Positions 1 to 64,000 of a stretch of 64,000 nt of DNA are shown piece after piece. Below the pieces are notes generated by a model. The model had not been told where the DNA came from and did no database searches. It saw only the letters and a list, made by a program, of their open reading frames with translations. Made by a program: the position numbers and the translations under genes. Positions within the stretch are counted from its first letter, which is position 1. Each line of letters starts with the position of its first letter. The stretch covers positions 1 through 64,000 of the IMG/VR virus record IMGVR_UViG_3300009168_000004; one strand, 5' to 3'. The stretch is from a virus.

Positions 1-10
1 GGGTTCCTCT

Positions 11-292
11 TCAGACGTGGTCGTGGAAGACGGTCAGGTCAAGCCACTCTTGTGTGACGGCGAAGGTCACCCCGACGGTCGGGGCGGCAGCCAGGACGAA
101 CTGCATGGCGCTTTCGCCGTCCATCGAGTTGATGGCTTCGACGTCCGGGGCGGACACGAAGTCCAAGGCGTAGCCCGGGAAGTCGACGTGGACTGCGACG
201 TTCTCCAGGCGGCTGTCGTGGACGACGGTGATCGTCGAGCCGGGGAAGAGCTTGGAGAACTCGCGGGTGAAGTACTGGACGACGGTGATCAT
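11..292 (-). CDS. hypothetical early protein
   Basis: 93-aa ORF with GC3-rich codons, co-oriented with neighbours. Confidence 0.6.
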   Translation of the reverse strand: MITVVQYFTREFSKLFPGSTITVVHDSRLENVAVHVDFPGYALDFVSAPDVEAINSMDGESAMQFVLAAAPTVGVTFAVTQEWLDLTVFHDHV

Positions 293-396
293 CGGGCGAT
301 CCTCTGGCGGATGTTGGCGCGGGCGAGAGCGGCGGCTGGCCCCATCGTGGAGCGGAAGGACCAGTAGTCGAAGGCGAAGGTTAGAAGGTTGCGCAT
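289..396 (-). CDS. small hypothetical protein (35 aa)
   Basis: ATG at 396 after ACAGGAG RBS, downstream of promoter 422-453; TGA overlaps the next ATG. Confidence 0.45.
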   Translation of the reverse strand: MRNLLTFAFDYWSFRSTMGPAAALARANIRQRIAR

Positions 397-421
397 CGGG
401 TAGCTCCTGTTTGGTGGAGCT

Positions 422-453
422 ACCTTACTCATGAAGCATTTGCAGAGTGTTAA
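422..453 (-). promoter_or_regulatory. early promoter-like element, class I
   Basis: TTAACA-ctctgcaaatgcttcatgag(20)-TAAGGT on - strand; motif recurs in the early region. Confidence 0.65.
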
Positions 454-944
454 TCCGCAGAGACCTTCGCCTTATTTTTCAGGGGCTGGCCCATCTTTCC
501 AAGGGTGTCCTGGTACGCGAACGCCGCCCTCAGGGCAGCCACCCGGTCAGCCTCGGTCCGGGGCAGGACCTCGACCTTCGAGTCCAGCATCGTGCTGTAG
601 CGGAACTTGCCGTCGGCGTTGGCGAAGGTCACGTACATGACCGGCTGGCGCTCGGCACCGACGTAGGCGCCGACGTGGGGTTCGGAGATCTCGGTGACCG
701 TGAACTTCGCGCCGCCCGAGTGGATGCGGTTGCCAGCCACGACCTGGTCGGCCCGGACGGTCCGCTGCTCCTTGAACCAGGCGTACGCCGCAGCGCCCCG
801 CTTGGTCAGCTTCTTGCCCGTGCCGGCGCAGCCGAAGCAGGTCGAGCCGTGCATCTGGCAGTAGGAGTAGCTGCCCGATCCGCCGCAGCGGCCGCAGTGG
901 GTTCGCTCGAACTCGGTGGACGGGGTGGTGGGGGTCGCGGTCAT
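450..944 (-). CDS. protein with DnaJ-type zinc-finger N-terminus
   Basis: CGRCGGSG...CFGCAGTG motifs; RBS GGCACAGGAG. Confidence 0.7.
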   Translation of the reverse strand: MTATPTTPSTEFERTHCGRCGGSGSYSYCQMHGSTCFGCAGTGKKLTKRGAAAYAWFKEQRTVRADQVVAGNRIHSGGAKFTVTEISEPHVGAYVGAERQPVMYVTFANADGKFRYSTMLDSKVEVLPRTEADRVAALRAAFAYQDTLGKMGQPLKNKAKVSAD

Positions 945-975
945 CTTCAGATCTCCTGTGCCAGTTGGTGCAGAG

Positions 976-1008
976 ACAGTAGCCCTAGACTCTTCAACAG
1001 CTCGTCAA
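976..1008 (-). promoter_or_regulatory. early promoter-like element, class II
   Basis: TTGACG-agctgttgaagagtctagggc(21)-TACTGT. Confidence 0.6.
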
Positions 1009-1356
1009 TGCGTCCCGTCGTAGTCAGGATTTTTCTTGGAGAATGCGTCCTGCTCGGCAAAGAGCGCCGCCAGGCGGGTCCGCATCCCGACGGTCTGGTC
1101 CATCAGGGCGGCCAGGACGTCGGACAGCGACTCGATGCCGGAGCCCTGGGCGTCCAGGACCGGCAGGCCGTGGGCGATCCCGTTGCCGGTCACGAGCCAG
1201 TCCTGCCCGGACCAGACGAGCTCGACGGGCCCGCGCATCCACAGGACGGTTCCCGAGGGCAGGGGTCTGGCTGAACTCGAAGCCGGCCATCCTGGCGACG
1301 GCCTCGAAGGGGTGGGGTGCGGTGGTGGTGGTGGTGGTGGTGGTGGTGGTGGTCAT
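1005..1356 (-). pseudogene. hypothetical protein with poly-Thr N-terminus and apparent +1 frameshift
   Basis: ATG at 1356 followed by (ACC)11; the GC3-rich frame switches near 1262-1265 into ORF 1005..1238. Confidence 0.45.
1321..1353. repeat. (GGT)11 microsatellite
   Basis: 11 perfect GGT units. Confidence 0.95.
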
Positions 1357-1535
1357 GATTGCTTCTCCATCATCGTCTGGAACCTCTGGAGCCAGTCGTC
1401 CATGAAACGATGGTGGACCTCCATGGTCGAGTGCATGCTGCTCGCTGCTCTCTGCATTTCGCTTGCTGCCGAAGACATCGTGCTCGCGGCTCGGGAGACT
1501 TCCTCCGCTCCCAATAGAGTTATGTATCGTTCCAT
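1353..1535 (-). CDS. hypothetical protein
   Basis: 60-aa ORF with GGAGAG RBS; stop overlaps the next start. Confidence 0.6.
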   Translation of the reverse strand: MERYITLLGAEEVSRAASTMSSAASEMQRAASSMHSTMEVHHRFMDDWLQRFQTMMEKQS

Positions 1536-1547
1536 TTGCTCTCTCCT

Positions 1548-1784
1548 TCAGCGGTAGTAGCGGTTGGACTTGCGGCGGTAGGGGGACAGGTCGTAGCGGC
1601 GGGCAGCAGCCTCGTCGGCCTTGCTGACCGCGCGGGGGACGCTGGCCCAGCCCGACGCCCACTCGACGCCGTCCTCGGACAGCTTCGGCGCGCCCAGCTT
1701 CGTGTGGCCGGTGACGTGGGGGTTGGCGCTCTGCGAGAGACCGGACAGGCAGGCCATGCGGCCGAACTCAAAGGGGGTAGCCAT
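1548..1784 (-). CDS. hypothetical protein
   Basis: 78-aa ORF with AAAGGA RBS, downstream of promoter 1811-1842. Confidence 0.65.
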   Translation of the reverse strand: MATPFEFGRMACLSGLSQSANPHVTGHTKLGAPKLSEDGVEWASGWASVPRAVSKADEAAARRYDLSPYRRKSNRYYR

Positions 1785-1810
1785 CGGGGTTGTCCTTTCG
1801 GGTTGCAGGC

Positions 1811-1842
1811 ACCTTACCCAAGACTCTTCAAAAGAACATCAA
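1811..1842 (-). promoter_or_regulatory. early promoter-like element, class II
   Basis: TTGATG-ttcttttgaagagtcttggg(20)-TAAGGT. Confidence 0.6.
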
Positions 1843-2291
1843 CGCAGCATCCCCAGCAGAGCATCTTGCAGAACTATCTGGGCGGTCTCGTACCGACGGG
1901 CTAGGCTGGGTGTCAGCCCGTCGGACCTGGCGGGGTCCAGGTTGTCGGCCAGGTCGGCCAGCTTCACCCGGACGGCATCGAAGTTCCCCGACTGGGCGAT
2001 CGCCTGGATGTACTCGGCGTAGGTCTTCCGGTGGTCTCGGGTCAGGAGGGCGACCGACTCGATCACGCCCAGCGGGAAGCCAGCGAACCGGAGGTCGTCG
2101 GCGTCGACGTGCGTGTCCTCGATCGCGTCGTGGAGCAGGGCGACCATCTTTATCTCGAGCGGAGCGTAGGCTCCCAGCCGGCGCATCACGCGATCAGCGT
2201 GCTGCCAGTAGGGCTCGCCCCTCTTGTCCGTCAGCCCGTCGTGGGCATCCTTGACGAAGTCCAGGGTTCTCCTCAGGTCCATCGGCTGCAT
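1839..2291 (-). CDS. HD-domain phosphohydrolase, SpoT/Mesh1 ((p)ppGpp hydrolase)-like
   Basis: AH.G..DKRGEPY..H, ALLHDAIEDT and VKLADLADN motifs. Confidence 0.8.
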   Translation of the reverse strand: MQPMDLRRTLDFVKDAHDGLTDKRGEPYWQHADRVMRRLGAYAPLEIKMVALLHDAIEDTHVDADDLRFAGFPLGVIESVALLTRDHRKTYAEYIQAIAQSGNFDAVRVKLADLADNLDPARSDGLTPSLARRYETAQIVLQDALLGMLR

Positions 2292-2302
2292 CTTCCTGCT
2301 CC

Positions 2303-2506
2303 TCAGATCGTGATGGTCTTGTGGGTGACTTCGGTCAGCAGGACCCGATAGTCGTGGTCCAGGCGAGCGCCGTCCCGGCGGATGCGGGCGACGGCAGCCT
2401 TCGCGATCTCCAGGGTGGTGAAGGTCTGGTCGTTGGCCGAGACGACGTCGGTGCCGTTCTTCGACATCCAGAGGGTGCTGACGCGGTAGAAGGTGTTCGT
2501 GCTCAT
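2303..2506 (-). CDS. hypothetical protein
   Basis: MSTNTFY start after GGCACAGGA RBS. Confidence 0.6.
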   Translation of the reverse strand: MSTNTFYRVSTLWMSKNGTDVVSANDQTFTTLEIAKAAVARIRRDGARLDHDYRVLLTEVTHKTITI

Positions 2507-2539
2507 GGTCTGAAGTCCTGTGCCTGTTTCGATGGGGCT

Positions 2540-2571
2540 AGCATATTCAAGAAACGTTTGCAGAGCGTTAA
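2540..2571 (-). promoter_or_regulatory. early promoter-like element, class I
   Basis: TTAACG-ctctgcaaacgtttcttgaa(20)-TATGCT. Confidence 0.6.
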
Positions 2572-2574
2572 CGA

Positions 2575-2903
2575 TCACAGGTACCTCCAAGCATTTTCCA
2601 TGGCGCCCATGATCAGGTCGTCGAGTTGATTGCGGTGGATAGGGCGCTCATCGCGCAGTGGCAGGGGTGGTCGGCTCCGGTGCATCCGTCGCCGCAGTGG
2701 TTCTTGGATCGCTGGGCGGCAAACAGCTTGGCAAAGTCCTCCTGCGCCTTGTTCGCGATCGCCAGCTCCCGGGCCTCGTCGGCCGTCAACCACTCGCGGT
2801 CTTCGGGGGTTGGGGAGCCGCCCAGCATGAACAGCCGGGTGGCCATCGAGTCGTCGTTCGGGTCTTGGGTCACAGGTACCTCCAAGCATTTTCCATGGCG
2901 CCC
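2575..2903. repeat. 34-bp perfect direct repeat (2575-2608 and 2870-2903)
   Basis: tcacaggtacctccaagcattttccatggcgccc occurs twice. Confidence 0.95.
2613..2873 (-). CDS. hypothetical Cys/His-rich protein
   Basis: GTG start inside the 34-bp repeat after GGAGGT; contains HCGDGCTGADHPCHC. Confidence 0.55.
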   Translation of the reverse strand: MTQDPNDDSMATRLFMLGGSPTPEDREWLTADEARELAIANKAQEDFAKLFAAQRSKNHCGDGCTGADHPCHCAMSALSTAINSTT

Positions 2904-3160
2904 TTGAGGGCTTCCTTCTGCGACAGGCCATAGCCCGACCACATCCGGCCGTTCGGATACCACACGACGATCTGGTCCGGACCGTCCTTGTGGCCGCGGG
3001 CCATCAGCCACTGCTTGCCGTGGAGGGTGGCCACCCGGAAGCCGACGAACTCGTCGATGCCGGAGTAGTCCTTGGCGAATGCGGGCTTGTCGACCAGCGG
3101 GAGGTCTACGCGGAACTCGGCGAAGCCGGTCGGGATCTGGATGGTGACGGTGCGGGCCAT
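2870..3160 (-). CDS. hypothetical protein
   Basis: 96-aa ORF with GC3-rich codons. Confidence 0.65.
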   Translation of the reverse strand: MARTVTIQIPTGFAEFRVDLPLVDKPAFAKDYSGIDEFVGFRVATLHGKQWLMARGHKDGPDQIVVWYPNGRMWSGYGLSQKEALKGAMENAWRYL

Positions 3161-3161
3161 G

Positions 3162-3284
3162 TTAGCAGGCCCCCGTGAGGGTGATGCGGAGGCGGCCAGC
3201 GTCGGCCTTGAAGCCGATGCCGCGCTGAGCGAGGCCGGCGATCGTTTCGATGAATTGTTCGAGGTCTACGCAGTCGATGGTCAT
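3162..3284 (-). CDS. small hypothetical protein (40 aa)
   Basis: MTIDCVDLEQF..., ACAGGA RBS, follows promoter 3318-3350. Confidence 0.5.
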   Translation of the reverse strand: MTIDCVDLEQFIETIAGLAQRGIGFKADAGRLRITLTGAC

Positions 3285-3317
3285 TGGAGTTGTCCTGTTG
3301 CCTGTTTCGATGCAGGC

Positions 3318-3350
3318 ACCGTACTCCAAGACTCTTCAACAGAACATCTC
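3318..3350 (-). promoter_or_regulatory. early promoter-like element, class II (degenerate upstream hexamer)
   Basis: GAGATG-ttctgttgaagagtcttggag(21)-TACGGT. Confidence 0.5.
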
Positions 3351-3377
3351 ATGCAGGGATCATTCGCAGAAAAAAGT

Positions 3378-3764
3378 TCAGGCCGGCTTCTTGGGCTCCG
3401 CCGCCAGGTGCTCCCCGGCCAGGCCTCGGGCGTCGTTCGCCCCGGCGGCGATCCGACGGACGACCTCCACGCTCGCCAGGAGCCACGCCCGTCGGGCATC
3501 GCTGTAGGCATCCCGTTCATCCCGGGCCTTCGACTCAGCCTCCCAGCGGGCTGCTCTGGTCGCCCGGAGGGCCTCCCGCTTCACCGGGTCGTGGAGGGCA
3601 CAGAAGCCCATCCGCTTGCCCTCGTACTGGCGCCAGACCTTCACCTTGTTTCGGCACTGGTGGCTGAAGTAGCTGCCCACTCCCCGGACGGCGCACCGGC
3701 ACCGAGTGGCGTCGGGCTGACGCTGACTGAGCGCCCGGTTCGGGGACCAGATGAAGAAGCTCAT
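3378..3764 (-). CDS. hypothetical protein, possible Zn-binding
   Basis: C...QC...FCALH pattern followed by a coiled coil. Confidence 0.6.
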   Translation of the reverse strand: MSFFIWSPNRALSQRQPDATRCRCAVRGVGSYFSHQCRNKVKVWRQYEGKRMGFCALHDPVKREALRATRAARWEAESKARDERDAYSDARRAWLLASVEVVRRIAAGANDARGLAGEHLAAEPKKPA

Positions 3765-3842
3765 GGGGTCACCGGAGGAGGAGTGGACCGAGGACTGCGG
3801 CCAGGTACAGGCCGAGGATGACCACCCAGAAGACCAGCTCGC

Positions 3843-4118
3843 TCAGGCATCCTCGGAGCCTTCCGTTTCCGTCGCCGGATACCATCTCGCACCCTTCTCG
3901 CCCTGCGTCACTGCGCTGTGAACCTTGCCGCGATCGCGCAGCCACTTCAGATCCGGGTCGATCAGGTTCGACTTCAGCCCAGCCCTCTTGCGTTCTTCGC
4001 ACCGAAAGTACGACTTGAACACGTCGGCCCCACTCAGTCCGGGGCTGGCCCGGATGATGCTCTCGATGATGCTCCGACGGACCAGCGTTCGGCCATCAGT
4101 GTACTTGGGCATCTTCAC
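3843..4118 (-). CDS. hypothetical basic protein, possibly wHTH
   Basis: 91-aa ORF with GGGAGGA RBS. Confidence 0.55.
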   Translation of the reverse strand: MKMPKYTDGRTLVRRSIIESIIRASPGLSGADVFKSYFRCEERKRAGLKSNLIDPDLKWLRDRGKVHSAVTQGEKGARWYPATETEGSEDA

Positions 4119-4145
4119 TCCTCCCTGATGGTCTCATCGCCGTTG

Positions 4146-4370
4146 TCATCGCGCTCTCTTATTCCACGCGGCGGAGGCCTCGGCTCGTCGTGGATAGCCG
4201 ATCGTGTTTGTCATTCCCATCGGACAGCCGTCTCGAATGTCACGGCAATAGGCGCGCCAGCTTGCGATTGTTGAGCCGTTGCTGTCGTGCTCCAGCCCGG
4301 CCTCCGATCCGCAAAACGGACACGGCTGCAACTCGCCCTTGATCGGCGGTACAATGACGGGCTCGGTCAT
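4146..4370 (-). CDS. Lar-family restriction-alleviation-like zinc-binding protein
   Basis: ELQPCPFCGS...C...C...AWNKRA signature. Confidence 0.75.
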   Translation of the reverse strand: MTEPVIVPPIKGELQPCPFCGSEAGLEHDSNGSTIASWRAYCRDIRDGCPMGMTNTIGYPRRAEASAAWNKRAR

Positions 4371-4615
4371 GGCTTGGTTCCAAGAACTGCCGTCCTGGTC
4401 CTGTCGATCGCATCCACAAGGGGGTTGGTCCCGGCATCGCTCAGCTCTGCCCAAGTGACCGTGCGGGAGTCTCGAGCCTGCAGGGGGTGGTGCAAAGCGC
4501 AGGTCGTCACCGCGATGCCCTCCGGCACGATGCGCATCACGGTCGTCGCTTCGTCGAAGCCCTTGCCCCGGTGAACCCTGTCGACGTGGGCGGCGGCTCT
4601 CATCAGCATGTCCAT
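4367..4615 (-). CDS. hypothetical protein
   Basis: 82-aa ORF with GAGGAG RBS, coupled to the Lar-like gene. Confidence 0.6.
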   Translation of the reverse strand: MDMLMRAAAHVDRVHRGKGFDEATTVMRIVPEGIAVTTCALHHPLQARDSRTVTWAELSDAGTNPLVDAIDRTRTAVLGTKP

Positions 4616-4646
4616 TCACTTCTCTCCTCTGTTGCAATGGCTTGGG

Positions 4647-5693
4647 TCAACCGGCTCGCGTGGCTGACCTCCCCTTGAAGCGTTCGACCGAGTAGTCGTG
4701 GACGACGAAGCCGAGGGCGGCGTCGCCCCGCTCGTGCTCGGCGATCCACGTCTTGCCCTTCAGCGTCTCCCGCCAGAAGCCCCGGACCATGTGCCGCTTC
4801 CTGCGGGCCAGGGCCTGCACGCGGTCCAGGATCGTCATGGCCCGGATCGTCGGGACGGTCAGGGTGACGACAGTGTGCGAGATGAACTTCTTGTAGTTCC
4901 CCTTGGCCACGTAGCCCTTCGAGGGGTGGACTTCGCGGAAGGCGACGGGAAGGTCGTTGATCGTCGAGAGGAACGCCCAGAGATAGCGCAGGTCGCCGGC
5001 GAGCTCAGCGATCGGGTTGTGCTTCTGGATCTCGACCATCATCTGCGAGATGGTGGTCTCGATCAGGGGCGACGGCATGATCCCGACGTGGGGGCTCCTG
5101 TAGTGCAGGTCACCCGTGAGCACGCCCTCGACCGACGCCGTCGTCGTGGCCCGGTCGGGCTGCAGGTGCGAGGCGATCGGCATCTCCCGGTCCATGACCC
5201 TCCAGGGGAGGGGGTGGTCCTCCGAGCACCAGGCGTACGCCAGGAAGTGGGGCTGCGCTTGCTCGAGCGTCTCGTCGTGCGCACCGTAGGTGTGGCTGGC
5301 GCACTCGATCGCCGTGAAGGCGTAGTCGATCGTCGGGTGCTGGATGCACAGCCAGCCGAGGCGCGCGGGCATCTCCCCGATGGATGGGGGGTCCAGGAAC
5401 TGGGTGCCGATCTCGAGGGCCCTGCTGTGCCGGACCCTGGCGTTGTACTCGATCCACGTCACCCGGTGGGGCAGGCGAGACAGGAAGCGCATCGCGTTCA
5501 GCGACGCAGCCGTGTCCTCTCCGAGCCGATCCGCACCGCCGATGTCCGCGAGGAACGAACTCATCGAGTCGTCCATCACGAACTTGCGGGCTCCGGCCAG
5601 CGTCTCGGCGAACTTGCGCCCCCCGATCAGGTGCCCGTGCTTGGACAGGCACCGGCCGATGATCGCGTCGGCCAGGGTCGGGGGGTTCTTCAA
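4647..5693 (-). CDS. conserved phage hypothetical protein (C-terminal RHxVRGxWR motif)
   Basis: probable TTG start at 5693 after CAGGAGG; about 348 aa. Confidence 0.7.
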   Translation of the reverse strand: MKNPPTLADAIIGRCLSKHGHLIGGRKFAETLAGARKFVMDDSMSSFLADIGGADRLGEDTAASLNAMRFLSRLPHRVTWIEYNARVRHSRALEIGTQFLDPPSIGEMPARLGWLCIQHPTIDYAFTAIECASHTYGAHDETLEQAQPHFLAYAWCSEDHPLPWRVMDREMPIASHLQPDRATTTASVEGVLTGDLHYRSPHVGIMPSPLIETTISQMMVEIQKHNPIAELAGDLRYLWAFLSTINDLPVAFREVHPSKGYVAKGNYKKFISHTVVTLTVPTIRAMTILDRVQALARRKRHMVRGFWRETLKGKTWIAEHERGDAALGFVVHDYSVERFKGRSATRAG

Positions 5694-6184
5694 GCCACCC
5701 TCCTGTGGCTCTGGGTGCGCGCCCAGCTCAGCAGCCCGTCCGGGCCCGGTTGGACGTACCGGCTGCGCGGAACCTCGCCCCACGTGCGCGGCATGGGCTC
5801 GTAGACCCAAGCGATGTAGTCCTTCGGATCGCCGTCGATCCTGACCCGGCGCTTGACCCTGCGGTAGTGCCCGTGGGCTACGCCCTCGAGCCGGTCCATC
5901 GACTTCAGCATGTCCGCCTCGTCCGGGCCCTTCAGGTCGAAGACCTCGCCCCGGACCTGGGCTCCGCCGGGGTGCCCGTCACAGTTGAAGATGTAGGGGT
6001 AGCCCACGTTCTTCATCCGATACGTCGCCCTGGTCGTCGCCTCGCCCTGGAACGATGCTCGGTCCAAGTGCCAGTGGTTCCCATAACCTCTCATCAAGGT
6101 CCCGTACACAAACACCAGCGTCCGCTGGTCCCGGACCTTCGTCGGGGCGTTGCAGAACAAGATCGTGTCGCGCTTCGTCGTCAT
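5690..6184 (-). CDS. gamma-glutamylcyclotransferase (AIG2/GGACT-like)
   Basis: VFVYGTLMRG.GNH, V.GEV and MDRLEG motifs. Confidence 0.88.
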   Translation of the reverse strand: MTTKRDTILFCNAPTKVRDQRTLVFVYGTLMRGYGNHWHLDRASFQGEATTRATYRMKNVGYPYIFNCDGHPGGAQVRGEVFDLKGPDEADMLKSMDRLEGVAHGHYRRVKRRVRIDGDPKDYIAWVYEPMPRTWGEVPRSRYVQPGPDGLLSWARTQSHRRVA

Positions 6185-6316
6185 TGCCTTCTCCTGTGCC
6201 ATTCAAATTCTCGAACGCCTGCCCGAGCTGGCGGGCCTTCAGCTTGGCGACCACCGCCCTCTCCGCCTCGCGAACGAGGCGGGACATCTCGGTGGCGATG
6301 GTCTCGCTGTCCCACA

Positions 6317-6514
6317 TCAGTCCGCCGAGATCCATCCCAGGTCGACCGGACCGAGGAGGACGCGGATGAAGGTGCCGCCCATGTAGGCTTCGTCGCCAGG
6401 GTGGTGCGGGCGGAACTCGATGTCGACGACCGTCCCGAAGGAGCGGGTGTTGCCGAAGCGGTAGTCGTCGCCGATGCGGAAGTCTGAGTCGTCGCGGTCT
6501 GAGCGGAAGTCCAT
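6317..6514 (-). CDS. hypothetical protein
   Basis: 65-aa ORF with ACAGGAG RBS, after promoter 6544-6576. Confidence 0.55.
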   Translation of the reverse strand: MDFRSDRDDSDFRIGDDYRFGNTRSFGTVVDIEFRPHHPGDEAYMGGTFIRVLLGPVDLGWISAD

Positions 6515-6543
6515 GGTCGTGATCTCCTGTTGCCGTTGGAAGC

Positions 6544-6576
6544 ACTCTACTCATGAAACCATTTGCAGAGTGTCAA
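6544..6576 (-). promoter_or_regulatory. early promoter-like element, class I
   Basis: TTGACA-ctctgcaaatggtttcatgag(21)-TAGAGT. Confidence 0.65.
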
Positions 6577-6589
6577 CGCCGGCGAACTT

Positions 6590-7372
6590 TCAGGACGCCG
6601 CCTCCGCCGCCGGGGGAGGGAGCAGGATCGTGCCCTGCGCAGGCTCGGAGGTGTCGGGCTTGATCTCGTCGTCGGTCATCGAGGGCGACCGGGGCGTGAT
6701 GATCAAGTCCTTCGCCAGGTTCGGCGCACCGCGCTGGCGGTGCCGGTAGGCCAGGTACTCGGTCACGTCCTTGCCCGCCCAGCTCTGCTGCAGGGCGACG
6801 TCCAGGTAGGCCGGGTCGAGCCCACAGTCCACGTAGCCCTGCTCGATCGTCTTGAGGTAGGTCTCCGACGGGGGCTGGATGCCTTCGTCGTTCATCTGGT
6901 AGAACAGGACCCTGTAGACCTTCTTGTTGCCCCGGAGCTTGAAGTAGGACTTCCGGTAGGCCCCGGAGCCGACGCCCTCGTAGCGATCGAGCTTCGCCTC
7001 GTCCCGAGCCGTGATCGACCAGAGCGCACCGGGGCAGCGCGACCCCTCCTTGACCGTCACGTCGGCCACGCCCCGGAAGACCAGGGCGCAGTCGTCGACG
7101 TAGAGGGCGCGCCGGTACTTGGCACCGGGGCATCGCTTCTCCATCTGCGCCGCGTTCAGGTTGGAGCCGTAGGCCCAGTAGAGCTGCCGGACCTCGGGCT
7201 CCGGCCGGGTGCTCCGGACGATGGGCCGGTCCTTCCACACCCGCTCGGGCGTCAGCCGCTCCCTGGTGATGTCGTCGGCCCGGTCCTGCCAGGGCTCGCG
7301 CTTCGGGCCAGTGGTGGTCGGCATGTTGCGCTCGGCCATCCACTCGCTCAGGTTCTTGTATCCTCGTGCCAC
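6590..7372 (-). CDS. gamma-glutamylcyclotransferase (GGCT/AIG2_2-like)
   Basis: LYWAYGSNL...QM..RCP.A, LDRYEG and PS..YL..I..GY motifs. Confidence 0.88.
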   Translation of the reverse strand: MARGYKNLSEWMAERNMPTTTGPKREPWQDRADDITRERLTPERVWKDRPIVRSTRPEPEVRQLYWAYGSNLNAAQMEKRCPGAKYRRALYVDDCALVFRGVADVTVKEGSRCPGALWSITARDEAKLDRYEGVGSGAYRKSYFKLRGNKKVYRVLFYQMNDEGIQPPSETYLKTIEQGYVDCGLDPAYLDVALQQSWAGKDVTEYLAYRHRQRGAPNLAKDLIITPRSPSMTDDEIKPDTSEPAQGTILLPPPAAEAAS

Positions 7373-7373
7373 T

Positions 7374-7607
7374 TCACTTCTCCTGTGCCAGTTCGATCAG
7401 TCCAATGTGGAGCAGATCCTTTACAAAGTCGTCAAACGAAGAGGTTCGAATTTCTCCTCCAGTCTGCATGACGATCCGCTCGGCCGCCTGCTTCATCCAG
7501 GTCGTGTCGTCCCCGACGGGGGAGTGGGAGGTCCGGTGCATGTGGCGGACCAGGGCTTCCGGGGTGGCCGCGTCGACCACCCGGCCGTCTACGATGTACG
7601 TGGTCAT
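7374..7607 (-). CDS. hypothetical protein of the amidoligase cluster
   Basis: 77-aa ORF between the amidoligase and GGCT genes. Confidence 0.65.
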   Translation of the reverse strand: MTTYIVDGRVVDAATPEALVRHMHRTSHSPVGDDTTWMKQAAERIVMQTGGEIRTSSFDDFVKDLLHIGLIELAQEK

Positions 7608-7608
7608 G

Positions 7609-8619
7609 TCAGCGAGCTCCTCGGTTGAAGTGCACCGTCCGGGCGGCGAAGTAGGACTTCTCCGCGTCGTCGGCCTTGATAGCGTCCATCAGCTCATCCA
7701 GGTTGGCAGCCTGCTTCGGGCCCTCCTTCGAGGCTGCCGAAATCTTCAGGCAGAACCTGACCCAGTTGATGACCTTCTCCGCCTCGACCGTGCCCTGGTG
7801 GTGGCGGAACTCGATCGTGCCGTGCTGCCAGAAGGACTGCAGGTTGACCTTCCGATAGCGGTTGCCGTCCCGCATCGCCTGCACACCGTGCCGGCGGAAC
7901 GACTCTGAGCTGCCGTTCGTGTGGTAGGCTGCCGCAGCGACCTGGTCCACAGTCTGGGCGGCCATCAGCATCATCACGTTGAACCGGATCGGCTGGCAGA
8001 ACATGTTGGCCGTCCCCCGTCGGGAGGGGCTCATGAACCGATCGATCGTCGACTCAGCCGAGGAGTAGAGCTGGATGACGTTCTTGAAGAAGTCAGCCGA
8101 CTCGCCGCGGGCACCGATGTGGACGTGCAGACCGCACCGGACCGTGACCTTGCAGCCCATCGCCTTGAGGGCGTTGCAGACCGTGCGGACCTGCTGGAAC
8201 CCAGCCTCGCCCTGGAGGGGAGGGCTGACCGCCTCAGCGCCGCGGTCGTAGCCGACGGACTGGTCGGTCACGATCTTCCAGTGCCGGCGGAGGGAGTGGT
8301 TGTAGCCCTCTTCGTGGCACTCGACGCCAGCCTCGGTCACCTTCCGGGCGCAGGTCGCCAGGGTCATCCCGGCGGGGCGGACGAACTCCAGCTCGACGCC
8401 GAAGGTGAAGGCGGCCAGGTCGTAGCCGACCGGGGCCGTCGGGGACGTCAGGGCTGACGTCTGACCGAGCTGAGCCCGGAGCCAGTTCAGCCGCTCCCGA
8501 CGGTAAGCGATCGTCTCGAGGGGGCCGTTGAGGGTGCGAACGCGGCGGACGCCGCGGGCCTGTGCGAGGGGAACGAGGTCGTTCCATTCCGCTTGAAGCT
8601 GACGAAGAACCGAAACCAT
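7609..8619 (-). CDS. putative amidoligase (COOH-NH2 ligase, Amidoligase_2 family)
   Basis: TFGVELEF, WKIVTD.S, E.VSPPL, CGLHVHIG, RY.KVN and TIEFR.H.GT motifs. Confidence 0.88.
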   Translation of the reverse strand: MVSVLRQLQAEWNDLVPLAQARGVRRVRTLNGPLETIAYRRERLNWLRAQLGQTSALTSPTAPVGYDLAAFTFGVELEFVRPAGMTLATCARKVTEAGVECHEEGYNHSLRRHWKIVTDQSVGYDRGAEAVSPPLQGEAGFQQVRTVCNALKAMGCKVTVRCGLHVHIGARGESADFFKNVIQLYSSAESTIDRFMSPSRRGTANMFCQPIRFNVMMLMAAQTVDQVAAAAYHTNGSSESFRRHGVQAMRDGNRYRKVNLQSFWQHGTIEFRHHQGTVEAEKVINWVRFCLKISAASKEGPKQAANLDELMDAIKADDAEKSYFAARTVHFNRGAR

Positions 8620-8713
8620 GACGTTGTTTTCCTGTGCCGGGAAGATCTACTGGTAGTATCCCATCCAAGCCCTAGTGTAAACCTGGCGGGGGGCGAAGAA
8701 GTTCAGTGGAGGC

Positions 8714-8745
8714 ACCATACAAGAGAAAAGTTTGCAGAGTGTCAA
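8714..8745 (-). promoter_or_regulatory. early promoter-like element, class I
   Basis: TTGACA-ctctgcaaacttttctcttg(20)-TATGGT. Confidence 0.65.
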
Positions 8746-8772
8746 CGGGGGCCGAAGCCCCCGATTTTATTT

Positions 8773-9099
8773 TCAGGCCACCGGGTGGAAGACGGCGCAG
8801 TCAGAGTAGGCGCCCTTGATCTCGGTCCGGTACTGGTGGCCGTCGATCAGGACGACCTCGCCGTTGGTCAGGGCAGGCTCGACGTTCAGGCGGTCGATCT
8901 CGGCGCGGTCTGCATCGCTGTACGAGGACTTGATGCAGCCGGCGATCTGCATCGCCCAGTAGACGCCGTCGCCGACCTTCGCGTAGTCGCGGTAGAGGGC
9001 GGCGCGCATCGGCAGGTAGTCCTTGGCCCGACGGGGGTGGGCGACGTTGAAGGTGTTGACCTGGTCGAAGGAGCCGGTGGAGAGGGTGAGGGTGCGCAT
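8773..9099 (-). CDS. hypothetical early protein
   Basis: MRTLTLS start after ACAGGA RBS, behind repeat copy 1. Confidence 0.7.
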   Translation of the reverse strand: MRTLTLSTGSFDQVNTFNVAHPRRAKDYLPMRAALYRDYAKVGDGVYWAMQIAGCIKSSYSDADRAEIDRLNVEPALTNGEVVLIDGHQYRTEIKGAYSDCAVFHPVA

Positions 9100-9189
9100 C
9101 GGGGTTGTCCTGTGTCTGTGTTTCAGTGTCAGCACCATACTGCAAGAGTGTTTGCAGAGTGTTAACAGCAGAGACTTTGCAGAAAATAA

Positions 9190-9384
9190 TCAGGCCTCGT
9201 CTCCGTTTATTTTTTGCATGGCTGCCACGCCCTCCGCGACGGTCATCGTGCCCGCGCCGACCGCCTCCATGACGGATCGCATGTCCGGGTTCATCCTGGC
9301 GCGGTGGCGGGCCTCTGCCTCCGGGTCGTGGGGTCGCGGGTTCTGCTGGCTCCAGCGTCCCACCGTCTTGTTTGGCTTTGCCAT
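9190..9384 (-). CDS. hypothetical early protein
   Basis: MAKPNK start after AAAGGA, behind repeat copy 2. Confidence 0.65.
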   Translation of the reverse strand: MAKPNKTVGRWSQQNPRPHDPEAEARHRARMNPDMRSVMEAVGAGTMTVAEGVAAMQKINGDEA

Positions 9385-9544
9385 GTCCGTGTTCCTTTGT
9401 TTCAGTGTCAGCACCATACTGCAAGAGTGTTTGCAGAGTGTTAACAGCAGAGACTTTGCAGAAAAAGAAACCGTCGGACCTCTTGGCGGCGCCGCGTGGC
9501 TAGCGGCCTTGCCTAGGATTGCTCCCGGGTCCGACGGCAGGGCT

Positions 9545-9763
9545 TCAGACGCCGCGGGCGATCAGCTCGGCGTCGATCAGCATGGTCGAGAGGTGGTCCT
9601 CCATCTTGTCGACCCACTTGTCCGCGTAGCGGGCGGAGGCCGAGATCTCCAGGTGGTCGATGCAGAAGATGAACTTCTCGCCGGTGGCGAACCAGGCGCT
9701 CGCGTCGGCGATCGTCAGGACTTCCAGCTTCTTGGCGAGGTAGTTGGCGGTCGAGGTGGTCAT
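9545..9763 (-). CDS. hypothetical early protein
   Basis: MTTSTANY start after AAAGGA, behind repeat copy 3. Confidence 0.65.
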   Translation of the reverse strand: MTTSTANYLAKKLEVLTIADASAWFATGEKFIFCIDHLEISASARYADKWVDKMEDHLSTMLIDAELIARGV

Positions 9764-9842
9764 CTGCGTGTTCCTTTGTTTCAGTGTCAGCACCATACTG
9801 CAAGAGTGTTTGCAGAGTGTTAACAGCAGAGACTTTGCAGAG

Positions 9843-9871
9843 AAAAGATTGGGGGCTCCCGAAGGAGCCCC
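9843..9871 (-). terminator. probable intrinsic terminator
   Basis: GGGGCTCC-N-GGAGCCCC hairpin followed by TCTTTT on - strand, just after gene 9880..10248. Confidence 0.55.
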
Positions 9872-9879
9872 CGGCCGGA

Positions 9880-10248
9880 TCACATCGCCCAGTAAGCCTC
9901 TGACGACGGGCTGCAGTAGCCCGGAGTGTTGCTGGCTTCCTGGTAGGCCTGGCCCGACAGGAGGTTGGTGCGGGTGACCGTGCGGACGACCTTCGTCGCA
10001 TAGTGGTCGATCGAGCAGGCGCCGTAGGGGCCAGGGCCGACGCCGGCGGTCCGGTTGTCGCCGTGGGTGCAGCCGTACTTCACGATGTCGGCAGCGTCCT
10101 TAGCGATCGCCCGCTCGTTGAACTTCCGGCAGGTCGCCAGGGCAGCGCCCAGGGTCTTGTACTTCTTCGCTTCGTGGGTCGCCGGGTTGCCGAACTTGGT
10201 GGGGCCGACCTGCATCGTCGAGGAGATGTGGTAGATTACGTAGGTCAT
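9880..10248 (-). CDS. hypothetical early protein
   Basis: 122-aa ORF ending in CSPSSEAYWAM; ACAGGA RBS. Confidence 0.7.
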   Translation of the reverse strand: MTYVIYHISSTMQVGPTKFGNPATHEAKKYKTLGAALATCRKFNERAIAKDAADIVKYGCTHGDNRTAGVGPGPYGACSIDHYATKVVRTVTRTNLLSGQAYQEASNTPGYCSPSSEAYWAM

Positions 10249-10292
10249 CGGGGGTGTCCTGTTTGCCGGGGTTGGTCTGTTTCGGTATGGAC

Positions 10293-10324
10293 ACCATACA
10301 AGAGAACCTTCAACAGTCCATCAA
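10293..10324 (-). promoter_or_regulatory. early promoter-like element, class II
   Basis: TTGATG-gactgttgaaggttctcttg(20)-TATGGT. Confidence 0.6.
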
Positions 10325-10442
10325 CGCGGGAAAAAATCAAGAGGAAAGTTTGGGGGCCGGACGGCGTGGTCAAAAGTCCGTCAACGAGGTCCAGCAAACG
10401 CCATGAGGTGCAAGAGGTGCAAGAGGTGGCGTGAGGTGGCTC

Positions 10443-10778
10443 TCACGCCGCGCGTTCGATCCTGCACCTGCAGTGCTTCAGGACGTGGTGCATCTTGCCT
10501 GCGAACTTGTCGAGCATCTGGCGAACCGCAGTGCTGGACACCCCCAAGCGCCGCGCGACCTCGGCCTGCTTCAGCCCTTCGCACATCAGCAGGAAGGCGT
10601 GCTCTTTGCGGGCCATGTTGTACGCATCGACGCCGAGCGGCTGCTCCTGGTCGAGCACAAACCACGACGACTCGTCGTAGCACTGCCGCGGCTTCTCGCA
10701 CACCTCGCACCTGTTCCACCCGGCGAACAGGCCTCCGGGCCAGCGCTTCTTGGCGCGGCACGCTTCACAGTAGATCAT
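10443..10778 (-). CDS. Zn-finger plus sigma70 region-4/LuxR-like HTH protein
   Basis: CEAC...CEVC; EGLKQAEVARRLGVSSTAVRQ. Confidence 0.7.
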   Translation of the reverse strand: MIYCEACRAKKRWPGGLFAGWNRCEVCEKPRQCYDESSWFVLDQEQPLGVDAYNMARKEHAFLLMCEGLKQAEVARRLGVSSTAVRQMLDKFAGKMHHVLKHCRCRIERAA

Positions 10779-10958
10779 CGGGGGGCGTGAGGTTCAAGAG
10801 GTTCATGAGGTGCAAGAGGTGCTCATGTGTGGCTCTCATCCTGGGGAACAGCCGACCGGGGCTTTTCGAGAGGGGGCTTCGAAGGGGACGGCCCCGGTCG
10901 GTTTTACTCCCAGGCCAGTACTGACACGACTCAGCTGGGCTGGAGCAGCCAGTGTGGA

Positions 10959-11504
10959 TCAGCTCCCGGACGATGTAAACTCCTTCAGAAGCTTCACCTC
11001 GACGCCGGCCTCCCGGAACATGTCGCAGGCCAGCAGGGCCTTGCTCTGCCAGGGCTCGGCCTGCGGGATCTCCTCGCACACGACCCGTCGGACCCCGCAG
11101 GCGATGATGGACTTCGCGCACTCCTCGCAGGGGAAGAGCGTCGCCACCATCGTCGCCCCCTTCGTGTCGAACTTGGCGTTGTCGAGGGCGTTCCGCTCCG
11201 CGTGGATCGTGTAGAGGTACTTGGTCGCCCGGTGGTTCAGCCGGTCCTCCGTGTCCCTGAGCCCTGGCGGGAAGCCGTTGTAGCCGAGAACCAGGTCCCG
11301 ACGGTCGGCCCCGACCAGGACCGCGCCCACCTTGGTGCTCGGGTCCTTGCTGCACTGCTCCGCCCAGAAGTGGGCCAGCGCCATGTAGCGACGATCCCAC
11401 TTGTCCTGGTTCAGACGCGGCAGGCGGTAGTCCTCCTCGGGGCCTCCGAGCCCGCTGAGATCGATCTCATCGCCCATCGTGGTCACCGACGGGCTTCCCG
11501 GCAT
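10959..11504 (-). CDS. dCMP deaminase
   Basis: SKDPSTKVGAV, GYNGFP, HAERNA and PCEEC motifs; true start may be 11477. Confidence 0.92.
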   Translation of the reverse strand: MPGSPSVTTMGDEIDLSGLGGPEEDYRLPRLNQDKWDRRYMALAHFWAEQCSKDPSTKVGAVLVGADRRDLVLGYNGFPPGLRDTEDRLNHRATKYLYTIHAERNALDNAKFDTKGATMVATLFPCEECAKSIIACGVRRVVCEEIPQAEPWQSKALLACDMFREAGVEVKLLKEFTSSGS

Positions 11505-11928
11505 TCATCTCGTCGTACCACCACGCGATGCGGCGGTTCAGGATCGCCCGCTGGTCCGCGTCCGGGGGCTTCCACCCGGCGGGCTTCACCACGTCGAGCG
11601 AGTTCTTCCGCTTGGATCTGTCGTCGTCCCCGCCGGTCGCCCGCTCCTTCGCCATGTTCGCCCTCTGGACGGTGTCCCAGAGCTCGCCCCAGGGCAGCCC
11701 CATCATGTGCCCGGTGCCCAAGGCGACGTAGACGAGGTCGAGCAGCGCGTCCGCCGCCTTCTGAAGGCTGCCCTCCTCGACCGCCAGCTTGTACTCCAGC
11801 AGCTCCTCCATCATGAAGTCGAACCGGAACTTGCTGTCGCCCTCGCTGAGCAGCTTCGGCGGGCCGGCGTCCGACCGATCGAGCCCGAACTTCCTGTGGA
11901 AGGCGCCGACGTCTTCAAACATTCCCAT
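11467..11928 (-). CDS. MazG-like / PRA-PH nucleotide pyrophosphohydrolase
   Basis: EELLEY, ADALLDLVYV, ANMAK and KPAGWKPP motifs. Confidence 0.88.
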   Translation of the reverse strand: MGMFEDVGAFHRKFGLDRSDAGPPKLLSEGDSKFRFDFMMEELLEYKLAVEEGSLQKAADALLDLVYVALGTGHMMGLPWGELWDTVQRANMAKERATGGDDDRSKRKNSLDVVKPAGWKPPDADQRAILNRRIAWWYDEMNAGKPVGDHDGR

Positions 11929-12772
11929 TCTGCTTCTCCTGTGCCAGGTAGGTGTCCATGTCGTTCTTGAAGACGTGGAGCGAGGTCATGTGCATACTGT
12001 AGGTCCAGGGCACGATCTCGTTCCACACCTGCGGGTTCAGCCGGCGGCACTGCTCGATGACCCAGAGCAGGAGCCGGACGGCGAGGTAGCAATCGTCGTT
12101 GTAGTGCCGGATGAGGTCGCAGGACCTGAGCGGATACCAGATCATCGCCCGCTTGTCCCGGACCATGATCTGGTAGCCCAGGGTGCAGACCTTTCGGCCC
12201 CCGTCGGACAGCCCCGTGTCCTCCGGGAAGAACAGCGGGATGTAAGCCTGCCTTGTGTGGGGCTCCCGAGCCAGCAGGTCGATCAAATCCTGGAGGTCCC
12301 CGTAACCATGGGCGATCCCGTACTTGGGCCGGTTGTCCACCGCTGGCCATTTGCGAAGCCCGTACTCGCCGGCCGGCGGCTTGGGCAGGACCCCATCGTC
12401 GGTCCGACGGGCGAACTTCGGCCAGAGCCGTTCCATGTACGTGTGGTTGAAGCGTTCGGTTTTGAACTTCGCTGCCGACAGGCCCCACGGCCACTTCGCC
12501 CACTGGGTTCCAGGGTTCAGGGGCTCGCCCCCGACGCGCTCGAGGAAGTGGTCGTCGGCCCACGGCCGATTGCAGTTCGTGTCCTGTCGCCAGTGCTCCA
12601 AGCCTTCGCCCCCGTGCAGGGGCACGCTCACGTTCACGTCCTGGAGCTCGAACGTGTCCGTGTTGACCGGGACGCCCTGCCACCGCTCAGTCTTGACCGG
12701 CGGGGCCTTTCTCATCTCCGCCTTCAGCTTCTCCCTCAGCTCCGTGAACGTCTCCGCTTGCACCGCCAGCAT
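11915..12772 (-). CDS. thymidylate-synthase homologue, predicted dCMP (hydroxy)methylase type
   Basis: TRQA, catalytic VCTL, RSCDLIRHYNDD (Asp at the ThyA Asn177 position), SLHVF. Confidence 0.85.
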   Translation of the reverse strand: MLAVQAETFTELREKLKAEMRKAPPVKTERWQGVPVNTDTFELQDVNVSVPLHGGEGLEHWRQDTNCNRPWADDHFLERVGGEPLNPGTQWAKWPWGLSAAKFKTERFNHTYMERLWPKFARRTDDGVLPKPPAGEYGLRKWPAVDNRPKYGIAHGYGDLQDLIDLLAREPHTRQAYIPLFFPEDTGLSDGGRKVCTLGYQIMVRDKRAMIWYPLRSCDLIRHYNDDCYLAVRLLLWVIEQCRRLNPQVWNEIVPWTYSMHMTSLHVFKNDMDTYLAQEKQNGNV

Positions 12773-13034
12773 ACTTCTCCGCCTCCATCTTTGCCCTGGC
12801 CTCCGGCGTCATCGCGTGGACCAGGAAGTTGCATCCGTCCTTCTTGATGTCGGTCACCACGCCGCACTTATCACAGGACCCCGTCTCAAAGAAAGTGTTC
12901 GCCTCCGACATGGTCAACCGCTGACCGCAGCCGGCGCAGGAGAACTTCTGGTACACGTCCGCCCCTCGAGCGATCGCATCGTTGGCTGCGATCACGACTT
13001 CGTCGAACGGGTGGTTGAGCTTATTCGCTGACAC
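12687..13034 (-). CDS. zinc-ribbon protein
   Basis: GTG start after GGAG; CAGC...CDKC. Confidence 0.6.
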   Translation of the reverse strand: MSANKLNHPFDEVVIAANDAIARGADVYQKFSCAGCGQRLTMSEANTFFETGSCDKCGVVTDIKKDGCNFLVHAMTPEARAKMEAEKYAGGASGDVHGAEGEAEGGDEKGPAGQD

Positions 13035-14439
13035 TGGCTGGCTCCGTTGATTGGGGAACTCCCCGGGGAATTTTACGGGGAGTTCTGGGACTTCTTGTGC
13101 GAACGCGGGGAGCATCCTCAGTCCTGGCGGCGCGGGGCGGCGGGGCGATGGGCTTCATCCCGTACTTGTCCACCCGGACGGCGCACCGACGGGAGAGCCA
13201 GCAGGCCCCGCAGGCCTTCTTCTGGTCCGTGTAGCCCACGTTCTGACAGTACCAGGTCTTGGCCTCGTCCACGTGCTCGTTGGGCTGATTGACCCGCTCG
13301 CCCGTCGTCTCGAACGGCTCCTTCTTGATGTGCGCCATGATCTGCTTCGAGACGTACGTGCAGAACTGGATGGGCATGGCCTTGCCGGTCTGCCGGACCA
13401 TGTGCTGGTTCAGGTCGTGGCTCCACTCCCCGCGGTCGTTGAGGACGGTTCCGTAGAAGACGAAGTCGTCGGGGAAGCCCTGGATGCGGGCGCGCTCCCG
13501 GACGGTGTAGGGCTCGCCCCGGTGGAAGTGGACCGAGGCGTTGCCGCCGGTCAGGACGTGCGCCGGTCCGTCCCAGTGGCCCTTGAGGAACCCGATCCGC
13601 TTGACCATGGGGTTGTCGCCCCGCGCCGCCCGCTCCTTCTTCGACTCCTCGCTCGGGTGGTACTCCAGGGTGAAGCCGCCCTTCTTGTCGCGGAAGTACT
13701 CCTTCACCTCATCCCATGAGTTCTTCTTCCTGTACCTGCCGAGGTTCAGGGCGCGGAAGCAGTCCAGCGTCCCGTCGGCCGGATCGTGGTTTGGAAAGTT
13801 GCCGCGAGCCCTGGGCTCGGGCAGGTCGCCGATCACGTCCTTGACCTTCAGCGAGTGGACGGCCTCGCCGGGGATGAAGGTCCACTTCTCCTTCCGCAGC
13901 GCGCCCAGCATGAACATCCGGTCTCGCCCCTTCTGAACGTTGCCGTAGCCCCAGTTGCTGACCCACTCCGGGAAGAGGTCGTAGTCCGGCAGCAGCTCGT
14001 GATACTTCGCCATCGGGAACGCCATGAAGGACTTGGGCAGGTCGTCCATCACGAAGTACCGGGGCTTGAACTCCGCCACCAGCTCGCAGAAGAGCGGGAT
14101 GTCTGCGGGGTCGAACATCTTCTCGCGCTGGCCGGGGTTGGCTCCGGACAGGCGGCTGAAGTTGCCGCACTCCGGGTGGCCGAGGGCGATGTCCGCGTTG
14201 CTGAACCTCTGGAACTCCTCCTCGGTCATCGTCGGCCGGTCGTTCGGGAAGAGCGCACCGGGGTAGTTGACCTCGAAGGTGTTCTGCCCGTGGGCGTCCT
14301 TCTCGTGGTAGTACTTCCGCCACTCCACGTTGCCTTCGATCTTGAACCCGGCTGCTCGGGCTCCGATCAGCATCGATCCGATGCCGCAGGTTATGCCGAC
14401 GGCCCTGAGCTGGTCATCGGTCTTCGGTCGTCGAGCCAT
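13021..14439 (-). CDS. deviant DNA cytosine-C5 methyltransferase homologue
   Basis: motif I TCGIGS, IV HPECGNFS, VI DDL (normally ENV), VIII QKGRDR, IX RERARIQGFPDDF, X TGKAMP (normally GNAV/GNSV). Confidence 0.85.
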   Translation of the reverse strand: MARRPKTDDQLRAVGITCGIGSMLIGARAAGFKIEGNVEWRKYYHEKDAHGQNTFEVNYPGALFPNDRPTMTEEEFQRFSNADIALGHPECGNFSRLSGANPGQREKMFDPADIPLFCELVAEFKPRYFVMDDLPKSFMAFPMAKYHELLPDYDLFPEWVSNWGYGNVQKGRDRMFMLGALRKEKWTFIPGEAVHSLKVKDVIGDLPEPRARGNFPNHDPADGTLDCFRALNLGRYRKKNSWDEVKEYFRDKKGGFTLEYHPSEESKKERAARGDNPMVKRIGFLKGHWDGPAHVLTGGNASVHFHRGEPYTVRERARIQGFPDDFVFYGTVLNDRGEWSHDLNQHMVRQTGKAMPIQFCTYVSKQIMAHIKKEPFETTGERVNQPNEHVDEAKTWYCQNVGYTDQKKACGACWLSRRCAVRVDKYGMKPIAPPPRAARTEDAPRVRTRSPRTPRKIPRGVPQSTEPASVSE

Positions 14440-14440
14440 G

Positions 14441-15811
14441 TCAATACTGCTCCCCTGTGAAGATCATGACGAGCAGCTTACGATAGTCCTCGGGGGATCT
14501 GTCCACCTCCTTTGTCCGCAGGGGGATCTTGGGAGCTTCTGCGAGCCCCCTCGGCAGGTCTTCGCTGAACATCGCCCGCAGCAGCCCCTTGTCCCGACGG
14601 TCGATCCAGGGCACGCCCATCGCCCCCTCGACCACGGACCGGGCCAGGAATGGGGACCTCAGCTCGATCGCGTGCCGCATCATCACCCGGTCGAGCCGGG
14701 GCAGGTGCCACATGACCATCTCCTGGAAGATGTCGCTGTACTGAGAGTCGTATCGCATCGCTCGGCCGTAGCCGCCGAAGCACTCGTCGGCCCCGTCCCC
14801 GGTCAGGACCACGGGCTCGCTGATCGCGTTGGCCAGCGCAATCTGGGGGATCAGGGAGCCGAGGTCGACGGGCTCCTGCATGTAGTGCAGGCCCTCCTCC
14901 AGGGTTCCGGCCTCCCAGCTAATCACCTTGGCCTCCGCATCGTTCTCGTTCATCAGGAGCTGCACCCTAGCAAGCTCCTGCGCGTTCGTCAGGTCGGTGG
15001 GGTGCTCGACGGGCTGGGCGTAGTAGGGGACGACCTGGTCGCTGAACCTGCGGGCCAGGGTGTAGACGATCGAGCTGTCGAGCCCGCCCGAGACGAGGCA
15101 GGCCACTGGCACGTCGGCCGACAGGACCCGCCGCTTCGTGGCCTTCACGATCTCCTCCCTGAGGTCGTCGTAGTTGCTGTGCCACTGGGGCTCCAGCTTG
15201 TCGACGACCTGCGCGATGACTCGGCCCGACGGGAAGAGGCGCACGTACTCTCCGGGCAGGACCTTCTTGATCTCGTTGTAGGGCGTCCTCCGCTGGTCCG
15301 GGCAGTAGCCCCACTTGATGCAGGCGGACATGTAGACCTTGTCGAAGGTCACCGGACCGCGGGACTTCAGAGGGTCCAGCTCGGAGCAGGCGGCGACGAT
15401 CTTGTCGGCTCGGTAGTAGAGCGGCTTCTGCGCCAGGTAGTCGACCAGGCAGTGGAGAGACTCCTCGTTGGAGTTCAAGGCGACGATCGACCAGAAGCCG
15501 TCGTACTCGGTGAAGCCCATCGGGCCCTGGTCGATCCACGTGTCCATCGCGATGGTGCTGTCGCAGTCGGCTCCGGGGAAGCGCTCCCGGAAGTCCAGGA
15601 TCTCGCCGACGAACCCGACGGACCACCCCTTCCGGTGCATGGGCTGATCGTTCTCTGGCCCCAGGCCCACGATGGGCAGGCGGACGTGGCCGATCGCCCC
15701 CGTCCTGGTCTGGGCGATCCGGGGCTCACGCGTGCCCCTGTGCTTCATCATCTCCACCGCTGCCGCGATGTCCTCGCCCTTCGCGCCGAGCTCGGCGTAC
15801 ACTCCGCACAT
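14441..15811 (-). CDS. asparagine-synthetase (AsnB)-like Ntn amidotransferase / ATP-PPase
   Basis: N-terminal MCG, HRG, GHVRL, KPLYY, SGGLDSS, TGDGADECFGGY and LDR...ELRSPFL motifs. Confidence 0.92.
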   Translation of the reverse strand: MCGVYAELGAKGEDIAAAVEMMKHRGTREPRIAQTRTGAIGHVRLPIVGLGPENDQPMHRKGWSVGFVGEILDFRERFPGADCDSTIAMDTWIDQGPMGFTEYDGFWSIVALNSNEESLHCLVDYLAQKPLYYRADKIVAACSELDPLKSRGPVTFDKVYMSACIKWGYCPDQRRTPYNEIKKVLPGEYVRLFPSGRVIAQVVDKLEPQWHSNYDDLREEIVKATKRRVLSADVPVACLVSGGLDSSIVYTLARRFSDQVVPYYAQPVEHPTDLTNAQELARVQLLMNENDAEAKVISWEAGTLEEGLHYMQEPVDLGSLIPQIALANAISEPVVLTGDGADECFGGYGRAMRYDSQYSDIFQEMVMWHLPRLDRVMMRHAIELRSPFLARSVVEGAMGVPWIDRRDKGLLRAMFSEDLPRGLAEAPKIPLRTKEVDRSPEDYRKLLVMIFTGEQY

Positions 15812-15949
15812 TGAGTTCTCCTGTGCCTTGAAACAAAAAAGGGGAGCAGGCCAAGGGGGCTACCACGGCGGGCAGTGCCAGAATGGCGACCTGCTCCCCA
15901 GTCATTGGGGCGTCAGGGGTTAGCCCAACGTCCTCCCCTTCCGGGGAGC

Positions 15950-16216
15950 TCAGTCTGTCTTCTTGGCCGGCGGGCTCCGGGGCAGGAGCGGCTTCGCGTC
16001 CGGGTTGAAGAGGTTGCGGCCGGAGCCGAACGTGTAGTCCTCAGCGCTCCGGCTGCGACCTGGCATCCCTGCTGTGCGGCGGACGGGGCGCTGTGGGGGC
16101 GGAAGGTCCGTTATGAGGCGTGTGAGCTCCCTCTTGCTCCTCTGCCGGATCGCGTACAGCGCCAGGACGGCGACGACGAAGACCAGGATTGCGATTGCCC
16201 AAGCTATCGTGTTCAT
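15950..16216 (-). CDS. small membrane-anchored protein
   Basis: N-terminal hydrophobic helix followed by a basic Pro-rich tail. Confidence 0.6.
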   Translation of the reverse strand: MNTIAWAIAILVFVVAVLALYAIRQRSKRELTRLITDLPPPQRPVRRTAGMPGRSRSAEDYTFGSGRNLFNPDAKPLLPRSPPAKKTD

Positions 16217-16485
16217 TTGTCTCTCTGTGCTTCTGGAATGCCGAGGTGTGCGTACCCGGCGATGTCGTCCCAAGTATCCTTCAGGTCCGGGTCGCCCGTG
16301 AGCAGGCGGTGGACTTTGTGCGCGATCATCCGGAGCGAAGCCCTCTGCCCCCGGCTCATCGCCTGCCAGTTCTTGGCCTTCTCCCAGATCTCGATCGTGG
16401 CCTCGCTGATCTCCGCTCCGTCGTCCCAGTTGCCGTGCGTCGACTTCCGCTCTTCTCGAAGTTCCTTCGTCGTGCTCGTAGACAT
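16213..16485 (-). CDS. DUF6378-like protein (all-alpha, often near nucleotide-modification genes)
   Basis: ER..THG, KVHR...GD...DTWDDIAGYA motifs. Confidence 0.75.
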   Translation of the reverse strand: MSTSTTKELREERKSTHGNWDDGAEISEATIEIWEKAKNWQAMSRGQRASLRMIAHKVHRLLTGDPDLKDTWDDIAGYAHLGIPEAQRDK

Positions 16486-16928
16486 CAGTATCGTCCTTGG
16501 TACAGGTCAAGAAGGAGCAGGCCGACCAGCGCCCGCACCGTCGGGTCGTTGTAGAGCAGCGTCCGGCCGGAGGTGTGCGGGATCAGCCGCCAGATCACGC
16601 CGTCCACGAGCTGTGGGTGTATCAGGACTTTTTCAATCTTCCGTGAAAGCCGGTGGTTCAATTCCGCCCTGACCTCATCGCCCAGGACTACGACCGTGGT
16701 CCCGACGGGAGCGTGGAGCCGGAGCTCGAAGGGGTGGTCCAGGATGTTGCGGCGGCGGAACGATCGCTCGTAGTCCACGCTGCTGATGGTCGGGGCCACA
16801 TCCTTGATCAGCCGCCAGAGCCGCCACCCGGCGGACCGGATCGGGGTCGCGCACAAGGCGTCGATCGGGCGATCCGAGTGGGGGTTGGTCAGACCCAGCA
16901 GAAGCGGGGAGGTCTTCGGTTTGGCCAT
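16485..16928 (-). CDS. minimal uracil-DNA-glycosylase-superfamily protein
   Basis: LLG..NP, SAG.RL, VVVLG and IPHTSGR...YND resemble UDG motifs A and B. Confidence 0.55.
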   Translation of the reverse strand: MAKPKTSPLLLGLTNPHSDRPIDALCATPIRSAGWRLWRLIKDVAPTISSVDYERSFRRRNILDHPFELRLHAPVGTTVVVLGDEVRAELNHRLSRKIEKVLIHPQLVDGVIWRLIPHTSGRTLLYNDPTVRALVGLLLLDLYQGRY

Positions 16929-16950
16929 GAGCTGCACCCTGAACCGAACC

Positions 16951-17230
16951 GCGAACGATGTAAACTACGGGTAGAGCCTTGGTAAGAAGAATGCGGACGG
17001 CGCCGGGGCTCGCACTCCCAGCTTCGGGCTTCGCTCTTGGCACAGGAGCATTCGTCCTGGGCAGGCCGAAACGCACACTGCGGGCGAGAGGAACCAGATG
17101 GACTAGTTCCCAGCGCAGCAGCAAAGCCCTACCGCCAGGTCTGGACATTGGGGTCTAGGGCGAACGATGTAAACCTCGGTTAACCATGCACCCGCAATAG
17201 GTTTACATTGTCCGCGTTTCGGCTAAGACT
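16951..17230. promoter_or_regulatory. divergent promoter region with three GCG(A/G)AC(G/A)ATGTAAAC boxes
   Basis: direct copies at 16951-16965 and 17160-17174, inverted copy at 17201-17215; each provides a TTTACA -35 hexamer. Confidence 0.6.
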
Positions 17231-17236
17231 GCCCCG

Positions 17237-17935
17237 ATGGCCAGGAGATGGTTTGCCCCGACGGGCAATAAACCAAAGAGGGCGGAGCACTCACTGCAGT
17301 CGAAGGCCGTCGCGGAGCTGACGGTCAAGCTGCGGCGCGAGGTGTTTCTCACTGCGATCCCGAACGGCGATCATCGTTTGATCCCGGTCGCTGTCCGGCT
17401 GAAGGCCGAGGGGGTGAAGCCGGGTGTGGCTGACCTCATGTTTCTCGCGCCGGGTCCCGAGGTGTCCTTCATCGAGATGAAGGCCGGCCGGGGCAGTCAG
17501 TCGGACGAGCAGCTCGGCTTCGAGGCCATGTGCGGTCGGCTCGGCATCAAGTACGTGGTGTGCCGGTCAGTCGAAGAGGTCCTTGAAACTGTTGGTTCGT
17601 GGGGGTATCTGAAGAATGTCCAATCCATTCCTGGATCACGCGGAGCGAATAGCTCCAGCGCCAGTCAAGCGAGAGTGGCGGCGCCAGGAGGCAAAGCAGG
17701 AGCGCGAAGACCAGAAGCGGTCGCCCGCCATGATCCTGCTGGAGAAGAAGCAGAAGGAGCAGAACGCGCAGTTGAAGTTGTACCGAGAGTGGAAGCGACT
17801 GGTCAGGGACGACATCAAGAAGGCGCACGGCCAGGACTTCGCCAACCTCATGCGCATCCTCCGGAACCTGAAGCTGGCCGAAGTCGACGTCCTGGTCCTC
17901 TTCGTCGCCGAAGCGCGGTGGCTCCTCGAGTCTGA
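17237..17935 (+). CDS. VRR-NUC domain nuclease (domain ends near 17615)
   Basis: E..LQ, IPNG, EGVKPGVADL, FIEMK and S.EQ motifs. Confidence 0.8.
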   Translation: MARRWFAPTGNKPKRAEHSLQSKAVAELTVKLRREVFLTAIPNGDHRLIPVAVRLKAEGVKPGVADLMFLAPGPEVSFIEMKAGRGSQSDEQLGFEAMCGRLGIKYVVCRSVEEVLETVGSWGYLKNVQSIPGSRGANSSSASQARVAAPGGKAGARRPEAVARHDPAGEEAEGAERAVEVVPRVEATGQGRHQEGARPGLRQPHAHPPEPEAGRSRRPGPLRRRSAVAPRV

Positions 17936-18086
17936 CCTGACCACCCGGCTGGCGACCCTCAGCTACATCGACGGGTCGCTGGTCCGATGCAACGTCCGAA
18001 ACGGCCTGCCCCACTTCGACGACCCGCTGTGGGACGAGCCACCCAACGCGTTCTTGAAAATCCGCAAGATGCTGACGGGCGTCTGA
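17616..18086 (+). CDS. hypothetical protein
   Basis: 156-aa GC3-rich ORF; TGATG coupling to the next gene. Confidence 0.75.
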   Translation: MSNPFLDHAERIAPAPVKREWRRQEAKQEREDQKRSPAMILLEKKQKEQNAQLKLYREWKRLVRDDIKKAHGQDFANLMRILRNLKLAEVDVLVLFVAEARWLLESDLTTRLATLSYIDGSLVRCNVRNGLPHFDDPLWDEPPNAFLKIRKMLTGV

Positions 18087-18382
18087 TGCTGACCCGTCGG
18101 GACTTCCTCGCCGCGGCCATGACGACGTTCGTGGCATCGGCCGCCGCCGGAGCCAGGGAGCCCCTGACCTTCGAGGAGAGGTGGGAGGGGAGCGGAAAGT
18201 CCGATCGCCAGAAGTTCGGCGACCGGAAGATTGAGATGGAGATTGTCGAGCCGGACAAGCCGTCCGCCCTCGACGATGCGCCGTTCCGGGCGAGCCCGAC
18301 GGTGCGAAAGCAGCCGACCTTTCGGCGGCGCCGCCGGCGCTGGCGGAGAAGGCGGCGAAGAGCACAGGAGCAGAAGAAGTGA
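18086..18382 (+). CDS. twin-arginine signal protein with poly-Arg C-terminus
   Basis: MLTRRDFLAAAM...; RRRRRRWRRRRRR. Confidence 0.65.
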   Translation: MLTRRDFLAAAMTTFVASAAAGAREPLTFEERWEGSGKSDRQKFGDRKIEMEIVEPDKPSALDDAPFRASPTVRKQPTFRRRRRRWRRRRRRAQEQKK

Positions 18383-18858
18383 ACAGCAGACCACACCAGC
18401 CTCAGAGGTTCCCCCGCGAGGCAGTACTGATGGACAAGCTTGCCCAAGCGATCGATCTCGAACCCGAAGTCCGCCAGGAGCTGCCCCCGGCGGACGCCCC
18501 CGAGGCGGTCCGGGCCGGAATGGTCCTGCCTGACTACGTCACGCACATGGACGGGGCGACCCGGTCCGGGATGCTCTCGGCTGCCGCCGTCGTCCGGGAG
18601 TACGAGGCCACGGCCAAGATGATCGACGAGATGGGGCAGGAGCTCCGGGCGTCCCAGGACCGGGTCGCTGAGATGATGAGCACCTACGCCGAGGCGTTCA
18701 AGAAGCTCCAGGACACGGTCCAGGCCTACCGGGACGAGGGCAAGCGGCTGTTCGAGCAGGTCGAGTCCAGCTCCAAGCTGGCCGACCGCGTGTCTGAGAC
18801 CTGCGACATGCTCCGGCGGGAGCTCGAAGAGGCTGGCCGCCGCGACGACAACAGTTGA
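18379..18858 (+). CDS. coiled-coil hypothetical protein
   Basis: 159-aa ORF with heptad-like C-terminal half. Confidence 0.7.
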   Translation: MNSRPHQPQRFPREAVLMDKLAQAIDLEPEVRQELPPADAPEAVRAGMVLPDYVTHMDGATRSGMLSAAAVVREYEATAKMIDEMGQELRASQDRVAEMMSTYAEAFKKLQDTVQAYRDEGKRLFEQVESSSKLADRVSETCDMLRRELEEAGRRDDNS

Positions 18859-18878
18859 CCACAGGGGAGGACGGCAAT

Positions 18879-19277
18879 ATGCCAGCTCAGATCGGACCGA
18901 AGAGGAAGAGGCCCAAGGAGCAGACCAAGCAGATCGACGAGCAGATCGGACTGCGAATAATGCAGCGCCGGAACCAGCTCAAGATGAGCCAGAGCGAACT
19001 GGGGGAGTGCCTCGGCATCACGTTCCAGCAGATCCAGAAGTATGAGCGGGGCCTGAACCGGGTCTCGGCCTCAGCCCTGGTCTTCTTTGCCAAGGCGCTC
19101 AACGCCCCCATCGCCCACTTCTACGAGGGCATCGAGGGCGTGCCCCCGCGGGAGCCCACCGCGATGGACAAGTTCGTCGCCACGCGGGATGGGATCGAGG
19201 GGCTGACAGCCCTGTCGAAGATGAAGCCCCCGCTCCGTCGGGCGTTCATCGACCTGGCCGGACAGGCCGCCAAGTGA
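18879..19277 (+). CDS. XRE/HTH_3 transcriptional regulator (alphaproteobacterial type)
   Basis: IG.RI..RR....MSQ.ELG..LGITFQQIQKYERG.NRVSAS.L. Confidence 0.9.
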   Translation: MPAQIGPKRKRPKEQTKQIDEQIGLRIMQRRNQLKMSQSELGECLGITFQQIQKYERGLNRVSASALVFFAKALNAPIAHFYEGIEGVPPREPTAMDKFVATRDGIEGLTALSKMKPPLRRAFIDLAGQAAK

Positions 19278-19492
19278 GGAAGTTCCTGACGCCGGACCAG
19301 CGGCTGGAGATCATGAGGCTCTACCTCAAGGGCGAGAAGGTGGACGCGATAGCGGCAGCCTTCGGGGTGGGGAGGACGTACCCAACTCAGCTGTGTCACA
19401 GAAGGGGACTGCCGAAACGAAGACAGAGGGGCAGCGCGCCGCAGCGAGAGGAGGTCGGGGTGACGCTTAGTGCCGCCTTCGGCAGCGACTAA
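19274..19492 (+). CDS. small HTH protein
   Basis: LTPDQRLEI..LY..G..V..IAA.FGV. Confidence 0.65.
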   Translation: MRKFLTPDQRLEIMRLYLKGEKVDAIAAAFGVGRTYPTQLCHRRGLPKRRQRGSAPQREEVGVTLSAAFGSD

Positions 19493-19776
19493 GCGCTGAC
19501 CTTGAAGTCGGGCGTCGCCATCTGGACGGCGCCCGACTCGAAGCCCGAGAGGTCGGCGTCCGGGGACAGAACGGCCACCACGACCTCGGCCACCTGCCAC
19601 CTGGCCATCTGGATCTTCACCCGGAGATGCGCCAGGTCCAGGCCATCCTGGGCTGGCAGCCCCCTCAGCTTGGCCCAGGATTTGAGACAGGCGCGCTCGG
19701 AACCGACGTGAACTAAGGCCCCGACGGGGTTGAACAGGCCCATTTGGCCACGCTTGTGGTGCAGTTTGCCGCCCAT
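19489..19776 (-). CDS. hypothetical protein
   Basis: 95-aa ORF with GAGGGG RBS, convergent with the + operon. Confidence 0.5.
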   Translation of the reverse strand: MGGKLHHKRGQMGLFNPVGALVHVGSERACLKSWAKLRGLPAQDGLDLAHLRVKIQMARWQVAEVVVAVLSPDADLSGFESGAVQMATPDFKVSA

Positions 19777-20090
19777 TCGTCGGTTCCCCTCTCAGATTGG
19801 CTGGGAAGCCCAAGGAGCGGGCTTCCAGCCGAAGGCCACATATCGCCCACCCAGCCGCTCAGGCCACGCCGGCGGGCTCCTAATCAGCTCACCGGTTCCG
19901 GGGCTGAGCCCCTGCGTCCTGCAGATCTGACAAAAAAGCTCCCAGATCCTCTCTCCCCCCGGACTTCGCACAAGACGCTCAGCATGAGAGAAAGTTCGCT
20001 CCGGAGTTGCCCTGACATGCCCGGACAGCACAAGATTGCCCCTTCAGCTCCGACGCCAATGTCTCCATCCTGAATATCTATAACTGGCGG

Positions 20091-20261
20091 TCAGAAGACG
20101 GCCAGGTACTTCAGCATGACCAGGATGCCGATGATGATCACGACGATCCTGATGATGTTCTTGATCCTCGCGTCGCCGATCGGCATCAGGTCGACCAGGT
20201 AGACGATCAGGACGATGACCAGGAACGTGACCAGGATGCTGATGACTATGCTCATGCTCAT
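20091..20261 (-). CDS. Thivi_2564-like two-TM membrane protein (holin candidate)
   Basis: MSMSIVISILVTFLVIVLIVYLVDLMPIGDARIKNIIRIVVIIIGILVMLKYLAVF. Confidence 0.7.
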   Translation of the reverse strand: MSMSIVISILVTFLVIVLIVYLVDLMPIGDARIKNIIRIVVIIIGILVMLKYLAVF

Positions 20262-20282
20262 TGGGGTTCCCTTCCGGGGTGC

Positions 20283-20681
20283 TCAGGTCCCGATTGTGAA
20301 GCTCAGGTCTCCGGCCGAGAACAGGACCTGCTGGCCGGTCAGGATGGACTGCGGGGACGAAAGAGCCTTGGAGGCCAGCCGGTTCCCCGCGGAGGCGGCG
20401 TCGAACACGGCGACCCAGTCCAGATCGACGTCGCCCTCGGACGCGCCCCAGTCCACGTCGTCGGACGACTCCATGACGTTGACCGTGCCAGCCGAAGGCA
20501 CCGTCCAGACGATCGCTTGCCGTCCGGCTGAGTTGACGTCGGCCGACACCTCGACGCCGGCCGCCTTGGGGTCGCCGTCGAAGAGCGCCAGGTAGACCGT
20601 CGCTGGAGCCGTCGGCATGGCCTGGCCGCCGAGCCACCGGACGATCTTGTTTCCCAGGTACGTTGAGAGGTCGCTTGCCAT
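20283..20681 (-). CDS. small virion/tail-fibre-associated protein, paralogue of 31891..32265
   Basis: SDLSTYLG...VYLALF.GDP...DAASAGNRLA. Confidence 0.8.
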   Translation of the reverse strand: MASDLSTYLGNKIVRWLGGQAMPTAPATVYLALFDGDPKAAGVEVSADVNSAGRQAIVWTVPSAGTVNVMESSDDVDWGASEGDVDLDWVAVFDAASAGNRLASKALSSPQSILTGQQVLFSAGDLSFTIGT

Positions 20682-20692
20682 CACATCTCCTT

Positions 20693-23600
20693 TTATCGCC
20701 CCGACGGGATCGGGGACACTTGGACTCTGGTTACGGGTTCGTGAGCCTCCCTGGCCCGAAGCCTGCCCTCGTCGACGAAGTGGGCGGCGAGGTGCAGAGC
20801 GACCGAGGGGGCGGCTTCGAGGATGCTCTCGTCGACGAAGTGCGAGGACAGCTCGACGGGGCAGGACGCCATCACGAACTCGACCTCGACCAGGTACTGG
20901 AAGCCCATCGCGAAGCCCGAGGTTCCGAGGAAGCGATACCAGGAGTACGCCGTCGAGTTGACCGAGAAGTCCAGGAGCTGGTCGATCTGATCGATCAGGA
21001 GCGGAGAGCCGATGGCGGTCCAGGACGACCCGTCCGCGCTGCCCTGGAACTGGTAGGTGCCGAGCTGGTCCGCCGAGGACTGCACCACCCGGACGCCGGT
21101 GATCTTGGCCGGCACGTCGAGGGCGAACTTGATGTAGAGCCCGGTGACGTCCGCGTTCATGTCGATGCCGAGGGCGTCGGTGACCCCTGAGCTGAACCAG
21201 TTGAAGGCGCCGTCTACGATGTTGCTGGCGGTCCCCTCGAAGGTGGCCAGGTCCGTGGTGACCGCGATGCGCCCCGTCCGGTCGCCGATCCGCAGGTTGC
21301 ATGGGTTGGTGTCCGTGATCTCCACAGAGAGCACGCCCTCGTCCACGAAGTGCGCCTCGAGCGCCGCCGGTCCCGGCGGACCGCCATCGATGTCGAAGAT
21401 CGACTCGTCGACGAAGTGGGCTTCGAGGCTGACGACCGCAGGGGGATCTCCCGCGCACGCACCCGACGAGAGCTGGGGGAACATGCGAAAGTCGAACTCG
21501 TTGATGCCGATCGAGTTGAGCCAGCCGGGGGTGCTCTTCTGCCGGATGCGGTACCACCGATAAGATCCTGGGGCGTCGACGTTCTGCTCGCTCGTGAAGG
21601 CGAAGCCCGTGCCCGCGTGCCAGGGGTCGGTCAGGACGTGGACGTCTGAGACGAAGTCGTCGTTGGAGCCCTCGAAGTAGTGCTGACCATGGAAGTCGGT
21701 TCCGGGGGTGAAGCCGTTCATCTTCGTGGTCTCGATGAAGACCTTCTGCCGGAAGTCGAACTTGATGACCACGCCGGTCTGCGCCGTCGTGATGACGATG
21801 CCGCTCGCCGTGACGCCGTCCACCAGCTCGTGGATCGCCCCAGAGTCAAGTGTGCCAGTGAGGCTCATCCCGATCCCATACGGACCATCGTTGTCGCGGT
21901 TGCCCAGGCTCTGCACGTACTTGTAGGTTCCGCAGGGGTTCCCCGCGCTGCCGCCGTCGATCCAGAACTCCACCTCCTGGATCTTCAGGGCGCCGGAGCC
22001 GCTGACCCTGCGCATGCGGTAGTAGCGGAAGAACTGATCGTTGTCCTCGAGCGTCGCGACCGTGCGGAAGTAGGAGCCATTGTTGACGATCTCGTTGGCC
22101 AGGTTCGTGGGGACCGAGCAGATCGTCCAGGTCGAGCCGTCGTTCGAGCCCTCCCACACTGCAGTCTGGTTCGTGTCCGCGTTGCCGGTCTGCCAGTAGA
22201 TCGCCGCCTGGCGCACCATGCGGAGCGAGCCGAAGTCGAACTTGATCGCCCAGTTGGAGTCGACCAGGAGCGCGAAGGGGCTGAACCCGGTGCGCACCCC
22301 GTCCACGATGCAGTCCAGGTCAGAGCCCGTGTCCTCGGTCCCGGCGTCCAGGGAGACGACGATGTCTCCCGTCCGGTCGCCGGAGCCCAGGGCGTTCGCG
22401 TAGCTCAGGCAGATGTCGCCGGGGTCCAGGTTGGCCTCGAGGGTCCTGAACTGGACCTCCCGGACGAAGTGCGAGACCGACGAGCTGCCGGCCTGGAGCT
22501 CCAGCTTGTAGTGCAGGAACGCCTTGTCGTTCGCGTTGAAGCCGTTGTAGGTCGTGGTGTTGCCAATGTCGCTGCCGCCGATGCGGACGGGCTCCCGGCC
22601 GATCGCTTCGTAGGACGACCCGTCGTTCGATCCGTACGCGCGCCAGAGCCCTTGAGCCGATGAGCCTGACTGAACCCACTTCATCTCATTGATGACCTGC
22701 GCCCGGATGAAGTGGAAGACCAGGCCGCCCGAGGTTCCGATCGTCAGCCAGGCCACGTCGTCGCCCGTGTCGCCGTCGAACCAGGACCCGTCGGCTGCAG
22801 CCTCCGACGGGTTGATCGTGAAGTCAGCGTCCACCGCCGTGACCGAGATCGCCCCGGTCCTGTCCACCGTGATGTAGGCCGGCAGGGGGTCGGGCACCGC
22901 GTCCGTGGCGCCGATGATGAACTCGATCTCCTCGATCCACGCGTCGTCGGTCAGGATGACGTCGGGGTCTGTCTTGCGCAGGCGGTAGTACTTGTAGCCG
23001 TTCGGGTTGGTGAAGGTGTACTCTGCGTCTACGTCCTCGCCCAGCGCGATGCCAGTCATGAGTGGCACATAGCCGGTCTGTGGGGCATCTGACGCCTCAA
23101 ACGTCCACACACCCAGAGCCTCGACGCTCTCCTGGTACCACTTGAAGCCCACGATCCGCTGCTTGAACCCGGACGGGCGGAAGTCGAAGACGATCGAGGC
23201 GCTGGTCTGGTTCAGCGCCTCGTCGAACTTGAACGAGCCCGTGGCGTCGTTCGTGAAGCTGCCGTCGATCAGCTTGGCCGCGTTGCCGGACAGGTCAGAG
23301 AAGTTCTGCGAGACCCAGATGGTGCCCGTCCGATCGCCCGTCCCTCCGGGCTCGCCGTAGTCTGGAGCCGGCGGCGGGTCCGGCGGCGGGTCCGGCGTCG
23401 TCTCGGAGGAGTTGATCTTGAACTCGAACTCGATCAGCTCCGGCACCGACGGCGGGACGACCGACTTCCCCTGCGTCATGCGGAAGTAGCGATAGCCGAC
23501 GGTGCTCTGGAAGCCGGCGATCTCGATGCAGGCGACCGCGTACTCCTCGCCAGCCGTGAACAGCCACAGGCCGCTCGCCAGGTTGACGTAGGTCGCATCG

Positions 23601-23878
23601 TCGTCTGAGCCCTCGAACAGCCAGACGCCCATCGTCATGGAGTGAACGTGCGTCCGGATGTAGTACCGGAAGGCGTCGATGACGGGGTCGGCTCCTGAGC
23701 CGAAGTCGAACTTGATGTAGCCGTCCCCCTGACCTGGCGTCATGGCCAGCCCGGGGTTGGCGGTGGTGTCCCCGTTCACCAGGTCGTTCGGGTCCCCCGC
23801 AAACATGTTGGACGTGACGGTGATGTCGGCCGTCCGGTCGCCTGCGCCTCCGGGGTTGGAGTATGCTGTGTCGACCAT
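20693..23878 (-). CDS. large acidic virion protein with about six discoidin/F5-8-like repeats (receptor-binding candidate)
   Basis: repeated GDRT..I.V, DG, FDFG, W.FEGS.D, YRYYR, E.EF; four AHFVDE-type motifs. Confidence 0.75.
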   Translation of the reverse strand: MVDTAYSNPGGAGDRTADITVTSNMFAGDPNDLVNGDTTANPGLAMTPGQGDGYIKFDFGSGADPVIDAFRYYIRTHVHSMTMGVWLFEGSDDDATYVNLASGLWLFTAGEEYAVACIEIAGFQSTVGYRYFRMTQGKSVVPPSVPELIEFEFKINSSETTPDPPPDPPPAPDYGEPGGTGDRTGTIWVSQNFSDLSGNAAKLIDGSFTNDATGSFKFDEALNQTSASIVFDFRPSGFKQRIVGFKWYQESVEALGVWTFEASDAPQTGYVPLMTGIALGEDVDAEYTFTNPNGYKYYRLRKTDPDVILTDDAWIEEIEFIIGATDAVPDPLPAYITVDRTGAISVTAVDADFTINPSEAAADGSWFDGDTGDDVAWLTIGTSGGLVFHFIRAQVINEMKWVQSGSSAQGLWRAYGSNDGSSYEAIGREPVRIGGSDIGNTTTYNGFNANDKAFLHYKLELQAGSSSVSHFVREVQFRTLEANLDPGDICLSYANALGSGDRTGDIVVSLDAGTEDTGSDLDCIVDGVRTGFSPFALLVDSNWAIKFDFGSLRMVRQAAIYWQTGNADTNQTAVWEGSNDGSTWTICSVPTNLANEIVNNGSYFRTVATLEDNDQFFRYYRMRRVSGSGALKIQEVEFWIDGGSAGNPCGTYKYVQSLGNRDNDGPYGIGMSLTGTLDSGAIHELVDGVTASGIVITTAQTGVVIKFDFRQKVFIETTKMNGFTPGTDFHGQHYFEGSNDDFVSDVHVLTDPWHAGTGFAFTSEQNVDAPGSYRWYRIRQKSTPGWLNSIGINEFDFRMFPQLSSGACAGDPPAVVSLEAHFVDESIFDIDGGPPGPAALEAHFVDEGVLSVEITDTNPCNLRIGDRTGRIAVTTDLATFEGTASNIVDGAFNWFSSGVTDALGIDMNADVTGLYIKFALDVPAKITGVRVVQSSADQLGTYQFQGSADGSSWTAIGSPLLIDQIDQLLDFSVNSTAYSWYRFLGTSGFAMGFQYLVEVEFVMASCPVELSSHFVDESILEAAPSVALHLAAHFVDEGRLRAREAHEPVTRVQVSPIPSGR

Positions 23879-23879
23879 C

Positions 23880-24656
23880 TTACGATCCCGGTATCAGCCC
23901 ACGTCGGCCAGCGAACGTTCCAGTGAACTCGACCGCAGACCCGTCGATGGCGACCGGCGGCATGATGGAGAGCCGATCGCCCGGCTCGAACTGCACCGCG
24001 TCCGGAAAGTCGATGGCGGGGTCCGTGTCCCCGGCGCCCCAGTTTAGCGTCCCGATCGGGGTGTCGTTCTTGCGGATCTCGAACTCCAGGGAGCTGGCAG
24101 GGCCAACGCGGAGCTGGAACAGCGAGTTGGCCAGGTTGTCCTCGAGGAAGACCTGCGTGGCGAAGAGGTGCGAGAAGAGCCGATCCTCGTCTGGGTCCAG
24201 CCCCAGGCCAGGCGCTCCGGGGACGAAGCAGGCCACGTCGTAGCGGTAGGGATCGTCGCCCCAGAGGCGCAGGTACGCGGGCTCGCCCAGGATGATCAGG
24301 TCCGGGTTGAACGGCAGGTCGATCGTGTGGTCCTGCAGGACCATGAACAAGCCTTCGCCGAACACCGTGATGATGTCCAGCTCGAAGACGGGCTGCCCGT
24401 CCTGCGCCTCGCCGCGCCACTCGAACGCTGCGACCGGCAGGGTGTAGGGCCCGAACGTCGTGCCGTCGGAGAGGAAGATCATCATCTGGCTGCCGATGAC
24501 CTCGATGTTGGAGATGCCAACCGCGCTCGGCGGGTTCTCCTCCATCTCCGTGACCCGGAAGTCCAGATCCCAGAAGTTCGTGTCGACCTCGGCCGCAGTG
24601 AGGGGCGACCCCGTGCCGGTGCCCCACACACCGTCTGTAACGTAGATGATGGCCAT
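23880..24656 (-). CDS. tail tip/fibre-anchoring protein
   Basis: G.PLT.AEVD.NF..L N-terminus typical of fibre proteins; position in tail module. Confidence 0.7.
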   Translation of the reverse strand: MAIIYVTDGVWGTGTGSPLTAAEVDTNFWDLDFRVTEMEENPPSAVGISNIEVIGSQMMIFLSDGTTFGPYTLPVAAFEWRGEAQDGQPVFELDIITVFGEGLFMVLQDHTIDLPFNPDLIILGEPAYLRLWGDDPYRYDVACFVPGAPGLGLDPDEDRLFSHLFATQVFLEDNLANSLFQLRVGPASSLEFEIRKNDTPIGTLNWGAGDTDPAIDFPDAVQFEPGDRLSIMPPVAIDGSAVEFTGTFAGRRGLIPGS

Positions 24657-24665
24657 GTCCTGTCC

Positions 24666-25058
24666 TTACGCCGGGTCTTTCGTAGTGCGCACCTGGTCCC
24701 GCTTGATGATCTCGATGTTGTCCGCCGGCTGGATGCGGGAGAAGCCGATGCGCGTTCGCTTCTTGTCGATCTGGTTCCGGCCCTGGTACTCGGTCATGAC
24801 CTCGACGTCGACGTACTGGTTGGCGTCGTCCTTGTTCTTGATCCTGGCCACGTCGAACTTGCGGCGCTCCTCCTTCGGGTTCGACTCGGCTTCGACGTCG
24901 TTCTGGTTCGAGGCGCTGAGCTGGAAGACGCTGGACCCGCTGTTGCCCCACTCCATGACGGTGTCCTCGACGATCTTCTCCTCGGGCTTCGTCGTCCGGC
25001 CGGCAGGGAAGACGCCACCGGGCAGGAACGGGCGGACCAGGTTCTCGACGTTGCTCAT
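24666..25058 (-). CDS. tail-module hypothetical protein
   Basis: MSNVENLVRPF; ATGA coupling to the upstream gene. Confidence 0.7.
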   Translation of the reverse strand: MSNVENLVRPFLPGGVFPAGRTTKPEEKIVEDTVMEWGNSGSSVFQLSASNQNDVEAESNPKEERRKFDVARIKNKDDANQYVDVEVMTEYQGRNQIDKKRTRIGFSRIQPADNIEIIKRDQVRTTKDPA

Positions 25059-26962
25059 GCGGTGGCCTCCAAGTCGATCTGGGTCGGGATGACGAGATCT
25101 TCGACTGTGATGGTGACGAAGGTCTCGAAGGGTCCGGTCGTCAGGGGCTTCAGCGTGAGGCTGATGACCGTCGGGATCTCCTTGAGCGCGCCGTTGACTG
25201 CCGCCACGTCTGCGATCATCGGGATCAAAGGCTCGAGAACGAGGCGCTGATCCTTGGACGAGTTCGTGATGCTGACCGCCTTGACCAGGTCCTTGGCCTT
25301 CAGGTTCAGGAGGTCGATACCGTCGTCGTTGGGCGTGTAAGCGTCCACCGTGAACGCGAGCTCCGTGACCGTCGGGTCGATCAGGCTGACGAGGGAGTCG
25401 TAGACCTGGTAGTCGGCCCCGACGTAGTCGGCTGAGCAGTAGGTCGGGGTGCCGGCGCTCTCGGTGTAGGGGGGTTCGTCCTTCCCGATCAGGCAGGCGA
25501 AGGTGATCTTGCTGAGGGCGGCTCCCGTGTCCCCGTCCAGGGAGTGAGCAATGGTGATGACCTTGCCCGTGGCCTCGCCGCCGGGGAGCCGGCCGTTCGT
25601 GACCTGGGCGTTCTTGCGCAGGCTGAACTCCAGCCCGACGTCCATCGGGCACTCGAACGTGATCTCGACGGCCCTGGCCTTGCCCAGCAGGTTGGCCCTG
25701 GCGATGCAGAGCAGGTACTTGATGGCCGCCTGTCCGCGCTCGGTCGTGAAGAACTTGCGCCTTCGCACGTCGCCGATCGGGACCTCGTCGCCAATCCAGT
25801 CGCTGATCTTGTTGCCGTTGATCTCCACCCGGATGATCTCGTCCTCTCCGGGCTCGGTCACGATCGGCTGGCAGGACGTTTTGAGATTGATGACCAGGGT
25901 CTCGCGATACTTCCTGGACACGTCGTAGCCCAGCACAAGGCGACCGATCCCGTAGCCCAGGGGAGCGTAGGTCATCTCGACCTGGCTGCTGAAGCCAGCC
26001 GTCTCGCCGCTCCACCACTTGCCGCTGACCTTCGGCTCGAAGATGATCGAACCGACGGAGAGGGGCACCGGCGGGACGGGGTCGTCGAACGGGTGCTCCG
26101 GGTCGGCGAAGTAGTGCGGGATCTCCATCTCGGGGACGCTGAGCAGCGAGTGGTCTTCGAGCTCCCCCAGGATCACGATGTAGCCGCCGGGGACCTTGGC
26201 GCCGGTCTTGGGCCAGTCCCCAAACAGCCCCTTGAACGTGAAGGACGTCAGGAACTTCCCGCCCTGGTAAGCCTCGGGGTCGACCGGCCAGGCCTTCTCG
26301 ATGAAGGGCATCATGTTGAGCCCGTCCCCAACGTCCACCACCACATCCTGGTCCCAGTCGACGGTTCCCTGCAGGACGATGGCGGAGGCCGGGGAGGCGT
26401 TCAGGGTCAACTGCATGTTCTCGTAGAACTGATCGTCCTCGGACAGCGTGACCGTGCCGTCTTCGCCGGAGATGATCGAGCTGACCGTCAGGTCGTGAGT
26501 CACCGGGTCAACGTGCCAGTGCACGGCGCGGCTCTCCAGCACGACGTCCGGGTCGTCCAGCTTGTCCTCGGAGATGAAGATCGGATCGTAGAAGGGGGAG
26601 ACCTTGAGCGTGTCGGCCAGCGCAGCCTTCTGCTCCAGATAGTCCTCGGGGCGAGCCGTGAAGGTGACCGTCACGATCTCGGCGAAGACGTCCGTCGGGA
26701 CGCCGACGATGCGGCCATAGAAGATCGGGATGATCACGCCCGCGTCGATCTCCTTGGACAGAAACGCCCACCGCATCCGGCCAGGCTTCAGGAAGCCCCC
26801 GTCCCTCGGGTTCCTCAGGTCGATGTCGATCTGCGCGAACTCGCCCTCGGTGTGGATGAACTCGAACGCCAGGACGTCCTCGTCCACAACGTTGTGCACG
26901 TCAGGATCGAAGGCGATCCCGCCGGAGGCCACGTACGCGAAGTAGAAGCGGTCCTTTGCCAT
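25055..26962 (-). CDS. tail tip / baseplate hub-like protein
   Basis: 635 aa, second gene after the tape measure. Confidence 0.65.
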   Translation of the reverse strand: MAKDRFYFAYVASGGIAFDPDVHNVVDEDVLAFEFIHTEGEFAQIDIDLRNPRDGGFLKPGRMRWAFLSKEIDAGVIIPIFYGRIVGVPTDVFAEIVTVTFTARPEDYLEQKAALADTLKVSPFYDPIFISEDKLDDPDVVLESRAVHWHVDPVTHDLTVSSIISGEDGTVTLSEDDQFYENMQLTLNASPASAIVLQGTVDWDQDVVVDVGDGLNMMPFIEKAWPVDPEAYQGGKFLTSFTFKGLFGDWPKTGAKVPGGYIVILGELEDHSLLSVPEMEIPHYFADPEHPFDDPVPPVPLSVGSIIFEPKVSGKWWSGETAGFSSQVEMTYAPLGYGIGRLVLGYDVSRKYRETLVINLKTSCQPIVTEPGEDEIIRVEINGNKISDWIGDEVPIGDVRRRKFFTTERGQAAIKYLLCIARANLLGKARAVEITFECPMDVGLEFSLRKNAQVTNGRLPGGEATGKVITIAHSLDGDTGAALSKITFACLIGKDEPPYTESAGTPTYCSADYVGADYQVYDSLVSLIDPTVTELAFTVDAYTPNDDGIDLLNLKAKDLVKAVSITNSSKDQRLVLEPLIPMIADVAAVNGALKEIPTVISLTLKPLTTGPFETFVTITVEDLVIPTQIDLEATA

Positions 26963-27417
26963 CAGCTTGGGTCGTCGTCCAGTTCATACTCTTCGAGCGC
27001 AACGCTCCAGTTCACGCCCGCCGCCCACTCCTCCTCGGAGATCGAAAAGCTCATGACGCGCATGACCAGGACCGGCCGGTAGTAGGTCCAGGCCCCTTCG
27101 ACCACGTGGCTACCTGGCACCGCGTCGCGCTCCTGAGCTCCGCCGGAGGTCTTGTACGAGAGGAAGGACAGGCACCTGACGGTCACCAGGGTTCCGGGGA
27201 AGTACGCGAACGGCGGCCGCTGGTCGGCGCCGCTGACGCTCGAGGCGAACAGCTTGAACTGTGGCAGCGAGACGTCGATCAGCTTTCCGTTGATCGACCT
27301 GCGCATCTGCGCCGCCTGCTGGATCGGGGCCAGCGTCTGAGTCAAGCCTCGGGCCGAGTAGGGCGGCAGGCCGGCGCCGCTGATCTCGAGGAGCGTTGAG
27401 AACCCTGGTGCTGGCAT
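26962..27417 (-). CDS. distal tail (Dit)-like protein
   Basis: first gene after TMP; RRSINGKL.D and W.V.LEE motifs. Confidence 0.65.
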   Translation of the reverse strand: MPAPGFSTLLEISGAGLPPYSARGLTQTLAPIQQAAQMRRSINGKLIDVSLPQFKLFASSVSGADQRPPFAYFPGTLVTVRCLSFLSYKTSGGAQERDAVPGSHVVEGAWTYYRPVLVMRVMSFSISEEEWAAGVNWSVALEEYELDDDPS

Positions 27418-29579
27418 TATCGTCCCACCCACTGCGGCTTGCGTCCGGTCGACCTGGTCTGCCGCCGGACCGCGTACTTGATCAGGCCCCTGGCGCTGTC
27501 CTCGGACGCCGTCACCGGGAAGCTCTCGCCACCCGGCAGGTTCAGGACGATGGGCCTGCCCCCGGCGGCCGGAGCCTGGACTGGCCCCCCATCCGCGAAC
27601 CGTGGCCTGCTGACGCTGCCTGCGAGCCCGCCCAGCGCGTGCTGGAAAGCCCCGCCAGGATTGAAGGTCCCGTTGTTGACTGAGCGCATGAACGCGTGGC
27701 CGTACTTGCGGACCGCCCTGGCGCGGATGACCCACTCGTTGTTCGAGAGCCAAGCCGGGATGCTGTCGGAGGTGGAGGTTCCGGGTCCCCGGATGTGCCC
27801 GCCTCCGGCGGCCTTGACCTCCCCGCCGCCCGCCGCGTTGTTGGCCTTGCTCTTGATCTTGTCCAGGAGCGACAGGAGGCTCTGGGCGAAGGTGAAGAGC
27901 CCACCCAGCTTCGACATGACGAACTCGACCGCGGCATTCCAGACGTTCTGAAAGGTCTGCGTGATCGACGTCCAGATCCCGTTGACGGTGTCAGCGATGA
28001 ACTGGAGGCCAGACCTGATCGCGTCGGGCAGGGTGACGGTGAAGAAGTTGACGAGCCCGTTCCAGACGGCGATGCTCGCATCGACGATCCACTTCCAGCC
28101 CGCAGCTACGATCTCTCCGAGGCTCTTCAGAGCAGATGAGATCGCGTCGGGCAGAGTCGTTCCGAAGAACGTGGTGATGCCCTGCAGGATCGACGACACC
28201 CCCGACGAGATCGCCTGCGGAAGAGTCGTCCCGAAGAACGTGACGAGCGCCGCCCAGACCTTGGTGATGTCCCCGCCCATCGCCTCGAAGGCGGCGAACG
28301 CCAGCATAACCGCGGCGATGGCCAGGCCGATCGGACCGAGCGACGCGACCACAAGACGCAGAGCAACCGCCAGGCCCCGGAGACCAATGGCCGCAAATCC
28401 AAGCGCTTGGGGCAGGCGAAGGAGGACGCTGAGGACGATCTGGAAGGCGCCACCTCCGGCCTTGAGCAGCGCGAACAGGACCGTGAAGGCTCGGGTCATC
28501 AGTCCCACAAGAACGACGATGGCCAGGCCGCCGCCCGTGAGCTCCGTCCCGAAGACCGCGTTGATCGCGGCGGCCACCGGCTGCAGGGCAGCGACGAAGG
28601 AGTTGATCGCGGGGATGACCGCGTTCTGGATGATGTTCGCGATCGTCCCGACGGCCTGGCCGATCACGGTGAACGCCCGCTCGACGCCTCCGCCCTGGAC
28701 GAACGCGTCGATCTTGGCGGCGATCGAGTCGAACGTGGCGATGATCTTCGCTCGGTTCTGCTCGAACAGGGCGACCACGCGGTTGACGATGCCGGAGACT
28801 GCAGGACCGAGACTCCGCTGCATGTCGCCGATGAAGGTGTCCGCCGCCCGTCCGGCCGTGATGAGCGAACCGGCGAGGGTTCCGCCGAACGTGTCGGCCA
28901 GCTTGCCGAAGGCCTCCTGCTTGGCCGCCGTAGCCTGAAGCCGCTGCGTCTCCTCCCGCAGCGCCTCCTCCTGCTGCCGGGTGAACTCCGCTTCCTTCTG
29001 AGACTGCTTGTACGAGAAGTTCAGATCCTGGATCGCCTGGTCGTACTCAGAGAAGGAGAGCTTGCCGTTGGCCAGGTCCCGATTGAGCCCCTGAACCGAC
29101 TGGCGATAGCTGAACTGCGCCTTCTCGGTGGCCTGGGCAGTCTGGGCGGCTCGGATCTGCGCGTCGGTCTGCGAGTCCTGCGACTTGCCAGCCTCGTCGT
29201 AGGACTTGGCAGCCAGCCTCGCCCCGGCGATCAGGCCTCCGCTGACCGCCGCAGCCATCGTGGCGACCCGACGGGAGCCCATGATGAAGCGGTTCGAGGC
29301 AGTGGCTGCGCGTCCCAGCCCGGACGTGAGCTTGCCGAAGCCGCTGGACATCGCCTCGATCGAGCCGAGCGCGCCAGGTGCAGGCCTGAGCTGCTGCAGA
29401 GCCTTGGCTCCGGAGCGCATCTGCGTGAACCAGCTGCTCAGGCTCTTGCCGGACCGCGCCGCCGCGCCGTCGATCGTCGCGAACGCGGTCTGTCCGGCCG
29501 CGCCGAGCGCAAGGAGGCCAGCCTCGGCTTGGGGCAGGCCTTCGATCCTGACTTCGGAAACGAGGTCTTCGTCAGCCAT
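27417..29579 (-). CDS. tail tape measure protein
   Basis: 720 aa, Ala/Gly-rich helical with aromatic periodic repeats; A.GG.I.GPGT.TSDSIPAWLSN.E motif. Confidence 0.9.
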   Translation of the reverse strand: MADEDLVSEVRIEGLPQAEAGLLALGAAGQTAFATIDGAAARSGKSLSSWFTQMRSGAKALQQLRPAPGALGSIEAMSSGFGKLTSGLGRAATASNRFIMGSRRVATMAAAVSGGLIAGARLAAKSYDEAGKSQDSQTDAQIRAAQTAQATEKAQFSYRQSVQGLNRDLANGKLSFSEYDQAIQDLNFSYKQSQKEAEFTRQQEEALREETQRLQATAAKQEAFGKLADTFGGTLAGSLITAGRAADTFIGDMQRSLGPAVSGIVNRVVALFEQNRAKIIATFDSIAAKIDAFVQGGGVERAFTVIGQAVGTIANIIQNAVIPAINSFVAALQPVAAAINAVFGTELTGGGLAIVVLVGLMTRAFTVLFALLKAGGGAFQIVLSVLLRLPQALGFAAIGLRGLAVALRLVVASLGPIGLAIAAVMLAFAAFEAMGGDITKVWAALVTFFGTTLPQAISSGVSSILQGITTFFGTTLPDAISSALKSLGEIVAAGWKWIVDASIAVWNGLVNFFTVTLPDAIRSGLQFIADTVNGIWTSITQTFQNVWNAAVEFVMSKLGGLFTFAQSLLSLLDKIKSKANNAAGGGEVKAAGGGHIRGPGTSTSDSIPAWLSNNEWVIRARAVRKYGHAFMRSVNNGTFNPGGAFQHALGGLAGSVSRPRFADGGPVQAPAAGGRPIVLNLPGGESFPVTASEDSARGLIKYAVRRQTRSTGRKPQWVGR

Positions 29580-30135
29580 TGGTCCGCAGGGCCTCCCGGT
29601 AGTATCGACCGAGCCGCTTCTGCTCCTGCCGAACGATGTCTCGCAGCCGCCACTTGCGCGGGATGACCACGAACTCCTTGCCCACGTACTTGGCCTCCAC
29701 CGTCCCGGCGCCCGTCCGGGCCATCAGGAGCGGCGATCGGCCCAGCCGCTCGACGCGGAAGAGATTTCCGGGGTAGTCGCGTGCCCTGATCCCCTGGGCT
29801 TCCCTGGCCCACGGCAGGGGTATCCACAAGAGGGGGCGGCCAAAGATCTTCGCCCCGAACTCGAACACCCGCCAGTAGAACACGCTGTGCGTGACCCGGA
29901 TGCTCAGCCGAACGCGGCTCCGAAAGGACAGGTACGCCCGGAAGCCAGCCTGCCACCGAGCGCTGCCGAAGTTCCCTCCGGCCTTGATGTTTTCGCGACC
30001 CCGAGTCTCAATGGCCGCCGCTGCCCGACGGGCAGAAGCCTGCGTGGCCTTGACCATCTTCTCGGAGTAGCGCTTTGTCTGCGCACTCCAGAGCTGGCCG
30101 ACGGCCTTGCCATTGAACGAGACCCGGATGGTCAC
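29572..30135 (-). CDS. neck/tail-completion (HK97 gp10-like) protein
   Basis: basic 187-aa protein with Y..VFEFGA.I motif. Confidence 0.6.
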   Translation of the reverse strand: MTIRVSFNGKAVGQLWSAQTKRYSEKMVKATQASARRAAAAIETRGRENIKAGGNFGSARWQAGFRAYLSFRSRVRLSIRVTHSVFYWRVFEFGAKIFGRPLLWIPLPWAREAQGIRARDYPGNLFRVERLGRSPLLMARTGAGTVEAKYVGKEFVVIPRKWRLRDIVRQEQKRLGRYYREALRTNG

Positions 30136-30375
30136 TGCGACTTGTCCTCCAGTTGCTTCATGAACTTAGCGAAGCCCTTCTTGTCGGCGTGCGCAGAGTT
30201 CCTCAGCAGCACGACCAGCCTGGCATCCCTCGCCATCTGGTCCCGTTCGATCACTTCGCACCAGGCGCTGAGCTGTCTGGGGGTGTAGCCCCAGGCGGCT
30301 TCGACGGGGTGCCCTGCTCGGATGACTGTGTTGAGGGCGCGGGCAATCTCGTAGCCGCTCCCTTGGTAGGCCCGT
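30132..30375 (-). CDS. tail assembly chaperone T segment (probable -1 frameshift product)
   Basis: GH....W.YTPRQL-like segment in the -1 frame overlapping the TAC; no obvious RBS/start of its own. Confidence 0.55.
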
Positions 30376-30763
30376 CGGCGACGCCGCCGCCCGCGCCCCA
30401 CAGCTCCGACAGGCCGTCGACGAAAGACTGCAGGCCCTGGGGGAAGGTGCACTCGACGATCCCCATGACCAGCAGGGCCGTGACCCCGGCCGGCAGCTCC
30501 AGGCACTCCTGGATCGCGTCCGGGTCGTCCTTCTTCCCCAGTCCGGCCGCGCACAGCTTGGCCAGCATGACGGGCGACTGCGAGAGTAGCGAGCTCACGA
30601 TGTCACCCTCGAGCCTCTTCTCGGCGAACACCAGACGCAGCTCCGGGATCTCCGACAGGAGGTTCATAATGAACGCAGCGCTGAGGCCCTTTACCTCAGC
30701 GATCTTCCGGTCCTTGACCTTGACCTCGAAGGTCATGGCACCCAGGTCAACAAGACTTACCAC
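30251..30763 (-). CDS. tail assembly chaperone
   Basis: lies between major tail protein and TMP. Confidence 0.75.
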   Translation of the reverse strand: MVSLVDLGAMTFEVKVKDRKIAEVKGLSAAFIMNLLSEIPELRLVFAEKRLEGDIVSSLLSQSPVMLAKLCAAGLGKKDDPDAIQECLELPAGVTALLVMGIVECTFPQGLQSFVDGLSELWGAGGGVADGPTKGAATRLPAPSTQSSEQGTPSKPPGATPPDSSAPGAK

Positions 30764-30835
30764 TCTACTCTCCTCGTTAGGAGGCGCCCGCTTTGGGAAG
30801 CGGACGCCGCCGGGTTAGGGCCGCCCGAAGCAGGC

Positions 30836-31390
30836 TTAGCTGGCGTCCGCCAGGTTGGTCCACTTGAGGATGCCGAACTTGCCGAGCGTGTCGCCCACGG
30901 TCTCGCTGACGAGCATCTCGCCCTCGAGCTCCATGTTGCCCCACTCGTCCTCCTCGAAGGCTCCGAACTCCCCGTTCGGGTTCAGGCTGACCCGGTACAG
31001 GAGCCAGTCGATCCGCGGACCGACGTCATTGGTGGCTTCGATCTTGAGCTGACCGATGATCTCGGTCTCGGCGAAGATCTCGACCTCAGGTCCGCCGACT
31101 GCGTCTTCGTCGAGGGTGCCCATGACCATCAGAGCCACGTTGTACGGCGTGAACTCCTCCATGGTGATGGCGAGGGTTCCGCCCTGCTCCAGGAGCACGC
31201 TCAGGTCCTTCTGACGAATGCCTTCGCGAGAGGTGAAGTGATCGAGCTTTTCGTTCGTCGGGGTGATGGTCGCTTCGGTGCAGTTGCCGAGGTCGGTCCA
31301 GTCTACGGCGCCGTCCTTCTTGAACGACACTTTGCCCTTGCCGATCCGATAGTTGCCGGTGTTCGGGCTGATGAGGGTTGGTTCAGGCAT
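30836..31390 (-). CDS. major tail (tube) protein
   Basis: NY.IGKG...DLGN...LDHF.SR.G; position in tail module. Confidence 0.8.
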   Translation of the reverse strand: MPEPTLISPNTGNYRIGKGKVSFKKDGAVDWTDLGNCTEATITPTNEKLDHFTSREGIRQKDLSVLLEQGGTLAITMEEFTPYNVALMVMGTLDEDAVGGPEVEIFAETEIIGQLKIEATNDVGPRIDWLLYRVSLNPNGEFGAFEEDEWGNMELEGEMLVSETVGDTLGKFGILKWTNLADAS

Positions 31391-31403
31391 ATCTCAAATT
31401 CTC

Positions 31404-31883
31404 CTATTGTCGCGTTGGATCGAACACGTAGGTGATGGAGAAGTCGAGCCGCATCTGACCTTCACCAGAGCTTCCACCCTTCATGTCGACGTCAGTGCCA
31501 GTCAGCTCGATAGCTCCGTTTGGTCCGACGAGGGTCCTCAGCGCCGCGTCCATTTCGACGGCGGCAAGGTATGCGAGCCTCATCGTATTCAACTCAGTAC
31601 CGATTTCTTCGTTTAGCGGCCGGCGGTCCTTCACAAGGAAGTAGACTTCAGGCCGCATCGTCACAAGCTGCGGGCCGATGCCGCTCGCTCCTCCCCTGCC
31701 CTGCCGCGACCCTGTGAGCCGCGAGGTCTCCGCGCCGTCGAGCAGGACAGAAGCTGGCCGCTCGTCCTGATCCACAAGCCCGCGGTTGCGATACGCGTTC
31801 TTGAACCGCGCCGAGTCAGTGACCGTCAGCCCTACGATCGTGGCGAAGAGCTGAGAGAGGATTTGTTCGCGCTTGTCGGCCAT
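31404..31883 (-). CDS. tail terminator-like protein
   Basis: D.REQIL N-terminus, F.ITY C-terminus; upstream of major tail gene. Confidence 0.6.
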   Translation of the reverse strand: MADKREQILSQLFATIVGLTVTDSARFKNAYRNRGLVDQDERPASVLLDGAETSRLTGSRQGRGGASGIGPQLVTMRPEVYFLVKDRRPLNEEIGTELNTMRLAYLAAVEMDAALRTLVGPNGAIELTGTDVDMKGGSSGEGQMRLDFSITYVFDPTRQ

Positions 31884-31890
31884 GCCGCCC

Positions 31891-32265
31891 TCAGTACGAA
31901 ACGTCTAGATCGCCGGTTGCGATGGCCACCTTCTCCCCGCTGTCCACGCCGACCGACGAGACAATTTTCTTGGCCAGGCGATTGCCAGCCGAGGCTGCGT
32001 CGTGGAGGGTCACGTAGGTCACGGTCGCTGCCCCGGAGGCGTCCCCGAAGTCGATCTCCGCCGTGTTCGACATGGCGCGAGCAGCGATGGAGCCGAACGT
32101 GACCGCCTGGCGGGTCAGGGCGACGGTGCCCGTGACCTCCGTGCCTGCCCCGTCGGGGTCGCCGTTGTAGAGTCCGGCGTAGACGTTTGCCGGGTCGGAA
32201 GGGAAAGCGCTGCTCTTCAGCCAGTTGAGCAGTGCGTCTCCGAGGTAGGTGGACATGTCGGACAT
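31891..32265 (-). CDS. small virion protein, paralogue of 20283..20681
   Basis: SDMSTYLG...GDP...DAASAGNRLA. Confidence 0.8.
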   Translation of the reverse strand: MSDMSTYLGDALLNWLKSSAFPSDPANVYAGLYNGDPDGAGTEVTGTVALTRQAVTFGSIAARAMSNTAEIDFGDASGAATVTYVTLHDAASAGNRLAKKIVSSVGVDSGEKVAIATGDLDVSY

Positions 32266-32293
32266 GGTCTAGGGATCTCCTTTGGTGCCCGTC

Positions 32294-32500
32294 TCAGCCT
32301 TCCAGCTTCGACTTGATGATCGGGATCGGCTCTTGCGGAGCCGGGTTGCTGGGATCGCGACGCGGCTCACCTGGCCGGCGCAGCCCCATGCTGAAGCCGA
32401 CCTTGCCGAGAACGACCTTCGTCTTGCCAGTCTCCGGGTCCTCGATGCGGTGGGGCTTCCTCTTGTCGATGCCAGCCTCCTCCGCGTACTTCTTTTCCAT
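32294..32500 (-). CDS. hypothetical protein
   Basis: 68 aa with GGGAG RBS; contains GKVGFSMGL. Confidence 0.6.
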   Translation of the reverse strand: MEKKYAEEAGIDKRKPHRIEDPETGKTKVVLGKVGFSMGLRRPGEPRRDPSNPAPQEPIPIIKSKLEG

Positions 32501-32512
32501 CGTTCAAACTCC

Positions 32513-34354
32513 CTACGGGGGTGTAGCTCTGATTTCGAAACCGAGCCCGTTCAGTTCGCGGAAAGCGTTTCCGCCCGTCGCCGTGATGGCCATCGTCTCG
32601 GCTGCGGTCGAAGCAGACTGACGTTGGGCGACGAGATACTGCATGCCCGGTACGGCCGTGCTTCCGTTGGTCAGGACCGTTGCAGCATTGGGTCCAAGAG
32701 CTGCCGTGTTGAAGTCGTCATTCTCCGCCGCCTCTCCAACCGCAACCGCCCCTCCCATCCAGACCCAGCGGGAAGAGGTGGTTTCGGAATTGACAGTCGA
32801 CAATCCCCAAGAGACGGCGCTCGCTCCGTTCGCGCTCATCGTCCGCGAACTGCGGATGAAGCTCTGCGGGCTTGCCGACACGCCCCAAACGGCTGCATGC
32901 CCGCCCGAGATCTCGTACGCGCCGATGAACGATCGCTGCTTCGTCCCGCCCAGCGTCGCCGTCACCGTCATTCCGGTCTGCGCAGTAGGAACAAAGATGA
33001 TGCGGAAGTCGATGACGCAGTTCTTCGTGACGGTCTGGTTCCACGTGGTCGCGTTCACGTCAACCGCAAGGACCGTCAAGCCCTTGTTGTTCGTGACGTT
33101 GCTGACGGTCGCGCCCGTGCCGACGACCATCGTCAGGACTGCAACGTAGCTCCCGGCCGCAACGTTGAACGAAGCGCTGGCAAGCGAGCCGCCCGTGGTG
33201 CCGCTGTTGACTGCGCTCTGGACGATGGTGGCCACCTGAAGGTTCGCCGACACGGCGGCCGTGCTGGCGGTCTCGATCGTCTCGCTGAAGCCCTCCCCGT
33301 CAGTGTAGGACACGCGGCAGCGCAGCGCCTTGCCGACCAGCGAGTGCTCCACCGTGTAGGCAGCGGACGTTGCGCCCGAGATGTCCACGCTGTCCGTGTG
33401 GTTGCGCCACTGATAGGTGATGCCGGTGGCCGGACCATCCGGGTCGTCGTCGTTGAACGTGCAGGTGATCGTCTGACCTTCGACGGGCGTCGTGTCGTCG
33501 ATCGATGCGGTCGCGTCGCCGCTGTCCACAGGACCCGACGGGATCGAAGTGACGATGGCGTTGTCGATCGCAAAGCCCAGCCCGAAGTTCACAGCCGGAA
33601 CATACTGCGTGTTCTCGACGACCGAAGCCATGCTGAAGCCCAGGCCGAAGCTCGCCGAGATGAACTCGGTGCTCATCGCCCTGACGATCGCCGCCGCGTT
33701 GAAGCCCAGGCTGAAGTCCGCAGCGATATACTGCGTGTTCTCGATGATCGCCGCCGCGTCGAAGCCCAGGCCAAACGCGACCGGGCCGATGTACTTGATC
33801 TCTGTGACCGGAGACTCGATGATGAAGCCCAGGTCGAACGATGCTTGCAGCTCATAGACCGCCCGCGCGATCGGGACCATGCCGAACCCGAAGCCAAAGG
33901 ACGCGCCGTGGATCTCGTTGACGATCGCGATGTCGGCGACCTCCGAGTCGAAGCCCACGCCCAGGGCGATGGCTCCGATGAGCTCGACGGGCCGGAGGTA
34001 GTTGACCGTCTGATTGTAGGTCACCGCACAGTCGTAGAAGAAGATCGTCGGGTCGCTCTGACGGGGACCCTTGATCGGCTCGACAATGTTGTACTCAGCC
34101 CCGGCGAAGAAGATCTTGTCAAGCTTGTGGTTCGGGGCCTCGCTTCCAAACTCCTCCAGGCTCAGAGCGGAGACGAGGATGCGGGATGCGCCTTCCTCGT
34201 GCAGCCCCTTCTCGCGCGGGTTGTACTCCAGGCGCGCAGCACGGCACTTCCTCGTCACGCCTCCGCGGACGATGAGAGCCTGGTCAGCGTCGATCTTCCC
34301 CAGCTTCTTGAGCTGGCGATCGACGACCTTGCGTGCCCGTGTGTAAGAGACCAT
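32513..34354 (-). CDS. head-closure-like domain fused to FGLGF repeats, an Ig-like domain and a C-terminal beta domain
   Basis: follows DUF4054 gene; about 8 (A/S)FGLGF-type repeats; D.DG...YQW...ISGAT...Y.V...GK.LR..VSYTDG.G..E. Confidence 0.65.
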   Translation of the reverse strand: MVSYTRARKVVDRQLKKLGKIDADQALIVRGGVTRKCRAARLEYNPREKGLHEEGASRILVSALSLEEFGSEAPNHKLDKIFFAGAEYNIVEPIKGPRQSDPTIFFYDCAVTYNQTVNYLRPVELIGAIALGVGFDSEVADIAIVNEIHGASFGFGFGMVPIARAVYELQASFDLGFIIESPVTEIKYIGPVAFGLGFDAAAIIENTQYIAADFSLGFNAAAIVRAMSTEFISASFGLGFSMASVVENTQYVPAVNFGLGFAIDNAIVTSIPSGPVDSGDATASIDDTTPVEGQTITCTFNDDDPDGPATGITYQWRNHTDSVDISGATSAAYTVEHSLVGKALRCRVSYTDGEGFSETIETASTAAVSANLQVATIVQSAVNSGTTGGSLASASFNVAAGSYVAVLTMVVGTGATVSNVTNNKGLTVLAVDVNATTWNQTVTKNCVIDFRIIFVPTAQTGMTVTATLGGTKQRSFIGAYEISGGHAAVWGVSASPQSFIRSSRTMSANGASAVSWGLSTVNSETTSSRWVWMGGAVAVGEAAENDDFNTAALGPNAATVLTNGSTAVPGMQYLVAQRQSASTAAETMAITATGGNAFRELNGLGFEIRATPP

Positions 34355-34355
34355 C

Positions 34356-34739
34356 TCAGATCGCGACGATGGCTGGTTTGTTGCGGGTCAGAAGTCGAAG
34401 ATAGTTCCGGCCATAGATCGTACTGGCGTAGTCGCTCATCCCGGAGGACAGGTCGGCCTTGTCGTCGAAGTACGAGATCGAGAGGACCCCGCCGAAGCTT
34501 TCGCTGGCGATCCGGCCGGAGCCCGTGTCGATCTCGGCGTCGTCCCCGGAGGAGTTCTCCGTCGCAATCATGTGCGCCGCCAGGTACATGATCGCCGGCT
34601 GGTAGTCGGGTTCCGCCCACGACTCGTCGACTGAGGCCGAAGCCTCAGTCAGGATCAGGGTGACGTAGTCGTCGTCCTGTCCCTCAAAGACCGGGAAGCG
34701 AGCTTTGAACTGGGCGGCGTCGGGAACAGTGTACGGCAT
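34356..34739 (-). CDS. DUF4054 head-tail adaptor
   Basis: FKARFPVF, AH, SES.G..S.SY and T.YG..Y motifs. Confidence 0.8.
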   Translation of the reverse strand: MPYTVPDAAQFKARFPVFEGQDDDYVTLILTEASASVDESWAEPDYQPAIMYLAAHMIATENSSGDDAEIDTGSGRIASESFGGVLSISYFDDKADLSSGMSDYASTIYGRNYLRLLTRNKPAIVAI

Positions 34740-34799
34740 TGGATGGGTCCTCAGAGCTGAATAGCGGGCCGTGGAGCGGCCAATCCAGGGCCGCCCCTG

Positions 34800-35612
34800 T
34801 CATCTCCCCTTGTTTCGACTGACCTGCTGGCGGGGCTGGCTCAGCCCTCGAGGCGGGCTGCGAACCGGGGCTTCGCTTTTGCCTGGTCCCGGACCTTGGC
34901 CGAGCTGGACGACCTTCGGCCTTTCGCCACCACTGCCTTCGCCTTCTTGGCCGCCGTCTCGATCGCGGCCACCGCCTTGCCCGGTGGCCGGACGCCCCGG
35001 CCCTTCATGGCCAGCTTCTTCGCTGCCGCCCTGGCCTTCACCTGAGCCGCCGTCTGCTTCTTCGGTGTCCTCATCGCCATCCGTTCCGCTGTTGGCATCA
35101 CTCAACTCCTCATTTTCACTGTCCTCATCCTCGTCGTCTCCGATCACGAGGCCGATCTTTTCGCGCTTCAGAACCTCAGCCGGGTCCTCCTTCTTGGGGA
35201 TCGGAGCCATCAAGACCGCGTTGGCCTCGTCGACTGCACCGGCTTGGATGTGGTGAGCAGCGTTGGCCGCCCGTCGGGCCAGCTCCAGGCGCATCTCGCC
35301 GTGGTTCGGGCGCGAGCCCATGACGCCTTCGCCGATGACCCGGTTGACCACGGTCAAGATTTCGTTGTACTCGAGCTGATCGTAGTTCCGCAGAGTGTCA
35401 AGAACCGCGATGAGCTGCGGGCTGTCCTTGTCGATGTCCGTCCCCTCGGGGACGATGACGATGTTCTTGTGGTGCTTCTTGATCCTGTCGATCGTTCGCT
35501 GGGTCAGCTCTACGTTGACCGGCGATCCGACGGGAGCCTGGCGCGGGCGACCGCGCACGTTCACGAACACGCGCGGGCCGTCGCCGAAGTTCAGGAGGGT
35601 GACGATTGGCAT
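34800..35612 (-). CDS. hypothetical protein downstream of the capsid gene, acidic tail
   Basis: 270-aa ORF; the C-terminal third overlaps a nested ORF. Confidence 0.65.
   Translation of the reverse strand: MPIVTLLNFGDGPRVFVNVRGRPRQAPVGSPVNVELTQRTIDRIKKHHKNIVIVPEGTDIDKDSPQLIAVLDTLRNYDQLEYNEILTVVNRVIGEGVMGSRPNHGEMRLELARRAANAAHHIQAGAVDEANAVLMAPIPKKEDPAEVLKREKIGLVIGDDEDEDSENEELSDANSGTDGDEDTEEADGGSGEGQGGSEEAGHEGPGRPATGQGGGRDRDGGQEGEGSGGERPKVVQLGQGPGPGKSEAPVRSPPRGLSQPRQQVSRNKGR
34841..35098 (-). CDS. nested Lys/Ala/Arg-rich basic protein
   Basis: GAGGAG RBS, ATG, GC3-rich codons. Confidence 0.55.
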   Translation of the reverse strand: MPTAERMAMRTPKKQTAAQVKARAAAKKLAMKGRGVRPPGKAVAAIETAAKKAKAVVAKGRRSSSSAKVRDQAKAKPRFAARLEG

Positions 35613-35639
35613 CTTGGTTCTCTCTGGGTTTCAGTCTGG

Positions 35640-35670
35640 AGAAAGCCGGAAGAGGGAGCGACCCTCTTCC
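35640..35670 (-). terminator. probable terminator after the major capsid gene
   Basis: GGAAGAGGG-N5-CCCTCTTCC hairpin followed by GGCTTTCT. Confidence 0.5.
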
Positions 35671-35697
35671 GACCCATTCAAGCTCAATCCAGAAGGA

Positions 35698-36663
35698 TCA
35701 GCTCGGCTCGTCCCCGGAGATGCCGTCCAGGTAGCGAACAGCGCCCGGACGCCGGATCTCGAGGCCGGCGACGCGGAAGATGCCGGGGATGTCGTACACC
35801 AGGGGTCCGGTCTGCCACACGGGCAGGAAGCGATGCGGCATGGGAATGTGCATCTTGAGCACAGCCGGATCGCGGCGATACGCGACCATGCGGCCCGTCC
35901 CGCCAGTGCCCGCGTCTTCCAGTCCGCGGACGGCGCGGATGATGATCGGCCGGCCGGTCTGGAAGCTCACGATGTTCTTCGACGCGACGAAGTCCAGGAT
36001 CGTGAGGGTCGTGTCGGGGACGCGCTTCGACACCAGGATGGTCATGGCCTCACCCGGCAGGAGCAGCGTGTCCGCGTATTCGATCTGGGCTGAGCTGGTC
36101 CACATGCCAGTGAGGATGGCGTTGATGTCCGCCATGATCTCGTCGGCAGTCTTCGAGTCCCAGTCCGTCGAGCCCTCGGCGCCCTCGGCTGCCTGCACCG
36201 TGGTGATGCCAGGGTAGTCGATGATGCCGTGGAAGTTCTTGTCGCTCATGCCCCGGAGGGCAAGGTTGTCCACGAACTCCTCGTAGGCCCTGCGGGCTGC
36301 GGAGGCGCGCTCGGTGGTCAGGTTCGTGCCGGGGACCATCATGGCCTGGCCGAGCTCCTGCAGCGAGTATCGGTATCCGATGTCGGCCATCTCAACGCCC
36401 ACTTCGAACTGCGAGCGTTCGACGTCTGCGATGTGGATGTCCTTCGCGAGGTGGTGGAACCATCCCGCCTTGCCGACCTTGTCGCTCGAGAAGTACGTGA
36501 TCGACTTGGCCCACTCGTTGGCTGCCGTGTCGACCGGGATGAGCGTCGGATACTGTATCTCCGGATACTGGACCTCGACGACTTGGGGTTCGATGTAAGA
36601 CGTCTGCGACACCAGGAAGCCGAGGGCCTGCTGTGCCGCATCCGCCGAGTAGATATTGAACAT
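35698..36663 (-). CDS. major capsid protein (DUF2184 family, HK97 fold)
   Basis: IPV, GY.YS.QEL..A, W..KT.DEI..D and G.EIRRP.A..Y.DGI motifs. Confidence 0.9.
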   Translation of the reverse strand: MFNIYSADAAQQALGFLVSQTSYIEPQVVEVQYPEIQYPTLIPVDTAANEWAKSITYFSSDKVGKAGWFHHLAKDIHIADVERSQFEVGVEMADIGYRYSLQELGQAMMVPGTNLTTERASAARRAYEEFVDNLALRGMSDKNFHGIIDYPGITTVQAAEGAEGSTDWDSKTADEIMADINAILTGMWTSSAQIEYADTLLLPGEAMTILVSKRVPDTTLTILDFVASKNIVSFQTGRPIIIRAVRGLEDAGTGGTGRMVAYRRDPAVLKMHIPMPHRFLPVWQTGPLVYDIPGIFRVAGLEIRRPGAVRYLDGISGDEPS

Positions 36664-36742
36664 TGAATGCTCCGGTTGGGGTTCTGCTTGTTTGCGGATG
36701 GCGACCAGGAGGAGCTCGCGCTCCTCTCAGTCTCCGATGGGG

Positions 36743-37231
36743 TCAGACGCCGTCGTTCTTCTCGAGGCCAGGGAAGTAGGCGATCGCACGCCCGTTCACC
36801 AAGGCACTGGTCTCCCAGCGGGCACCCTTGAGCGGACCGACGCCGCCGGTGTTCGAGAAGATGCCGGTGGTGCCGTCGAAGTGGACGGGGTCGCCAGCGT
36901 TGACCGCGACTGCAGGCTCGAGCCACATCATGCCGCGGCGGAGGACGCCGACGTTCTGATAGCGCTCGTACTTGTCGGGGTCGGTGGCGTAGGAGTTACG
37001 CATCGTGATGTCGCGGATGGACGCGCCGCGATAGAGGGCCAAGTCACCGCCGAGGATGACTGCGTTGTCGCCGAACGTGGCGATGGTCCCGCGGCTGACT
37101 GCCCGCCCGAACGGGATGCCCGTCTCGGGTTCGCAGTTCCCGGTGAACGCATCGGTCACGTCGTAGGAGCCGTGAACCGTACCCGGACCAGGCGGGCGAA
37201 TGGTCTCGACGTATTCAGTCTGGATGGGCAT
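36743..37231 (-). CDS. capsid decoration/cement protein
   Basis: IPFGRAV, V.VLR.G..W and V.AGDPV motifs; immediately upstream of MCP. Confidence 0.75.
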   Translation of the reverse strand: MPIQTEYVETIRPPGPGTVHGSYDVTDAFTGNCEPETGIPFGRAVSRGTIATFGDNAVILGGDLALYRGASIRDITMRNSYATDPDKYERYQNVGVLRRGMMWLEPAVAVNAGDPVHFDGTTGIFSNTGGVGPLKGARWETSALVNGRAIAYFPGLEKNDGV

Positions 37232-37321
37232 TATAGATTTCTCCGGTTGGATTTGTCTTGGTAGTTCTTCGGAGCCATCACCCGTCAGCCGAAGCTGACG
37301 AGATCAAGCCGCCGGTCTTGT

Positions 37322-38545
37322 TCAGGCAGTTCCCTGCGGTGTCTTCCAAGCGTTCTGCATGCGGTTGTTGTAGTCGCTGTAGGACTTCTCTGCAGCCGCC
37401 CGGTCGCCCAGGACCGGCTGGCTGCCGCCGGTGAAGGCCGCCCTGGCGACATCGACTGCGCGGTTGGTGTCGACCGCCTTGACGCTTGCCGTGAGGGTGG
37501 CAAACGACGTGGCAACCTGCTCGTCGGTCCAGCCCTTGGCGACATCCTTGAGCGCGTGGTCGACGACCTGCCGGCGGATCTCCCCGTCGGTCTTGCCGTC
37601 CACCACCAGCTTGTCGCCGAGGATTGCAGCGGCCTTGCCCATGCAGATCGTGCGGTCGGCAACGAGCTGATCGAGCTGCTGCGGGGTCAGCTTGGCGCTG
37701 TCGAGCTGGCTCTTCAGCGTTGCGTTCTCCGCCGTTAGGGTGTCCTTGTCCTTCGACAGGGTGGTGACCTGGGCAGTCATGTCGGTGACCTGCTTGTTCA
37801 GGCTATCCGACACGCTCTTGTGCGTGGCCTCGAGCGCCTTCACCTGGTTGGCGGCGTTGTCGAGGGCGCGCTGCACGACTTGGATCGTCGTGTCGGTCAT
37901 CTCGCAGGTGATGCCGTCCACGGTCATTGTGCGCAGGTTCATTTGGTCTCTCCGGGTTGGGGGTGGTTCAGGCTCAGCGTCTTCGACGCCGAATGGCAGT
38001 TCGTCCCCGACGGATAGCCTGGCTCCGCCGCGGGCCGCTTTCACGAGGGCGATGTGGTTCGCCCGGATGTTGCGTTGGATGGCGTCGTAAGCCTCGCCGG
38101 TCGGCGTGGTGCCGGACGCAACCTCGATGTCGCACGAATACCCGACGGAGAGCTGTCGCTTGCCAGCCTCGATCGCCTTGACGGCGGACGAGTCCATGAA
38201 CAGCATCGGGACGCGGACGTATTCTTGATCTCGGAGGACGTCGCCGTCGCTCTGGCCGACCGCGTACTCGCTCCAGTTTTCGGAGGTGACCTCGACCTTC
38301 GGGTGGTCGTTGGTCAGGGGGCGGTGGGCGAGGGACGCCATCGCGTCCTTGTGGAAGACTTCGCTCTCAGGCCGGTAGACCCGGACGACGTCCTTGTCCG
38401 CCAGCTCGCCACCAATCTCCTTGCCGAGATAGAGTTGAATGCCGGTGCGCGAAACGCGGGGAGCAGCCGCCAGATAGCCCCCGGCCTTCTTGGACATGTG
38501 GGCGGCGTCGAAGGACAGCCGGTCGTACAGGTTCAGCTTGATCAT
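37322..38545 (-). CDS. DUF2213 prohead protease / scaffold
   Basis: RTGIQ.Y, YRP..EVF, T.DHP, LSVGY and NHIALV..ARGG motifs plus a coiled-coil C-terminus. Confidence 0.9.
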   Translation of the reverse strand: MIKLNLYDRLSFDAAHMSKKAGGYLAAAPRVSRTGIQLYLGKEIGGELADKDVVRVYRPESEVFHKDAMASLAHRPLTNDHPKVEVTSENWSEYAVGQSDGDVLRDQEYVRVPMLFMDSSAVKAIEAGKRQLSVGYSCDIEVASGTTPTGEAYDAIQRNIRANHIALVKAARGGARLSVGDELPFGVEDAEPEPPPTRRDQMNLRTMTVDGITCEMTDTTIQVVQRALDNAANQVKALEATHKSVSDSLNKQVTDMTAQVTTLSKDKDTLTAENATLKSQLDSAKLTPQQLDQLVADRTICMGKAAAILGDKLVVDGKTDGEIRRQVVDHALKDVAKGWTDEQVATSFATLTASVKAVDTNRAVDVARAAFTGGSQPVLGDRAAAEKSYSDYNNRMQNAWKTPQGTA

Positions 38546-38570
38546 GCAGCCTCCTTGCGGAGGCCAGGGA

Positions 38571-39305
38571 TCAGGGCCTCCAGTACCGCGAGACCCAGTA
38601 GTCTTCGCGGATGGTCTCGACCTGCCAGGGCTTCCGTCTGCCGTTGAAGAACATGATGCAGGTCCGCTTCGAGATCTCGCGGAGCTTGCGATAGTCGACC
38701 GAGTAGGAGGCCACCGTCGGATAGGTGAAGCCGTCGCACCCTTCGAGACCAACCAGGTTCATGCTCAGCCACGACTGGTCGGAGCCGAGCCACTTCTTCT
38801 TGAACGTCTGAGCTGGGCTGGTGGCCGGGTCGAACTTGGACCAGATGAAGTCGAGGTCTCCGGCTGTGAACATCTGCAGCGAGCCGTTGAAGACCTTCGG
38901 ATGGTGGGCACCCGCGCAGGCCCAGCCCATGAAGCGGAACTTCTCCGTGGACTCGATCATCGGGGTGATGTCGCGCATGATGATCGCGTCCAGGTCGATC
39001 CCCATGATGCGGTGCCCGTCCCGGATCTTCATCTGAAACTGGGTGGCCGGATCGTACAGCTTGAGCCGCCTGTAGCACGACGGCAAATTTCTTTTTGTGG
39101 CGTTGGCCAGGTCTGCACCGTCCGACCACAAGGGATGCGTCTCGCAGGCGAGACCAGTCGGATCGTCCGTGACGCAGACGATGCGATGGGGCACCTTCAC
39201 GTTGGCCTGCAGAGCCTTGACCATCGCGTTTACGTGCACAGCGGAGTAGGTCGCTCGGACTGGGTTCTTCCAGTCGGTCCACTTCCAGAGGACTATGTGC
39301 AGCAT
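38571..39305 (-). CDS. GT-A fold glycosyltransferase (GT8-like)
   Basis: CVTDD, DLD, FNGS, SDQ.W and F.G..KPW motifs. Confidence 0.8.
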   Translation of the reverse strand: MLHIVLWKWTDWKNPVRATYSAVHVNAMVKALQANVKVPHRIVCVTDDPTGLACETHPLWSDGADLANATKRNLPSCYRRLKLYDPATQFQMKIRDGHRIMGIDLDAIIMRDITPMIESTEKFRFMGWACAGAHHPKVFNGSLQMFTAGDLDFIWSKFDPATSPAQTFKKKWLGSDQSWLSMNLVGLEGCDGFTYPTVASYSVDYRKLREISKRTCIMFFNGRRKPWQVETIREDYWVSRYWRP

Positions 39306-40030
39306 CAGAGGACCCGCACCCACTCGAAGCGAACAGGATTGACAGCGCGATACGGACCAGAGCCGATCTTGGCGCGGAGGACAGGGTTGCGGCGAGCGTG
39401 CCACTGCGTGTCCTTGCGTCCCCAATCCTTGGTGTTGGCGTCGAAGATGTCATCGGCCCGGAAGACTATCGTCGAAAACGCCTTGGTCGGCATTTCGATG
39501 AGGCCGGCGCCCTTAGCGCAGCGGCGGAAGTTTCCGTCTGACCCGTAGTGCCCAGCGAAGTCTTCGTCGTACCCGCCCATCGACCAGAAGTCTTCAGCTC
39601 GCATCAGGTAGCTGTTCGGATGCGGCCGTTCGAGCGAGGTACCGTTCGTGAGCACCTGGTTCGGCATGTAATATGTTCCCGATCGGACGTCCATCTGGAA
39701 AATACTCAGGAGCTGGTCCCGCGGGACCAGGTGATCCATGTCCGTCAGGAACGCCCACTCGGTCTCAACGTTCTGCATTGCCAGGTTGCGAGCCCCGTCC
39801 TGGTTCCAAGGAATGTTGGGCACCACCCGGTAGAGTTTGGTTCCTATAGGGCTTTGCTGCCCCCACTGCCAGATCGCCGTAGCGGCATCCCACCGGGGGC
39901 TCCCGTCGTCCACCAGCACGACCTTCACCCGATCCTGGAGCACCGGAGGGTAGGCTGCCCACTCGTCCAGGTGACGCTTCAGCATGTTGGGGTTGTCGTA
40001 GTAGGCCAGCACCAGGGTCAGGTCCTTCAT
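39305..40030 (-). CDS. GT2/GT7-like glycosyltransferase
   Basis: VLVDDGS, ARNL, TDMDH and F...GGYDEDF.G.YG.D motifs. Confidence 0.85.
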   Translation of the reverse strand: MKDLTLVLAYYDNPNMLKRHLDEWAAYPPVLQDRVKVVLVDDGSPRWDAATAIWQWGQQSPIGTKLYRVVPNIPWNQDGARNLAMQNVETEWAFLTDMDHLVPRDQLLSIFQMDVRSGTYYMPNQVLTNGTSLERPHPNSYLMRAEDFWSMGGYDEDFAGHYGSDGNFRRCAKGAGLIEMPTKAFSTIVFRADDIFDANTKDWGRKDTQWHARRNPVLRAKIGSGPYRAVNPVRFEWVRVL

Positions 40031-40758
40031 GGCTTTCCCCTGCTCGGCCAGGCGTCGCCCGTCCAGTACTTCGTTGTCAGTTCAAACCTGTCCGGAGGGT
40101 ATCCAAGAGACGAGTTGGCCTCCCCGAGGGTGTGGTTGACCAGGCACGGGACCCGCCAGAACATCGTCAGCCCGATCGCCTGGAAGCACGCGGAGACGAT
40201 GCCGTCCACGTTCTTGTCCCAGTGCTTCGGCCCCTCCAGGTAGTTGTGGAGCTCAGCCGAGTCGAGCAGCGCATGCGCGGACGCACGCGACAGGACCAGG
40301 CACTGGGCTCCCCACATCTTGAAGCCAATCTGCATCCCATGCGAGTGGATGCCGTCCCGGAGTCTGCTGGTGCTCTCAGCCTTCTCGCACATCTTGGACA
40401 TCCGGATGGGCAGGTACAGCGAGAGGCAGCCGAACCCCTCCCAGGTCTGGATGTTGAACAGGTCGTCGCGCAGAGCCCTGTGGGAGTTCTTCGCCCACAG
40501 GATGTCGTCCTCGCACACCATGAGGAACGGCTCCTGGGTAATTTCGACCAGGGTCCGCAGAGCCTTGAGCCAGTTGCGCAGGTTCCCCAGGAGCGGCACG
40601 TTTCTGCGAACGTACATGTTCTCGTCGAGCCGGCAGTCGACGGAGCCGTCGGAGAAGATGCGGATGTCCTGGTCGAAGCCCGCATCCCGCATCGAGGCGA
40701 GCGACCGCTCCAGCGTCAGGACTGGCCGGGGCGCAGTGATGTAGGCGATCGCTATCAT
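40027..40758 (-). CDS. GT-A fold glycosyltransferase (GT25-like)
   Basis: VCEDD, GAQC, N.D and P.LV.H motifs. Confidence 0.7.
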   Translation of the reverse strand: MIAIAYITAPRPVLTLERSLASMRDAGFDQDIRIFSDGSVDCRLDENMYVRRNVPLLGNLRNWLKALRTLVEITQEPFLMVCEDDILWAKNSHRALRDDLFNIQTWEGFGCLSLYLPIRMSKMCEKAESTSRLRDGIHSHGMQIGFKMWGAQCLVLSRASAHALLDSAELHNYLEGPKHWDKNVDGIVSACFQAIGLTMFWRVPCLVNHTLGEANSSLGYPPDRFELTTKYWTGDAWPSRGKP

Positions 40759-40898
40759 GAGTCATCGCCAAACCGGGCCAGCAGCGTCCGCCACAGGAGC
40801 TCCCACTGGCTCCGGCTCGTCCACGAGGGCCTGTCGATCCGGCACCCCTCGAAGACGACGTAGTCCAGATAGATGTCGACCGACGGGCGATCGGTCAC
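40755..40898 (-). CDS. small hypothetical protein (47 aa)
   Basis: GTGA/ATGA coupling on both sides. Confidence 0.45.
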   Translation of the reverse strand: MTDRPSVDIYLDYVVFEGCRIDRPSWTSRSQWELLWRTLLARFGDDS

Positions 40899-41488
40899 AG
40901 CTGGACCCACCAGTGGGCGACAGACATGAGGTAGTCCTTGGTGGGGCGCTTCACCTCAGCCTGCACCCGATCGCCGAACGCTTCGTGGACGGCCTTGTGC
41001 ACCCCAGGCCACAGGTAGTCGTCGCCGGACATGACCGCCCCATCCCTCATCAGGGGCAGGTAGTCGGCGATGTCCTGCTGCACGGCTTCGTAGGTGTGCA
41101 GCCCGTCGATCATGATGTAGTCGATGGACTTCGGCTCGAACAGGACCCGCGCGTCGTGGGAGTACAGCCGGTGGGGCATGATCACAGAGCTGACCGGCTT
41201 GGTGTTATCGTTGAAGACCTCGAGGGCATCCCTGCCCCTCAGGAGGGCAAAAAACTCGGTGTGCTTCAGATCGCCCCCGCCGTCGGTCCAGGGGTCGATG
41301 CAGTGCAGGGTGATGGGCTTGCCGGAGTTCAGGATCTCCACAGCCATGAACGCCGCCGACCGCCCCATCCACGATCCTATCTCCACGAAGGTGGAGGGTC
41401 GGTCCTGCGGGGCGCGCTGCACGGCGTCGACGTAGAGCTGGATGAACGACGCCCATCCGTGAATGCTCTTGTAAAAGTGTTCCATCAC
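40895..41488 (-). CDS. class I SAM-dependent methyltransferase (Methyltransf_24-like)
   Basis: VEIGSW.GRS, IDPW, IDG.HTYE.V..D and GDDY.WPGV motifs. Confidence 0.88.
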   Translation of the reverse strand: MMEHFYKSIHGWASFIQLYVDAVQRAPQDRPSTFVEIGSWMGRSAAFMAVEILNSGKPITLHCIDPWTDGGGDLKHTEFFALLRGRDALEVFNDNTKPVSSVIMPHRLYSHDARVLFEPKSIDYIMIDGLHTYEAVQQDIADYLPLMRDGAVMSGDDYLWPGVHKAVHEAFGDRVQAEVKRPTKDYLMSVAHWWVQL

Positions 41489-41724
41489 TGCGGATGTCCT
41501 TTGTTCAGGTTGGGGCGAGCGAGGAGGTCGTCGGCGTCAGAGAGGCCCGCCTTGATCACTCGCCTGAGGTCGAACGGCCAGGTCAGGACGGCGAAGATGC
41601 TGGTCTGCCTGTCCTCCAGGAAGAAGCGGTTCAACGGCTCAGCCAGCAAGAGAACGTAGACCCCAGTCAAGAGATAGCACGTCACCACGCCGAGGATGAA
41701 GTAAGCTGCGTATTCCATCTGCAT
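41485..41724 (-). CDS. small membrane protein
   Basis: hydrophobic N-terminal helix; AAAGGA RBS. Confidence 0.6.
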   Translation of the reverse strand: MQMEYAAYFILGVVTCYLLTGVYVLLLAEPLNRFFLEDRQTSIFAVLTWPFDLRRVIKAGLSDADDLLARPNLNKGHPQ

Positions 41725-41731
41725 TCCTTTC

Positions 41732-42634
41732 TTACGAGTCGAAGGTGCCTTGCTCAATCTCGTTGACCAGGACCGCCCAGGCGTCCCGGCCAACCTTTCC
41801 CGTTGGCTTCCATTCACCATCTGTTCTGGCGAAGAACGCGCAGTCGACGTAGCCGCCCATCGTCCATCCGACGGTGGTCTCGAGGATGTACCAGCGAGTC
41901 TCGTCGCGAACCATGTCGACGGCCGCCCACTTCATCCGCTCGACCTCGAAGAAGCGGTCAGAGTAGTCGAGGGCGGACCGGACCTCGTCATCTGCGTCGA
42001 CGACGCTCTGGAAGTTCCGGCTGCCCGAAGCCATCGGCCTGTCCGTCCGGTTGAACCTCCGCAGGACCAGGCGCTGCCTGCCGATCCCGACGACCCGGAC
42101 GTCGTGGTCGTTCTCCGGGATGAAGCGCTGCCACAAGAGGTAGCCAAGCTGGGCCAGGTCGTAGTGCATCGGGATGCCCCGGTCGCTGAACGCCGCCCTG
42201 ACCTCGGCCATCGCCTCCTGGTAGCTGTTGATCATGCGGACGTTGTTCGACGAAGCCCCCTCGGCGGACTTGGAGAGAAACGGGTACGCTGGCTCGTCGT
42301 TGTTCAGATACCCCTTCGCCGCCATCGGCGTGAAGAAGGCCTTGGTCGGCGGCATCCACCGCGCCAAGTGCCTGGCCTGCTCGAGCTTGTCGTCGTACAG
42401 AACCGACGAGCGATAGTCCGGAATGAGCGTGAGCCCGTTGTTGACGCTGAGGTTCTGCATCAGCTTCTTGTGGAGGCGGCGCAGGTTCGGATGGTGGTGC
42501 ATGTGCACGAAGGCGTAGCCCCGGTCCGGCTCGACGGCAGCCTCGAACATGCGGCAGGAGATGCCCCTGCCCCCGCAGGCTTCGTGGAGCCGCTTGCCCC
42601 AGCCCTGCGGATCGTCGTAGGCCCAGACGCTCAA
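41732..42634 (-). CDS. RimK-type ATP-grasp ligase
   Basis: DDK..Q, YP..SK...GASS.NV, WQRFIP.N.HDVRV, ASGS, AVD and ILE motifs; TTG start after ACAGGAG. Confidence 0.8.
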   Translation of the reverse strand: MSVWAYDDPQGWGKRLHEACGGRGISCRMFEAAVEPDRGYAFVHMHHHPNLRRLHKKLMQNLSVNNGLTLIPDYRSSVLYDDKLEQARHLARWMPPTKAFFTPMAAKGYLNNDEPAYPFLSKSAEGASSNNVRMINSYQEAMAEVRAAFSDRGIPMHYDLAQLGYLLWQRFIPENDHDVRVVGIGRQRLVLRRFNRTDRPMASGSRNFQSVVDADDEVRSALDYSDRFFEVERMKWAAVDMVRDETRWYILETTVGWTMGGYVDCAFFARTDGEWKPTGKVGRDAWAVLVNEIEQGTFDS

Positions 42635-42810
42635 CTCCTGTCCCGATGCTGCTCTTCCCAGGATGGCACCCCCAACAGGATTGCTGAGCCCGCGACCAGG
42701 AGGTGAGCTACGATCTCCCAGCCGAACGGAGTGGCGAGCACCGACACGCACAGGCACGTCGCCCCCGCCGACTGGGCGTCCAGCAGCATCCACCGATGCC
42801 ATGTTGTCAC
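42631..42810 (-). CDS. small hydrophobic protein (59 aa)
   Basis: GTG start after GGAGG; stop overlaps the ligase start. Confidence 0.4.
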   Translation of the reverse strand: MTTWHRWMLLDAQSAGATCLCVSVLATPFGWEIVAHLLVAGSAILLGVPSWEEQHRDRS

Positions 42811-43857
42811 TCACAGGTCCTCCGTCGTGAACCGTCGGTCGCGCGCAGGCACGAACACGCATCGGCAGTGCGGGTGCGCGGGGATCAAGCTGCGGGCAAC
42901 GTTGATGCGGTAGGGTCCCTCCTCGGCGATGTCTTCGCACTCCGGGCAGACCTCGTCGTCGCCGGCCGTCAGGACGTTGACGCGCTTCAGCTTCTCGATC
43001 GCCTCCTGCGCCTTCCTGATCCTGCGGACGGTCTCGCGGTGGGGCACCGTGGTCCGGCTGACCTTCGAGCCTGCCCCCGTGTTCGGATTGAACTTCCGCT
43101 TCTTGTCCTCGAAGAACGACACAGCGTCCTGCGCAGGGCGGCGGATCTTCCTGACCTCCGGGATGATGCCGACCTCGGTGACCCCGACGGACTCGTAGGA
43201 CGACAGGCTTCCTTCGTTGAATGTCCGCATGACGATCGTGTCAGCCAGGGCGTCGATGCGGGTTCCGCCCACCTTGTCGATGCGGGAGTACATCGCCCGG
43301 AGCAGGAGGTTCGCATTCTTCTTGGACAAGATCCCGTCGGCTGCAGCCCGAACCAGGTTCTGGCTGACCGCCTCGCTGATGCCCTGCAGCTCCACAAACG
43401 CAGACTGGACGATGGTGTCCACCCTGTCCCTGTGGTTCTCCGGCGACCTGGCGACGTTCAGATCCCGCGTGTTCCTGTCCGCGAACCGCAGCCCCTTCTC
43501 GAAGGCGCGCTCAACGTAGCCTGCCAGATACCGGCCATCGTGCTCGAGGACGTTCTGGGTCAGGGCGGAGTCGACGAACTGCTGGAAGCCCATGATCTTG
43601 GCTGGCCCAGCCGTGACCATGGCCGCGGCTGACATGCCCGAGAAGGCGGTCATGGGCTTCAGCCCGAGCGCGTCGTTGTCGATGATCTGCATCCGCAGCA
43701 GGGCGCGCAGCCGGTTCATGCGGATGGCCATGGCCGATCGCATGGCGGAGCGAATGGTCTTGGTCCCCGACGGGTCTCGGCTGGTCGGCTTGGCGTCCGA
43801 CAGGTAGGTGCAGCAGGAGCACCTGTCGTGGATGACCTCGTTCTTGTACTTCAGCAT
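42811..43857 (-). CDS. head morphogenesis protein (SPP1 gp7 / Mu gpF family)
   Basis: RDP..T N-terminus; TAGDDEVCPEC...IPAHPHCRC. Confidence 0.85.
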   Translation of the reverse strand: MLKYKNEVIHDRCSCCTYLSDAKPTSRDPSGTKTIRSAMRSAMAIRMNRLRALLRMQIIDNDALGLKPMTAFSGMSAAAMVTAGPAKIMGFQQFVDSALTQNVLEHDGRYLAGYVERAFEKGLRFADRNTRDLNVARSPENHRDRVDTIVQSAFVELQGISEAVSQNLVRAAADGILSKKNANLLLRAMYSRIDKVGGTRIDALADTIVMRTFNEGSLSSYESVGVTEVGIIPEVRKIRRPAQDAVSFFEDKKRKFNPNTGAGSKVSRTTVPHRETVRRIRKAQEAIEKLKRVNVLTAGDDEVCPECEDIAEEGPYRINVARSLIPAHPHCRCVFVPARDRRFTTEDL

Positions 43858-43864
43858 CGGTTCC

Positions 43865-44380
43865 TCACTGGAGCAGGAGCAGGTCGTCGTCCAGGACCAC
43901 CGCGTCGACGAAGTCCACGGTGATCCGGAACCGATCCGGCCTCTCGGTCGGCATGGCTGTCAGTTGCACGCGCTTGCCGGCGTGCGGGGAGGGCTCCGGG
44001 ATCAGGGTGGGGATTATCACCGATCCCCCGATCGGCAGCACCAGCGGGCTCCGCACGTGCTCTGGGACGGGTGTCTGCTCGGGTCCCTTGTGGGGATGGA
44101 CGTAGAAGGAGAACACGTCGGGCAGCTCCCGAACGTGGAGCTCCAGACTCCGGGGACGAAGCGTCCGCCAGCCGAGACCTCCCCCCGTCCCGAACCGGAC
44201 GGGAGGAGCAGCCGGCACCGTGAGCTCGAACGCGAAGACGTCAGGGGCCTCGGTGACCTCGAACGAAAGTCCGACGCCAGAGACGCCGTCGGGGGCAAAC
44301 GACAGCTTGAACCAGGCCGGAGCGGTCCCCCTGGGGAACCACCCGGATGGGCTCAGGAGCCGGTTGTAGAACTCACGCAT
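43865..44380 (-). CDS. hypothetical virion protein
   Basis: 171 aa, coupled to neighbours; DDDLLLL C-terminus. Confidence 0.6.
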   Translation of the reverse strand: MREFYNRLLSPSGWFPRGTAPAWFKLSFAPDGVSGVGLSFEVTEAPDVFAFELTVPAAPPVRFGTGGGLGWRTLRPRSLELHVRELPDVFSFYVHPHKGPEQTPVPEHVRSPLVLPIGGSVIIPTLIPEPSPHAGKRVQLTAMPTERPDRFRITVDFVDAVVLDDDLLLLQ

Positions 44381-44750
44381 GGGTGATCTGACCCGACACG
44401 CAGGTGACCGTGCCGTTGACCTCGATGGCCAGCTCGCTGACGATGACCTCGCCCCCGCCGCCCATCAGGCTGACGAGCATGGCGTCCACGACGGTGACGC
44501 CGTCCCCGTCGGCCAGGCGCGCCAGGTTGGCAGAGCCAGCTCCGGTGGCCAGGGCCTCGATGGGCGTTCCCCTCAGGGTCATCGTCCCTCCCGACGGGGC
44601 GGAGAAGGACGGCTTCTGCAGGGGGATGGTCGCCAGGAGCTCGCTGGCAGCCGTGAAGAGGAGCAGCATCCCCGGATCTGCCTTGGCGTCGATCCGATCG
44701 ATCACGATCTGGAGCCGGTCGTTCTTGGTGGGCATCGAGTACGATGACAT
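44373..44750 (-). CDS. small virion beta-sandwich protein
   Basis: LATIPL..PSF..PSGG, A...G.A..ARL.D.DG and ITHA motifs. Confidence 0.7.
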   Translation of the reverse strand: MSSYSMPTKNDRLQIVIDRIDAKADPGMLLLFTAASELLATIPLQKPSFSAPSGGTMTLRGTPIEALATGAGSANLARLADGDGVTVVDAMLVSLMGGGGEVIVSELAIEVNGTVTCVSGQITHA

Positions 44751-44771
44751 TGCCTGTCCCCTGTTCTTCTG

Positions 44772-44999
44772 CTAGACCCACGCTGTCCCGTTCCAGAACC
44801 GGACAGGCTTGGTGATCCACGCCACGCCGTCCCACACCTTCGACGGCTTGCTGCTCCACGACGTGTCGTTCCAGACCTTGAGCCTCGAGGCGGCTGCGGC
44901 GGTCGTCACTTCGCCGGAGAAGAAGCCGCCCGACATCGCGAAGTCCCGCGGGCCGTCGTCGACGACGTATCCGCCCGTTGCGCTGAAGCTTCGACTCAT
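44772..44999 (-). CDS. small virion protein with (K/R)xW(N/D)xxxW repeats
   Basis: KVWNDTSW, KVWDGVAW, RFWNGTAW. Confidence 0.65.
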   Translation of the reverse strand: MSRSFSATGGYVVDDGPRDFAMSGGFFSGEVTTAAAASRLKVWNDTSWSSKPSKVWDGVAWITKPVRFWNGTAWV

Positions 45000-46315
45000 G
45001 ATGTCACCACCGGCTTCGGGTCGATGTAGAACGTCGAGTTGTTTCGCATCGCCATCGGATAGATCGTGATCGGTCCCTTCTCCCTTGGCGTCACCGTCAC
45101 AGCCATCGAGAACTTCGCGGTCAGCGCGCCGGCCCACGTGCCGTGTCCATCAGGCAGCGTAACAGGAGGGGCGAGATAGGAAACGTCCGCGGCGCTCGTG
45201 GCACGCGAGCCGCTGACCTGACCGTCAGTGCCGAGATATTCAACGTCGATCCAGATGTCTTGGTTGGTCGGCCGCACGCCGCCCGCCCAGATGCCTTCGA
45301 CCGTGACGGTGACCGGCACTCCAATCACTTCATTCCACACCGTGATGGGCAGGGCTTCGAACGGAAGCTTGTTGCGGTTGGACCCTGTCGCCAGTCGCCA
45401 CGAGATCGGGAAGGTGCCATCGCTCGCTCCTCCGCTCCTGACGATGGTCGCCTCGGTGAACATGCCGCCGGCCCTGTTGTGCTTCTCAGTCCTGTAGTTG
45501 GTGTCGCCGGTATCGCATCGAATGTACGTGATCTCAAGTCCGCCGAGCGAGGCGATGATGGCGCTGTACGGGGCGCAGGGTCCGATGCGACAATCCTTGA
45601 AGACGTAGGTGTGAGAGTTGGACGCCGCCCCAGAGATCATGGACTTGCCTGCCCCCATGACCGACAGGTCGCTCCCCTCCTGAAGCAATGTGCCGATAGC
45701 CGCGCCGGGAAGGTAGAGCGTCGTCGGTACGATGGCGCCAACGATGAACGGTTCGCCAAATCCACGAATGCTGACGCGCCCGCCCGGCGAGACGCCTTGC
45801 GAGACGTTGCCGAAGCTGACTTGGGTTCTCTCGAGAATTGTTATCGAGCCGTTGACGCCCGGAGCAATGCGAGATCCAGTCGCCGTACTGACCAGAGCCA
45901 GCAAGCAACGAACCATGCGCCACGACGTTTGCCCTGAGCCTATGGCAATGCTTGTGACGTTGGCGCCGGTGCCGCAGTAGAACTGCACGCCGTAGCATTC
46001 GGCGACGCTTCCGGAGAGAACGAGGTTGCCGCCTAGCTGCGTTGTAATCTTGGCCGTCGTTCGAAGGTCGGCAAAGACGGGAGGAACCGAACCGCCGACG
46101 CGCAGAACGCAATAGACGTAGCACGGACTGGCTTCGGTGCCTGGCGAAGTGATGAGCGCAGCGCCGGCGTTGATCTCATTGTGGTCATCAGCAAGAAAGA
46201 ACACATCACTGATTGCCTTGCTCGTCATCGCCGCGGCGAGCGTCAGGTATGCGTTGGCCCAGTCTGCCCCTGAGGCAGCGCCCGTCGCTCCGCTCCATAC
46301 GAAATAGTTGGCCAT
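44996..46315 (-). CDS. beta-helix-like virion appendage protein
   Basis: YFV.S.A.G...G.DWANAY.TL..A N-terminus typical of beta-helix proteins. Confidence 0.65.
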   Translation of the reverse strand: MANYFVWSGATGAASGADWANAYLTLAAAMTSKAISDVFFLADDHNEINAGAALITSPGTEASPCYVYCVLRVGGSVPPVFADLRTTAKITTQLGGNLVLSGSVAECYGVQFYCGTGANVTSIAIGSGQTSWRMVRCLLALVSTATGSRIAPGVNGSITILERTQVSFGNVSQGVSPGGRVSIRGFGEPFIVGAIVPTTLYLPGAAIGTLLQEGSDLSVMGAGKSMISGAASNSHTYVFKDCRIGPCAPYSAIIASLGGLEITYIRCDTGDTNYRTEKHNRAGGMFTEATIVRSGGASDGTFPISWRLATGSNRNKLPFEALPITVWNEVIGVPVTVTVEGIWAGGVRPTNQDIWIDVEYLGTDGQVSGSRATSAADVSYLAPPVTLPDGHGTWAGALTAKFSMAVTVTPREKGPITIYPMAMRNNSTFYIDPKPVVTS

Positions 46316-46572
46316 CAGTTGGTGTCCACCCAGACGTCGTAGAGAGCAGGGTCGAGCGGAGCCATCGTGCCGACGGTCATCCTGGCGATCCTCTCCCAGT
46401 CCGCGTTCTCTCTCGCGTACAGCTTGTCGTCGATCGGAGCCTCTGGAAGTGTATTGGCTGCCGACGCTGCCTTCCATCGCGCGCCGTCCCAGATGTACTG
46501 CGGGACGCCGCCCAGAGGAGGGACGGGATAGAGCTGACCAACTGTTGGTGAGGCAGGGAAGTTGAGGGCCAT
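46315..46572 (-). CDS. small fibre-associated protein
   Basis: NFPASPTVGQ, Y.WDG..W, PEAP.D...YAR and D.W.DT motifs. Confidence 0.7.
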   Translation of the reverse strand: MALNFPASPTVGQLYPVPPLGGVPQYIWDGARWKAASAANTLPEAPIDDKLYARENADWERIARMTVGTMAPLDPALYDVWVDTN

Positions 46573-46573
46573 G

Positions 46574-49500
46574 TTATCTATACTCCTTGATTATAACTCC
46601 ACCACTGCCACCACTGCCGCCAAGAACTCCAACATTTTCATTCACTGAATAGCCAGCAGAACCGCCGCCACCGGGGAATTGTCCACCGCCACCGGCCACT
46701 AGATAATCCCCCACCTTTCCGCCAGAGCCGCCCATCGGTGCATTGCCGCCGACGCCCGGAAGCACGAACGTTGGAGTCATGCTGCCAACAGCCCACGTTC
46801 CGGGAGCGCCCGCGATGTTAAGGTCGCCGCCTGAACTCGTCCCGCCCGCGCCACCAGCGATGTTGCTAACTGCGCCACCGGCTCCACTCGTGCCGCCGCC
46901 ACCACCGCCAGCGGTCAACAAGTCTCCGAATGTCGTAGTGCCGCCAACTGCTGCGCCACCACCACCAGCGCCGATCGTCACGGTTTGCGTCGTTGGTGAA
47001 TTGATGCGCTTGCGAGCGTATCCGCCTGACCCGCCGCCGCCTCCGGTAGAGACCTGCCCCGCGGTTGTCGCGCCACCATTGCCGCCGCCGCCACCGCCGC
47101 CCCATGCTTCCACAACGATGAAAGCAACATCGTCGCTTGACGGCGACCACTCGCCGCTTGCTGTGATGATGGTCTCGCCGATCAGCAAACCATCACCGGG
47201 CAGCACGCCCTGAATGGCGACACTCCATGCATCAGACGCCACGCGCATCGTCACGTCCTGCCAGAAATAGTTACCCTCTCCGTAATTGGTTCTAGGACAG
47301 CCCGCGCCGGAAGTCGTGTACGTCGCAAGCACGTACGTAACTTCATCTGGATACTGTGCGGCTGGCGGTGGGGTCGTCATAAAATAATTGTCGTCATCGC
47401 GGGCAATGCAAATGAAAGTACCGGCAGCAACGTTGGCTGGCACTTCAAGCGCAGCCTCCACCCATCCCTCACCGATGCTTTCATCGGTCATGACGGTGGT
47501 GCCGATAAGCACGTCGAAATCGAAGTCATAAAGAAAGAGTTGTCGCGTTGATACTGCTGACGGAGCGCCCGACCTGTAGAACCTTAGATGCGTTATCTGA
47601 CAATCCACATTCATCAAAAGGACGGTACCAAAGCGAAGGTTCGCGGCCTCGACAGTTGTCGAAGGTACAGCGGCATCCGGGAAAATGTGATGGGCTGCTC
47701 CGAGTGCACTTTCTGTATCCTTCGGGCCATACAGAGCATGACCTTCTGTGTCGATGTAGTAATCTCCATCAAGCCCAAGACTGCTGGCAGGGGGACCGAC
47801 GCCGTCATGAATGATGGCTCCCGTCGCCTGTATGGCAACCGGCCACGTCTCGCCCAAAGACATGTACTGCCATTCAAGGTCGGTGCCGTAGTTGTATGGG
47901 GCCTCGTAGCCACTAGGAGGAAAGACGTCCGGGCCGTCGCCGACACCCATGCGGATGCCGAAGTGAACGGCGGCATCAGGATTGGTTGGTACCGGGGCAA
48001 CGGTTTGCGCGTAAGCTAGAGCATCAAAGGAAGCGACAATCGCCAAGTGCTGATCGGCCACAACAGGAATTGGAGCGGGGAAGGCGGCGGACACCCAACC
48101 GTCAAAGCCCGCAGTCTCAACCGTCGCATTGGTTACACCAAGCAGCGTCCCCGTCGTTCCGTCGTACAGATAAAGTTGCCGCGTCGTATTTGCAGAAGTG
48201 GGGTTGCGCCGAAACTTCGCGCTGATGACCTGCCCATCAACGAGTGCGATGAACTCGTTGCCGACCACTAATGGATTTGGGTCGAACTCCCACAAGGGAG
48301 GTTCGGTCAACATGAACTCTGGGTCCAGCATCACGGCTTCGAACTTCGGGCCGTAAAGCGTGTCCGTGTCCGTATCGATGTAGTAGTCGCCGCCCTCGCC
48401 CAGCGCATCGTCGGGCAGGCCTGTGCCTGAATGAATTGTCTGGCCGCTGCCGCCGCCGCCTCCGGTTCCTGGTATGCCTTGTGGACCTTGCGGTCCCTCC
48501 GGACCTTCAGGTCCAGCAGGACCTGCGGCACCGTCAACGCCGTCAGCTCCATCTGCACCATCAGCACCGGGCACGCCCTGGATGCCCTGAGGTCCTGCCG
48601 GGCCCACCGCTCCGTCAGCACCGGCAGGTCCTTCAGGTCCTTCAGGTCCAGCCGGTCCGGCTTCTCCGAGGGGGACCGCCACCGTCTCGACCCACTGGAT
48701 GGTGTCGCCGTCGTCGTAGTTGATGAAGAGAACGCCGATCGAGCTGTCCCACCACAGCGCGCCGACGGGCGCACCGACGGGGGCGGTGTCGCTGATGATG
48801 ATGATCGAAGCGTCGCCCCCTCCCGTGCCTGGCTCACCTTGCGGACCTTCAGGACCCATCGGCCCTTCAGGTCCCATCGGTCCCACATCGCCGGTATCTC
48901 CCTTCGGACCCTGAGATCCGTCTGCTCCATCTGCTCCAGGAGGGCCTGCTACGCCGTCAGCGCCAGCAGGACCAGCAGGACCAGCAGGGCCAGCACTGCC
49001 GTCAGCACCAGCAGGACCTTGCAGTCCAGGTTCACCGTCATCTCCCTTTGGTCCTTCTGGTCCTTCTGGTCCTTCTGGTCCTGTCGCTCCGTCGATGCCC
49101 GTCGGTCCCTGGGGTCCCTCGGGTCCAGGAGCACCTGGAGCACCGGGTTCTCCTGGGTCGCCCTTCTCGCCCACGGTCCGGAGGAGGACGGTGATGGCCT
49201 GGTTGGCTGCGAACACGCCGGAGCCCGACGCGGACACGAACTCGACGGGCACCGTGAAGTAGTCTGCGAGGTTGGTGGCCGGCGCAGTCATCCGCCAGAC
49301 CTGGTTGCTCAGAGCGAAGTCCCGGTCCTGGATGATGAACTCGTCGTCGGTGTTGGCGAGGGACAGGAGGACGGACAGGTCGAAGTCGTCCTGCGTGATC
49401 CAGTCGACCGACAGCATGGTGGCGGCCTGCTGGTCTGTGTTGTTCCAGCGCAGCTTGCCGGTGCCGGGGTCCGCCATCGCCACCGAACTTGTGTCGGCCC

Positions 49501-49903
49501 GGTAGTGGAAGACCGAGGTCGAAGCCCCCTGCTCCCCGGTGGCGCCAGTCTCACCCGGCGGGCCCTGGTCGGCGGCGTCGCCGAACACGGTCGACTGGGC
49601 TGGCCCCAGGGTCCGGACCCGCAGAGGAGCGACGATCGCCCCGTCGTTGTGCTGGAGGAAGACGAGGACCTGCTCCGACGGGTCGTCGTTGTACACGGTC
49701 ACCAGCTCGACCGTCCGGAGGATGCCCGCCCCAGGCGAGGGCGACGCCACGACGGTGCCCCCGCCCGCGTCCGCGACGATCGTGTTGAGCCTCCCCGGCG
49801 TGATCGTGTCGTCGATGGTGGTCTTGTCGACCCACGACGCGTGGACGCGCGCCGCCCTGTCGGTGACGACCTCCAGCGTGTCGCCCTCCTGGAGTATCAG
49901 CAT
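46574..49903 (-). CDS. collagen-like fibre protein with two DUF4082-like domains and a Gly-rich C-terminal domain
   Basis: two long G-X-Y tracts; G.G.P....G..GDYYIDT....LYGPK twice; WGGGGGG domain. Confidence 0.85.
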
Positions 49904-52524
49904 CAGGTTGCCTCATCTTCGCTGTCGTCTTCGTCCTCAGTGATCCGCTCGAACTCTTTGATGCGGCCCTTCTCGTCGTGCTTCGTGACCGTCGTGATCT
50001 CCCGCCCGCCCCTGTTGACGATGGTCACGGGGACGGTGACGTGGATCGTCTGCTCGTCCTTCGGGGCGCGCTTGCTGAGGGCGGTCGCCGCGTCCTTCTG
50101 GGTCTTGAAGTTCCCGATCTTCCCGTTCTTGTCGTCGGCCCTCCACCTCACCGCCTCGCCCCGTCCCGACGCGACCGCACCCCCTGCGCCGCCGGACCTC
50201 TGCTCGTTCGTGACGACCTGCTTGACGGTGCCCACCTTGGTGTTGCCCTTGTAGGCGTTGTAGGACTTGAGCTTGACCGGCGCCTCCTTGCCCAGGACCT
50301 TGGTCTCGCGGTTGTGGTCGGAGGCCTCGTACATGTCCAGGCCTGCGACCTGGCCGGCGAACTTGCCCTTCTCGGTGGTCTCTCCGACCTTGGGCGCAGC
50401 CGCTGCCGCCCCTCCGCCCCCGCCCGATCCGAACTGCCCGTTCTCTGCTCGCTCCTGGTTCTCGTTGTACTCGTCCAGGGCCACCTCGGGGACGTCGGTC
50501 TCGTTGTTGAAGCCCGTCATCTGGATCTCCTGGAAGACCTCGGGCCCGAGGACGATCTCGCCCCGGTAGGGCTCCATCTCGTCGATCTGCTCAGGCCCGT
50601 TGTAGGTGATCGTGACGTGCGGGTTGTAGTCCTCGTAGTCGTACGAGCAGCCCTGGTGCTTCAAGGAGGAGTGGCGCCAGGACAGGTCGGAGTTGCCGAA
50701 GGCGAGGACGACAGCCTTGCCGAACCTCTCGACGATGCGGGGTCCGCCGGGGACGACGCGGATGTGCCCCTCCAGGTCCTGGCCCCAGGCCTCGCCCATC
50801 TTGATCCAGTCGACCGCCTCCTTCGAGTACATGATCGTGACGTGCATCTCGGCCGGGGTGACCGTGGACTTGAAGCCCTGCGAGGCCGCCCAGTCGATGA
50901 TGGCCTGCGCGTTCAGCACCCTGCGGTAGACGTAGAGGGGCTTCGGGGTCGCGTCGGCGAGGGCGTCCCGGACGGCGGCGTTGCCCGACGGGGTCCGCAT
51001 CCTGTCCCTGCCCTTGATCCTGCGGCGCCGCTGGGCAGCCCGGAAGTCGTTGGCCGCCCTCTTGGCCGGGTCCAGGTTGCTGTTGGCGGGCTCGGGCAGA
51101 TCCGCGTCTGGGTCCTCGGGGTCCACCTCGGCGTTCGGGTCAGCGTTCGGATCGACCACGGGCTCAGGTTCTGCGCGCAGACCCTCCTCGTGGTCTGGGT
51201 CGTCGAACTCCTCGATGATCTGCTCGATGCCTGGGTAGGTTCCGTCCTCGATGAGCTGCGCCTCCCTGGCCTTCTTGAGCACCACCGGGTCCAGGATCGC
51301 GGCATCCACGTCCACCTTGAACGTGTCGGCCTTCTTCTTCTCCAGGTCAGCCTTCTGCTCCGGCGTCATCTGCCAGAGGGAGTTCCACACGTAGAAGATC
51401 TCCTCGGGCTTGGAGCCGAGGGCGGACCGGATCAAGACTTCGTCCAGGCGCCAGAGCACCGGGGAGTCGTCGTTCTTCTGCTTCGAGGAGACCGAGTCGT
51501 AGTAGTTCCTGGTGTCGCTCTCGCCCGTCGCGCTCATGCCCGCGGGGGACTGGCCGAAGAAGCGGGTCGCCGGGATGTCGGCTGCGCCGCAGACCATCAG
51601 GAAGTACATCTGCAGGATCTCGGGCAGGGACGCGAACGAGGCCACCTGCCTCTGCCACTCCTCCTCCTTGTCGATCAGGAGCATGGAGTGCACGCCCTTG
51701 ATGATGTTGGCGAGGCCGAACCGCTCGAGCAGGTTCCGCTCGTAGGTCCTGGATGAGATGTTCAGCGTCAGCCCTGGGATCTTGATGATGTCGATCTTCG
51801 ACTCCGCCACGAGCTGAGCCACCGACGCAGTCACCAGGCCGCAGGACTTGATGGCGTCGGCGACGTTCAGCAGGACGGAGTCGCCCCAGGGCTGCTTGGT
51901 CGTCAGGACGTCCTGTCTCGGCATCCCGACGAAGGGGACGACGCGGCTCGGGTGGAAGCGGACCAGGGTGCCGTTGAACAGGGAGTGGCGCTCGTAGTAG
52001 GAGGGCTCACCGTACCAGGGCGAGGTGATGTCGTCGATCATGGGGCCAGGCGACACGTCCCAGCGGCTCACCGGGTGCAGGAACTCCAGGTCTCCGACCC
52101 TGACCGCCTCGATGTCCACCGGGGTCTCGTTGGATGCGCCCTTGATGCCCATGACGATGCCGGCGCCCCCGTAGAGCCGAGCCTTCTGCTTGGCCACCTT
52201 CATCTTCTGCTGCAGGCCAAGGCGCTGCTCCTCCGCCTCGATCGCCGTGATCTCCTCCGGGTCGCCGGCCTGCCAGGACCGCCACTCCCTGGTGGCGTCC
52301 TCCGCCGGAATGTCGATGAGCTTCCGGGCGATCCAGTCGCCGCGGTAGGCCGCGTCGGCCTGCGCCTGGTCCATGTCCGGCATGACCCAGTTGACGCCGG
52401 TCATCTTGTCCTTGGCCGTGCCGAGGCCCGTCGCCAGGTTCTCCAGGCTGTCCCGCGCAGACTTCTGGCTCGGTGGGGGCTTGGATGCCCGACGGGTTGG
52501 TGCGGAAGCTGCTCTCTTAGCCAT
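49903..52524 (-). CDS. portal protein (DUF1073) fused to an Acb1-like 2H phosphoesterase and further C-terminal modules
   Basis: follows TerL; RLYGG, HPSRV and IP.TR.FGQSP.G.SATGE.D..NYYD portal motifs; HVTIMYS and PHVTITY. Confidence 0.88.
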
Positions 52525-54070
52525 CTGTGTTACCCCTGACCCAACTGAGCGATGTGTCGTAGTTGTAGGTCTTCTCGATCATCTTGTTGAAGGCGCCGGC
52601 CGAAGCGTCCACCTGGTCCTTGAACTGGCCCGACGGGAAGGCTTCGTGCTCGTTGATGAAGTCCCGGTTCCACTTCTTTCGCAGGAGCTTGACGTTGCCT
52701 GCCTGCACCGCAGCCGCGTAGGGCTCGGCCCGGACCTCCTTCTTGCCGGTCACCCGGTCGATGAAGCAGAGGTGCCCGTGCAGGTTGGCGACCGTGCGCT
52801 GCGCGCTCTCCTTGCCGCCGGACCCCGGCTCCTGCTCCACGTAGACGACGGTCCGCTGGATGCTGTCGTCCAGCTCGGCCGTCGCCTTGATCTTGGTCTC
52901 TCGGGTGTAGGCGTCCCACTGGCCCCGGACGACGTCCTCGACGATCACGGTGCCGTCGGCCATCTGGTTCATGAGCACGCCCGCCGTGTGGGCGCCGCCT
53001 CCGGACGTGCCGGCCTTGTCCCAGTACCTGACCCGCTTCTTGATCTCGGACTGGGGGAACGAGCCGATGATGCGCATCTCCTCGATGGGGAACATGCCGC
53101 CGCCCTGGATGATCGGGTTCTGCTGATACAGGCTCTCCCACGAGACTTCGGTGTAGGTCTTCCGCTGCTCCAGGAGGAACTCCAGGGACTTGAACTCTGG
53201 GAACAGGGCCTCGCCGACGGACCGGGGCTCGCAGTTCACCCGGATCGACTCCTCGGTGGCGAAGGCCGGGTAGCGGAGGATGGTCATGTCGGGGAAGCGC
53301 TCGATCAGTCGGCCGGCGGGGTCGTCCACGTGCCACCTGGTGACGGTCATGAGCATGCCCGCCCGGTCGTCGAACCGGGACATGAAGTCGTCCGTCATCC
53401 AGGACCAGGTCTTGTCTCGGATGGTCGGCGACTGCGCCTCGCCCCGGCCCTTGATCGGATCGTCGACCACGCCGAAGTCCAGCGACTTCCCGGTGATCTG
53501 CCCGTCGGGGGCGGTCGTGTTCTCGAAGTAGCCCTTGCGCCCGACGAAGTGCATCAGGTGGCTGTTCCGCTGGTACTGGCCCGCGTACTCGCCGCCGCCC
53601 TTCAGGGGCAGGATGCGCGTGTCCGGGAACGCCCTCTTGAAGCGATCGTCCTCGAACCGCCTCTGCAGCTCCGTGTTGGTCTTCGTGCCCAGGTCGCCCG
53701 AGTACGATGCGAAGATCGTCCGGAAGTCGGGCTCGTGCCCGTGGAACCAGGACACCCCGTCCTGCACGCTCCTGGACTTTCCATGTTGCGGCGGAGCCAT
53801 CAGGAGCAGCTTCGGCCGGTGGCCGTTCTTCAGGCGGATGAAGAACCTCTGCAGGAGGCCGCTGACCTGGCGCGGCCACCAGCCGACCCGCATCTCGGGG
53901 TCCATCATCTTGCGGTAGGCGTACAGGTTCTCCCTGGCCTCCGCCGCTTGCAGGTCCATGATCAGGTCCAGGTCCTGCTGGGTGAACCTGGGGCGGTTGC
54001 GGCTGTCGTGCTCTGCGCGGGCGATGGCCTCCCTGATCTGCTCCTTGCGGGGGTTGTGCGCGTCCATCAT
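52517..54070 (-). CDS. terL: terminase large subunit
   Basis: APPQHGKS Walker A, VVDDPIK Walker B, TRWH.DD, RYWD.A, EQEPGSGGK and DQVDA motifs. Confidence 0.95.
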   Translation of the reverse strand: MMDAHNPRKEQIREAIARAEHDSRNRPRFTQQDLDLIMDLQAAEARENLYAYRKMMDPEMRVGWWPRQVSGLLQRFFIRLKNGHRPKLLLMAPPQHGKSRSVQDGVSWFHGHEPDFRTIFASYSGDLGTKTNTELQRRFEDDRFKRAFPDTRILPLKGGGEYAGQYQRNSHLMHFVGRKGYFENTTAPDGQITGKSLDFGVVDDPIKGRGEAQSPTIRDKTWSWMTDDFMSRFDDRAGMLMTVTRWHVDDPAGRLIERFPDMTILRYPAFATEESIRVNCEPRSVGEALFPEFKSLEFLLEQRKTYTEVSWESLYQQNPIIQGGGMFPIEEMRIIGSFPQSEIKKRVRYWDKAGTSGGGAHTAGVLMNQMADGTVIVEDVVRGQWDAYTRETKIKATAELDDSIQRTVVYVEQEPGSGGKESAQRTVANLHGHLCFIDRVTGKKEVRAEPYAAAVQAGNVKLLRKKWNRDFINEHEAFPSGQFKDQVDASAGAFNKMIEKTYNYDTSLSWVRGNTDG

Positions 54071-55158
54071 CAGAATGCAAAGCTCACGTTGGTGGCTTCG
54101 ACCTTGTCGACGTCGAGCGGGTCGTCCGGGTCCGTCTTGAACGTGATCGAGACCGTGATCGTGCCTGGCCCCCTCTTGGTCTCCCCCGTGTTGAAGGTCT
54201 TGTAGACCCCGGCCATCTCGTCCTCCGGGAAGCGCCCGACGTCGTCGTGGTCGACGTTCGGCGGGAAGAAGGCCGGGGCGCCTGCGTAGAAGTCGACGTC
54301 GGCGTTGAAGATGTCGTCGGTCGCGACGTCCTCGGGCTGAACCACCGGCCACGCCTCGTACCCCATGACCTTCAGGTACCGGGCGAACCAGAGCTTGCCC
54401 TCGTAGCTGGCCTTGCCGCCGATCGCCCCCGGACGGGACCAGGTCACGTCGAAGGTCACCACCTTCTGGCCGACGGCGACAGCGGCAGACTTGAGGGCGT
54501 CGTAGGCGATCCAGATCAGGCGCGTGCCCGGACCGACGGTCTGGGTCTTGGACGCTCCGACCTCGTCGTGGCCGGCAGTCTCGGTCAGCAGGAAGATGTC
54601 CCAGTTGAAGCCGGCCAGGCCGATGTCCGTCGCGATCGACATGGCGAGGACGTTCGAGTAGAGCGAGCTGGCATCGTCGGGCGCAGTGTAGTCTGAGCCG
54701 CCCGCTCCATTCCACGAGACTGTGAACGGCACCTCCTGCTCGCCGAACGGATCGAAGCCGGAGGAGCAGATCGCCCCGGTCAGCGTGTCGATGAGGACGT
54801 ACTCACCGGCGTCGATCACGTGGAAGGTCAGCCCGGAGAAGACCTTCGACCTGGGGTCGGCCACCGCAGGGAACGCGTGGAACTTGTTGGGGGCTGCGGT
54901 GAAGGCGGGCACGGGGTCGGCTTCGCTGCCCGGAGGGGCAGACACCTTCTCTGGGAACGGGCCGTAGGCCAGGACGCCGTCCTGCCAGCCGAACCAGGGG
55001 AAGTCCGACTGCAGAGTGATGCGGACGCTGGGGTCCGTGCCCCCCGACGGGATGCTCGAGTCGACCTGCCCCATGCCCTGGACGAACAGCAGGAGATACC
55101 GGCCTCCGGGCCAGTTCACGTTCACCAGGTGCTGGGTGGGGTCGTGGGCTAGCGGCAT
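54070..55158 (-). CDS. hypothetical, probable virion protein
   Basis: 362-aa acidic beta-rich ORF starting MPLAHDPTQHLVNVNW; TGATG-coupled on both sides. Confidence 0.7.
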   Translation of the reverse strand: MPLAHDPTQHLVNVNWPGGRYLLLFVQGMGQVDSSIPSGGTDPSVRITLQSDFPWFGWQDGVLAYGPFPEKVSAPPGSEADPVPAFTAAPNKFHAFPAVADPRSKVFSGLTFHVIDAGEYVLIDTLTGAICSSGFDPFGEQEVPFTVSWNGAGGSDYTAPDDASSLYSNVLAMSIATDIGLAGFNWDIFLLTETAGHDEVGASKTQTVGPGTRLIWIAYDALKSAAVAVGQKVVTFDVTWSRPGAIGGKASYEGKLWFARYLKVMGYEAWPVVQPEDVATDDIFNADVDFYAGAPAFFPPNVDHDDVGRFPEDEMAGVYKTFNTGETKRGPGTITVSITFKTDPDDPLDVDKVEATNVSFAF

Positions 55159-55835
55159 CAGCGTGCAGTCCGGCCGAAGGTTCGCTTTGGGAGGTAGCTG
55201 TCGGCCCCTGGGGGCTTGCGGAGGGGCTGGACGCTGGCCCGGTGGTGATACGGGCAGTAGGCCAGCGGACGCGCTCGGCTGGCCCCTGAGGCCCGTGGCG
55301 CGTCGCACACCAGCCCGTCGGGCATCGGCCACTGGCAGCGATCGCCCTCGGGGACGGTGGCATCCCCTGCCGAGGTCGCCATCGGACCCTCGAGGCTGGC
55401 GGCTCCCTTGGTTTCCTTGGACTTCGGAGGCCTCACCTGGTCGATCTGCATGGTCCTGGACACAAACACGGTGGTGTTCCCCATCCCCATGTTGACCCTG
55501 CCAGCCCGAGGCTCAGGTCCGGTCTGAGTGTCCTGGGACTTGTAGTTCGCCTTGGCTCTGACCCTGCTGATCTGACGCATCTTCACGTCCATCCGCACGC
55601 CAGTTGCCCTGCCGGCGGTCCTCGGATACTTCTTCTGCAGGTCGAGGCGGTGGATCTTGCCCCCGACGGCAGAGATCGTGAAGGTGACACAGGAGCGGGG
55701 GAACTCCGCCCGCATCGCCTTGACGATCTTGGCGATCGTCAGGTAGGCCCCGCGCGTGCCCGAGTACAGGAGCTCGAGGTGCGCGATCTCCTGAGAGGTC
55801 CACCTGCTGTTCGGGGAGTCGGTCTTTGTCATCAT
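55158..55835 (-). CDS. gcrA: GcrA-like cell-cycle regulator
   Basis: WT..EI..L..L, T.SAV.GKIHRL.L and CQWP...C...YCPYH motifs. Confidence 0.8.
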   Translation of the reverse strand: MMTKTDSPNSRWTSQEIAHLELLYSGTRGAYLTIAKIVKAMRAEFPRSCVTFTISAVGGKIHRLDLQKKYPRTAGRATGVRMDVKMRQISRVRAKANYKSQDTQTGPEPRAGRVNMGMGNTTVFVSRTMQIDQVRPPKSKETKGAASLEGPMATSAGDATVPEGDRCQWPMPDGLVCDAPRASGASRARPLAYCPYHHRASVQPLRKPPGADSYLPKRTFGRTAR

Positions 55836-56125
55836 CAACAGAAGTCTCGTTTTGTTGCGTACAAGTTTAACGACCAATCCTCATGGTCTTTCTACGTTGA
55901 CAGCATTCTCGTTTTCCTGACAGCAATTGCATCCTTCTGTTCTCATGACCTTTCTACGTTGACAGGAACTTCGTTTTGGAACCAGCAATTGCATCCTTCT
56001 TTTCTCATGACCTTTTGGGGTTAACAGAAATCTCGTTTTCCGCGTTGCAATTGCATGCTTCAGTTCTCATGGTCTTTTGGGGTTGACAGAAATCTCGTTT
56101 TGACCCGTAGAAGTTTAACTGATCC

Positions 56126-56418
56126 TGTGAGCCACATACGCCGGGTGTGTGCCTCATCGGCCGGCCAGTGTGCCGGATGTGTGGCCAGAGGTTCAGGTGT
56201 GAGCCGCATACGCTAGCAGTGTGCCTCATCGGTCGGTTCCCCGACAGGTGTGTGGCCAGAGGTTCAGGTGTGAGCCCTCATTGCCAGGTGTGAGACTCAC
56301 AGGCGCGGACGGGATCTTGTGCGACGGGTGCAGATCCGATGTGTGGCTCACTGGCCGGGTTGTGAGGCTCACTGCTCCGCTGTGGTCCGGATGTGGGGCG
56401 TGTGTGCCAGGTGTGTTG
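56126..56418. repeat. second repeat family with 71-72-bp TGTG-rich units
   Basis: TGTGAGCC.CATACGC...GTGTGCCTCATCGG...GTGTGGCCAGAGGTTCAGG at 56126 and 56198, partial at 56269. Confidence 0.85.
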
Positions 56419-56637
56419 GTCAACAGAAGTCTCGTTTTAGTCCGTACAAGTTTAACTTCCATTCCTCATCTTCTGCCAACGTTAACAGGAACTTCGTTTT
56501 GATCCAAGCAATTGCATCGATCAGTTCTCATCTTCTGCCAACGTTAACAGAAATCTCGTTTTAGCCGACGCAAGTTTACCGATCTTTCCTCATGGTCTTT
56601 CTACGTTAACAGAAATCTCGTTTTATTCAGTGCAAGT

Positions 56638-56985
56638 TTAACTGCACTCCTCCCGGAAGCGCCGGCAGTTGCCCTGGCCTCGGTCCCCGCGTTCGTCCTT
56701 GAACATGCAGGCGCGGCGCAGCCGCTCGCAGCGGCCACCTCTACCACCGCCACCAATGATGTCGCCGATGCCCCCAATGACGCCGCCGCCGCCGCCGCCT
56801 CCCCTTCCACCGCGCTCATCTCCGCACTGCTCTCGGAAGCGCCGGCAGTTGCCGTCGCCCCGCTCGCCCAGCGAGTCACGCATCAGGCAGGCTTGGCGCA
56901 GAGATCGGCAGTCTTGTGCCTCGACGAGGGTCGGGATCAGCCCGACGGTTGCGAGGGAAGCGGCGATCAGGAGTGCCTTGAGCAT
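56638..56985 (-). CDS. secreted Cys-rich protein with a duplicated four-Cys module
   Basis: signal peptide ending VEA; C..LR.AC..(R/K)D..G(E/D)RG.GNCRRFRE.C twice, Gly linker. Confidence 0.75.
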   Translation of the reverse strand: MLKALLIAASLATVGLIPTLVEAQDCRSLRQACLMRDSLGERGDGNCRRFREQCGDERGGRGGGGGGGVIGGIGDIIGGGGRGGRCERLRRACMFKDERGDRGQGNCRRFREECS

Positions 56986-57283
56986 TTGGTTGTTTCCCCT
57001 TGGTTGACAGAAATCTCGTTTTGGAACCAGCAAGTTTACCGATCCGCTCTCATCTTCTGGTGACGTTGACAGAAATCTCGTTTTATTCCCAGCAAGTTTA
57101 CCGACCGATCCTCATCTCTCTTCAACGTTGACAGAAATCTCGTTTTGATCAGTGCAAGTTTACCGATCAATCCTCATGGTCCGTTGGGGTTGACAGAAAT
57201 CTCGTTTTGATCGGTAGAAGTTTAGCTTTCAGCTCTCATCTTCTGCCAACGTTGACAGAAATCTCGTTTTCCTGACAGCAAGT

Positions 57284-57760
57284 TTAATCATCCTCGCCTG
57301 TCGTCTGGAAGGCTTCGTCCTCGATCTCAGTAAACTCTGCGTCCACGACCGACGGGTCGTCGGGCAGGGATGGGTCGTGCTCGATCAGGGTCGGCGGGCG
57401 GTAGCCCCGGTCCAGGAGCTGCTGCCTGAGCTGGGCGGCGGTCATCTTCGGGCCGCCGTCTGCGCCGACCGCCGCAGCCGTGATCGTCGCATCGACCTGC
57501 TTGGGGATGATCTTGCCGACGAGCGGACCGAAGATGTCGGGCTTCTTGCGGGACAGCCACACCAGGTAACCGATCGCTCCGTCCTTGCCCTTCCCGTCTG
57601 ACCCGCTCTTGTGCATGGCGTCGATCACGAGCTCTTGGACGATGCGCCCGTTCTTGTTGGGAATGCCCTTGCGGGTCTTCGTGGCCTTGTCGCCCTTGTG
57701 GAGCGGCTTGAGGCCCCGGTATTGGGGCAGGTCCAGCTTCGGAGATCTTGATCCGGCCAT
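57284..57760 (-). CDS. terS: terminase small subunit (probable)
   Basis: RKGIPNK, G..GYL.WL....P..F..LVGKIIP; upstream of TerL. Confidence 0.65.
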   Translation of the reverse strand: MAGSRSPKLDLPQYRGLKPLHKGDKATKTRKGIPNKNGRIVQELVIDAMHKSGSDGKGKDGAIGYLVWLSRKKPDIFGPLVGKIIPKQVDATITAAAVGADGGPKMTAAQLRQQLLDRGYRPPTLIEHDPSLPDDPSVVDAEFTEIEDEAFQTTGEDD

Positions 57761-57879
57761 CCGACACCAAATCTAGTTGTTTGACGGACCGATGAAGGAA
57801 CCGAACCTGGGCGTCGACCTGGCCGAGCGACGATAGGGGCCGCTTCCGGACCTTTTTCGAAACCACAAACTCCTATTAG

Positions 57880-58170
57880 GAACGTTCGCTGGACCCACCG
57901 GACCCGACGGTCTGGACGGGGAGGGGCTCCCTATACTGCTCCTACCCTTATTTTAACCCCTTTTCCCCCCTTTCCTACCCGACGGGACAGCATATTCTCA
58001 CACACACACGTGCAAAGAATATCCGTCCAGGCGTCCAGTTCCTCGGCTAACCATCTTGTAATCAAACAATTTTTTGATAGGACGCGTCACTGGACGCCTG
58101 GACACGAAAATGGCGGCACCCGTTTTCTGATCTGGACGGCCCGACGGGTGGAGGACGGGTCCGGACGGGT
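57880..58170. other. candidate replication origin
   Basis: 15-bp perfect inverted repeat (58025-58039 / 58089-58103) around an AT-rich core, GGAC(G/C) repeats, directly downstream of the primase-helicase. Confidence 0.5.
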
Positions 58171-60947
58171 CAGCCCAACGGGGGCACCCGTCCGCGATGC
58201 TGCCGGGGTACTTCCGCGTTCAGATCCTGGTCCGTTCGGCTCAGGGTGGTGTGTCCGCCCTGCCGGTTCGCAAGGAACCCAGCCCTCGCATTCCAGTGCG
58301 CCAGCCCCGCCTCGTTCAGCTTCAGACCGCCCACGTGCCGCTGCGGCTGCCCGAACTTGTCGAACTTGAACATTGCGCTATCCGGGTGGAACTTCAGGGC
58401 CTTCGCGAATGCGCCAGGCGACGGGATCGGCAGGCCGTGGTTCTCCTCTCGCCAACTGTGAAACGCCGCGTAAAGATCCGCGCTGACGTTCATCGCGGTC
58501 CGGTCGTACTCGCAGCAATCCCTGACGAAGCCGATCGAGATGTTGCTGTCCTCCCGGAGCTCAGCCGAGGCCTCGTCCATGTCAGGAGTGTACGAGTAGT
58601 GGCCCCTCGCCAGGGCCCGCTTCATCCCGGCAATAGCCCAGTTCAGGACGCCTGACTTCTCCTCCTCAAGCACCCAGTCCGCCGGAGACGAGTAGCCCCT
58701 CGCAACCGCCTCAGCGGCCACGCCCGTCGGGCGCAGGGGGTCGAACACCGTCCGGATGCGCAGGATGGCCAGGCGGTTCTCCATTGCCCTGCTCATCTCC
58801 CTGAACTGCGGCATCACGTTCGCGCCCCAGAACGACGGCCCGCGGTAGACGTGCGCGGTCTGGGCACCGTTCTTGATGTTCACCCCGACGGGGTCCGACG
58901 ACAGCAGCGCCTTCACCATCGAGCTGATCTCCCACTTGGACTGATCGAAGGCTTCGTGCAGGACCCAGGGCACGCTGCGGAGGAACGGCTCCGTGCCGTG
59001 CGGCTTTGAGAGCTGGTCGATGGGCTGCGTGATCGGGGCGTTCGTTATCAGGCCGCTGAGGACGTTCAGGAGGGTCGACTTGCCGGAGTTGCTCTCGCCG
59101 ACCAGGACCAGAGCCCGCATCAGCGCCTTCTGCTTCCGGGCCAGGAGCGCCATGCCTAGGTTCTCCTGGATGAATGCGACCGCGCCGTCGTCCTTCACGA
59201 TGTCCTTGAGCGTCCGCATCCAGATCGGGCAGGCGGCCGCCGGGTCGTACTCGCACTCGATGCGGGCTGTGGCGTAGTCGTCCGGCCTATGCGGCCGGTG
59301 GTGCATGGTTTCCAGGTCGACCAGGCCTGACTGCGTTGAGATCATCCCGTGCGCGTCCCACTGCACGTCAGCTTCGTCCTGGTGGATCTCCCCCATCCGC
59401 TGCAGGTGGGCGATCGTCTCATTGATCACGGTCGTCGTGGGCACGATGCCCAGGGCGTCGCACCCGACGTTGATCTCTCGAGCTAACCAGGACTTTTCCT
59501 CCTTCGTCACCCCGTACATCGCCCACAGCCCATCCCGGTAGCGCCAGGGCACAGAGCCGATGTACATGAGCTGCTCGCCCCGCTGCTCCAGAGCTGCCAG
59601 GACGCCGGCGGCCAGGACCACGTGGGCGTCCTTCTTGCCCTTTTTCTTCCTCCCCTCCTTGGGCTCAGGCCGGGGCTCGCTCTTCCGCTGCGCACGGACC
59701 TGGTCGAGGTGCACCACCTGGGCAGCCCTCCCCGTCGGGCGGGGTGCTGGCTTCGGCATGGAGGCGAGCTGCTGCATGCCCCGGTTGGCCTGCAGGGAGG
59801 CCAGCTCCGGCGGCTCCCCGCCCATCGCTTCGTCTAGGATCTCGCCGCTGTCGTCCTCAGGATCGTGTGAGCCCTCATCGGCCGTGAGTGCCCTCTCTTC
59901 CTCCACTTGGTCCTCTGGCGGCTCCGCCGGGAACTCGTGGCCCACCTTCTTGATCCACCCCCGCATCGCGCCTCGGACCTTCCGGCGCTCGACGTCCATG
60001 TTCCAGCTGTCCTCGGCGACGCGCTCTAGGGCCTCCATCATCTTGGCCTCGACGAAGTCCTCGGTGTAGCCCTGGGACAGCATGCCCGACGTGACGTCGC
60101 GGATGGTCAGGTGGACGGAGAAGGTCTCGTCTATGCCCTCGTCCCGGCGCTGCTCCAGGTACTCCATCCGGGCCAGGCGGTCCCGCCAGTCGATGTGGTC
60201 GGTGTAGCCCTGCAGCTCAGCCACCCGGAGGAACGGGTTCTCCTGCTCCGCCACCTTCCGCTCCCGGACCTTTCGCGTCAGCACTGGAGGGGCCTCCTGG
60301 GCGGCCAGGGAGCCCAGCCAGGCGCTCAGCACCGCTCGGGGGTACCTTTCCCCCTCGCCAGCCAGCACGCGCACCAGCGCCCACGCCCCGGCTTTGGTGT
60401 TGTGGGTTCCCGGAACCCGGAGCAGGGTGACAGCGTGCCGGGTCGCCTTGTCCCCCGCCAGGTGGTTTCCAAGGACTTGGAGTTCCGCCTCGTAGGCTCT
60501 GACGTCCTCGGGTCCGGGCGCATCCGTCGGGTCGGTGAAGAACCAGTAGGCGTGGACGCCCCCTCCGGACCTGTGCATTCGGCTGGGCGGGTTCGGCAGG
60601 GCGGCCAGGGCTGCCAGGACCTCGTCCTCGGTGTTCAGGATGTCCTTGAAGTCGATGTCGACGTGCAGGCACGTCAGGGCGGCCACGTTGGGCTTGACCC
60701 GCTTGTGCCCCTTCAGGATCGGGCTGACGCAGTGGAAGCAGCCCCGCTCGGCCCTGTCGTGCTTGACCAGGAACCGGCGGATGCGCTCTGGGTCCCTCGT
60801 CAGGACGTGGACTTCGCCCTTGCCTGACTGGCCCCGGACGTTGGGCAGGCTGCACACGTAGACGGGGTGGTCGTGCCCCTGCAGCATGTAGTCGACATAG
60901 AGCGTCAGGTCGGCGCCGGGGCCGACTTCTTCGTTAATCTCAGTCAC
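58170..60947 (-). CDS. AEP (RepB-like) primase / D5-P4-type SF3 helicase
   Basis: LHVDID, SGGGVHAYW, LRVPGTHN; D5_N-like region; GESNSGKST Walker A. Confidence 0.9.
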   Translation of the reverse strand: MTEINEEVGPGADLTLYVDYMLQGHDHPVYVCSLPNVRGQSGKGEVHVLTRDPERIRRFLVKHDRAERGCFHCVSPILKGHKRVKPNVAALTCLHVDIDFKDILNTEDEVLAALAALPNPPSRMHRSGGGVHAYWFFTDPTDAPGPEDVRAYEAELQVLGNHLAGDKATRHAVTLLRVPGTHNTKAGAWALVRVLAGEGERYPRAVLSAWLGSLAAQEAPPVLTRKVRERKVAEQENPFLRVAELQGYTDHIDWRDRLARMEYLEQRRDEGIDETFSVHLTIRDVTSGMLSQGYTEDFVEAKMMEALERVAEDSWNMDVERRKVRGAMRGWIKKVGHEFPAEPPEDQVEEERALTADEGSHDPEDDSGEILDEAMGGEPPELASLQANRGMQQLASMPKPAPRPTGRAAQVVHLDQVRAQRKSEPRPEPKEGRKKKGKKDAHVVLAAGVLAALEQRGEQLMYIGSVPWRYRDGLWAMYGVTKEEKSWLAREINVGCDALGIVPTTTVINETIAHLQRMGEIHQDEADVQWDAHGMISTQSGLVDLETMHHRPHRPDDYATARIECEYDPAAACPIWMRTLKDIVKDDGAVAFIQENLGMALLARKQKALMRALVLVGESNSGKSTLLNVLSGLITNAPITQPIDQLSKPHGTEPFLRSVPWVLHEAFDQSKWEISSMVKALLSSDPVGVNIKNGAQTAHVYRGPSFWGANVMPQFREMSRAMENRLAILRIRTVFDPLRPTGVAAEAVARGYSSPADWVLEEEKSGVLNWAIAGMKRALARGHYSYTPDMDEASAELREDSNISIGFVRDCCEYDRTAMNVSADLYAAFHSWREENHGLPIPSPGAFAKALKFHPDSAMFKFDKFGQPQRHVGGLKLNEAGLAHWNARAGFLANRQGGHTTLSRTDQDLNAEVPRQHRGRVPPLG

Positions 60948-61035
60948 AATCTCACCCCGCCGTTGTCACGAACAGACGGTTGGGGGACCGACCCGAGCCA
61001 AATTCCCGGATCGATCCCCCGCTCAGACCGTCAGG

Positions 61036-61914
61036 TCAGCGGCGCCTTGCGGTGCCGCCGTTCTTCTTGGCAGGTGCAGCAGCCCTCTGCGCCGGAGTGG
61101 CCGCGCGCTGGTTCGGGCGGGCTGCCCTGACGGGAGCCTCCTCAGCCTGCGCCTCGGCCTCCTCGCCGGCCTCCTCCCCCTCGTCGCCAGCGTCAGCCGG
61201 GTCGGAGGGGGTGTACTCGAACAGGGACTTCTCCTCCCATCCGACGACCTTCATCGTCGGCACCTTGATCCATCCGAACTCGGGGTTGGAGTGCTTGTAC
61301 TTCCTGACGCCGACGGCCACGATCGGCCACTCGTCGGGACGGGTCCGCATCTCCTTGCCGTAGACTTTGCAAAGGTCGCCCATCATGCCCAGGCCGCCCT
61401 TCGACGAGGTGGCGAACGTGAACAGCTGCTCCTCCTCGGCTTGGTCCCCTGGGGTCTTGAGGAGCAGGTAGTTGCTGTACTGCCAAGGGTCCCGCGCCTT
61501 GCCCTGGTCGTCGACCTCCCACTGCTCCTCGTCGGAGTCACCCAGCTCTTCGCGTCGAGCGGGCCGGAAGCCGGACGCCAGCGGACCCATGAGCTGTTCC
61601 GCGGGCTTGTTGTCCACCCACTTGATCCAGCCGATCATGAGCTGGTTCATGTTGCAGGTGTACTCTGTGCCCTCTTCGATCTCCTCGTCGTCCTCGCCGC
61701 ACAGCCAGTCCCCCTTGTTGAACTTCAGGAGCTGCCCGACGATGAACCGACCGGCGAACTGGTCGCCGTAGGCCTCGAAGGCGTTGCGCTCGTTCACTCC
61801 GCCGACGGACGTCTGGGCGGGTCGGGCCACGGCGGTGCCGGTGCTCGGTGGTGCCTCGTCTGCTGGCGGGATGATCGTCTCACGGTTTGGTGCGCGTGGT
61901 GTGCTTCTTACCAT
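61036..61914 (-). CDS. phage ssDNA-binding-like protein
   Basis: G.LLKF.KGDW, GWIKW.D.KP and DPWQ motifs, acidic tail; position in replication module. Confidence 0.65.
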   Translation of the reverse strand: MVRSTPRAPNRETIIPPADEAPPSTGTAVARPAQTSVGGVNERNAFEAYGDQFAGRFIVGQLLKFNKGDWLCGEDDEEIEEGTEYTCNMNQLMIGWIKWVDNKPAEQLMGPLASGFRPARREELGDSDEEQWEVDDQGKARDPWQYSNYLLLKTPGDQAEEEQLFTFATSSKGGLGMMGDLCKVYGKEMRTRPDEWPIVAVGVRKYKHSNPEFGWIKVPTMKVVGWEEKSLFEYTPSDPADAGDEGEEAGEEAEAQAEEAPVRAARPNQRAATPAQRAAAPAKKNGGTARRR

Positions 61915-62021
61915 TTTTCTGTCTGCCTTCTGCTGTTTCACTGCTTGCTGCTTTCGATCCACATCGGGCAGGGTGCCCTAGTGGGGACGCAACGTGGTGG
62001 AGAGTGATGTTCCCACCCCGC

Positions 62022-63122
62022 CTATCCGCGCGCCCGGAGCTGCTTCTTCCGGGGCGTGGAGTTCTTTGTGGCCTCAGCCTCGAGCGCCACCCTGACCATC
62101 AGCATGTCCGACGGGTCGCCGGTCGTGCTGTATGCCTCGACGTCCACGCCAGCCTCGGTTGCTGCGGCGCGGATGCCCTTCATGTCGTAGTTCCGCCGGC
62201 CCTTCACGGCCGACCAGGTCACCACGCCGGGGATGCGGCGGATGCCCTTGTCCTTCAGCCTGTCCTTGATGAGCTGCTTCTGGGTGTTCAGGGCGATCTC
62301 GGCCTTGTCTTTCAGGCCGTCCAGGCGCTCGTGCTCCCGGCACAGGTCGGTGATCTCAGCGGTGAACTGGGGGTCGGCTGCCGCCTCAGACTCCGGGACG
62401 GAGTGGCGGACGATGCCGCAGGCCTGGGTGAACGGGCAGTACTCGCACTCCTTGCCGCCGGCGATCCACCCCTCCGGGGGCAGCTCGTCGGGGCGGGTTG
62501 CGGTCTTGATCCGGACGGCGCGCTTGTGGCCTGCGTCGTAGACCTTCGGGTCGAACTTGATCGCGAACTCGTGGACTTCGTCCAGGAAGGAGGCGTCCAT
62601 GTAGGACAGGATCGCGTACTCCGGCTTGTAGACGGTCAGCTCCCGGACCAGGCCGAGCTGCATCTGCGTCTGGAACTCGTTCTCCTCCTTGGCCCTCGAC
62701 ATGTTCACGCGGGGGTCCACCGACTTGCACTCGACCAGGACGCACTGCCCCGCGCCGATGTCAGCGATCCCGAAGTCCTTCAGGAGCAGGTCCCGAGGCT
62801 GGTCGATCAGCAGCCCGTCTGGGGTCGCCGACGCGTATCGGTCGTTGAAGGTCTTCTGGTCCTTCCCGGCCCACAGGAGCTTCTTGCCGTACTTCCTGCG
62901 CATGGCGGGGACGTAGAAGTGCTGCTCGAGCAGCTTGCCCCTGGCCCTGGCGCCCCATCGGTCGCCGTGCCCCTCGTCCACTCGCCCCTCGGTCTTCACC
63001 CAGTACATCCTGCGGGAGCAGAGCCCGATCTCCGACGCGCCGATCGTGCGCTGCCGGTCCATCACGAACGTCGTCTCCATCGTTGGTGACAGCGCGTAGG
63101 CTTCCAGGGCTTCTCTAATCAT
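62022..63122 (-). CDS. Cas4/RecB-like PD-(D/E)XK exonuclease
   Basis: GASEIG.C.R, ATPDG, VECKS, Q.Q.Q and C..CP....C motifs. Confidence 0.85.
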   Translation of the reverse strand: MIREALEAYALSPTMETTFVMDRQRTIGASEIGLCSRRMYWVKTEGRVDEGHGDRWGARARGKLLEQHFYVPAMRRKYGKKLLWAGKDQKTFNDRYASATPDGLLIDQPRDLLLKDFGIADIGAGQCVLVECKSVDPRVNMSRAKEENEFQTQMQLGLVRELTVYKPEYAILSYMDASFLDEVHEFAIKFDPKVYDAGHKRAVRIKTATRPDELPPEGWIAGGKECEYCPFTQACGIVRHSVPESEAAADPQFTAEITDLCREHERLDGLKDKAEIALNTQKQLIKDRLKDKGIRRIPGVVTWSAVKGRRNYDMKGIRAAATEAGVDVEAYSTTGDPSDMLMVRVALEAEATKNSTPRKKQLRARG

Positions 63123-63366
63123 GTGGGATCTTGCTCACGTCGATGGTGGCGTCGTAGTCCCGCAGGGCATCGTCAGCGAACAGGAGCGCGTTCGCCCGCA
63201 TCTGGGCGATCCGTTCGCGATTGCGGAGGATGACGACAGCGTTCATTGCGCCCGGGATCTGAAGCTGGGCGGACACCGCCGCCACGTACGCGTCGCCCCA
63301 GAACTTGGCTCGAAGCTCGTGAACTTTTTCTTTTTTGACAAAGATGTCAGGCCTGGGAATTGTCAT
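63115..63366 (-). CDS. hypothetical protein
   Basis: 83 aa with AAGGA RBS. Confidence 0.55.
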   Translation of the reverse strand: MTIPRPDIFVKKEKVHELRAKFWGDAYVAAVSAQLQIPGAMNAVVILRNRERIAQMRANALLFADDALRDYDATIDVSKIPHD

Positions 63367-63476
63367 TCGGCATCTTCCTTCGGGTTATCTGAAGCCCCGC
63401 CGTCCGCGCTGGCACCGCACGCGGATGGTCTGAGGCGAAACGGGGCCGACTGCGTGACCAGCCGACCCCATCCCGC

Positions 63477-63758
63477 TTACGCTGCGATCTGCAGCGGCAC
63501 GCAATCCGAGGACAGCGGCATGCCAGGTCTCGGTCTGCACCGAAACTGGATGATCGTGCCCGTCGGGGTGGCCTGCACGGACTGGATCATATCCTTCCGG
63601 TCCATGATCGACTGCGCCCTGGCCATGATCGCCAGCCGCTCATCGCGCTGCTTCTGCTTCAGCGTGCGTCGCTCCACGCTGCCGAAAAGGTTGCCCAGGA
63701 AGTCGTCCATGGACTCTTCGCGGCGTGGCGTGGGAACGAACTCTACTCGTCCGCACAT
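63477..63758 (-). CDS. hypothetical protein
   Basis: 93-aa ORF with AAGGAGG upstream; start uncertain. Confidence 0.5.
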   Translation of the reverse strand: MCGRVEFVPTPRREESMDDFLGNLFGSVERRTLKQKQRDERLAIMARAQSIMDRKDMIQSVQATPTGTIIQFRCRPRPGMPLSSDCVPLQIAA

Positions 63759-64000
63759 CGAAGCCTCCTTGTCTACGCACAGGGGTCAACTGGGGAAGGT
63801 GCGTGCGCTTCCAGCCTGCCCGACGGGGACCATACCACTTCGGCCCAGCGAGGCCACTAGGAATTTGAGGGTTGTCCCCCAGCAGTGTGAATGCGAAACA
63901 AGCGGAGCTGACTGGACGACTCCAGCATCAGGGGATGGCGGGGATGCCCGTCCTTCGTCAGACCAAGGCAATGCACCGGAATGCCCTGTCGGTCAAGCAT

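Follow-up and report, generated by a model that had tools for sequence, protein, structure and literature searches.

By hypermodifying their DNA, phages defeat restriction and CRISPR systems, and such modifications have furnished tools for sequencing epigenomes and labelling DNA. Here we ask what is made by two adjacent genes of the virus record IMGVR_UViG_3300009168_000004, one encoding an AsnB-like protein and the other a Dcm-like protein of the C5-methyltransferase (C5-MTase) fold with a lysine at the motif X asparagine (the Lys-type enzyme). The window analysed is a 64,000-nucleotide stretch of this record. The contig closes on itself, its ends overlapping by 123 bp, and therefore represents a complete 75.2-kb phage. 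The original prediction was that the pair installs a 5-carboxymethyl group from carboxy-SAM (Cx-SAM) and then amidates it. The two genes lie in the following group:

10959..11504, minus strand: dCMP-deaminase-family protein, 181 aa (PF00383, 3.9e-23)
11467..11928, minus strand: MazG/PRA-PH-type all-alpha NTP pyrophosphatase, 153 aa, candidate dCTPase (PF01503, 1.8e-13)
11915..12772, minus strand: ThyL, divergent ThyA-superfamily enzyme, 285 aa (phrog_160, 1e-21)
12687..13115, minus strand: small CxxC...CxxC (zinc-ribbon-like) ORF, membership uncertain, overlapping the 3' end of the Dcm-like gene
13021..14439, minus strand: C5-MTase-fold enzyme (Dcm-like, Lys-type), 472 aa (PF00145, 2.8e-17)
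14441..15811, minus strand: AsnB-like glutamine amidotransferase/PP-loop synthetase, 456 aa (PF00733, 4.9e-33; GATase_6/7)
16213..16485, minus strand: DUF6378 small protein, a frequent neighbour (PF19905, 1.5e-5, below cut-off; 15/45 loci)
16485..16937, minus strand: conserved 150-aa protein upstream of the AsnB-like gene (phrog_12275; 24/45 loci)

On re-reading, the coordinates, minus strands and 1-bp gap of the two genes were confirmed, as were the HPECGNFS, DDL, GK and C-x11-C-x2-C-x5-C motifs on which the prediction was built. The TGA stop of the AsnB-like gene ends at 14441, a single base (14440) follows, and the Dcm-like ATG, preceded by GGGGAG, lies at 14439; judged by this 1-nt gap, the two genes are translationally coupled. 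The pyrophosphatase also matches phrog_671 (nucleotide pyrophosphohydrolase), and in 12 divergent loci it is replaced by a dUTPase_2-type protein sited between the AsnB-like and Dcm-like genes. The small ORF at 12687..13115 has a homologue in locus L001 (39% over 85 aa), a weak Pfam match and no PHROG match.

The PF00145 match of the Dcm-like protein spans residues 15–368, and alignment with solved C5-MTases places GHPECGNFS at motif IV, FVMDDLP at the ENV site of motif VI, QKGRDR at motif VIII, RERARIQGFPDDF at motif IX and QTGKAMP at motif X. Ordered motifs I–X and a target-recognition domain on a two-domain fold are those of a C5-MTase. The catalytic Cys91 is kept, in the context HPEC-G and not PPC-Q; the motif VI Glu (ENV) is replaced by Asp132, invariant in 57 homologues, with Glu returning solely in distant relatives, and the motif X Asn (GN) is replaced by Lys353. 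Because H88, C91, D132, R172, R174 and K353 are all invariant in these 57 homologues (down to 36% identity), and QTGKAMP is found in 110 of the 120 nearest clusters, Lys353 is not a chance substitution. Among 150 representatives of 50%-identity clusters, the motif X site is mainly Lys, with Arg in about 12 and seldom Q, N or A; 127 Lys-type clusters were found at E < 1e-30. The motif I glycines, the motif II acid and the R-x-R are conserved across the homologues. The C-terminal cysteines C398, C410, C413 and C419 form the C-x11-C-x2-C-x5-C cluster, and many members have such a 4-Cys module, which is missing in a distant 372-aa clade. Several homologues carry inteins inserted directly ahead of the catalytic Cys. 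The AF2 model (pLDDT 91.5) is a two-domain DNA MTase whose top Foldseek matches are 3g7u, MET1, M.HaeIII and DNMT1 (probability 1.00 to 3g7u, 1dct, DNMT1 and HhaI), with CmoX (8yf3) at rank 13. In summary, the Dcm-like protein belongs to a naturally occurring, conserved type of C5-MTase-fold enzyme in which a basic residue takes the place of the motif X Asn.

The AsnB-like protein begins with MCG, and among solved structures E. coli AsnB (1ct9, 3e-11) is closest to it. Its family alignment (A3) keeps Cys2, R44, D84 and SGGLDS (S241-G-G-x-D-S), that is, the N-terminal Cys nucleophile, the glutamine-binding Arg and Asp, and the PP-loop of asparagine synthetase B. AsnB-family enzymes act on carboxylates. 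The TIGR01536 score is 159.6 bits, under the curated equivalog cut-off of 267.1, and Val68 of the family aligns with AsnB Asn74, a residue of the glutaminase oxyanion hole. For these two reasons, the label 'asparagine synthetase' is inappropriate for this protein.

ThyL has Cys196 as its catalytic cysteine, and its Asp227, Asp219 and Arg193 correspond to ThyA positions 177, 169 and 143; in a check of this register with MilA and AfhB, their known residues land in the expected columns. Its profile matches AfhB (9iqu, 5e-16), MilA (2e-12) and ThyA (1e-9) in the PDB, and MilA and T4 dCH are matched both by profile and in a fold search. ThyL does not reach Pfam PF00303, and its matches at 1e-8 include neither the XP12 nor the PaMx74 enzyme. 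Cys196 and Asp227 are invariant, as in dCMP-specific members of the ThyA superfamily; the ThyL motif counts are 67/67 and 36–37/37. Published diagnostics take N177D as the mark of dCMP, D169N as that of a 5-hydroxy-dCMP synthase, and position 143 as the guide to the product, Leu or hydrophobic for methyl and acidic (Asp/Glu) for hydroxymethyl (PMC13326640). In ThyL, position 143 is Arg in 104/104 sequences, neither acidic nor bulky hydrophobic, and its product may be 5-methyl, 5-hydroxymethyl or another. The enzyme shares Asp177 with the 5-hydroxy-dCMP synthases (RB69 gp48, DLP3 gp80 and HY126 AfhB, 9IQU; PMC13326640), which also give its best PDB profile match, yet Asp219 (169) is invariant and their D169N is absent. 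A flavin-dependent hydroxylase (5-hydroxy-dCMP synthase) was rejected on the ground of this retained Asp169.

A neighbourhood of deaminase, D177 thymidylate synthase, PRA-PH and PolA marks modified-cytosine contigs, and five of the seven tested deaminase-linked thymidylate-synthase homologues make 5-methyl-dCMP (bioRxiv 10.1101/2024.12.05.627091). As in this XP12-type cytosine replacement, a ThyA-like enzyme with Asp177, dCMP_cyt_deam_1 and PRA-PH stand together in our phage, with a PolA gene elsewhere in the genome, away from the cassette; unlike there, ThyL falls below PF00303 and has the invariant Arg143, and the AsnB-like and Lys-type enzymes would be extra layers. The pyrophosphatase, the Asp177 ThyA fold and the deaminase, and the pre-replicative logic they suggest, likewise recall T4 gp56 (dCTPase)/gp42 (dCMP hydroxymethylase)/Cd and MilA, whereas here there is no glycosyltransferase, no dNMP kinase is recognised in the complete phage genome, and position 143 is Arg, not Asp/Glu.

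Across viruses, these genes occur in nested sets. IMG/VR contains no fewer than 547 viral stretches with ThyL. Of the 80 best ThyL loci, 67 have neither an AsnB-like nor a Dcm-like gene; a dCMP-deaminase-family gene is present in 61 of these 67 ThyL-only loci and in 34 of 45 Dcm-like loci. The AsnB-like gene occurs in at least 522 viral stretches of the searched collection. ThyL, AsnB-like and deaminase genes without any C5-MTase make up 61 of 78 AsnB-like loci, and 13 have a Dcm-like gene; PF00145 is absent from five ThyL–AsnB–deaminase records, one of which is a 36.5-kb contig bearing terminal repeats. Conversely, the 45 loci with a Dcm-like gene include an AsnB-like gene in 38 and ThyL in 37, and most exceptions are contig-edge or short fragments; in one (L034), the ThyL missing at the locus is located elsewhere in the complete genome. 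In every case that allowed a check of the flanks or the full record, ThyL and the AsnB-like protein accompany the Lys-type enzyme, at 34–100% identity and with changed gene order. With ThyL and no C5-MTase in 61 of 78 AsnB-like loci, amidation of the Dcm-like enzyme's product is not the dedicated role of the AsnB-like enzyme. The nesting could partly mirror shared ancestry of phage lineages instead of biochemical dependence. Neither the AsnB-like nor the Lys-type gene was found in any cultured phage of the searched collection.

The closest known system is CmoA/CmoX/CmoY of Synechococcus phage S-B43, with 5cxmC and the corresponding glycine amide (Yang et al., Nat Commun 2025, PMC12783734; PDB 8YF3). 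The natural phage carboxymethyltransferase mentioned in the original prediction therefore exists, but its ligase CmoY, described there as a different amide ligase, is itself an asparagine-synthetase homologue. CmoX has Arg350 at the site where engineered M.MpeI carries Lys374; M.MpeI N374K accepts Cx-SAM, and CmoX accepts Cx-SAM only, not SAM (PMC12783734). Our locus shares these components: a phage C5-MTase fold, a basic residue for the motif X Asn and, 1 nt away, an ATP-dependent ligase of the asparagine-synthetase family with an AMP-forming synthetase domain (PF00733, SGGLDS). The shared logic would be a handle on cytosine C5 followed by an amide. The differences are considerable. Yang et al. 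define CmoX by an SPPC motif and Arg350 (PMC12783734); here, Lys (sometimes Arg), likewise basic and so a functional resemblance, stands for Arg350, HPEC for SPPC and Asp for the ENV Glu, and sequence similarity to 8yf3 is marginal (E 0.009). The AsnB-like ligase has an N-terminal Cys glutaminase domain that SpCmoY lacks, and its constant partner is ThyL and not the transferase. The Asn-to-Lys change is identical to that of M.MpeI N374K, at the identical motif X position; there, one residue of a normal methylase was altered by design, whereas here the Lys is natural and invariant, motifs IV and VI are altered too, and a C-terminal Cys cluster is present.

The presence of CmoA, the Cx-SAM synthase, is a further difference. 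The contigs of 5615 CmoX carry 4257 CmoA (PMC12783734). The original prediction saw no CmoA in the window, which holds and extends to the entire closed phage genome (TIGR00740). Beyond this phage, CmoA was not found in the MAG binned as its putative host or in 15 related viral records, nine of them at least 90% complete, and none of 201 genomes of the MAG's class scored above cut-off. With a GC content of 70.6%, against 64.5% in the phage, and no spacer match, this MAG is perhaps not the true host, and Cx-SAM may still be host-supplied.

In the original prediction, the Lys-type enzyme would be CmoX-like and use Cx-SAM on unmodified DNA cytosine, the AsnB-like enzyme would convert 5cxmC to 5-carbamoylmethylcytosine, and the other genes would serve ordinary nucleotide metabolism. 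Two of its elements stand, the basic residue exactly at the CmoX Arg350/M.MpeI Lys374 site, with Lys and Arg interchanging family-wide, and the coupling to an AsnB-type gene through the 1-nt gap; moreover, CmoX phages often have an asparagine-synthetase-type ligase, a glutaminase-bearing ligase cluster is predicted to use ammonia, and E. coli CmoA can supply phage CmoX in trans (PMC12783734). We nevertheless consider it distinctly improbable, given no Cx-SAM synthase in the genomes searched, an AsnB-like gene that mostly occurs with ThyL and without a Dcm-like gene, the replaced SPPC and ENV Glu, and a D177 ThyA-like enzyme and NTP pyrophosphatase that suggest few cytosines left unmodified. 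Alternatively, the enzyme could act on 5-hydroxymethylcytosine (5hmC) in DNA with no group transfer from SAM: Cys91 would attack C6, the 5-CH2OH would lose water with the aid of Lys353, and a bound nucleophile would join the exocyclic methylene. This would be the natural counterpart of a known promiscuous reaction, in which C5-MTases attach thiols to the 5hmC of DNA (PMC7176277 and its reference 26), and it would explain a retained catalytic Cys although C5 is probably substituted already. Asp for Glu would make space for the 5-substituent, and Arg143 of ThyL is polar, unlike the methyl-linked Leu143, but hydroxymethyl-forming enzymes have Asp/Glu. However, the conserved motif I glycines and the ribose-binding acid of motif II argue for a bound nucleoside cofactor, the Lys/Arg interchange suits charge pairing more than acid catalysis, and the ThyL product may be 5-methyl, so that we regard this chemistry as unlikely.

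The full C5-MTase architecture, the target-recognition domain and amino-methyltransferase fusions like those of classical phage methylases would also fit an ordinary orphan 5mC DNA methyltransferase that tolerates a motif X Lys and shields residual cytosines from restriction, next to the AsnB-like gene through operon packing. Against this, the PC-to-EC, ENV-to-DDL and GN-to-GK changes occur jointly and are conserved over more than 100 clusters, ThyL and the AsnB-like protein are present wherever this could be checked, and the equivalent Asn-to-Lys or Arg residues of M.MpeI and CmoX go with Cx-SAM, which makes such an enzyme quite unlikely. The original prediction had further read the loss of ENV as a hint of uracil or a nucleotide as substrate, and the neighbours ThyL, deaminase and pyrophosphatase are indeed mononucleotide enzymes. 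Action on free nucleotides or RNA (e.g. tRNA) is nonetheless very improbable. Asp for Glu still suits cytosine N3/N4 (cf. Asp177 in dCMP enzymes), and the two-domain fold of the model matches DNA-bound M.HaeIII, M.HhaI and DNMT1. Between tandem paralogues, the target-recognition domain is the most divergent part, fusions to N6/N4 DNA methylase domains (PF01555) recur in at least eight representative clusters and two more by precomputed Pfam, and many members have the C-terminal 4-Cys module.

The reading we prefer, held tentatively at a little under an even chance, is of a nested phage cassette for the replacement and decoration of DNA cytosine, with the AsnB-like and Lys-type genes as its outer layers. 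Its predicted product is probably a modified cytosine other than the Cx-SAM product first proposed. The core would comprise the NTP pyrophosphatase, the ThyA-like enzyme, the dCMP deaminase and the AsnB-like enzyme, with the Lys-type enzyme as a late, sequence-specific, DNA-acting add-on. In the widespread first layer, the all-alpha NTP pyrophosphatase would provide dCMP, and ThyL (Asp177, folate-type Asp169, Arg143), accompanied by the dCMP-deaminase-family enzyme, would place a one-carbon-derived group on its C5. In a large subset, the AsnB-like enzyme would use glutamine (Cys2) and ATP (PP-loop) to add nitrogen to the first-layer base or a derivative, most likely as a carboxamide. The Lys-type enzyme, present only with both of these layers, would act sequence-specifically on DNA, flipping out the (modified) cytosine; Cys91 would attack C6, the nucleoside-cofactor pocket would be retained, and Lys/Arg would pair with an anionic or polar group adjacent to C5. 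We infer the step order, DNA as the substrate and the pre-replicative replacement of cytosine. Candidate donors for the Lys-type enzyme are the methyl or 3-amino-3-carboxypropyl group of SAM, or Cx-SAM from another source.

Several points speak against this cassette model. A one-carbon ThyA product bears no carboxylate, the known target of the AsnB family, no dNMP kinase is recognised, and Val occupies the AsnB Asn74 site. If ThyL makes 5-methyl-dCMP, a Cys-dependent C5 enzyme would be without an obvious substrate in fully 5mC DNA. It is possible, although rather doubtful, that the product is an undescribed nitrogen-bearing 5-substituted cytosine, with the Lys-type enzyme a repurposed C5-methyltransferase for which a Cx-SAM synthase is unneeded. 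Such an enzyme may act on an already 5-substituted cytosine in DNA, or it may move a non-methyl, carboxylate-bearing group of SAM, e.g. 3-amino-3-carboxypropyl, with subsequent amidation, by analogy with diphthamide.

Three families of well-understood chemistry each show a conserved active-site change here, namely Arg143 in ThyL, Val for Asn74 in the AsnB-like protein and Lys353/Asp132 in the C5-MTase, and hundreds of uncultured phages carry the altered enzymes in nested sets. If the cassette product were identified, the probable gain would be a new cytosine derivative along with a reaction type new to the C5-MTase fold, and it would become clear whether a basic motif X residue always implies carboxy-SAM.

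The 150-aa protein at 16485..16937 has Atlas structure/feature neighbours that include a cluster with PF03167 in 12% of members (TM 0.77), a lead towards a possible UDG fold.

The original prediction centred on two adjacent genes, one encoding a Dcm-like protein with Lys353 in motif X (the Lys-type enzyme) and the other an AsnB-like protein. They lie in the following run of minus-strand genes.

10959-11504, minus strand: dCMP-deaminase family protein
11467-11928, minus strand: MazG/PRA-PH pyrophosphatase
11915-12772, minus strand: ThyL, a divergent member of the ThyA superfamily
12687-13115 (predicted start), minus strand: small ORF with CxxC...CxxC, with a homologue in the related locus L001
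13021-14439, minus strand: C5-methyltransferase (C5-MTase)-like gene, encoding the Dcm-like protein
14441-15811, minus strand: AsnB-like gene
16485-16937, minus strand: conserved 150-aa protein, upstream of the AsnB-like gene in 24 of 45 loci

All the observed details of the pair, namely the motifs, the Cys cluster and the single base between the AsnB-like stop and the Dcm-like ATG, were borne out, and GGGGAG is found upstream of this ATG. The small CxxC ORF overlaps the final 95 nt of the Dcm-like gene, the part coding for a disordered tail. The 150-aa protein resembles a viral cluster with a UDG domain in 12% of its members (Atlas structure and features); as a hidden synthase of carboxy-SAM (Cx-SAM) it was rejected, its sole lead being the UDG-like fold.

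Using HMMER alignment to solved methyltransferases, we assigned HPEC to motif IV, MDDL to ENV, Q-x-x-R-x-R to motif VIII, RERARIQGFPDDF to motif IX and QTGKAMP to motif X. With a profile search against 1.8 billion representatives we obtained 127 clusters at E < 1e-30, and metagenomic homologues number 567 at E < 1e-3 (90% clusters). In a 57-sequence alignment reaching down to 36% identity, six residues (H88, C91, D132, R172, R174 and K353) never vary and the ribose-binding E39-W40 hardly ever does. Most of the best 150 clusters carry Lys in motif X, about a dozen carry Arg, and Q, N or A is rare; at the first acidic position of motif VI the near clade has Asp, and Glu is confined to distant relatives. 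The four-Cys cluster is kept in most members and missing from a 372-aa clade. The AF2 model (pLDDT 91.5) matches DNA-bound C5-MTases, with CmoX (8YF3) at rank 13. In nine homologues (P0089, P0242, P0243, P0245, P0248, P0264, P0266, P0287 and P0293) an intein sits directly ahead of the catalytic Cys, which would therefore double as the +1 splicing residue; these inteins carry Hint/Intein_splicing with DUF559/MTES_1575 endonuclease domains. Such a placement is typical of a site critical for function.

The loss of ENV had been taken as a hint of uracil or a nucleotide as substrate. The Asp that replaces the ENV Glu is no sign of uracil, because Asp reads cytosine in dCMP-specific ThyA enzymes. 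In two related loci (L004:8806-11468 and L006:4422-6829), tandem paralogues are least alike in the target-recognition domain (52% versus 75% and 28% versus 56% identity, respectively), which suggests that each pair would serve two DNA sequence specificities. Homologues are also recurrently fused to PF01555 N6/N4 DNA methylase domains. The two-domain DNA-methyltransferase fold, the divergence of the paralogues and these fusions favour an enzyme acting sequence-specifically on DNA, contrary to the nucleotide reading.

The natural phage carboxymethyltransferase system mentioned in the original prediction is indeed published, as CmoA/CmoX/CmoY of Synechococcus phage S-B43 (PMC12783734). In that system Cx-SAM comes from CmoA. 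CmoX is homologous to C5-MTases, has Arg350 where they have the motif X Asn, and yields 5-carboxymethylcytosine. Glycine is ligated by CmoY, which is related to asparagine synthetase but has no glutaminase domain; a second ligase cluster, which does have one, is predicted to take ammonia (PMC12783734). CmoX candidates were set by SPPC plus Arg350, and the contigs of 5615 CmoX yielded 4257 CmoA (PMC12783734). In contrast, the Dcm-like protein has HPEC, Lys and Asp, which places it outside SPPC plus Arg350, and its sequence similarity to CmoX is marginal; it therefore belongs to a separate clade in which the basic residue is convergent or parallel. Among cultured phages, megablast with the locus gave no match and tblastn with the Dcm-like and AsnB-like proteins found relatives at no more than 29% identity, so the pair has no cultured member in that collection.

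The phage contig (C31, 75,335 bp), of which the window forms the first 64 kb, repeats its first 123 bases exactly at its end, so the phage genome is closed, with a length of about 75.2 kb. CmoA (TIGR00740), which the original prediction had suggested seeking beyond the window, is absent from this genome, from the MAG into which the contig was binned, and from 15 related IMG/VR records, of which nine have a completeness of at least 90%; its curated cut-off was reached in none of 201 genomes of the MAG's class. The contrast with the CmoX phages is strong. The bin comprises 5.77 Mb in 502 contigs, with a GC content of 70.6% versus 64.5% for the phage. We found neither a spacer-like match to the phage nor DNA common to the phage and the rest of the MAG, so the bin may not be the host, and for this reason a host could still supply Cx-SAM.

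The AsnB-like family alignment retains Cys2, the Arg and Asp that bind glutamine, and the SGGLDS PP-loop; where E. coli AsnB has Asn74, in the oxyanion hole of its glutaminase, almost every member has Val. The protein, which scores under the asparagine-synthase cut-off, is a predicted amidotransferase dependent on ATP and glutamine. Longer, fused forms of it were sought and none turned up, a result of little weight.

We then fetched 45 loci with a Dcm-like gene (43 viral and 2 genome). AsnB-like is present in 38 of these, ThyL in 37 and a dCMP deaminase in 34; most loci lacking AsnB-like or ThyL are contig-edge or short-fragment cases, and the ThyL missing from L034, one of the related loci, is located elsewhere in its complete genome. 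Dcm-like, AsnB-like and ThyL are adjacent throughout, with an order that varies by clade. Two kinds of NTP pyrophosphatase occur, a MazG type and, in 12 divergent loci, a dUTPase_2 type lying between AsnB-like and Dcm-like. ThyL relatives occur in at least 547 stretches (IMG/VR), and 67 of the best 80 ThyL loci have neither Dcm-like nor AsnB-like within 8 kb, their neighbours being deaminase, PRA-PH and UDG-fused PolA. AsnB-like relatives number at least 522; among 78 AsnB-like loci, 61 are ThyL-AsnB-deaminase without Dcm-like, 13 carry Dcm-like and 4 are contig-edge cases. No PF00145 was found in five ThyL-AsnB-deaminase records, one of them a 36.5-kb contig with terminal repeats. The reciprocal searches thus reveal nested sets, in which ThyL contains AsnB-like and AsnB-like contains the Lys-type enzyme, and it is simplest to read the Dcm-like enzyme as the most recent addition to the cassette. 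The AsnB-like enzyme, mostly paired with ThyL, cannot serve solely to amidate what the Dcm-like enzyme makes. The observation is confirmed, and the first reading, that the pair installs and then amidates a 5-carboxymethyl group on a pyrimidine, is partly supported: the basic motif X residue is shared with CmoX, but both a CmoA and a dedicated amidating partner are lacking.

The ThyL family profile matched AfhB (9IQU; 5e-16), MilA (2e-12), ThyA (~1e-9) and T4 dCMP hydroxymethylase (6e-8) among solved structures, and the AF2 model has the same nearest structures. Its residues were read by the diagnostics of Lee et al. (PMC13326640), in a register checked by MilA and AfhB residues falling in the expected columns. 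The catalytic Cys is kept and position 177 is Asp, which indicates dCMP as the substrate; uracil specificity, considered from a local 'YNDD', was rejected since the family alignment puts the second Asp at position 177. The best PDB match, AfhB of phage HY126, is a flavin-dependent dCMP hydroxylase, but ThyL retains Asp169 and so lacks the signature of 5-hydroxy-dCMP synthases, and this assignment was also rejected. Position 143, a bulky hydrophobic residue in methyl-forming enzymes and Asp or Glu in hydroxymethyl-forming ones (PMC13326640), is an invariant Arg in ThyL. The ThyL loci share the neighbourhood of deaminase, D177 thymidylate synthase, PRA-PH and PolA known from modified-cytosine contigs, where five of seven synthases assayed gave 5-methyl-dCMP and the deaminase is thought to turn 5mdCTP into dTTP (bioRxiv 10.1101/2024.12.05.627091). 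The ThyL product may thus be methyl, hydroxymethyl or another group; ThyL homologues in 113 cultured phage records make it directly testable, and cultured phages of the ThyL-only kind include Gordonia phage GTE2, Serratia phage Serbin, Pseudomonas phage PMBT14 and Brevundimonas phages.

The cassette is real and widespread, and belongs to phage cytosine hypermodification with a basic-motif-X C5 transferase; a literature search found no paper on this gene combination. We tentatively propose, at slightly less than even chances, a nested cytosine replacement-and-decoration pathway in which ThyL would act first, the AsnB-like enzyme second and the Lys-type enzyme last, on DNA. That Lys and Arg interchange in motif X points to pairing with an anionic or polar group beside C5; the conserved Cys points to covalent catalysis at C6, and the conservation of motifs I and II to a nucleoside cofactor. 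The donor may be Cx-SAM of another source. Alternatively, the Lys-type enzyme may move the acp group of SAM, with amidation after, a sequence of steps with a precedent in diphthamide. A third possibility is that its Cys drives a substitution at the carbon of a 5-hydroxymethyl group, as C5-MTases are known to do in a side reaction (PMC7176277). All three options are hard to reconcile with a ThyL that makes 5mC, which is the main weakness of the proposed pathway.

Elsewhere in the phage genome we recognised portal, large terminase, tail proteins, a D5-type primase-helicase and a family A DNA polymerase, and no tRNA genes. A scan of about 45 phage ORFs turned up no recognisable dNMP kinase, glycosyltransferase or SAM-related enzyme, and a Tet_JBP search was silent in the phage and, equally, in control genomes. 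Genome contigs searched for the cassette gave two loci only, both in alphaproteobacterial MAGs and one truncated, which says nothing useful about the host. A weak GcrA-like match (55158-55877, minus strand; 5.7e-5, below cut-off) and a protein with a terminal PEP-CTERM motif (L013:6624-7313, minus strand, in the rest of the contig; 9.2e-6) are possible hints on the host.

The portal protein (49903-52524, minus strand; Phage_portal_3, 2.5e-99) has a C-terminal Acb1 anti-CBASS phosphodiesterase domain (PF23474, 4.3e-36), so a virion protein would contain an anti-defence enzyme. At 5690-8619 (minus strand), an Amidoligase_2 (PF12224, 1.3e-42) lies beside two gamma-glutamyl-cyclotransferase/AIG2-like proteins and a 387-aa protein without a family; this set is a known phage module, parts of which also occur in the related loci L001 and L003. 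Two kinds of repeat lie at 8702-10325 and 10393-10830. An intergenic element of 45-85 nt recurs in five copies, 76-96% identical, upstream of successive small minus-strand genes, and these are probably repeated early promoters or leaders. The gene at 10443-10778 is flanked by two short arrays of the 9-nt unit CAAGAGGTG.

What the first reader, a model, noticed from the sequence alone, without database searches (positions are those of the whole stretch)
38571..42810. Glycosylation-methylation-acylation cluster inside the head module
Seen: an ATP-grasp ligase, a methyltransferase, three distinct GT-A glycosyltransferases and small membrane ORFs, tightly coupled between gp7 and the prohead protease, more than 20 kb from the DNA-modification island. 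Established: glycosyltransferases in actinophage structural operons glycosylate capsid or tail proteins. Inference: this phage builds a multi-sugar virion glycan capped by methylation and an amide-linked group from the ATP-grasp enzyme. I do not know of that combination in a proteobacterial phage.
Basis: partly seen in the sequence, partly recalled or inferred. Interest (0 to 1): 0.8.

Follow-up and report, generated by a model that had tools for sequence, protein, structure and literature searches.

The report
Phage capsid sugar-decoration gene cassette
An uncultured 75-kb phage carries, inside its head-assembly operon, five sugar-handling enzymes built around a conserved glycosyltransferase plus ATP-grasp ligase pair; they most likely decorate a short tail on the capsid protein, which has so far been shown only for phages of mycobacteria.

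Summary
Eight translationally coupled minus-strand ORFs lie between the gp7-like head-morphogenesis gene and the DUF2213 prohead protease. They encode a RimK/LysX-like ATP-grasp ligase, a Methyltransf_24 methyltransferase and three different GT-A glycosyltransferases (GT8-like, GT2, GT13/27-like). The three small ORFs are not conserved in relatives.

New here:
- The GT8-like enzyme and the ATP-grasp form a conserved core pair. They are adjacent in 30 of 31 viral contigs and fused in both orders in 12 proteins.
- The methyltransferase and the other two glycosyltransferases are variable accessories.
- The pair sits in virion modules built on several unrelated capsid and portal families.
- Complete relatives that carry the cassette lack this phage's DNA-modification island.
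- In this capsid lineage, phages with the GT8-like gene have a 5-8-residue Ser/Thr/Tyr/Asp/Glu tail after the conserved capsid C-terminus. Phages without the gene end at that C-terminus.

Best reading (about 0.5): the cassette glycosylates virion surface proteins. The GT8-like enzyme starts the glycan and the ATP-grasp then adds an amide, as Campylobacter Cj1438 does. Nothing is shown biochemically, the tail correlation is largely one clade, and the host is unknown, so "proteobacterial" is not established. This is a new variant of a known kind.

The parts
42811..43857 (-). SPP1 gp7-like head morphogenesis gene (upstream boundary of the cassette)
   Evidence: phrog_758 4.5e-15. Homologues lie directly upstream of the cassette in L002-L016 and L033-L036.
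42631..42810 (-). sm59: small, moderately hydrophobic ORF (59 aa, GTG start one base after the gp7 stop)
   Evidence: GC3 0.78. No family hit. Not conserved in related loci. Whether it is a real gene is uncertain.
41732..42634 (-). ATP-grasp ligase (300 aa, P0001), RimK/LysX/ArgX-like; core component
   Evidence: The family has 210 clusters at E<1e-30. It is fused to the GT8-like domain in 12 representatives.
41485..41724 (-). sm79: small ORF with one strong predicted membrane helix (79 aa from the internal ATG behind AAGGA)
   Evidence: No family hit. Not conserved.
40895..41488 (-). Class I SAM methyltransferase (Methyltransf_24; P0005), probably a sugar O-methyltransferase; accessory
   Evidence: PF13578 1.5e-18. 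Weak hits to O-methyltransferase and CmcI models. Homologues sit in the same cassette position in L006, L010, L012, L015, L031, L033 and L035. Cassette methyltransferases of L021 and L041 hit RMNT_CmcI at 4.7e-5 and 3.8e-4.
40755..40910 (-). sm51: small soluble ORF (51 aa, GTG)
   Evidence: No family hit. Not conserved. Uncertain gene.
40027..40758 (-). GTa: GT-A fold glycosyltransferase with invariant E83-D84-D85 (P0003); accessory
   Evidence: No Pfam hit. Family profile hits the heparosan synthase GT-A domain at 0.002. AF2 pLDDT 91.9. Foldseek top hits GnT-I, ppGalNAc-T and POMGnT1, prob 1.0, TM 0.54-0.65. Present in L010/L036, L033 and L035.
39305..40030 (-). GT2-family glycosyltransferase (P0004), soluble, with DDGS and DMD motifs; accessory
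   Evidence: PF00535 25.8 bits, above the 23.3 cut-off. Homologues in L006, L010, L012, L015, L018, L019, L031, L033, L035 and L038.
38571..39305 (-). GTc: GT8-like retaining GT-A glycosyltransferase (244 aa, P0002); core component and the likely acceptor-directed enzyme
   Evidence: Invariant D104xD106, GSDQ and G222..P226-W227. Profile hits glycogenin at 5e-6. phrog_1962 glycosyltransferase 2.1e-5. The nearest Atlas clusters are 81-96% viral and the nearest one with a Pfam family is GT8. Present in every cassette variant of this capsid lineage.
37322..38545 (-). DUF2213 prohead protease/scaffold (downstream boundary)
   Evidence: PF09979 5.6e-51; phrog_530 1.7e-87.
36743..37231 (-). Head protein in the position of the Pam3 cement protein gp6 (phrog_563); candidate acceptor, with a C-terminal extension in cassette-bearing relatives
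   Evidence: The Pam3 gene order and the exterior cement trimer are described in PMC9942802.
35698..36663 (-). Major capsid protein (phrog_264); the last six residues SGDEPS (DNA 35701-35718) follow the conserved ...RYLDGI end; candidate acceptor tail

Best explanation
The cassette is a late-expressed glycosylation system for virion proteins.

**Proposed steps (all inferred)**
- The soluble GT8-like enzyme GTc transfers the first sugar from a host nucleotide-sugar. The acceptor is a Ser, Thr or Tyr in a short exposed C-terminal tail of a head-surface protein. The major capsid protein (tail SGDEPS) is the most likely acceptor, and the cement-like protein may be one too.
- The ATP-grasp ligase then acts on the GTc product. 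Most likely it activates a carboxylate as an acyl-phosphate and joins an amine or amino acid to it. The carboxylate could belong to a uronic-acid sugar, as with Cj1438 in the Campylobacter capsule. Less likely, it is an Asp/Glu or the terminal carboxylate of the tail itself, as with RimK and LysX.
- In this phage the GT2 and GT-A enzymes extend the glycan, and the Methyltransf_24 enzyme O-methylates a sugar.

**Shown here:** the enzyme folds and families, the core-versus-accessory structure, the fusions, the genomic contexts and the tail correlation.

**Inferred:** the acceptor, the sugar identities, the order of steps and the amide.
For: **Enzyme identities**

**Core pair**
- The ATP-grasp and GTc are adjacent in 30 of 31 IMG/VR loci.
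- Twelve representative proteins are GTc::ATP-grasp or ATP-grasp::GTc fusions.

**Asymmetry of occurrence**
- GTc occurs without the ATP-grasp in L035/L121, L038/L126 and L123.
- The ATP-grasp lacks a recognisable GTc neighbour in only one locus, L023.
- This argues that the ATP-grasp works on the product of GTc.

**Sugar chemistry**
- Sister cassettes carry NAD-dependent epimerase/dehydratases (L014, L021) and CmcI-like O-methyltransferases.

**Virion context**
- Neighbours in 19 distant loci are terminase, portal, capsid, decoration, adaptor and tail genes. No DNA-metabolism family is among the 25 commonest.
- In L020 the pair lies between the portal and gp7-like genes.
- In L008, L019 and L022 it lies directly after a phrog_29 capsid gene.
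- In L014 it lies before a major tail protein.
- The cultured Tetraselmis viridis virus S20 has a GTc homologue closing a glycosyltransferase/methyltransferase block between its capsid gene and its head-closure gene.

**Capsid tail**
- 11 distinct phages of this capsid lineage with enough upstream sequence have a 5-8-residue tail after ...Y.DGI, and all carry GTc.
- More than 40 loci end at DGI, and none carries GTc or the ATP-grasp.
- Inside the tail-bearing clade, L039/L040/L127 lacks both the tail and the cassette.

**Not DNA**
- Five cassette-bearing records have no homologue of this phage's thymidylate-synthase-like or methyltransferase-like island genes. One of them is 100% complete and one is 93% complete. 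The positive control worked.

**Precedents**
- Mycobacteriophage capsid and tail-tube subunits are O-glycosylated at their C-termini by phage glycosyltransferases (Freeman et al. 2023, as cited in PMC11256854, and from my own knowledge).
- Cj1438 combines a GT2 domain with an ATP-dependent amidoligase that amidates glucuronate after the sugar has been incorporated (PMC11800397).
Against: - There is no biochemical or proteomic evidence; the phage is uncultured.
- The tail-cassette correlation is essentially one clade plus one loss. The tree needs only two changes, so it could be shared ancestry.
- L043 has a tail but no glycosyltransferase was found. L041/L042 have a tail with two methyltransferases and an unknown protein but no recognisable glycosyltransferase.
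- In a second backbone (phrog_29 capsids) the tail is not clearly specific to cassette-bearing phages. Cassette-less AcaML1 also has six residues beyond the aligned core.
- The ATP-grasp has Thr where the ExN magnesium-binding Asn normally sits.
- The window's own GTc has Asn in place of the GT8 His of HxxGxxKPW.
- Distant ATP-grasp homologues (about 30% identity) are fused to ABC-transporter ATPase, TPR and GT4 domains. That architecture is typical of cell-surface polysaccharide synthesis.
Confidence: 0.5

Rival explanations
1. The same cassette modifies virion proteins, but the acceptor is a fibre rather than the capsid shell. The candidates are the collagen-like tail or head fibre (46574-49903) and the neighbouring 493-aa protein.
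For: - A 1109-aa collagen-like fibre gene lies between the portal and gp7-like genes in this phage.
- In L002 and L015/L016 a collagen-like gene lies between gp7 and the ATP-grasp.
- One GTa homologue is named a GR25-family transferase by JGI. From my own knowledge, GT25 includes collagen galactosyltransferases.
- In L028 the pair follows a short tail-fibre-like gene, and in L014 it precedes a major tail protein.
Against: - Minimal cassettes (L004, L005/L034) have no collagen-like gene next to them.
- GTa is an accessory enzyme, not part of the core.
- No feature of the fibres was found to co-vary with the cassette, but this was not tested systematically.
Confidence: 0.15
2. The enzymes remodel a host envelope glycan (LPS, capsule or another surface polysaccharide) during infection. 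The purpose would be to block superinfection or to keep progeny from being trapped on cell debris.
For: - Distant ATP-grasp homologues are fused to a Wzt-like ABC ATPase, TPR repeats and a GT4 domain.
- The best mechanistic analogue, Cj1438, is a capsule enzyme.
- GT8 and GT2 families are common in LPS synthesis (my own knowledge).
- Two small hydrophobic ORFs sit in the cluster.
Against: - The cassette has no flippase, polymerase, ligase, lipid-carrier transferase or GtrA/B/C-like membrane protein, and the small ORFs have no family hit and are not conserved.
- All five enzymes are soluble.
- The pair is embedded in late virion operons of several unrelated backbones.
- The family is nearly absent from 185,579 species' genomes. 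Only about five true hits were found, on phage-like or unusual contigs. That is not the pattern of a lysogenic-conversion module.
Confidence: 0.15
3. The glycosyltransferases decorate the phage's modified DNA bases, for example a hydroxymethyl-cytosine derivative made by the island at 11-16 kb.
For: - The phage has a cytosine-type thymidylate-synthase relative and associated enzymes (earlier notes).
- Phage glycosyltransferases that sugar-coat hmC DNA are well known (my own knowledge).
Against: - Five cassette-bearing phage records, including a 100%-complete one, lack homologues of the island genes.
- The cassette lies 22 kb away, inside the head operon.
- Neighbours in distant loci are structural genes, not nucleotide-metabolism genes.
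Confidence: 0.07
4. The ATP-grasp is a RimK/LysX-type protein ligase. It adds amino acids to the C-terminal or side-chain carboxylates of the capsid tail, independently of the sugar, and the glycosyltransferases act in parallel.
For: - Its closest solved structures are ArgX, LysX and RimK, all of which ligate onto protein C-terminal glutamates.
- All but one of the capsid tails contain Asp or Glu, and several end in Glu.
Against: - The ATP-grasp depends on the presence of GTc but not the reverse, and the two are fused in both orders. This fits action on the GTc product better.
- Tails persist in phages without the ATP-grasp (L035, L038).
Confidence: 0.2

Closest known systems
Mycobacteriophage virion glycosylation (Che8, Corndog, Myrna and others; Freeman et al., Cell Host Microbe 2023)
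   Same: Phage-encoded glycosyltransferases, with methyltransferases in some phages. Glycans are attached to the C-termini of capsid and tail-tube subunits. Here, capsid C-terminal tails co-occur with the cassette.
   Different: - The enzyme set differs: a GT8-like plus ATP-grasp core that no search here found in any cultured actinophage.
- The capsid lineage has its cultured relatives among phages of Proteobacteria and one cyanophage.
- Nothing is shown experimentally here.
Campylobacter jejuni Cj1438 (GT2 domain plus C-terminal ATP-dependent amidoligase) in HS:2 capsule synthesis
   Same: A glycosyltransferase coupled or fused to an ATP-dependent ligase that amidates a sugar carboxylate after the sugar has been transferred (PMC11800397). 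Here the pair is adjacent or fused, and the ligase depends on the transferase.
   Different: - Cj1438 acts on a capsular polysaccharide with a GT2 partner. Here the partner is GT8-like and the context is a phage head operon.
- Sequence homology between the two ligases was not tested.
- The sugar and the amine are unknown here.
RimK / LysX / ArgX ATP-grasp ligases
   Same: Best structural and profile matches (TM 0.72; RimK at 6e-4). The ATP-binding Lys and the acidic magnesium ligands are conserved.
   Different: Only 13-17% identity. The Asn of the ExN motif is replaced by Thr. There is no LysW- or S6-like partner. The enzyme is tied to a glycosyltransferase.
GT8 glycosyltransferases (glycogenin, LgtC, Skp1 alpha-galactosyltransferase)
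   Same: DxD, NGS/GSDQ and xxGxxKPW motifs align with glycogenin. Glycogenin and the Skp1 enzyme act on proteins or protein-linked glycans.
   Different: No hit to Pfam PF01501. The His of the C-terminal motif is Asn in this phage's copy. The family is almost wholly viral and unannotated.
Tetraselmis viridis virus S20 / SI1 head-module glycosyltransferase block
   Same: A cultured tailed virus with a GTc homologue (32% identity), further glycosyltransferases and a methyltransferase between its capsid gene and its head-closure gene.
   Different: No ATP-grasp is annotated there. The capsid family differs (HK97/D3-like). To my knowledge the block has not been studied experimentally.

Membership tests
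ATP-grasp superfamily, RimK/LysX/ArgX-like branch | Three-domain ATP-grasp fold | tested here: met
   AF2 pLDDT 94.9. Foldseek top hits ArgX, LysX and RimK, prob 1.0, TM 0.68-0.72.
ATP-grasp superfamily, RimK/LysX/ArgX-like branch | Conserved ATP-binding lysines and the D / E-x-N magnesium ligands | tested here: inconclusive
   K83, K122, Q169, D178/R180, D240 and E252 are invariant and align with the RimK motifs. The Asn of E-x-N is a near-invariant Thr254.
ATP-grasp superfamily, RimK/LysX/ArgX-like branch | Ligation onto a protein C-terminal glutamate | not testable with these tools
   Needs an enzyme assay.
CAZy GT8-like retaining GT-A transferases | DxD metal/nucleotide-sugar motif | tested here: met
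   D104 and D106 are invariant in 35 sequences and align to the glycogenin DxD.
CAZy GT8-like retaining GT-A transferases | C-terminal HxxGxxKPW motif | tested here: inconclusive
   G222, P226 and W227 are invariant. Most relatives have FFHG, but this phage's copy and several others have FFNG.
CAZy GT8-like retaining GT-A transferases | Match to the curated family model (PF01501) | tested here: not met
   No Pfam hit even at E=10. Only the profile-to-PDB match to glycogenin (5e-6) and the Atlas neighbourhood link it to GT8, hence 'GT8-like'.
GT2 glycosyltransferases | Match to PF00535 above the gathering score, with DDGS and DxD motifs | tested here: met
   25.8 bits against a cut-off of 23.3. 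VDDGS and TDMDH are seen in the translation.
GT-A fold glycosyltransferases (GTa) | Rossmann-like GT-A fold with an acidic DxD-type motif | tested here: met
   AF2 pLDDT 91.9. Foldseek GnT-I, ppGalNAc-T and POMGnT1, prob 1.0. E83-D84-D85 are invariant. The CAZy family is not resolved.
Sugar O-methyltransferases (CmcI / rhamnosyl O-methyltransferase type) | Class I SAM fold with a match to PF04989 or PF01596 | tested here: inconclusive
   PF13578 is strong at 68 bits. PF01596 is at 0.029 and PF04989 at 0.19 for this protein. Cassette methyltransferases in L021 and L041 reach 4.7e-5 and 3.8e-4 on PF04989.
Phage virion O-glycosylation system (actinophage type) | Phage-encoded glycosyltransferases expressed with virion genes | tested here: met
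   Three glycosyltransferases lie inside the head operon with coupled translation.
Phage virion O-glycosylation system (actinophage type) | Glycan attached to the C-terminal residues of capsid or tail-tube subunits | not testable with these tools
   Only a correlate was found: a 5-8-residue capsid tail present in phages with the GT8-like gene and absent in those without it.
GT + amidoligase pair (Cj1438 type) | Transferase and ATP-dependent ligase fused or adjacent, with the ligase acting after sugar transfer | tested here: inconclusive
   Adjacency in 30 of 31 loci and 12 fusions are met. The order of action is inferred only from the co-occurrence asymmetry. Homology to Cj1438C was not tested.
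Lysogenic-conversion O-antigen modification (GtrABC type) | Membrane flippase, bactoprenol transferase and serotype-specific membrane transferase | tested here: not met
   No such families in the eight ORFs at E up to 10. The enzymes are soluble and the phage contig shows no link to the bin.

The most novel reading that the evidence does not exclude
A widespread, almost purely viral two-enzyme module, a GT8-like transferase plus an ATP-grasp ligase that are sometimes one polypeptide, installs an amidated sugar or sugar-peptide on short C-terminal tails of capsid-surface proteins. The phages that carry it lie outside the Actinobacteria. This would be a second, chemically distinct way for phages to glycosylate their own particles, with accessory transferases and methyltransferases diversifying the glycan between close relatives.
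Probability: 0.35. Interest if true: 0.8.

Novelty: new variant of a known kind. Interest (0 to 1): 0.62.

Why it matters
- Virion glycosylation by phage-encoded enzymes has been demonstrated only in mycobacteriophages, where it shields particles from antibodies. That work saw little sign of it in other phages.
- This cassette points to a separate enzyme solution. The solution is common in uncultured soil and sediment phages: 210 clusters at 50% identity with E<1e-30.
- It gives a concrete acceptor hypothesis, the capsid C-terminal tail.
- It defines a minimal two-gene system (GT8-like plus ATP-grasp) that can be tested by co-expression without culturing the phage.
- If confirmed, it would widen the known chemistry of phage surfaces. 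That bears on adsorption, environmental stability and immune recognition.
- It would also assign a function to two large families of viral "hypothetical proteins".

Tried and rejected
- **Cultured relatives by DNA.** Megablast of the 10-kb region against cultured phages found nothing.
- **ATP-grasp in cultured phages.** tblastn of the ATP-grasp against 50,697 phage records found nothing.
- **Single-sequence searches.** Pfam, NCBIfam and PDB searches of the ATP-grasp, GTa and GTc gave nothing usable. Family profiles and structure models were needed. Single-sequence PDB searches of the methyltransferase and GT2 were also uninformative.
- **Complex prediction.** ATP-grasp with the capsid protein gave score 0.00, "no answer". 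This counts neither for nor against binding.
- **Second backbone.** I looked for a cassette-specific capsid tail in phrog_29 capsids and in the Tetraselmis virus S20 capsid. It was inconclusive, because cassette-less AcaML1 also has six extra residues.
- **L041 278-aa protein.** It showed no relationship to GTc or GTa by hhalign.
- **Host assignment.**
  - No spacer or sequence link connects the phage contig to the bin.
  - The bin's uL2 scores higher against Bacillus, Mycobacterium and Deinococcus references than against E. coli or Pseudomonas. This neither names the host nor proves that the bin is the host.
- **Papers.** The Freeman 2023 paper and the Iyer 2009 amidoligase paper are not held.
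- **BFVD fold search.** It found only distant viral ATP-grasps, with TM at or below 0.60.

Full report
**Setting.** The window is the first 64 kb of contig C31 of a 502-contig bin. C31 is 75,335 bp with an exact 123-bp terminal overlap, so it is a complete, circularly assembled phage genome. Its GC is 64.5%, against about 71% for the large contigs of the bin. Genes between 32 and 52 kb all run on the minus strand. In order they are:
- a portal (phrog_146);
- a 1109-aa collagen-like fibre;
- three unassigned genes;
- a gp7-like head-morphogenesis gene (42811-43857);
- the cluster under study;
- a DUF2213 prohead protease (37322-38545);
- a phrog_563 head protein;
- the major capsid protein (phrog_264, 35698-36663).

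The capsid protein is 46-51% identical to those of Aminobacter, Rhizobium and Acinetobacter phages and of cyanophage Pam3. In Pam3, the gene just before the capsid gene encodes an exterior cement trimer (PMC9942802).

**The observation.** Reading the junctions gives eight ORFs with overlapping stop and start codons and a coding GC3 signature. They are sm59, the ATP-grasp (TTG start at 42634), sm79, the methyltransferase, sm51, GTa, GT2 and GTc.
- The methyltransferase (PF13578, 68 bits) and GT2 (PF00535, just above its cut-off) are direct Pfam calls.
- The other three enzymes have no Pfam hit at all and needed family-level evidence.
- **ATP-grasp.**
  - 64 homologues were found, some named RimK-type ligases by JGI.
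  - The family profile hits RimK at 6e-4, and 12 of 33 members hit PF02655.
  - The AF2 model has pLDDT 94.9, and its best structural matches are ArgX, LysX and RimK with TM about 0.7.
- **GTc.**
  - 187 homologues were found, all unannotated.
  - D104xD106, GSDQ and G..KPW are invariant.
  - The profile matches glycogenin at 5e-6 across exactly these motifs.
- **GTa.**
  - The AF2 model has pLDDT 91.9.
  - It has a GT-A fold nearest to GnT-I, ppGalNAc-T and POMGnT1.
  - The E-D-D motif is invariant.

Of the small ORFs, only sm79 has a clear membrane helix, and none is conserved in relatives.

**Core and accessories.** A scan of IMG/VR with the ATP-grasp family returned 31 loci. In 30 of them a GTc homologue lies next to the ATP-grasp.
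- In the closest relatives the minimal arrangement is gp7-like, ATP-grasp, GTc, protease (L004, L005/L034).
- Other relatives add the methyltransferase, GT2 and GTa in various combinations.
- L033 and L036/L010 have the same five genes as this phage.
- Sister cassettes elsewhere contain NAD-dependent sugar epimerase/dehydratases (L014, L021) and O-methyltransferases that hit the CmcI/rhamnosyl-O-methyltransferase model. This fixes the cassette as sugar chemistry.

A search of 1.84 billion representative proteins found 210 clusters at E<1e-30. Among the long hits, twelve are GTc::ATP-grasp or ATP-grasp::GTc fusions.

The reverse dependence does not hold. GTc occurs without the ATP-grasp in L035/L121, L038/L126 and L123. 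I infer that GTc is the acceptor-directed transferase and that the ATP-grasp works on its product.

**Where the module lives.**
- Neighbours of the pair in 19 distant loci are terminase, portal, capsid, decoration, protease, adaptor, tape-measure and tail-tube genes.
- Specific placements are:
  - between the portal and gp7-like genes (L020);
  - directly after a phrog_29 capsid gene (L008, L019, L022);
  - before a major tail protein (L014);
  - next to a terminase (L031).
- The loci span GC 42-68%.
- In 185,579 species' genomes only about five real hits appeared, on phage-like contigs of MAGs or as unusual fusions.
- No cultured phage has the ATP-grasp.
- GTc has relatives in the cultured collection only in Tetraselmis viridis virus S20/SI1 and an EBPR siphovirus.
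- In S20 the GTc homologue ends a block of glycosyltransferases and a methyltransferase between the capsid gene and the head-closure gene.

**The target.** I compared capsid proteins of 63 viral and 44 metagenomic loci of this capsid family.
- Proteins from loci without the cassette end at a conserved ...R-Y-x-D-G-I.
- Proteins from loci with GTc carry 5-8 more residues. Examples are SGDEPS, TGDNPS, LTVDNPS, LTADSVS, LTADELS, LAAPSDSE, LTPEYE, MDANYE, SDYAS, SNYAS and VADLYT.
- These tails always include Ser, Thr or Tyr, and they nearly always include Asp or Glu.
- With enough upstream sequence to judge, 11 distinct tail-bearing phages all have GTc.
- More than 40 tail-less loci have neither GTc nor the ATP-grasp by HMM search.

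A tree puts all tail-bearing capsids in one well-supported clade. That clade also contains L039/L040/L127, which lacks both the tail and the cassette. The label needs only two changes on the tree, so the correlation is real but phylogenetically shallow.

There are two exceptions. L043 has a tail but no glycosyltransferase was found. L041/L042 have a tail with two methyltransferases and an unknown 278-aa protein.

The cement-like protein also has a longer C-terminus in cassette-bearing phages.

A replicate in a second backbone was inconclusive.

The pattern matches what is reported for mycobacteriophages, where glycans sit on the C-termini of capsid and tail-tube subunits. I rely on Freeman et al. 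2023 as cited in PMC11256854 and on my own knowledge; the paper itself was not available.

**Alternatives.**
- **DNA.** Five cassette-bearing records, one 100% and one 93% complete, have no homologue of this phage's thymidylate-synthase-like or methyltransferase-like island genes. The query does find itself in the own genome.
- **Host envelope glycans.** Two distant ATP-grasp homologues (about 30% identity) form the C-terminus of 1637-aa proteins with ABC-ATPase, TPR and GT4 domains. The best mechanistic analogue, Cj1438, is a capsule enzyme. Against this, the phage cassette has no membrane or lipid-carrier component, sits in late virion operons, and is not a prophage-type module.
- **Fibres.** Collagen-like fibre genes lie near the cassette here and in L002 and L015/L016, but not next to the minimal cassettes.

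**The ATP-grasp step.** Two models remain.
- Its nearest solved relatives all ligate onto protein C-terminal glutamates, and the tails are acidic.
- However, it depends on GTc, the two are fused, and there is the Cj1438 precedent: a GT2 domain plus an amidoligase that amidates glucuronate after incorporation (PMC11800397). These favour amidation of a GTc-installed acidic sugar. From my own knowledge, GT8 includes galacturonosyl- and glucuronosyl-transferases.

I put about 0.5 on the sugar model and 0.2-0.35 on the protein model, given that the cassette acts on virion proteins.

One oddity is that the family has Thr in place of the Asn of the E-x-N magnesium motif.

**Host.** "Proteobacterial" is not established.
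- The closest cultured capsid relatives infect Proteobacteria, and two homologous loci lie in Pseudomonadota and Sphingomonas MAGs.
- However, the contig differs from its bin by 6.5 GC points and has no spacer or sequence link to it.
- The bin's uL2 is nearer to Gram-positive and Deinococcus references than to E. coli.

**Verdict.**
Virion glycosylation with methylation and an ATP-grasp-made amide is the best reading but is unproven.
- The five-gene combination is shared with other uncultured phages.
- It is a new variant of a known kind, with interest about 0.6.

Noticed in passing
window 46574-49903 (-): A 1109-aa collagen-like fibre protein lies between the portal and gp7-like genes. It has many tail-fibre PHROG hits and a C-terminal tail-fibre-assembly-like region. 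In close relatives the portal directly precedes gp7, and collagen-like genes sit elsewhere; in L002 and L015/L016 they lie between gp7 and the ATP-grasp.
   Followed up: partly
L098:6002-10915 and L099:3117-8027: In low-GC marine genomes (a Poseidoniaceae archaeon SAG and a Gammaproteobacteria MAG), an ATP-grasp of this family (about 30% identity) is the C-terminal domain of a 1637-aa protein. The domain order is ABC-transporter ATPase, TPR repeats, GT4 glycosyltransferase, ATP-grasp.
   Followed up: partly
P0256, P0288, P0396 (ATP-grasp::GTc); P0305, P0322, P0344, P0345, P0362, P0375, P0388, P0397, P0401 (GTc::ATP-grasp): Single-polypeptide fusions of the two core enzymes exist in both domain orders.
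   Followed up: yes
L112 (NC_020840.1, Tetraselmis viridis virus S20) 2101-7684: This cultured tailed virus has a 5.5-kb block between its capsid gene and its head-closure gene. The block is annotated as two sialyltransferase-like genes, glycosyltransferases, a methyltransferase and a GTc homologue. It is a possible experimental model for head-module glycosylation.
   Followed up: partly
window 34800-35612 (-): A 270-aa ORF just after the capsid gene has an extremely acidic, Gly/Ser/Glu/Asp-rich low-complexity C-terminal half. Weak homologues lie at the same position in L005, L010 and L033. It has no family hit.
   Followed up: no
L040:1753-6534: In a cassette-less relative, the gp7-like domain is part of a 1593-aa open reading frame.
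   Followed up: no
L041:458-2459: This variant lies upstream of the protease and has two different methyltransferases (Methyltransf_24 and Methyltransf_11) plus an unassigned 278-aa protein. It has no recognisable glycosyltransferase. Its capsid protein has the tail MNSST.
   Followed up: partly
L055, L057, L061, L066-L068, L071-L074, L090, L136, L137, L141, L142: A sub-lineage of this capsid family carries a coiled-coil-like C-terminal extension of about 130 residues on the capsid protein (total about 444 aa) and has no cassette.
   Followed up: no
G000 (whole bin) versus C31: The phage contig is probably not securely binned. GC is 64.5% against about 71%, there is no spacer or sequence match to the other 501 contigs, and the bin's uL2 looks non-gammaproteobacterial.
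   Followed up: partly
window 44996-46477 (-): A 493-aa ORF has no family hit. Its true start is probably the internal MANYFVWSG..., and it lies between the collagen-like fibre and the small virion proteins.
   Followed up: no

Follow-up and report, generated by a model that had tools for sequence, protein, structure and literature searches.

A Pam3-like portal protein of an uncultured phage carries an Acb1-family 2H phosphoesterase domain and a tagged basic tail

The Acb1 proteins, represented by gene 57B of phage T4 and by the enzyme of Erwinia phage FBB1 (PDB 7T26 and 7T27), are free proteins of approximately 150 amino acids that degrade the signalling nucleotides of the CBASS defence system (PMC9117128). 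Triggering of CBASS late in infection, by the activity of the prohead protease, has been reported in preprints. Fusions of 2H domains to portal or MuF proteins were described by Iyer et al. in 2017 (PMC5512222), who placed them among polyvalent and head-anchored effectors and proposed that they are packaged, possibly injected, and degrade defence nucleotides after packaging. The closest described portal is gp3 of cyanophage Pam3 (solved structure 8HDS, 621 amino acids), in which an Acb1-like domain at residues 461-611 follows the portal part; the paper on the Pam3 virion leaves this domain undescribed and does not mention cleavage of gp3.

The window, meaning the whole stretch of 64,000 nucleotides that was analysed, derives from an uncultured phage with a 75-kb genome of 65% GC. 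An earlier reading made from the sequence alone had proposed that positions 49903-52524 form one gene, encoding a portal protein with an Acb1-like 2H phosphoesterase. This was borne out: the interval is a single open reading frame with matches to both PF06381 and PF23474. Its features are as follows.

49903..52524, minus strand: portal-Acb1-tail gene, 873 amino acids, stop codon included (from the list of open reading frames, start and stop overlaps, GC3)
51205..52458, minus strand: portal domain, residues 23-440, with clip, stem, wing, crown and barrel region (PF06381, TIGR01555, alignment with 8HDS)
50965..51204, minus strand: linker, residues 441-520, acidic and rich in proline at first, then a basic patch (sequence, pI 4.6)
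50509..50964, minus strand: Acb1-family 2H domain, residues 521-672, including the putative lid aromatic F672 (PF23474, match to 7T26, AF2 model, Foldseek)
50836..50844, minus strand: first catalytic HxT, H561-V-T563 (HVTIMYS), aligned with H44/T46 of Acb1
50611..50619, minus strand: second catalytic HxT, H636-V-T638 (PHVTITY), aligned with H113/T115 of Acb1
50410..50478, minus strand: 'head-cargo' junction tag, residues 683-705 (relatives among 1.84 billion representatives; recurs in multi-module proteins)
50107..50361, minus strand: basic beta-rich domain, residues 722-806 approximately, pI approximately 10 (AF2 beta-hairpins, pLDDT 63-87)
49906..50106, minus strand: C-terminal module, residues 807-873, with a helix, a V-x-V-x-V strand, a hairpin and an acidic end (aligns with the C-termini of other proteins)

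The frame is unbroken over its 873 residues. The ATG at 52524 lies in an 8-nt overlap with the stop codon of the terminase gene (ATGGCTAA), and the TGA and the ATG that starts the following gene have one base in common (TGATG). GC3 is uniformly high, between 0.85 and 0.98 in every segment, so that neither a frameshift artefact nor a recent graft is indicated. The gene call in the database, P0001, is 833 amino acids long and begins 40 residues later; this start was judged to be late, since the stretch homologous to the Pam3 portal already starts at residue 23 when the frame is read as 873 residues.

The portal part matched Phage_portal_3 (PF06381) over residues 55-403 (E 2.5e-99) and TIGR01555, the HI1409 family, at 257 bits against a cutoff of 196 (E 2.1e-76). 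Alignment with the Pam3 portal extended over residues 23-439 with a domain E-value of 1.9e-96, and the two proteins, which share the portal family and the Acb1-like domain, matched overall at E 3e-133. A full-length profile match and a large terminase gene immediately upstream, as expected of a portal, are thus both present. The head module runs in the order terminase, portal, DUF2213 protease-scaffold protein, cement protein and PF09950 capsid protein. The DUF2213 protease, a cement protein of the Pam3 gp6 type and the PF09950 capsid protein are shared with the Pam3-type module, from which the phage studied here differs in a collagen/DUF4082 fibre cassette that follows the portal and separates it from the remaining head genes.

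An acidic linker had been proposed to follow the portal domain, and residues 441-520 have a pI of 4.6 overall, though the segment ends in a basic patch. The linker is weakly conserved in the alignment of relatives, and its first ten modelled residues (509-518) have a mean pLDDT of 56 in the AF2 run with a multiple sequence alignment. An ATG at residue 509, immediately preceded by a purine-rich, AAGGG-like AAGGGCAGGGACAGG and lying just upstream of the domain boundary, raises the alternative that the enzyme is also made free, as a 365-residue Acb1-plus-tail product, in which case the fusion would partly reflect gene economy rather than capsid loading. The cue is weak and stands alone, in a genome of 65% GC and within a poorly conserved linker, and such a second product is considered very improbable.

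The domain after the linker matched Acb1 (PF23474) at residues 529-668, positions 50521-50940, with 124.2 bits against a cutoff of 27 (E 4.3e-36), covering positions 2-138 of the 144 in the profile. This envelope is nearly identical to the bounds of about 50520-50950 given by the sequence-only reading. The two HxT motifs singled out by that reading are present and align with the catalytic residues of the solved Acb1. An alignment of 77 relatives shows no variation at H561, T563 and H636 or at Y531, R534, W573, R596, R617 and E662; T638 is kept in at least 90% of the sequences. The sequence of 7T26 matched the domain (E 1.6e-9), and tblastn against cultured phages retrieved the T4-type gene 57B, which is Acb1. 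Modelling from the single sequence gave a poor result for this part (mean pLDDT 45), and the AF2 run with a multiple sequence alignment was used instead; residues 528-668 of this predicted structure have a pLDDT of 90-98. Its best PDB matches by Foldseek were FBB1 Acb1 7T26 and 7T27 (TM 0.75-0.77, E 7e-9; 7T26 ranked first, with TM 0.77 and 28% identity), followed by a phosphodiesterase of Burkholderia phage BCSR5, with LigT ranking below both. The domain fused to the portal therefore belongs to the 2H phosphoesterases of the Acb1 family, and its catalytic tetrad is intact. It has the Pfam family, the HxT/HxT arrangement and, in the model, the fold of the free enzymes, and differs from them in forming the third segment of an 873-residue portal.

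The ligand-contact positions of Acb1 are retained in part. Of the aromatics that stack on the nucleobases (Y12, W74, F107 and W147), the first has the invariant Y531 as its equivalent, and at the position of F107, where an aromatic is likewise conserved, stands a tyrosine. W74 has no equivalent in the portal-fused domain, E141, the adenine contact, aligns with Q665 (with E666 next to it), and the lid residue W147 aligns with G671, leaving the adjacent F672 as an aromatic one residue off; most relatives have E-D/N-W at this point. That these three positions are not strictly kept is one argument for an alternative in which the domain is an RNA-end or RNA-targeting enzyme carried by the portal, such as a LigT-like 2',3'-cyclic phosphodiesterase, a Usb1-like RNase or a 2'-5' oligoadenylate degrader, acting on host or phage RNA. 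LigT proteins are the next structural neighbours, and RNase-like or 2'-5'-oligoadenylate roles were offered as alternatives for portal- and MuF-fused 2H domains (PMC5512222). Some viral 2H groups, moreover, cleaved none of the 18 signalling nucleotides with which they were assayed (preprint 10.1101/2025.08.21.671373), so the fold by itself does not reveal the substrate. Against these points, the Acb1 model scored 124 bits, whereas LigT_PEase (PF02834; 13.6 bits, cutoff 23.3) and 2_5_RNA_ligase2 (PF13563; 13.4 bits, cutoff 27) both remained below threshold, Acb1 proteins are the best matches in sequence and in fold, and no RNA ligase partner was found among the scanned head-module and neighbouring genes. 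An RNA substrate is accordingly regarded as unlikely. For a classical Acb1, a negative result with cA4 would be expected.

Similar fusions had been supposed to exist in databases, and they do. PHROG 146 ('portal protein'), which matched the 873-residue protein at E 6.5e-136, spans both the portal part and the Acb1 part. The fusion occurs in the Pam3 portal 8HDS, in about 35 cultured phage records, among them the portals of Pseudomonas phiPSA1, Rhizobium RHEph04-06 and Synechococcus Ssp-JY39, and in almost every one of the 83 metagenomic relatives found. Proteins of this kind bear the name 'anti-CBASS protein Acb1 family protein' at NCBI. The domain is carried by three portal families (PF06381, PF04860 and PF06074), by DUF2213 protease-scaffold proteins, by annotated prohead proteases of cultured phages and by chains bearing ART, Zeta-toxin, NUDIX or His_Phos domains; the anchors are all head-internal proteins. 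The fusion of portal and Acb1 domain is thus real but common, and both the architecture and the idea of an anti-signalling role were published in 2017 (PMC5512222). The literature searched yielded no biochemical or genetic test of a portal-fused Acb1 domain, in keeping with the earlier reading, which knew of no functional test of such fusions.

The breadth of this distribution bears on a further alternative, namely that domain and tail are mainly structural, forming an internal portal appendage engaged in DNA organisation or head assembly, with catalysis irrelevant. Either the basic domain of the tail (pI 10) or the basic patch of the linker could touch packaged DNA, and conservation of the C-terminal module does not depend on that of the enzyme. 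Even so, across 77 diverse relatives spanning three portal families neither histidine varies, nor does the first threonine, and conservation of the second threonine is at least 90%; with catalytic residues so conserved, a purely structural role is not expected, and the domain also occurs on carriers other than portals. The chance that catalysis is irrelevant is considered slight.

The preferred reading is that the protein is a portal of a Pam3/E217-like head module bearing an enzyme that cleaves CBASS signals and so blunts abortive-infection signalling, and this is considered probable. The background on which the sequence-only reading had relied, that Acb1 degrades CBASS nucleotides and that CBASS can answer late or structural phage products, is supported by PMC9117128 and by the preprints on the prohead protease, respectively. 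Like the T4 and FBB1 enzymes, the domain would most likely cleave 3'-5'-linked cyclic di- and trinucleotide signals of the CBASS type by metal-independent acid-base catalysis. The C-terminus of a portal faces the capsid interior, and in this protein it is extended by the flexible linker and the enzyme. As a part of the portal, the enzyme would be made late, in 12 copies per procapsid, its synthesis coinciding with the time at which the prohead protease, the reported CBASS trigger, becomes active, and its final position would be at the inner face of the portal vertex. The identities of the domains, the conservation of the catalytic residues, the predicted fold and the spread of the fusion are shown, whereas the substrate and the place and time of action are inferred. 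The sequence-only reading had suggested two modes, activity in step with head assembly or packaging and delivery at infection. Action late in infection, by a cytoplasmic or procapsid-tethered pool, is put at somewhat short of an even chance. Release of the enzyme by cleavage and its ejection with the DNA, which is compatible with late action and not exclusive of it, is a more doubtful proposition. The portal stays in the virion, no cleavage site between the portal and the Acb1 domain was identified, and most relatives are without the tag described below. If active, the enzyme would add to the cases in which an immune-signal nuclease rides on a phage head protein, either at the time and place of the reported CBASS trigger or in the compartment from which proteins are injected.

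Most relatives are approximately 600-650 amino acids long and end directly after the enzyme, as do the portals of Pam3, phiPSA1, RHEph and Ssp-JY39. [quoted passage not shown] The tail gave no matches in Pfam, PHROG or NCBIfam. Scans of its sub-pieces at E-values up to 10 yielded DUF6927 only, a non-significant match that was set aside. When 1.84 billion representatives were searched exhaustively by phmmer, the only matches came through the tag of approximately 25 residues, apart from one of 54 residues to the C-terminal module. Searches by word index, made with the tag or the C-terminal module alone, returned almost nothing, which is an effect of word indexing and not evidence of absence.

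An 18-residue motif noted earlier after the Acb1 domain lies at residues 686-703, within the junction tag. The tag begins Y-N-E-N-Q-E-R and is preceded by L-D-E. It is present in two to four copies per protein in the multi-module proteins P0084-P0088 and also occurs in P0003, P0004, P0014, P0070 and P0080. The residue on the P1 side is the same within one protein and varies between proteins (K, N, or D/E). Within the window, the credible genes hold one copy only, that of the portal-Acb1 gene. The one further match in an uninterrupted frame of the strand that bears the genes, HDDVGRF at 54229-54249, is weak and was taken as chance. A literature search with the tag string returned only unrelated papers.

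The further basic domain that had been noted after this motif corresponds to residues 721-822 (pI 10.0). The domain is shared only with P0014. In fold searches its best match was YkuJ (VIA Z 5.3), which is within noise, and comparison with the ESM Atlas gave TM scores below 0.5. An AP2 or integrase-SAM-like DNA-binding domain was considered, as such chains came up at Z of approximately 3.7-3.9 and TM of approximately 0.3, and was dropped, there being no profile support and the helix that had been counted belonging to the C-terminal module. That module, whose hairpin has a pLDDT of 81-93 in the AF2 model, can be aligned with the very C-terminal ends of P0002, P0004, P0005, P0007, P0014 and P0066 and with a stand-alone protein of 54 amino acids, P0089.

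With portal, Acb1 domain and a further module in one open reading frame inside the head module, and with the tag, basic beta-domain and C-terminal module following the enzyme, the protein can be regarded as a small, portal-anchored 'polyvalent' protein. It resembles the polyvalent and head-anchored effectors (PMC5512222) in carrying an effector enzyme on a head protein of a portal-terminase phage, and differs from them in being small, with one enzyme and one unassigned module. Searches of that paper by terms found no mention of the junction tag or of the C-terminal module.

The tag follows the Acb1 domain and heads modules elsewhere, which suggests that it marks the basic tail, not the enzyme, as cargo; the tagged basic tail would be the likeliest piece to be released. 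The internal proteins Alt and IPI-III of T4 bear a capsid-targeting leader, in which the gp21 prohead protease cuts after L/I-x-E. A short tag likewise stands ahead of a cargo module here, and L-D-E before the Y would fit the L-x-E rule; in contrast to T4, the carrier is the portal itself, the protease is of the DUF2213 type and the cleavage is putative. A mimic of a protease site of the capsid protein or of the protease was also sought; no N-terminal propeptide boundary could be defined in the PF09950 capsid protein. It may be speculated that an undescribed capsid-cargo code exists, in which the tag would serve as a loading leader and the head protease would cut before it (after L-D-E in this protein), while the C-terminal module would act as a docking element; the portal would then deliver a new basic protein of approximately 20 kDa and Acb1 would stay tethered. 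This proposal is tentative. If it were true, the novelty would reside in the tag system at large rather than in the portal-Acb1 locus, which contributes a clean portal-borne example of the head-cargo junction tag together with a conserved C-terminal module.

The 873 codons of the portal gene form a single uninterrupted ORF in the ORF list (positions 49903-52524, minus strand). GC3 was uniformly high in all segments (0.85-0.98), so neither a frameshift artefact nor recent grafting is indicated. In the Pfam scan, residues 55-403 of the product matched Phage_portal_3 (E 2.5e-99) and residues 529-668 matched Acb1 (PF23474; E 4.3e-36, with 124 bits where the cutoff is 27), and LigT-type 2H models fell far under threshold. 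The NCBIfam model TIGR01555 also matched, and PHROG 146, 'portal protein', covered residues 17-667, including the enzyme region. The linker (residues 441-520) is acidic and proline-rich with a pI of 4.6 and a basic patch at its end. Three elements follow the enzyme: a short junction tag (residues 683-705), a basic beta-rich segment (approximately residues 722-806) with a pI of 10 and a C-terminal module (residues 807-873) comprising a helix, a V-x-V-x-V strand, a hairpin and an acidic end. Every element named in the sequence-only reading was recovered from the ORF list, Pfam and the sequence, essentially where that reading had placed it.

The solved structure of FBB1 Acb1 (7T26) matches the enzyme domain by sequence (E 1.6e-9), with HVTIMYS aligned on H44/T46 and PHVTITY on H113/T115, the tetrad demonstrated to be catalytic by Hobbs et al. 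2022 (PMC9117128), who established Acb1. The T4-type gene 57B product aligns in like manner. Across 77 aligned relatives, H561, T563 and H636 were invariant and T638 was conserved in at least 90%; Y531 (equivalent to Y12 of Acb1), R534, W573, R596, R617 and E662 were likewise invariant. An MSA-based AlphaFold model exhibited pLDDT values of 90-98 for residues 528-668, and its best PDB matches were Acb1 (7T26/7T27; TM 0.75-0.77, 26-28% identity), followed by the phosphodiesterase of Burkholderia phage BCSR5 and then LigT. Profile, tetrad alignment and predicted fold thus bear out the earlier identification of a portal protein carrying an Acb1-family 2H domain, and family membership is well supported. 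Three ligand-contact positions of Acb1 are not strictly conserved in the portal domain. W74 has no equivalent, E141 pairs with Q665 (E666 being adjacent) and the lid tryptophan is replaced by F672, shifted by one residue, at a place where most relatives possess E-D/N-W. The substrate range, in contrast to the family assignment, is not well supported: viral 2H groups vary in substrate and some cleave 0 of 18 signals tried (2025 preprint, 10.1101/2025.08.21.671373).

The portal-Acb1 fusion is very common. Residues 500-873 matched 83 proteins, nearly all of which combine PF23474 with a portal domain from one of three families (PF06381, PF04860 and PF06074); other matches join the domain to a DUF2213 protease-scaffold or to ART, Zeta-toxin, NUDIX, His_Phos or ART-PolyVal modules, and some bear the NCBI name 'anti-CBASS protein Acb1 family protein'. 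The long form is present in 36 records of the cultured-phage collection, including Pseudomonas phages phiPSA1, MR15 and psageK9, many Rhizobium RHEph/RHph phages, Synechococcus phages, Pam3, Sinorhizobium phage HMSP1-Susan and Aminobacter phage Erebus. The domain sits in the annotated prohead protease of DSS3P8, vB_RpoS-V10 and vB_EpM_ZHS. The same two parts, portal and enzyme domain, make up the portal gp3 of cyanophage Pam3 (8HDS), solved in the virion, and the gene order of phiPSA1 also matches (terminase, portal-Acb1, protease, capsid). The suspicion that similar fusions exist in databases was therefore confirmed by PHROG 146, the 83 matches and the cultured phages.

[quoted passage not shown] 2017 (PMC5512222), who argued that the fused domains are packaged and then injected, and who proposed for them either an RNase-like role or the degradation of nucleotides from nucleotide-activated defence systems. 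The mechanism is accordingly a reasonable inference in print since 2017. In the Pam3 structure paper the parts described are limited to clip, stem, wing, crown and barrel, with no mention of an extra domain or of gp3 cleavage. A literature search found no paper testing a portal-fused Acb1 member. Most relatives stop right after the enzyme, and what sets this portal apart from known fusions is a modestly unusual tail.

The portal C-terminus (crown and barrel) points to the capsid interior, and the Pam3 paper lists the parts from inside to outside as 'barrel, crown, wing, stem, clip'. Given this orientation, enzyme and tail would be made late with the portal, in 12 copies per procapsid, and would finally reside inside the head. 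It is possible that the cytoplasmic portal pool and open procapsids degrade signals when CBASS is triggered, a trigger placed by preprints at prohead-protease activity and assembly proteins; the occurrence of the domain on the protease-scaffold protein itself, besides portals, is consistent with such late action. Alternatively, the enzyme may be cut free within the head and ejected together with the genome, in the manner suggested for polyvalent proteins (PMC5512222), and classic injected-effector domains (ART, Zeta, NUDIX) are indeed carried on the same chains. Against delivery, however, the portal remains in the particle, no cleavage site between portal and enzyme was identifiable in this protein, and in the majority of relatives the chain stops after the enzyme.

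A search of 1.84 billion representatives returned relatives for the junction tag but for no other part of the tail. It is repeated 2-4 times per protein, at a spacing of 110-300 residues, in multi-module proteins, one of which (P0086) bears ART and NUDIX modules. Two proteins have the tag approximately 20 residues from the N-terminus, so that it looks like the header of the following module; the tagged cargo would then be the basic tail and not Acb1. The residue preceding the aromatic start of the tag is the same within a protein and varies among proteins (K, N, or D/E), a pattern that would look like a putative lineage-matched protease site; in the portal protein the boundary falls between L-D-E and Y. 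No paper mentioning the tag was found in a literature search, and profile, sequence and structure searches detected no sequence or fold relatives of the basic domain. Six other long-tailed portal-Acb1 proteins conserve the C-terminal module at their extreme end, irrespective of the insert that precedes it. The module is also matched by P0089, a metagenomic protein of 54 amino acids (helix, VNVTVPVTV strand, TKVTKHD-KGRILEFE hairpin, acidic end), which stands alone and indicates that the module can be a separate gene product.

The window comes from a 75-kb uncultured phage whose head module, represented by the first four entries below, is Pam3/E217-like; the remaining entries are further features of the window:

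35698-36663, PF09950 capsid protein
36743-37231, Pam3 gp6-type cement protein
37322-38752, minus strand, head-maturation protease (DUF2213) with a putative coiled-coil scaffold as its tail
42811-43857, MuF/gp7-like protein
46574-49903, minus strand, 1109-aa protein that combines collagen repeats and two DUF4082 stretches with a glycine-rich domain at the C-terminus (ORF list, Pfam)
52405-52524, minus strand, 5' part of the portal gene absent from the P0001 call (Pam3 homology from residue 23)
52517-54715, minus strand, longest terminase ORF (732 aa, GTG start), with Pfam terminase domains in the last ~520 residues
55158-55877, minus strand, 239-aa protein with a weak match to the GcrA cell-cycle regulator (E 5.7e-5, not reaching the Pfam cutoff)

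GcrA is characteristic of alphaproteobacteria, and those relatives of the portal that carry a name come from Rhizobium and Tropicimonas; together these two points may hint at an alphaproteobacterial host. The DUF2213 protease ORF opens with approximately 68 low-complexity Arg/Ser/Pro-rich residues, and translation probably begins instead at the Met of MIKLNLYDRL; its C-terminal half resembles a coiled-coil scaffold.

The portal ATG (52524) lies within the final codons of the large terminase gene (ATGGCTAA), and the portal TGA shares one base with the ATG of the next gene (TGATG). Owing to these overlapping stops and starts, terminase, portal and the 1109-aa gene look translationally coupled. 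The database gene call P0001 (833 aa) begins at Met41, 40 residues late compared with the 873-aa reading; as homology to the Pam3 portal starts at residue 23, initiation is better assigned to the ATG at 52524, which overlaps the terminase stop. An internal ATG (Met509; 50983-51018, minus strand) lies directly before the Acb1 domain, with the upstream sequence AAGGGCAGGGACAGG, and initiation there could possibly yield a free Acb1-plus-tail protein. The 1109-aa gene is appendage-like and placed within the head module after the portal. The N-terminal part of the 732-aa terminase ORF is Arg/Gly/Pro-rich and looks non-coding, and its upstream part is overlapped by another ORF (54070-55332).
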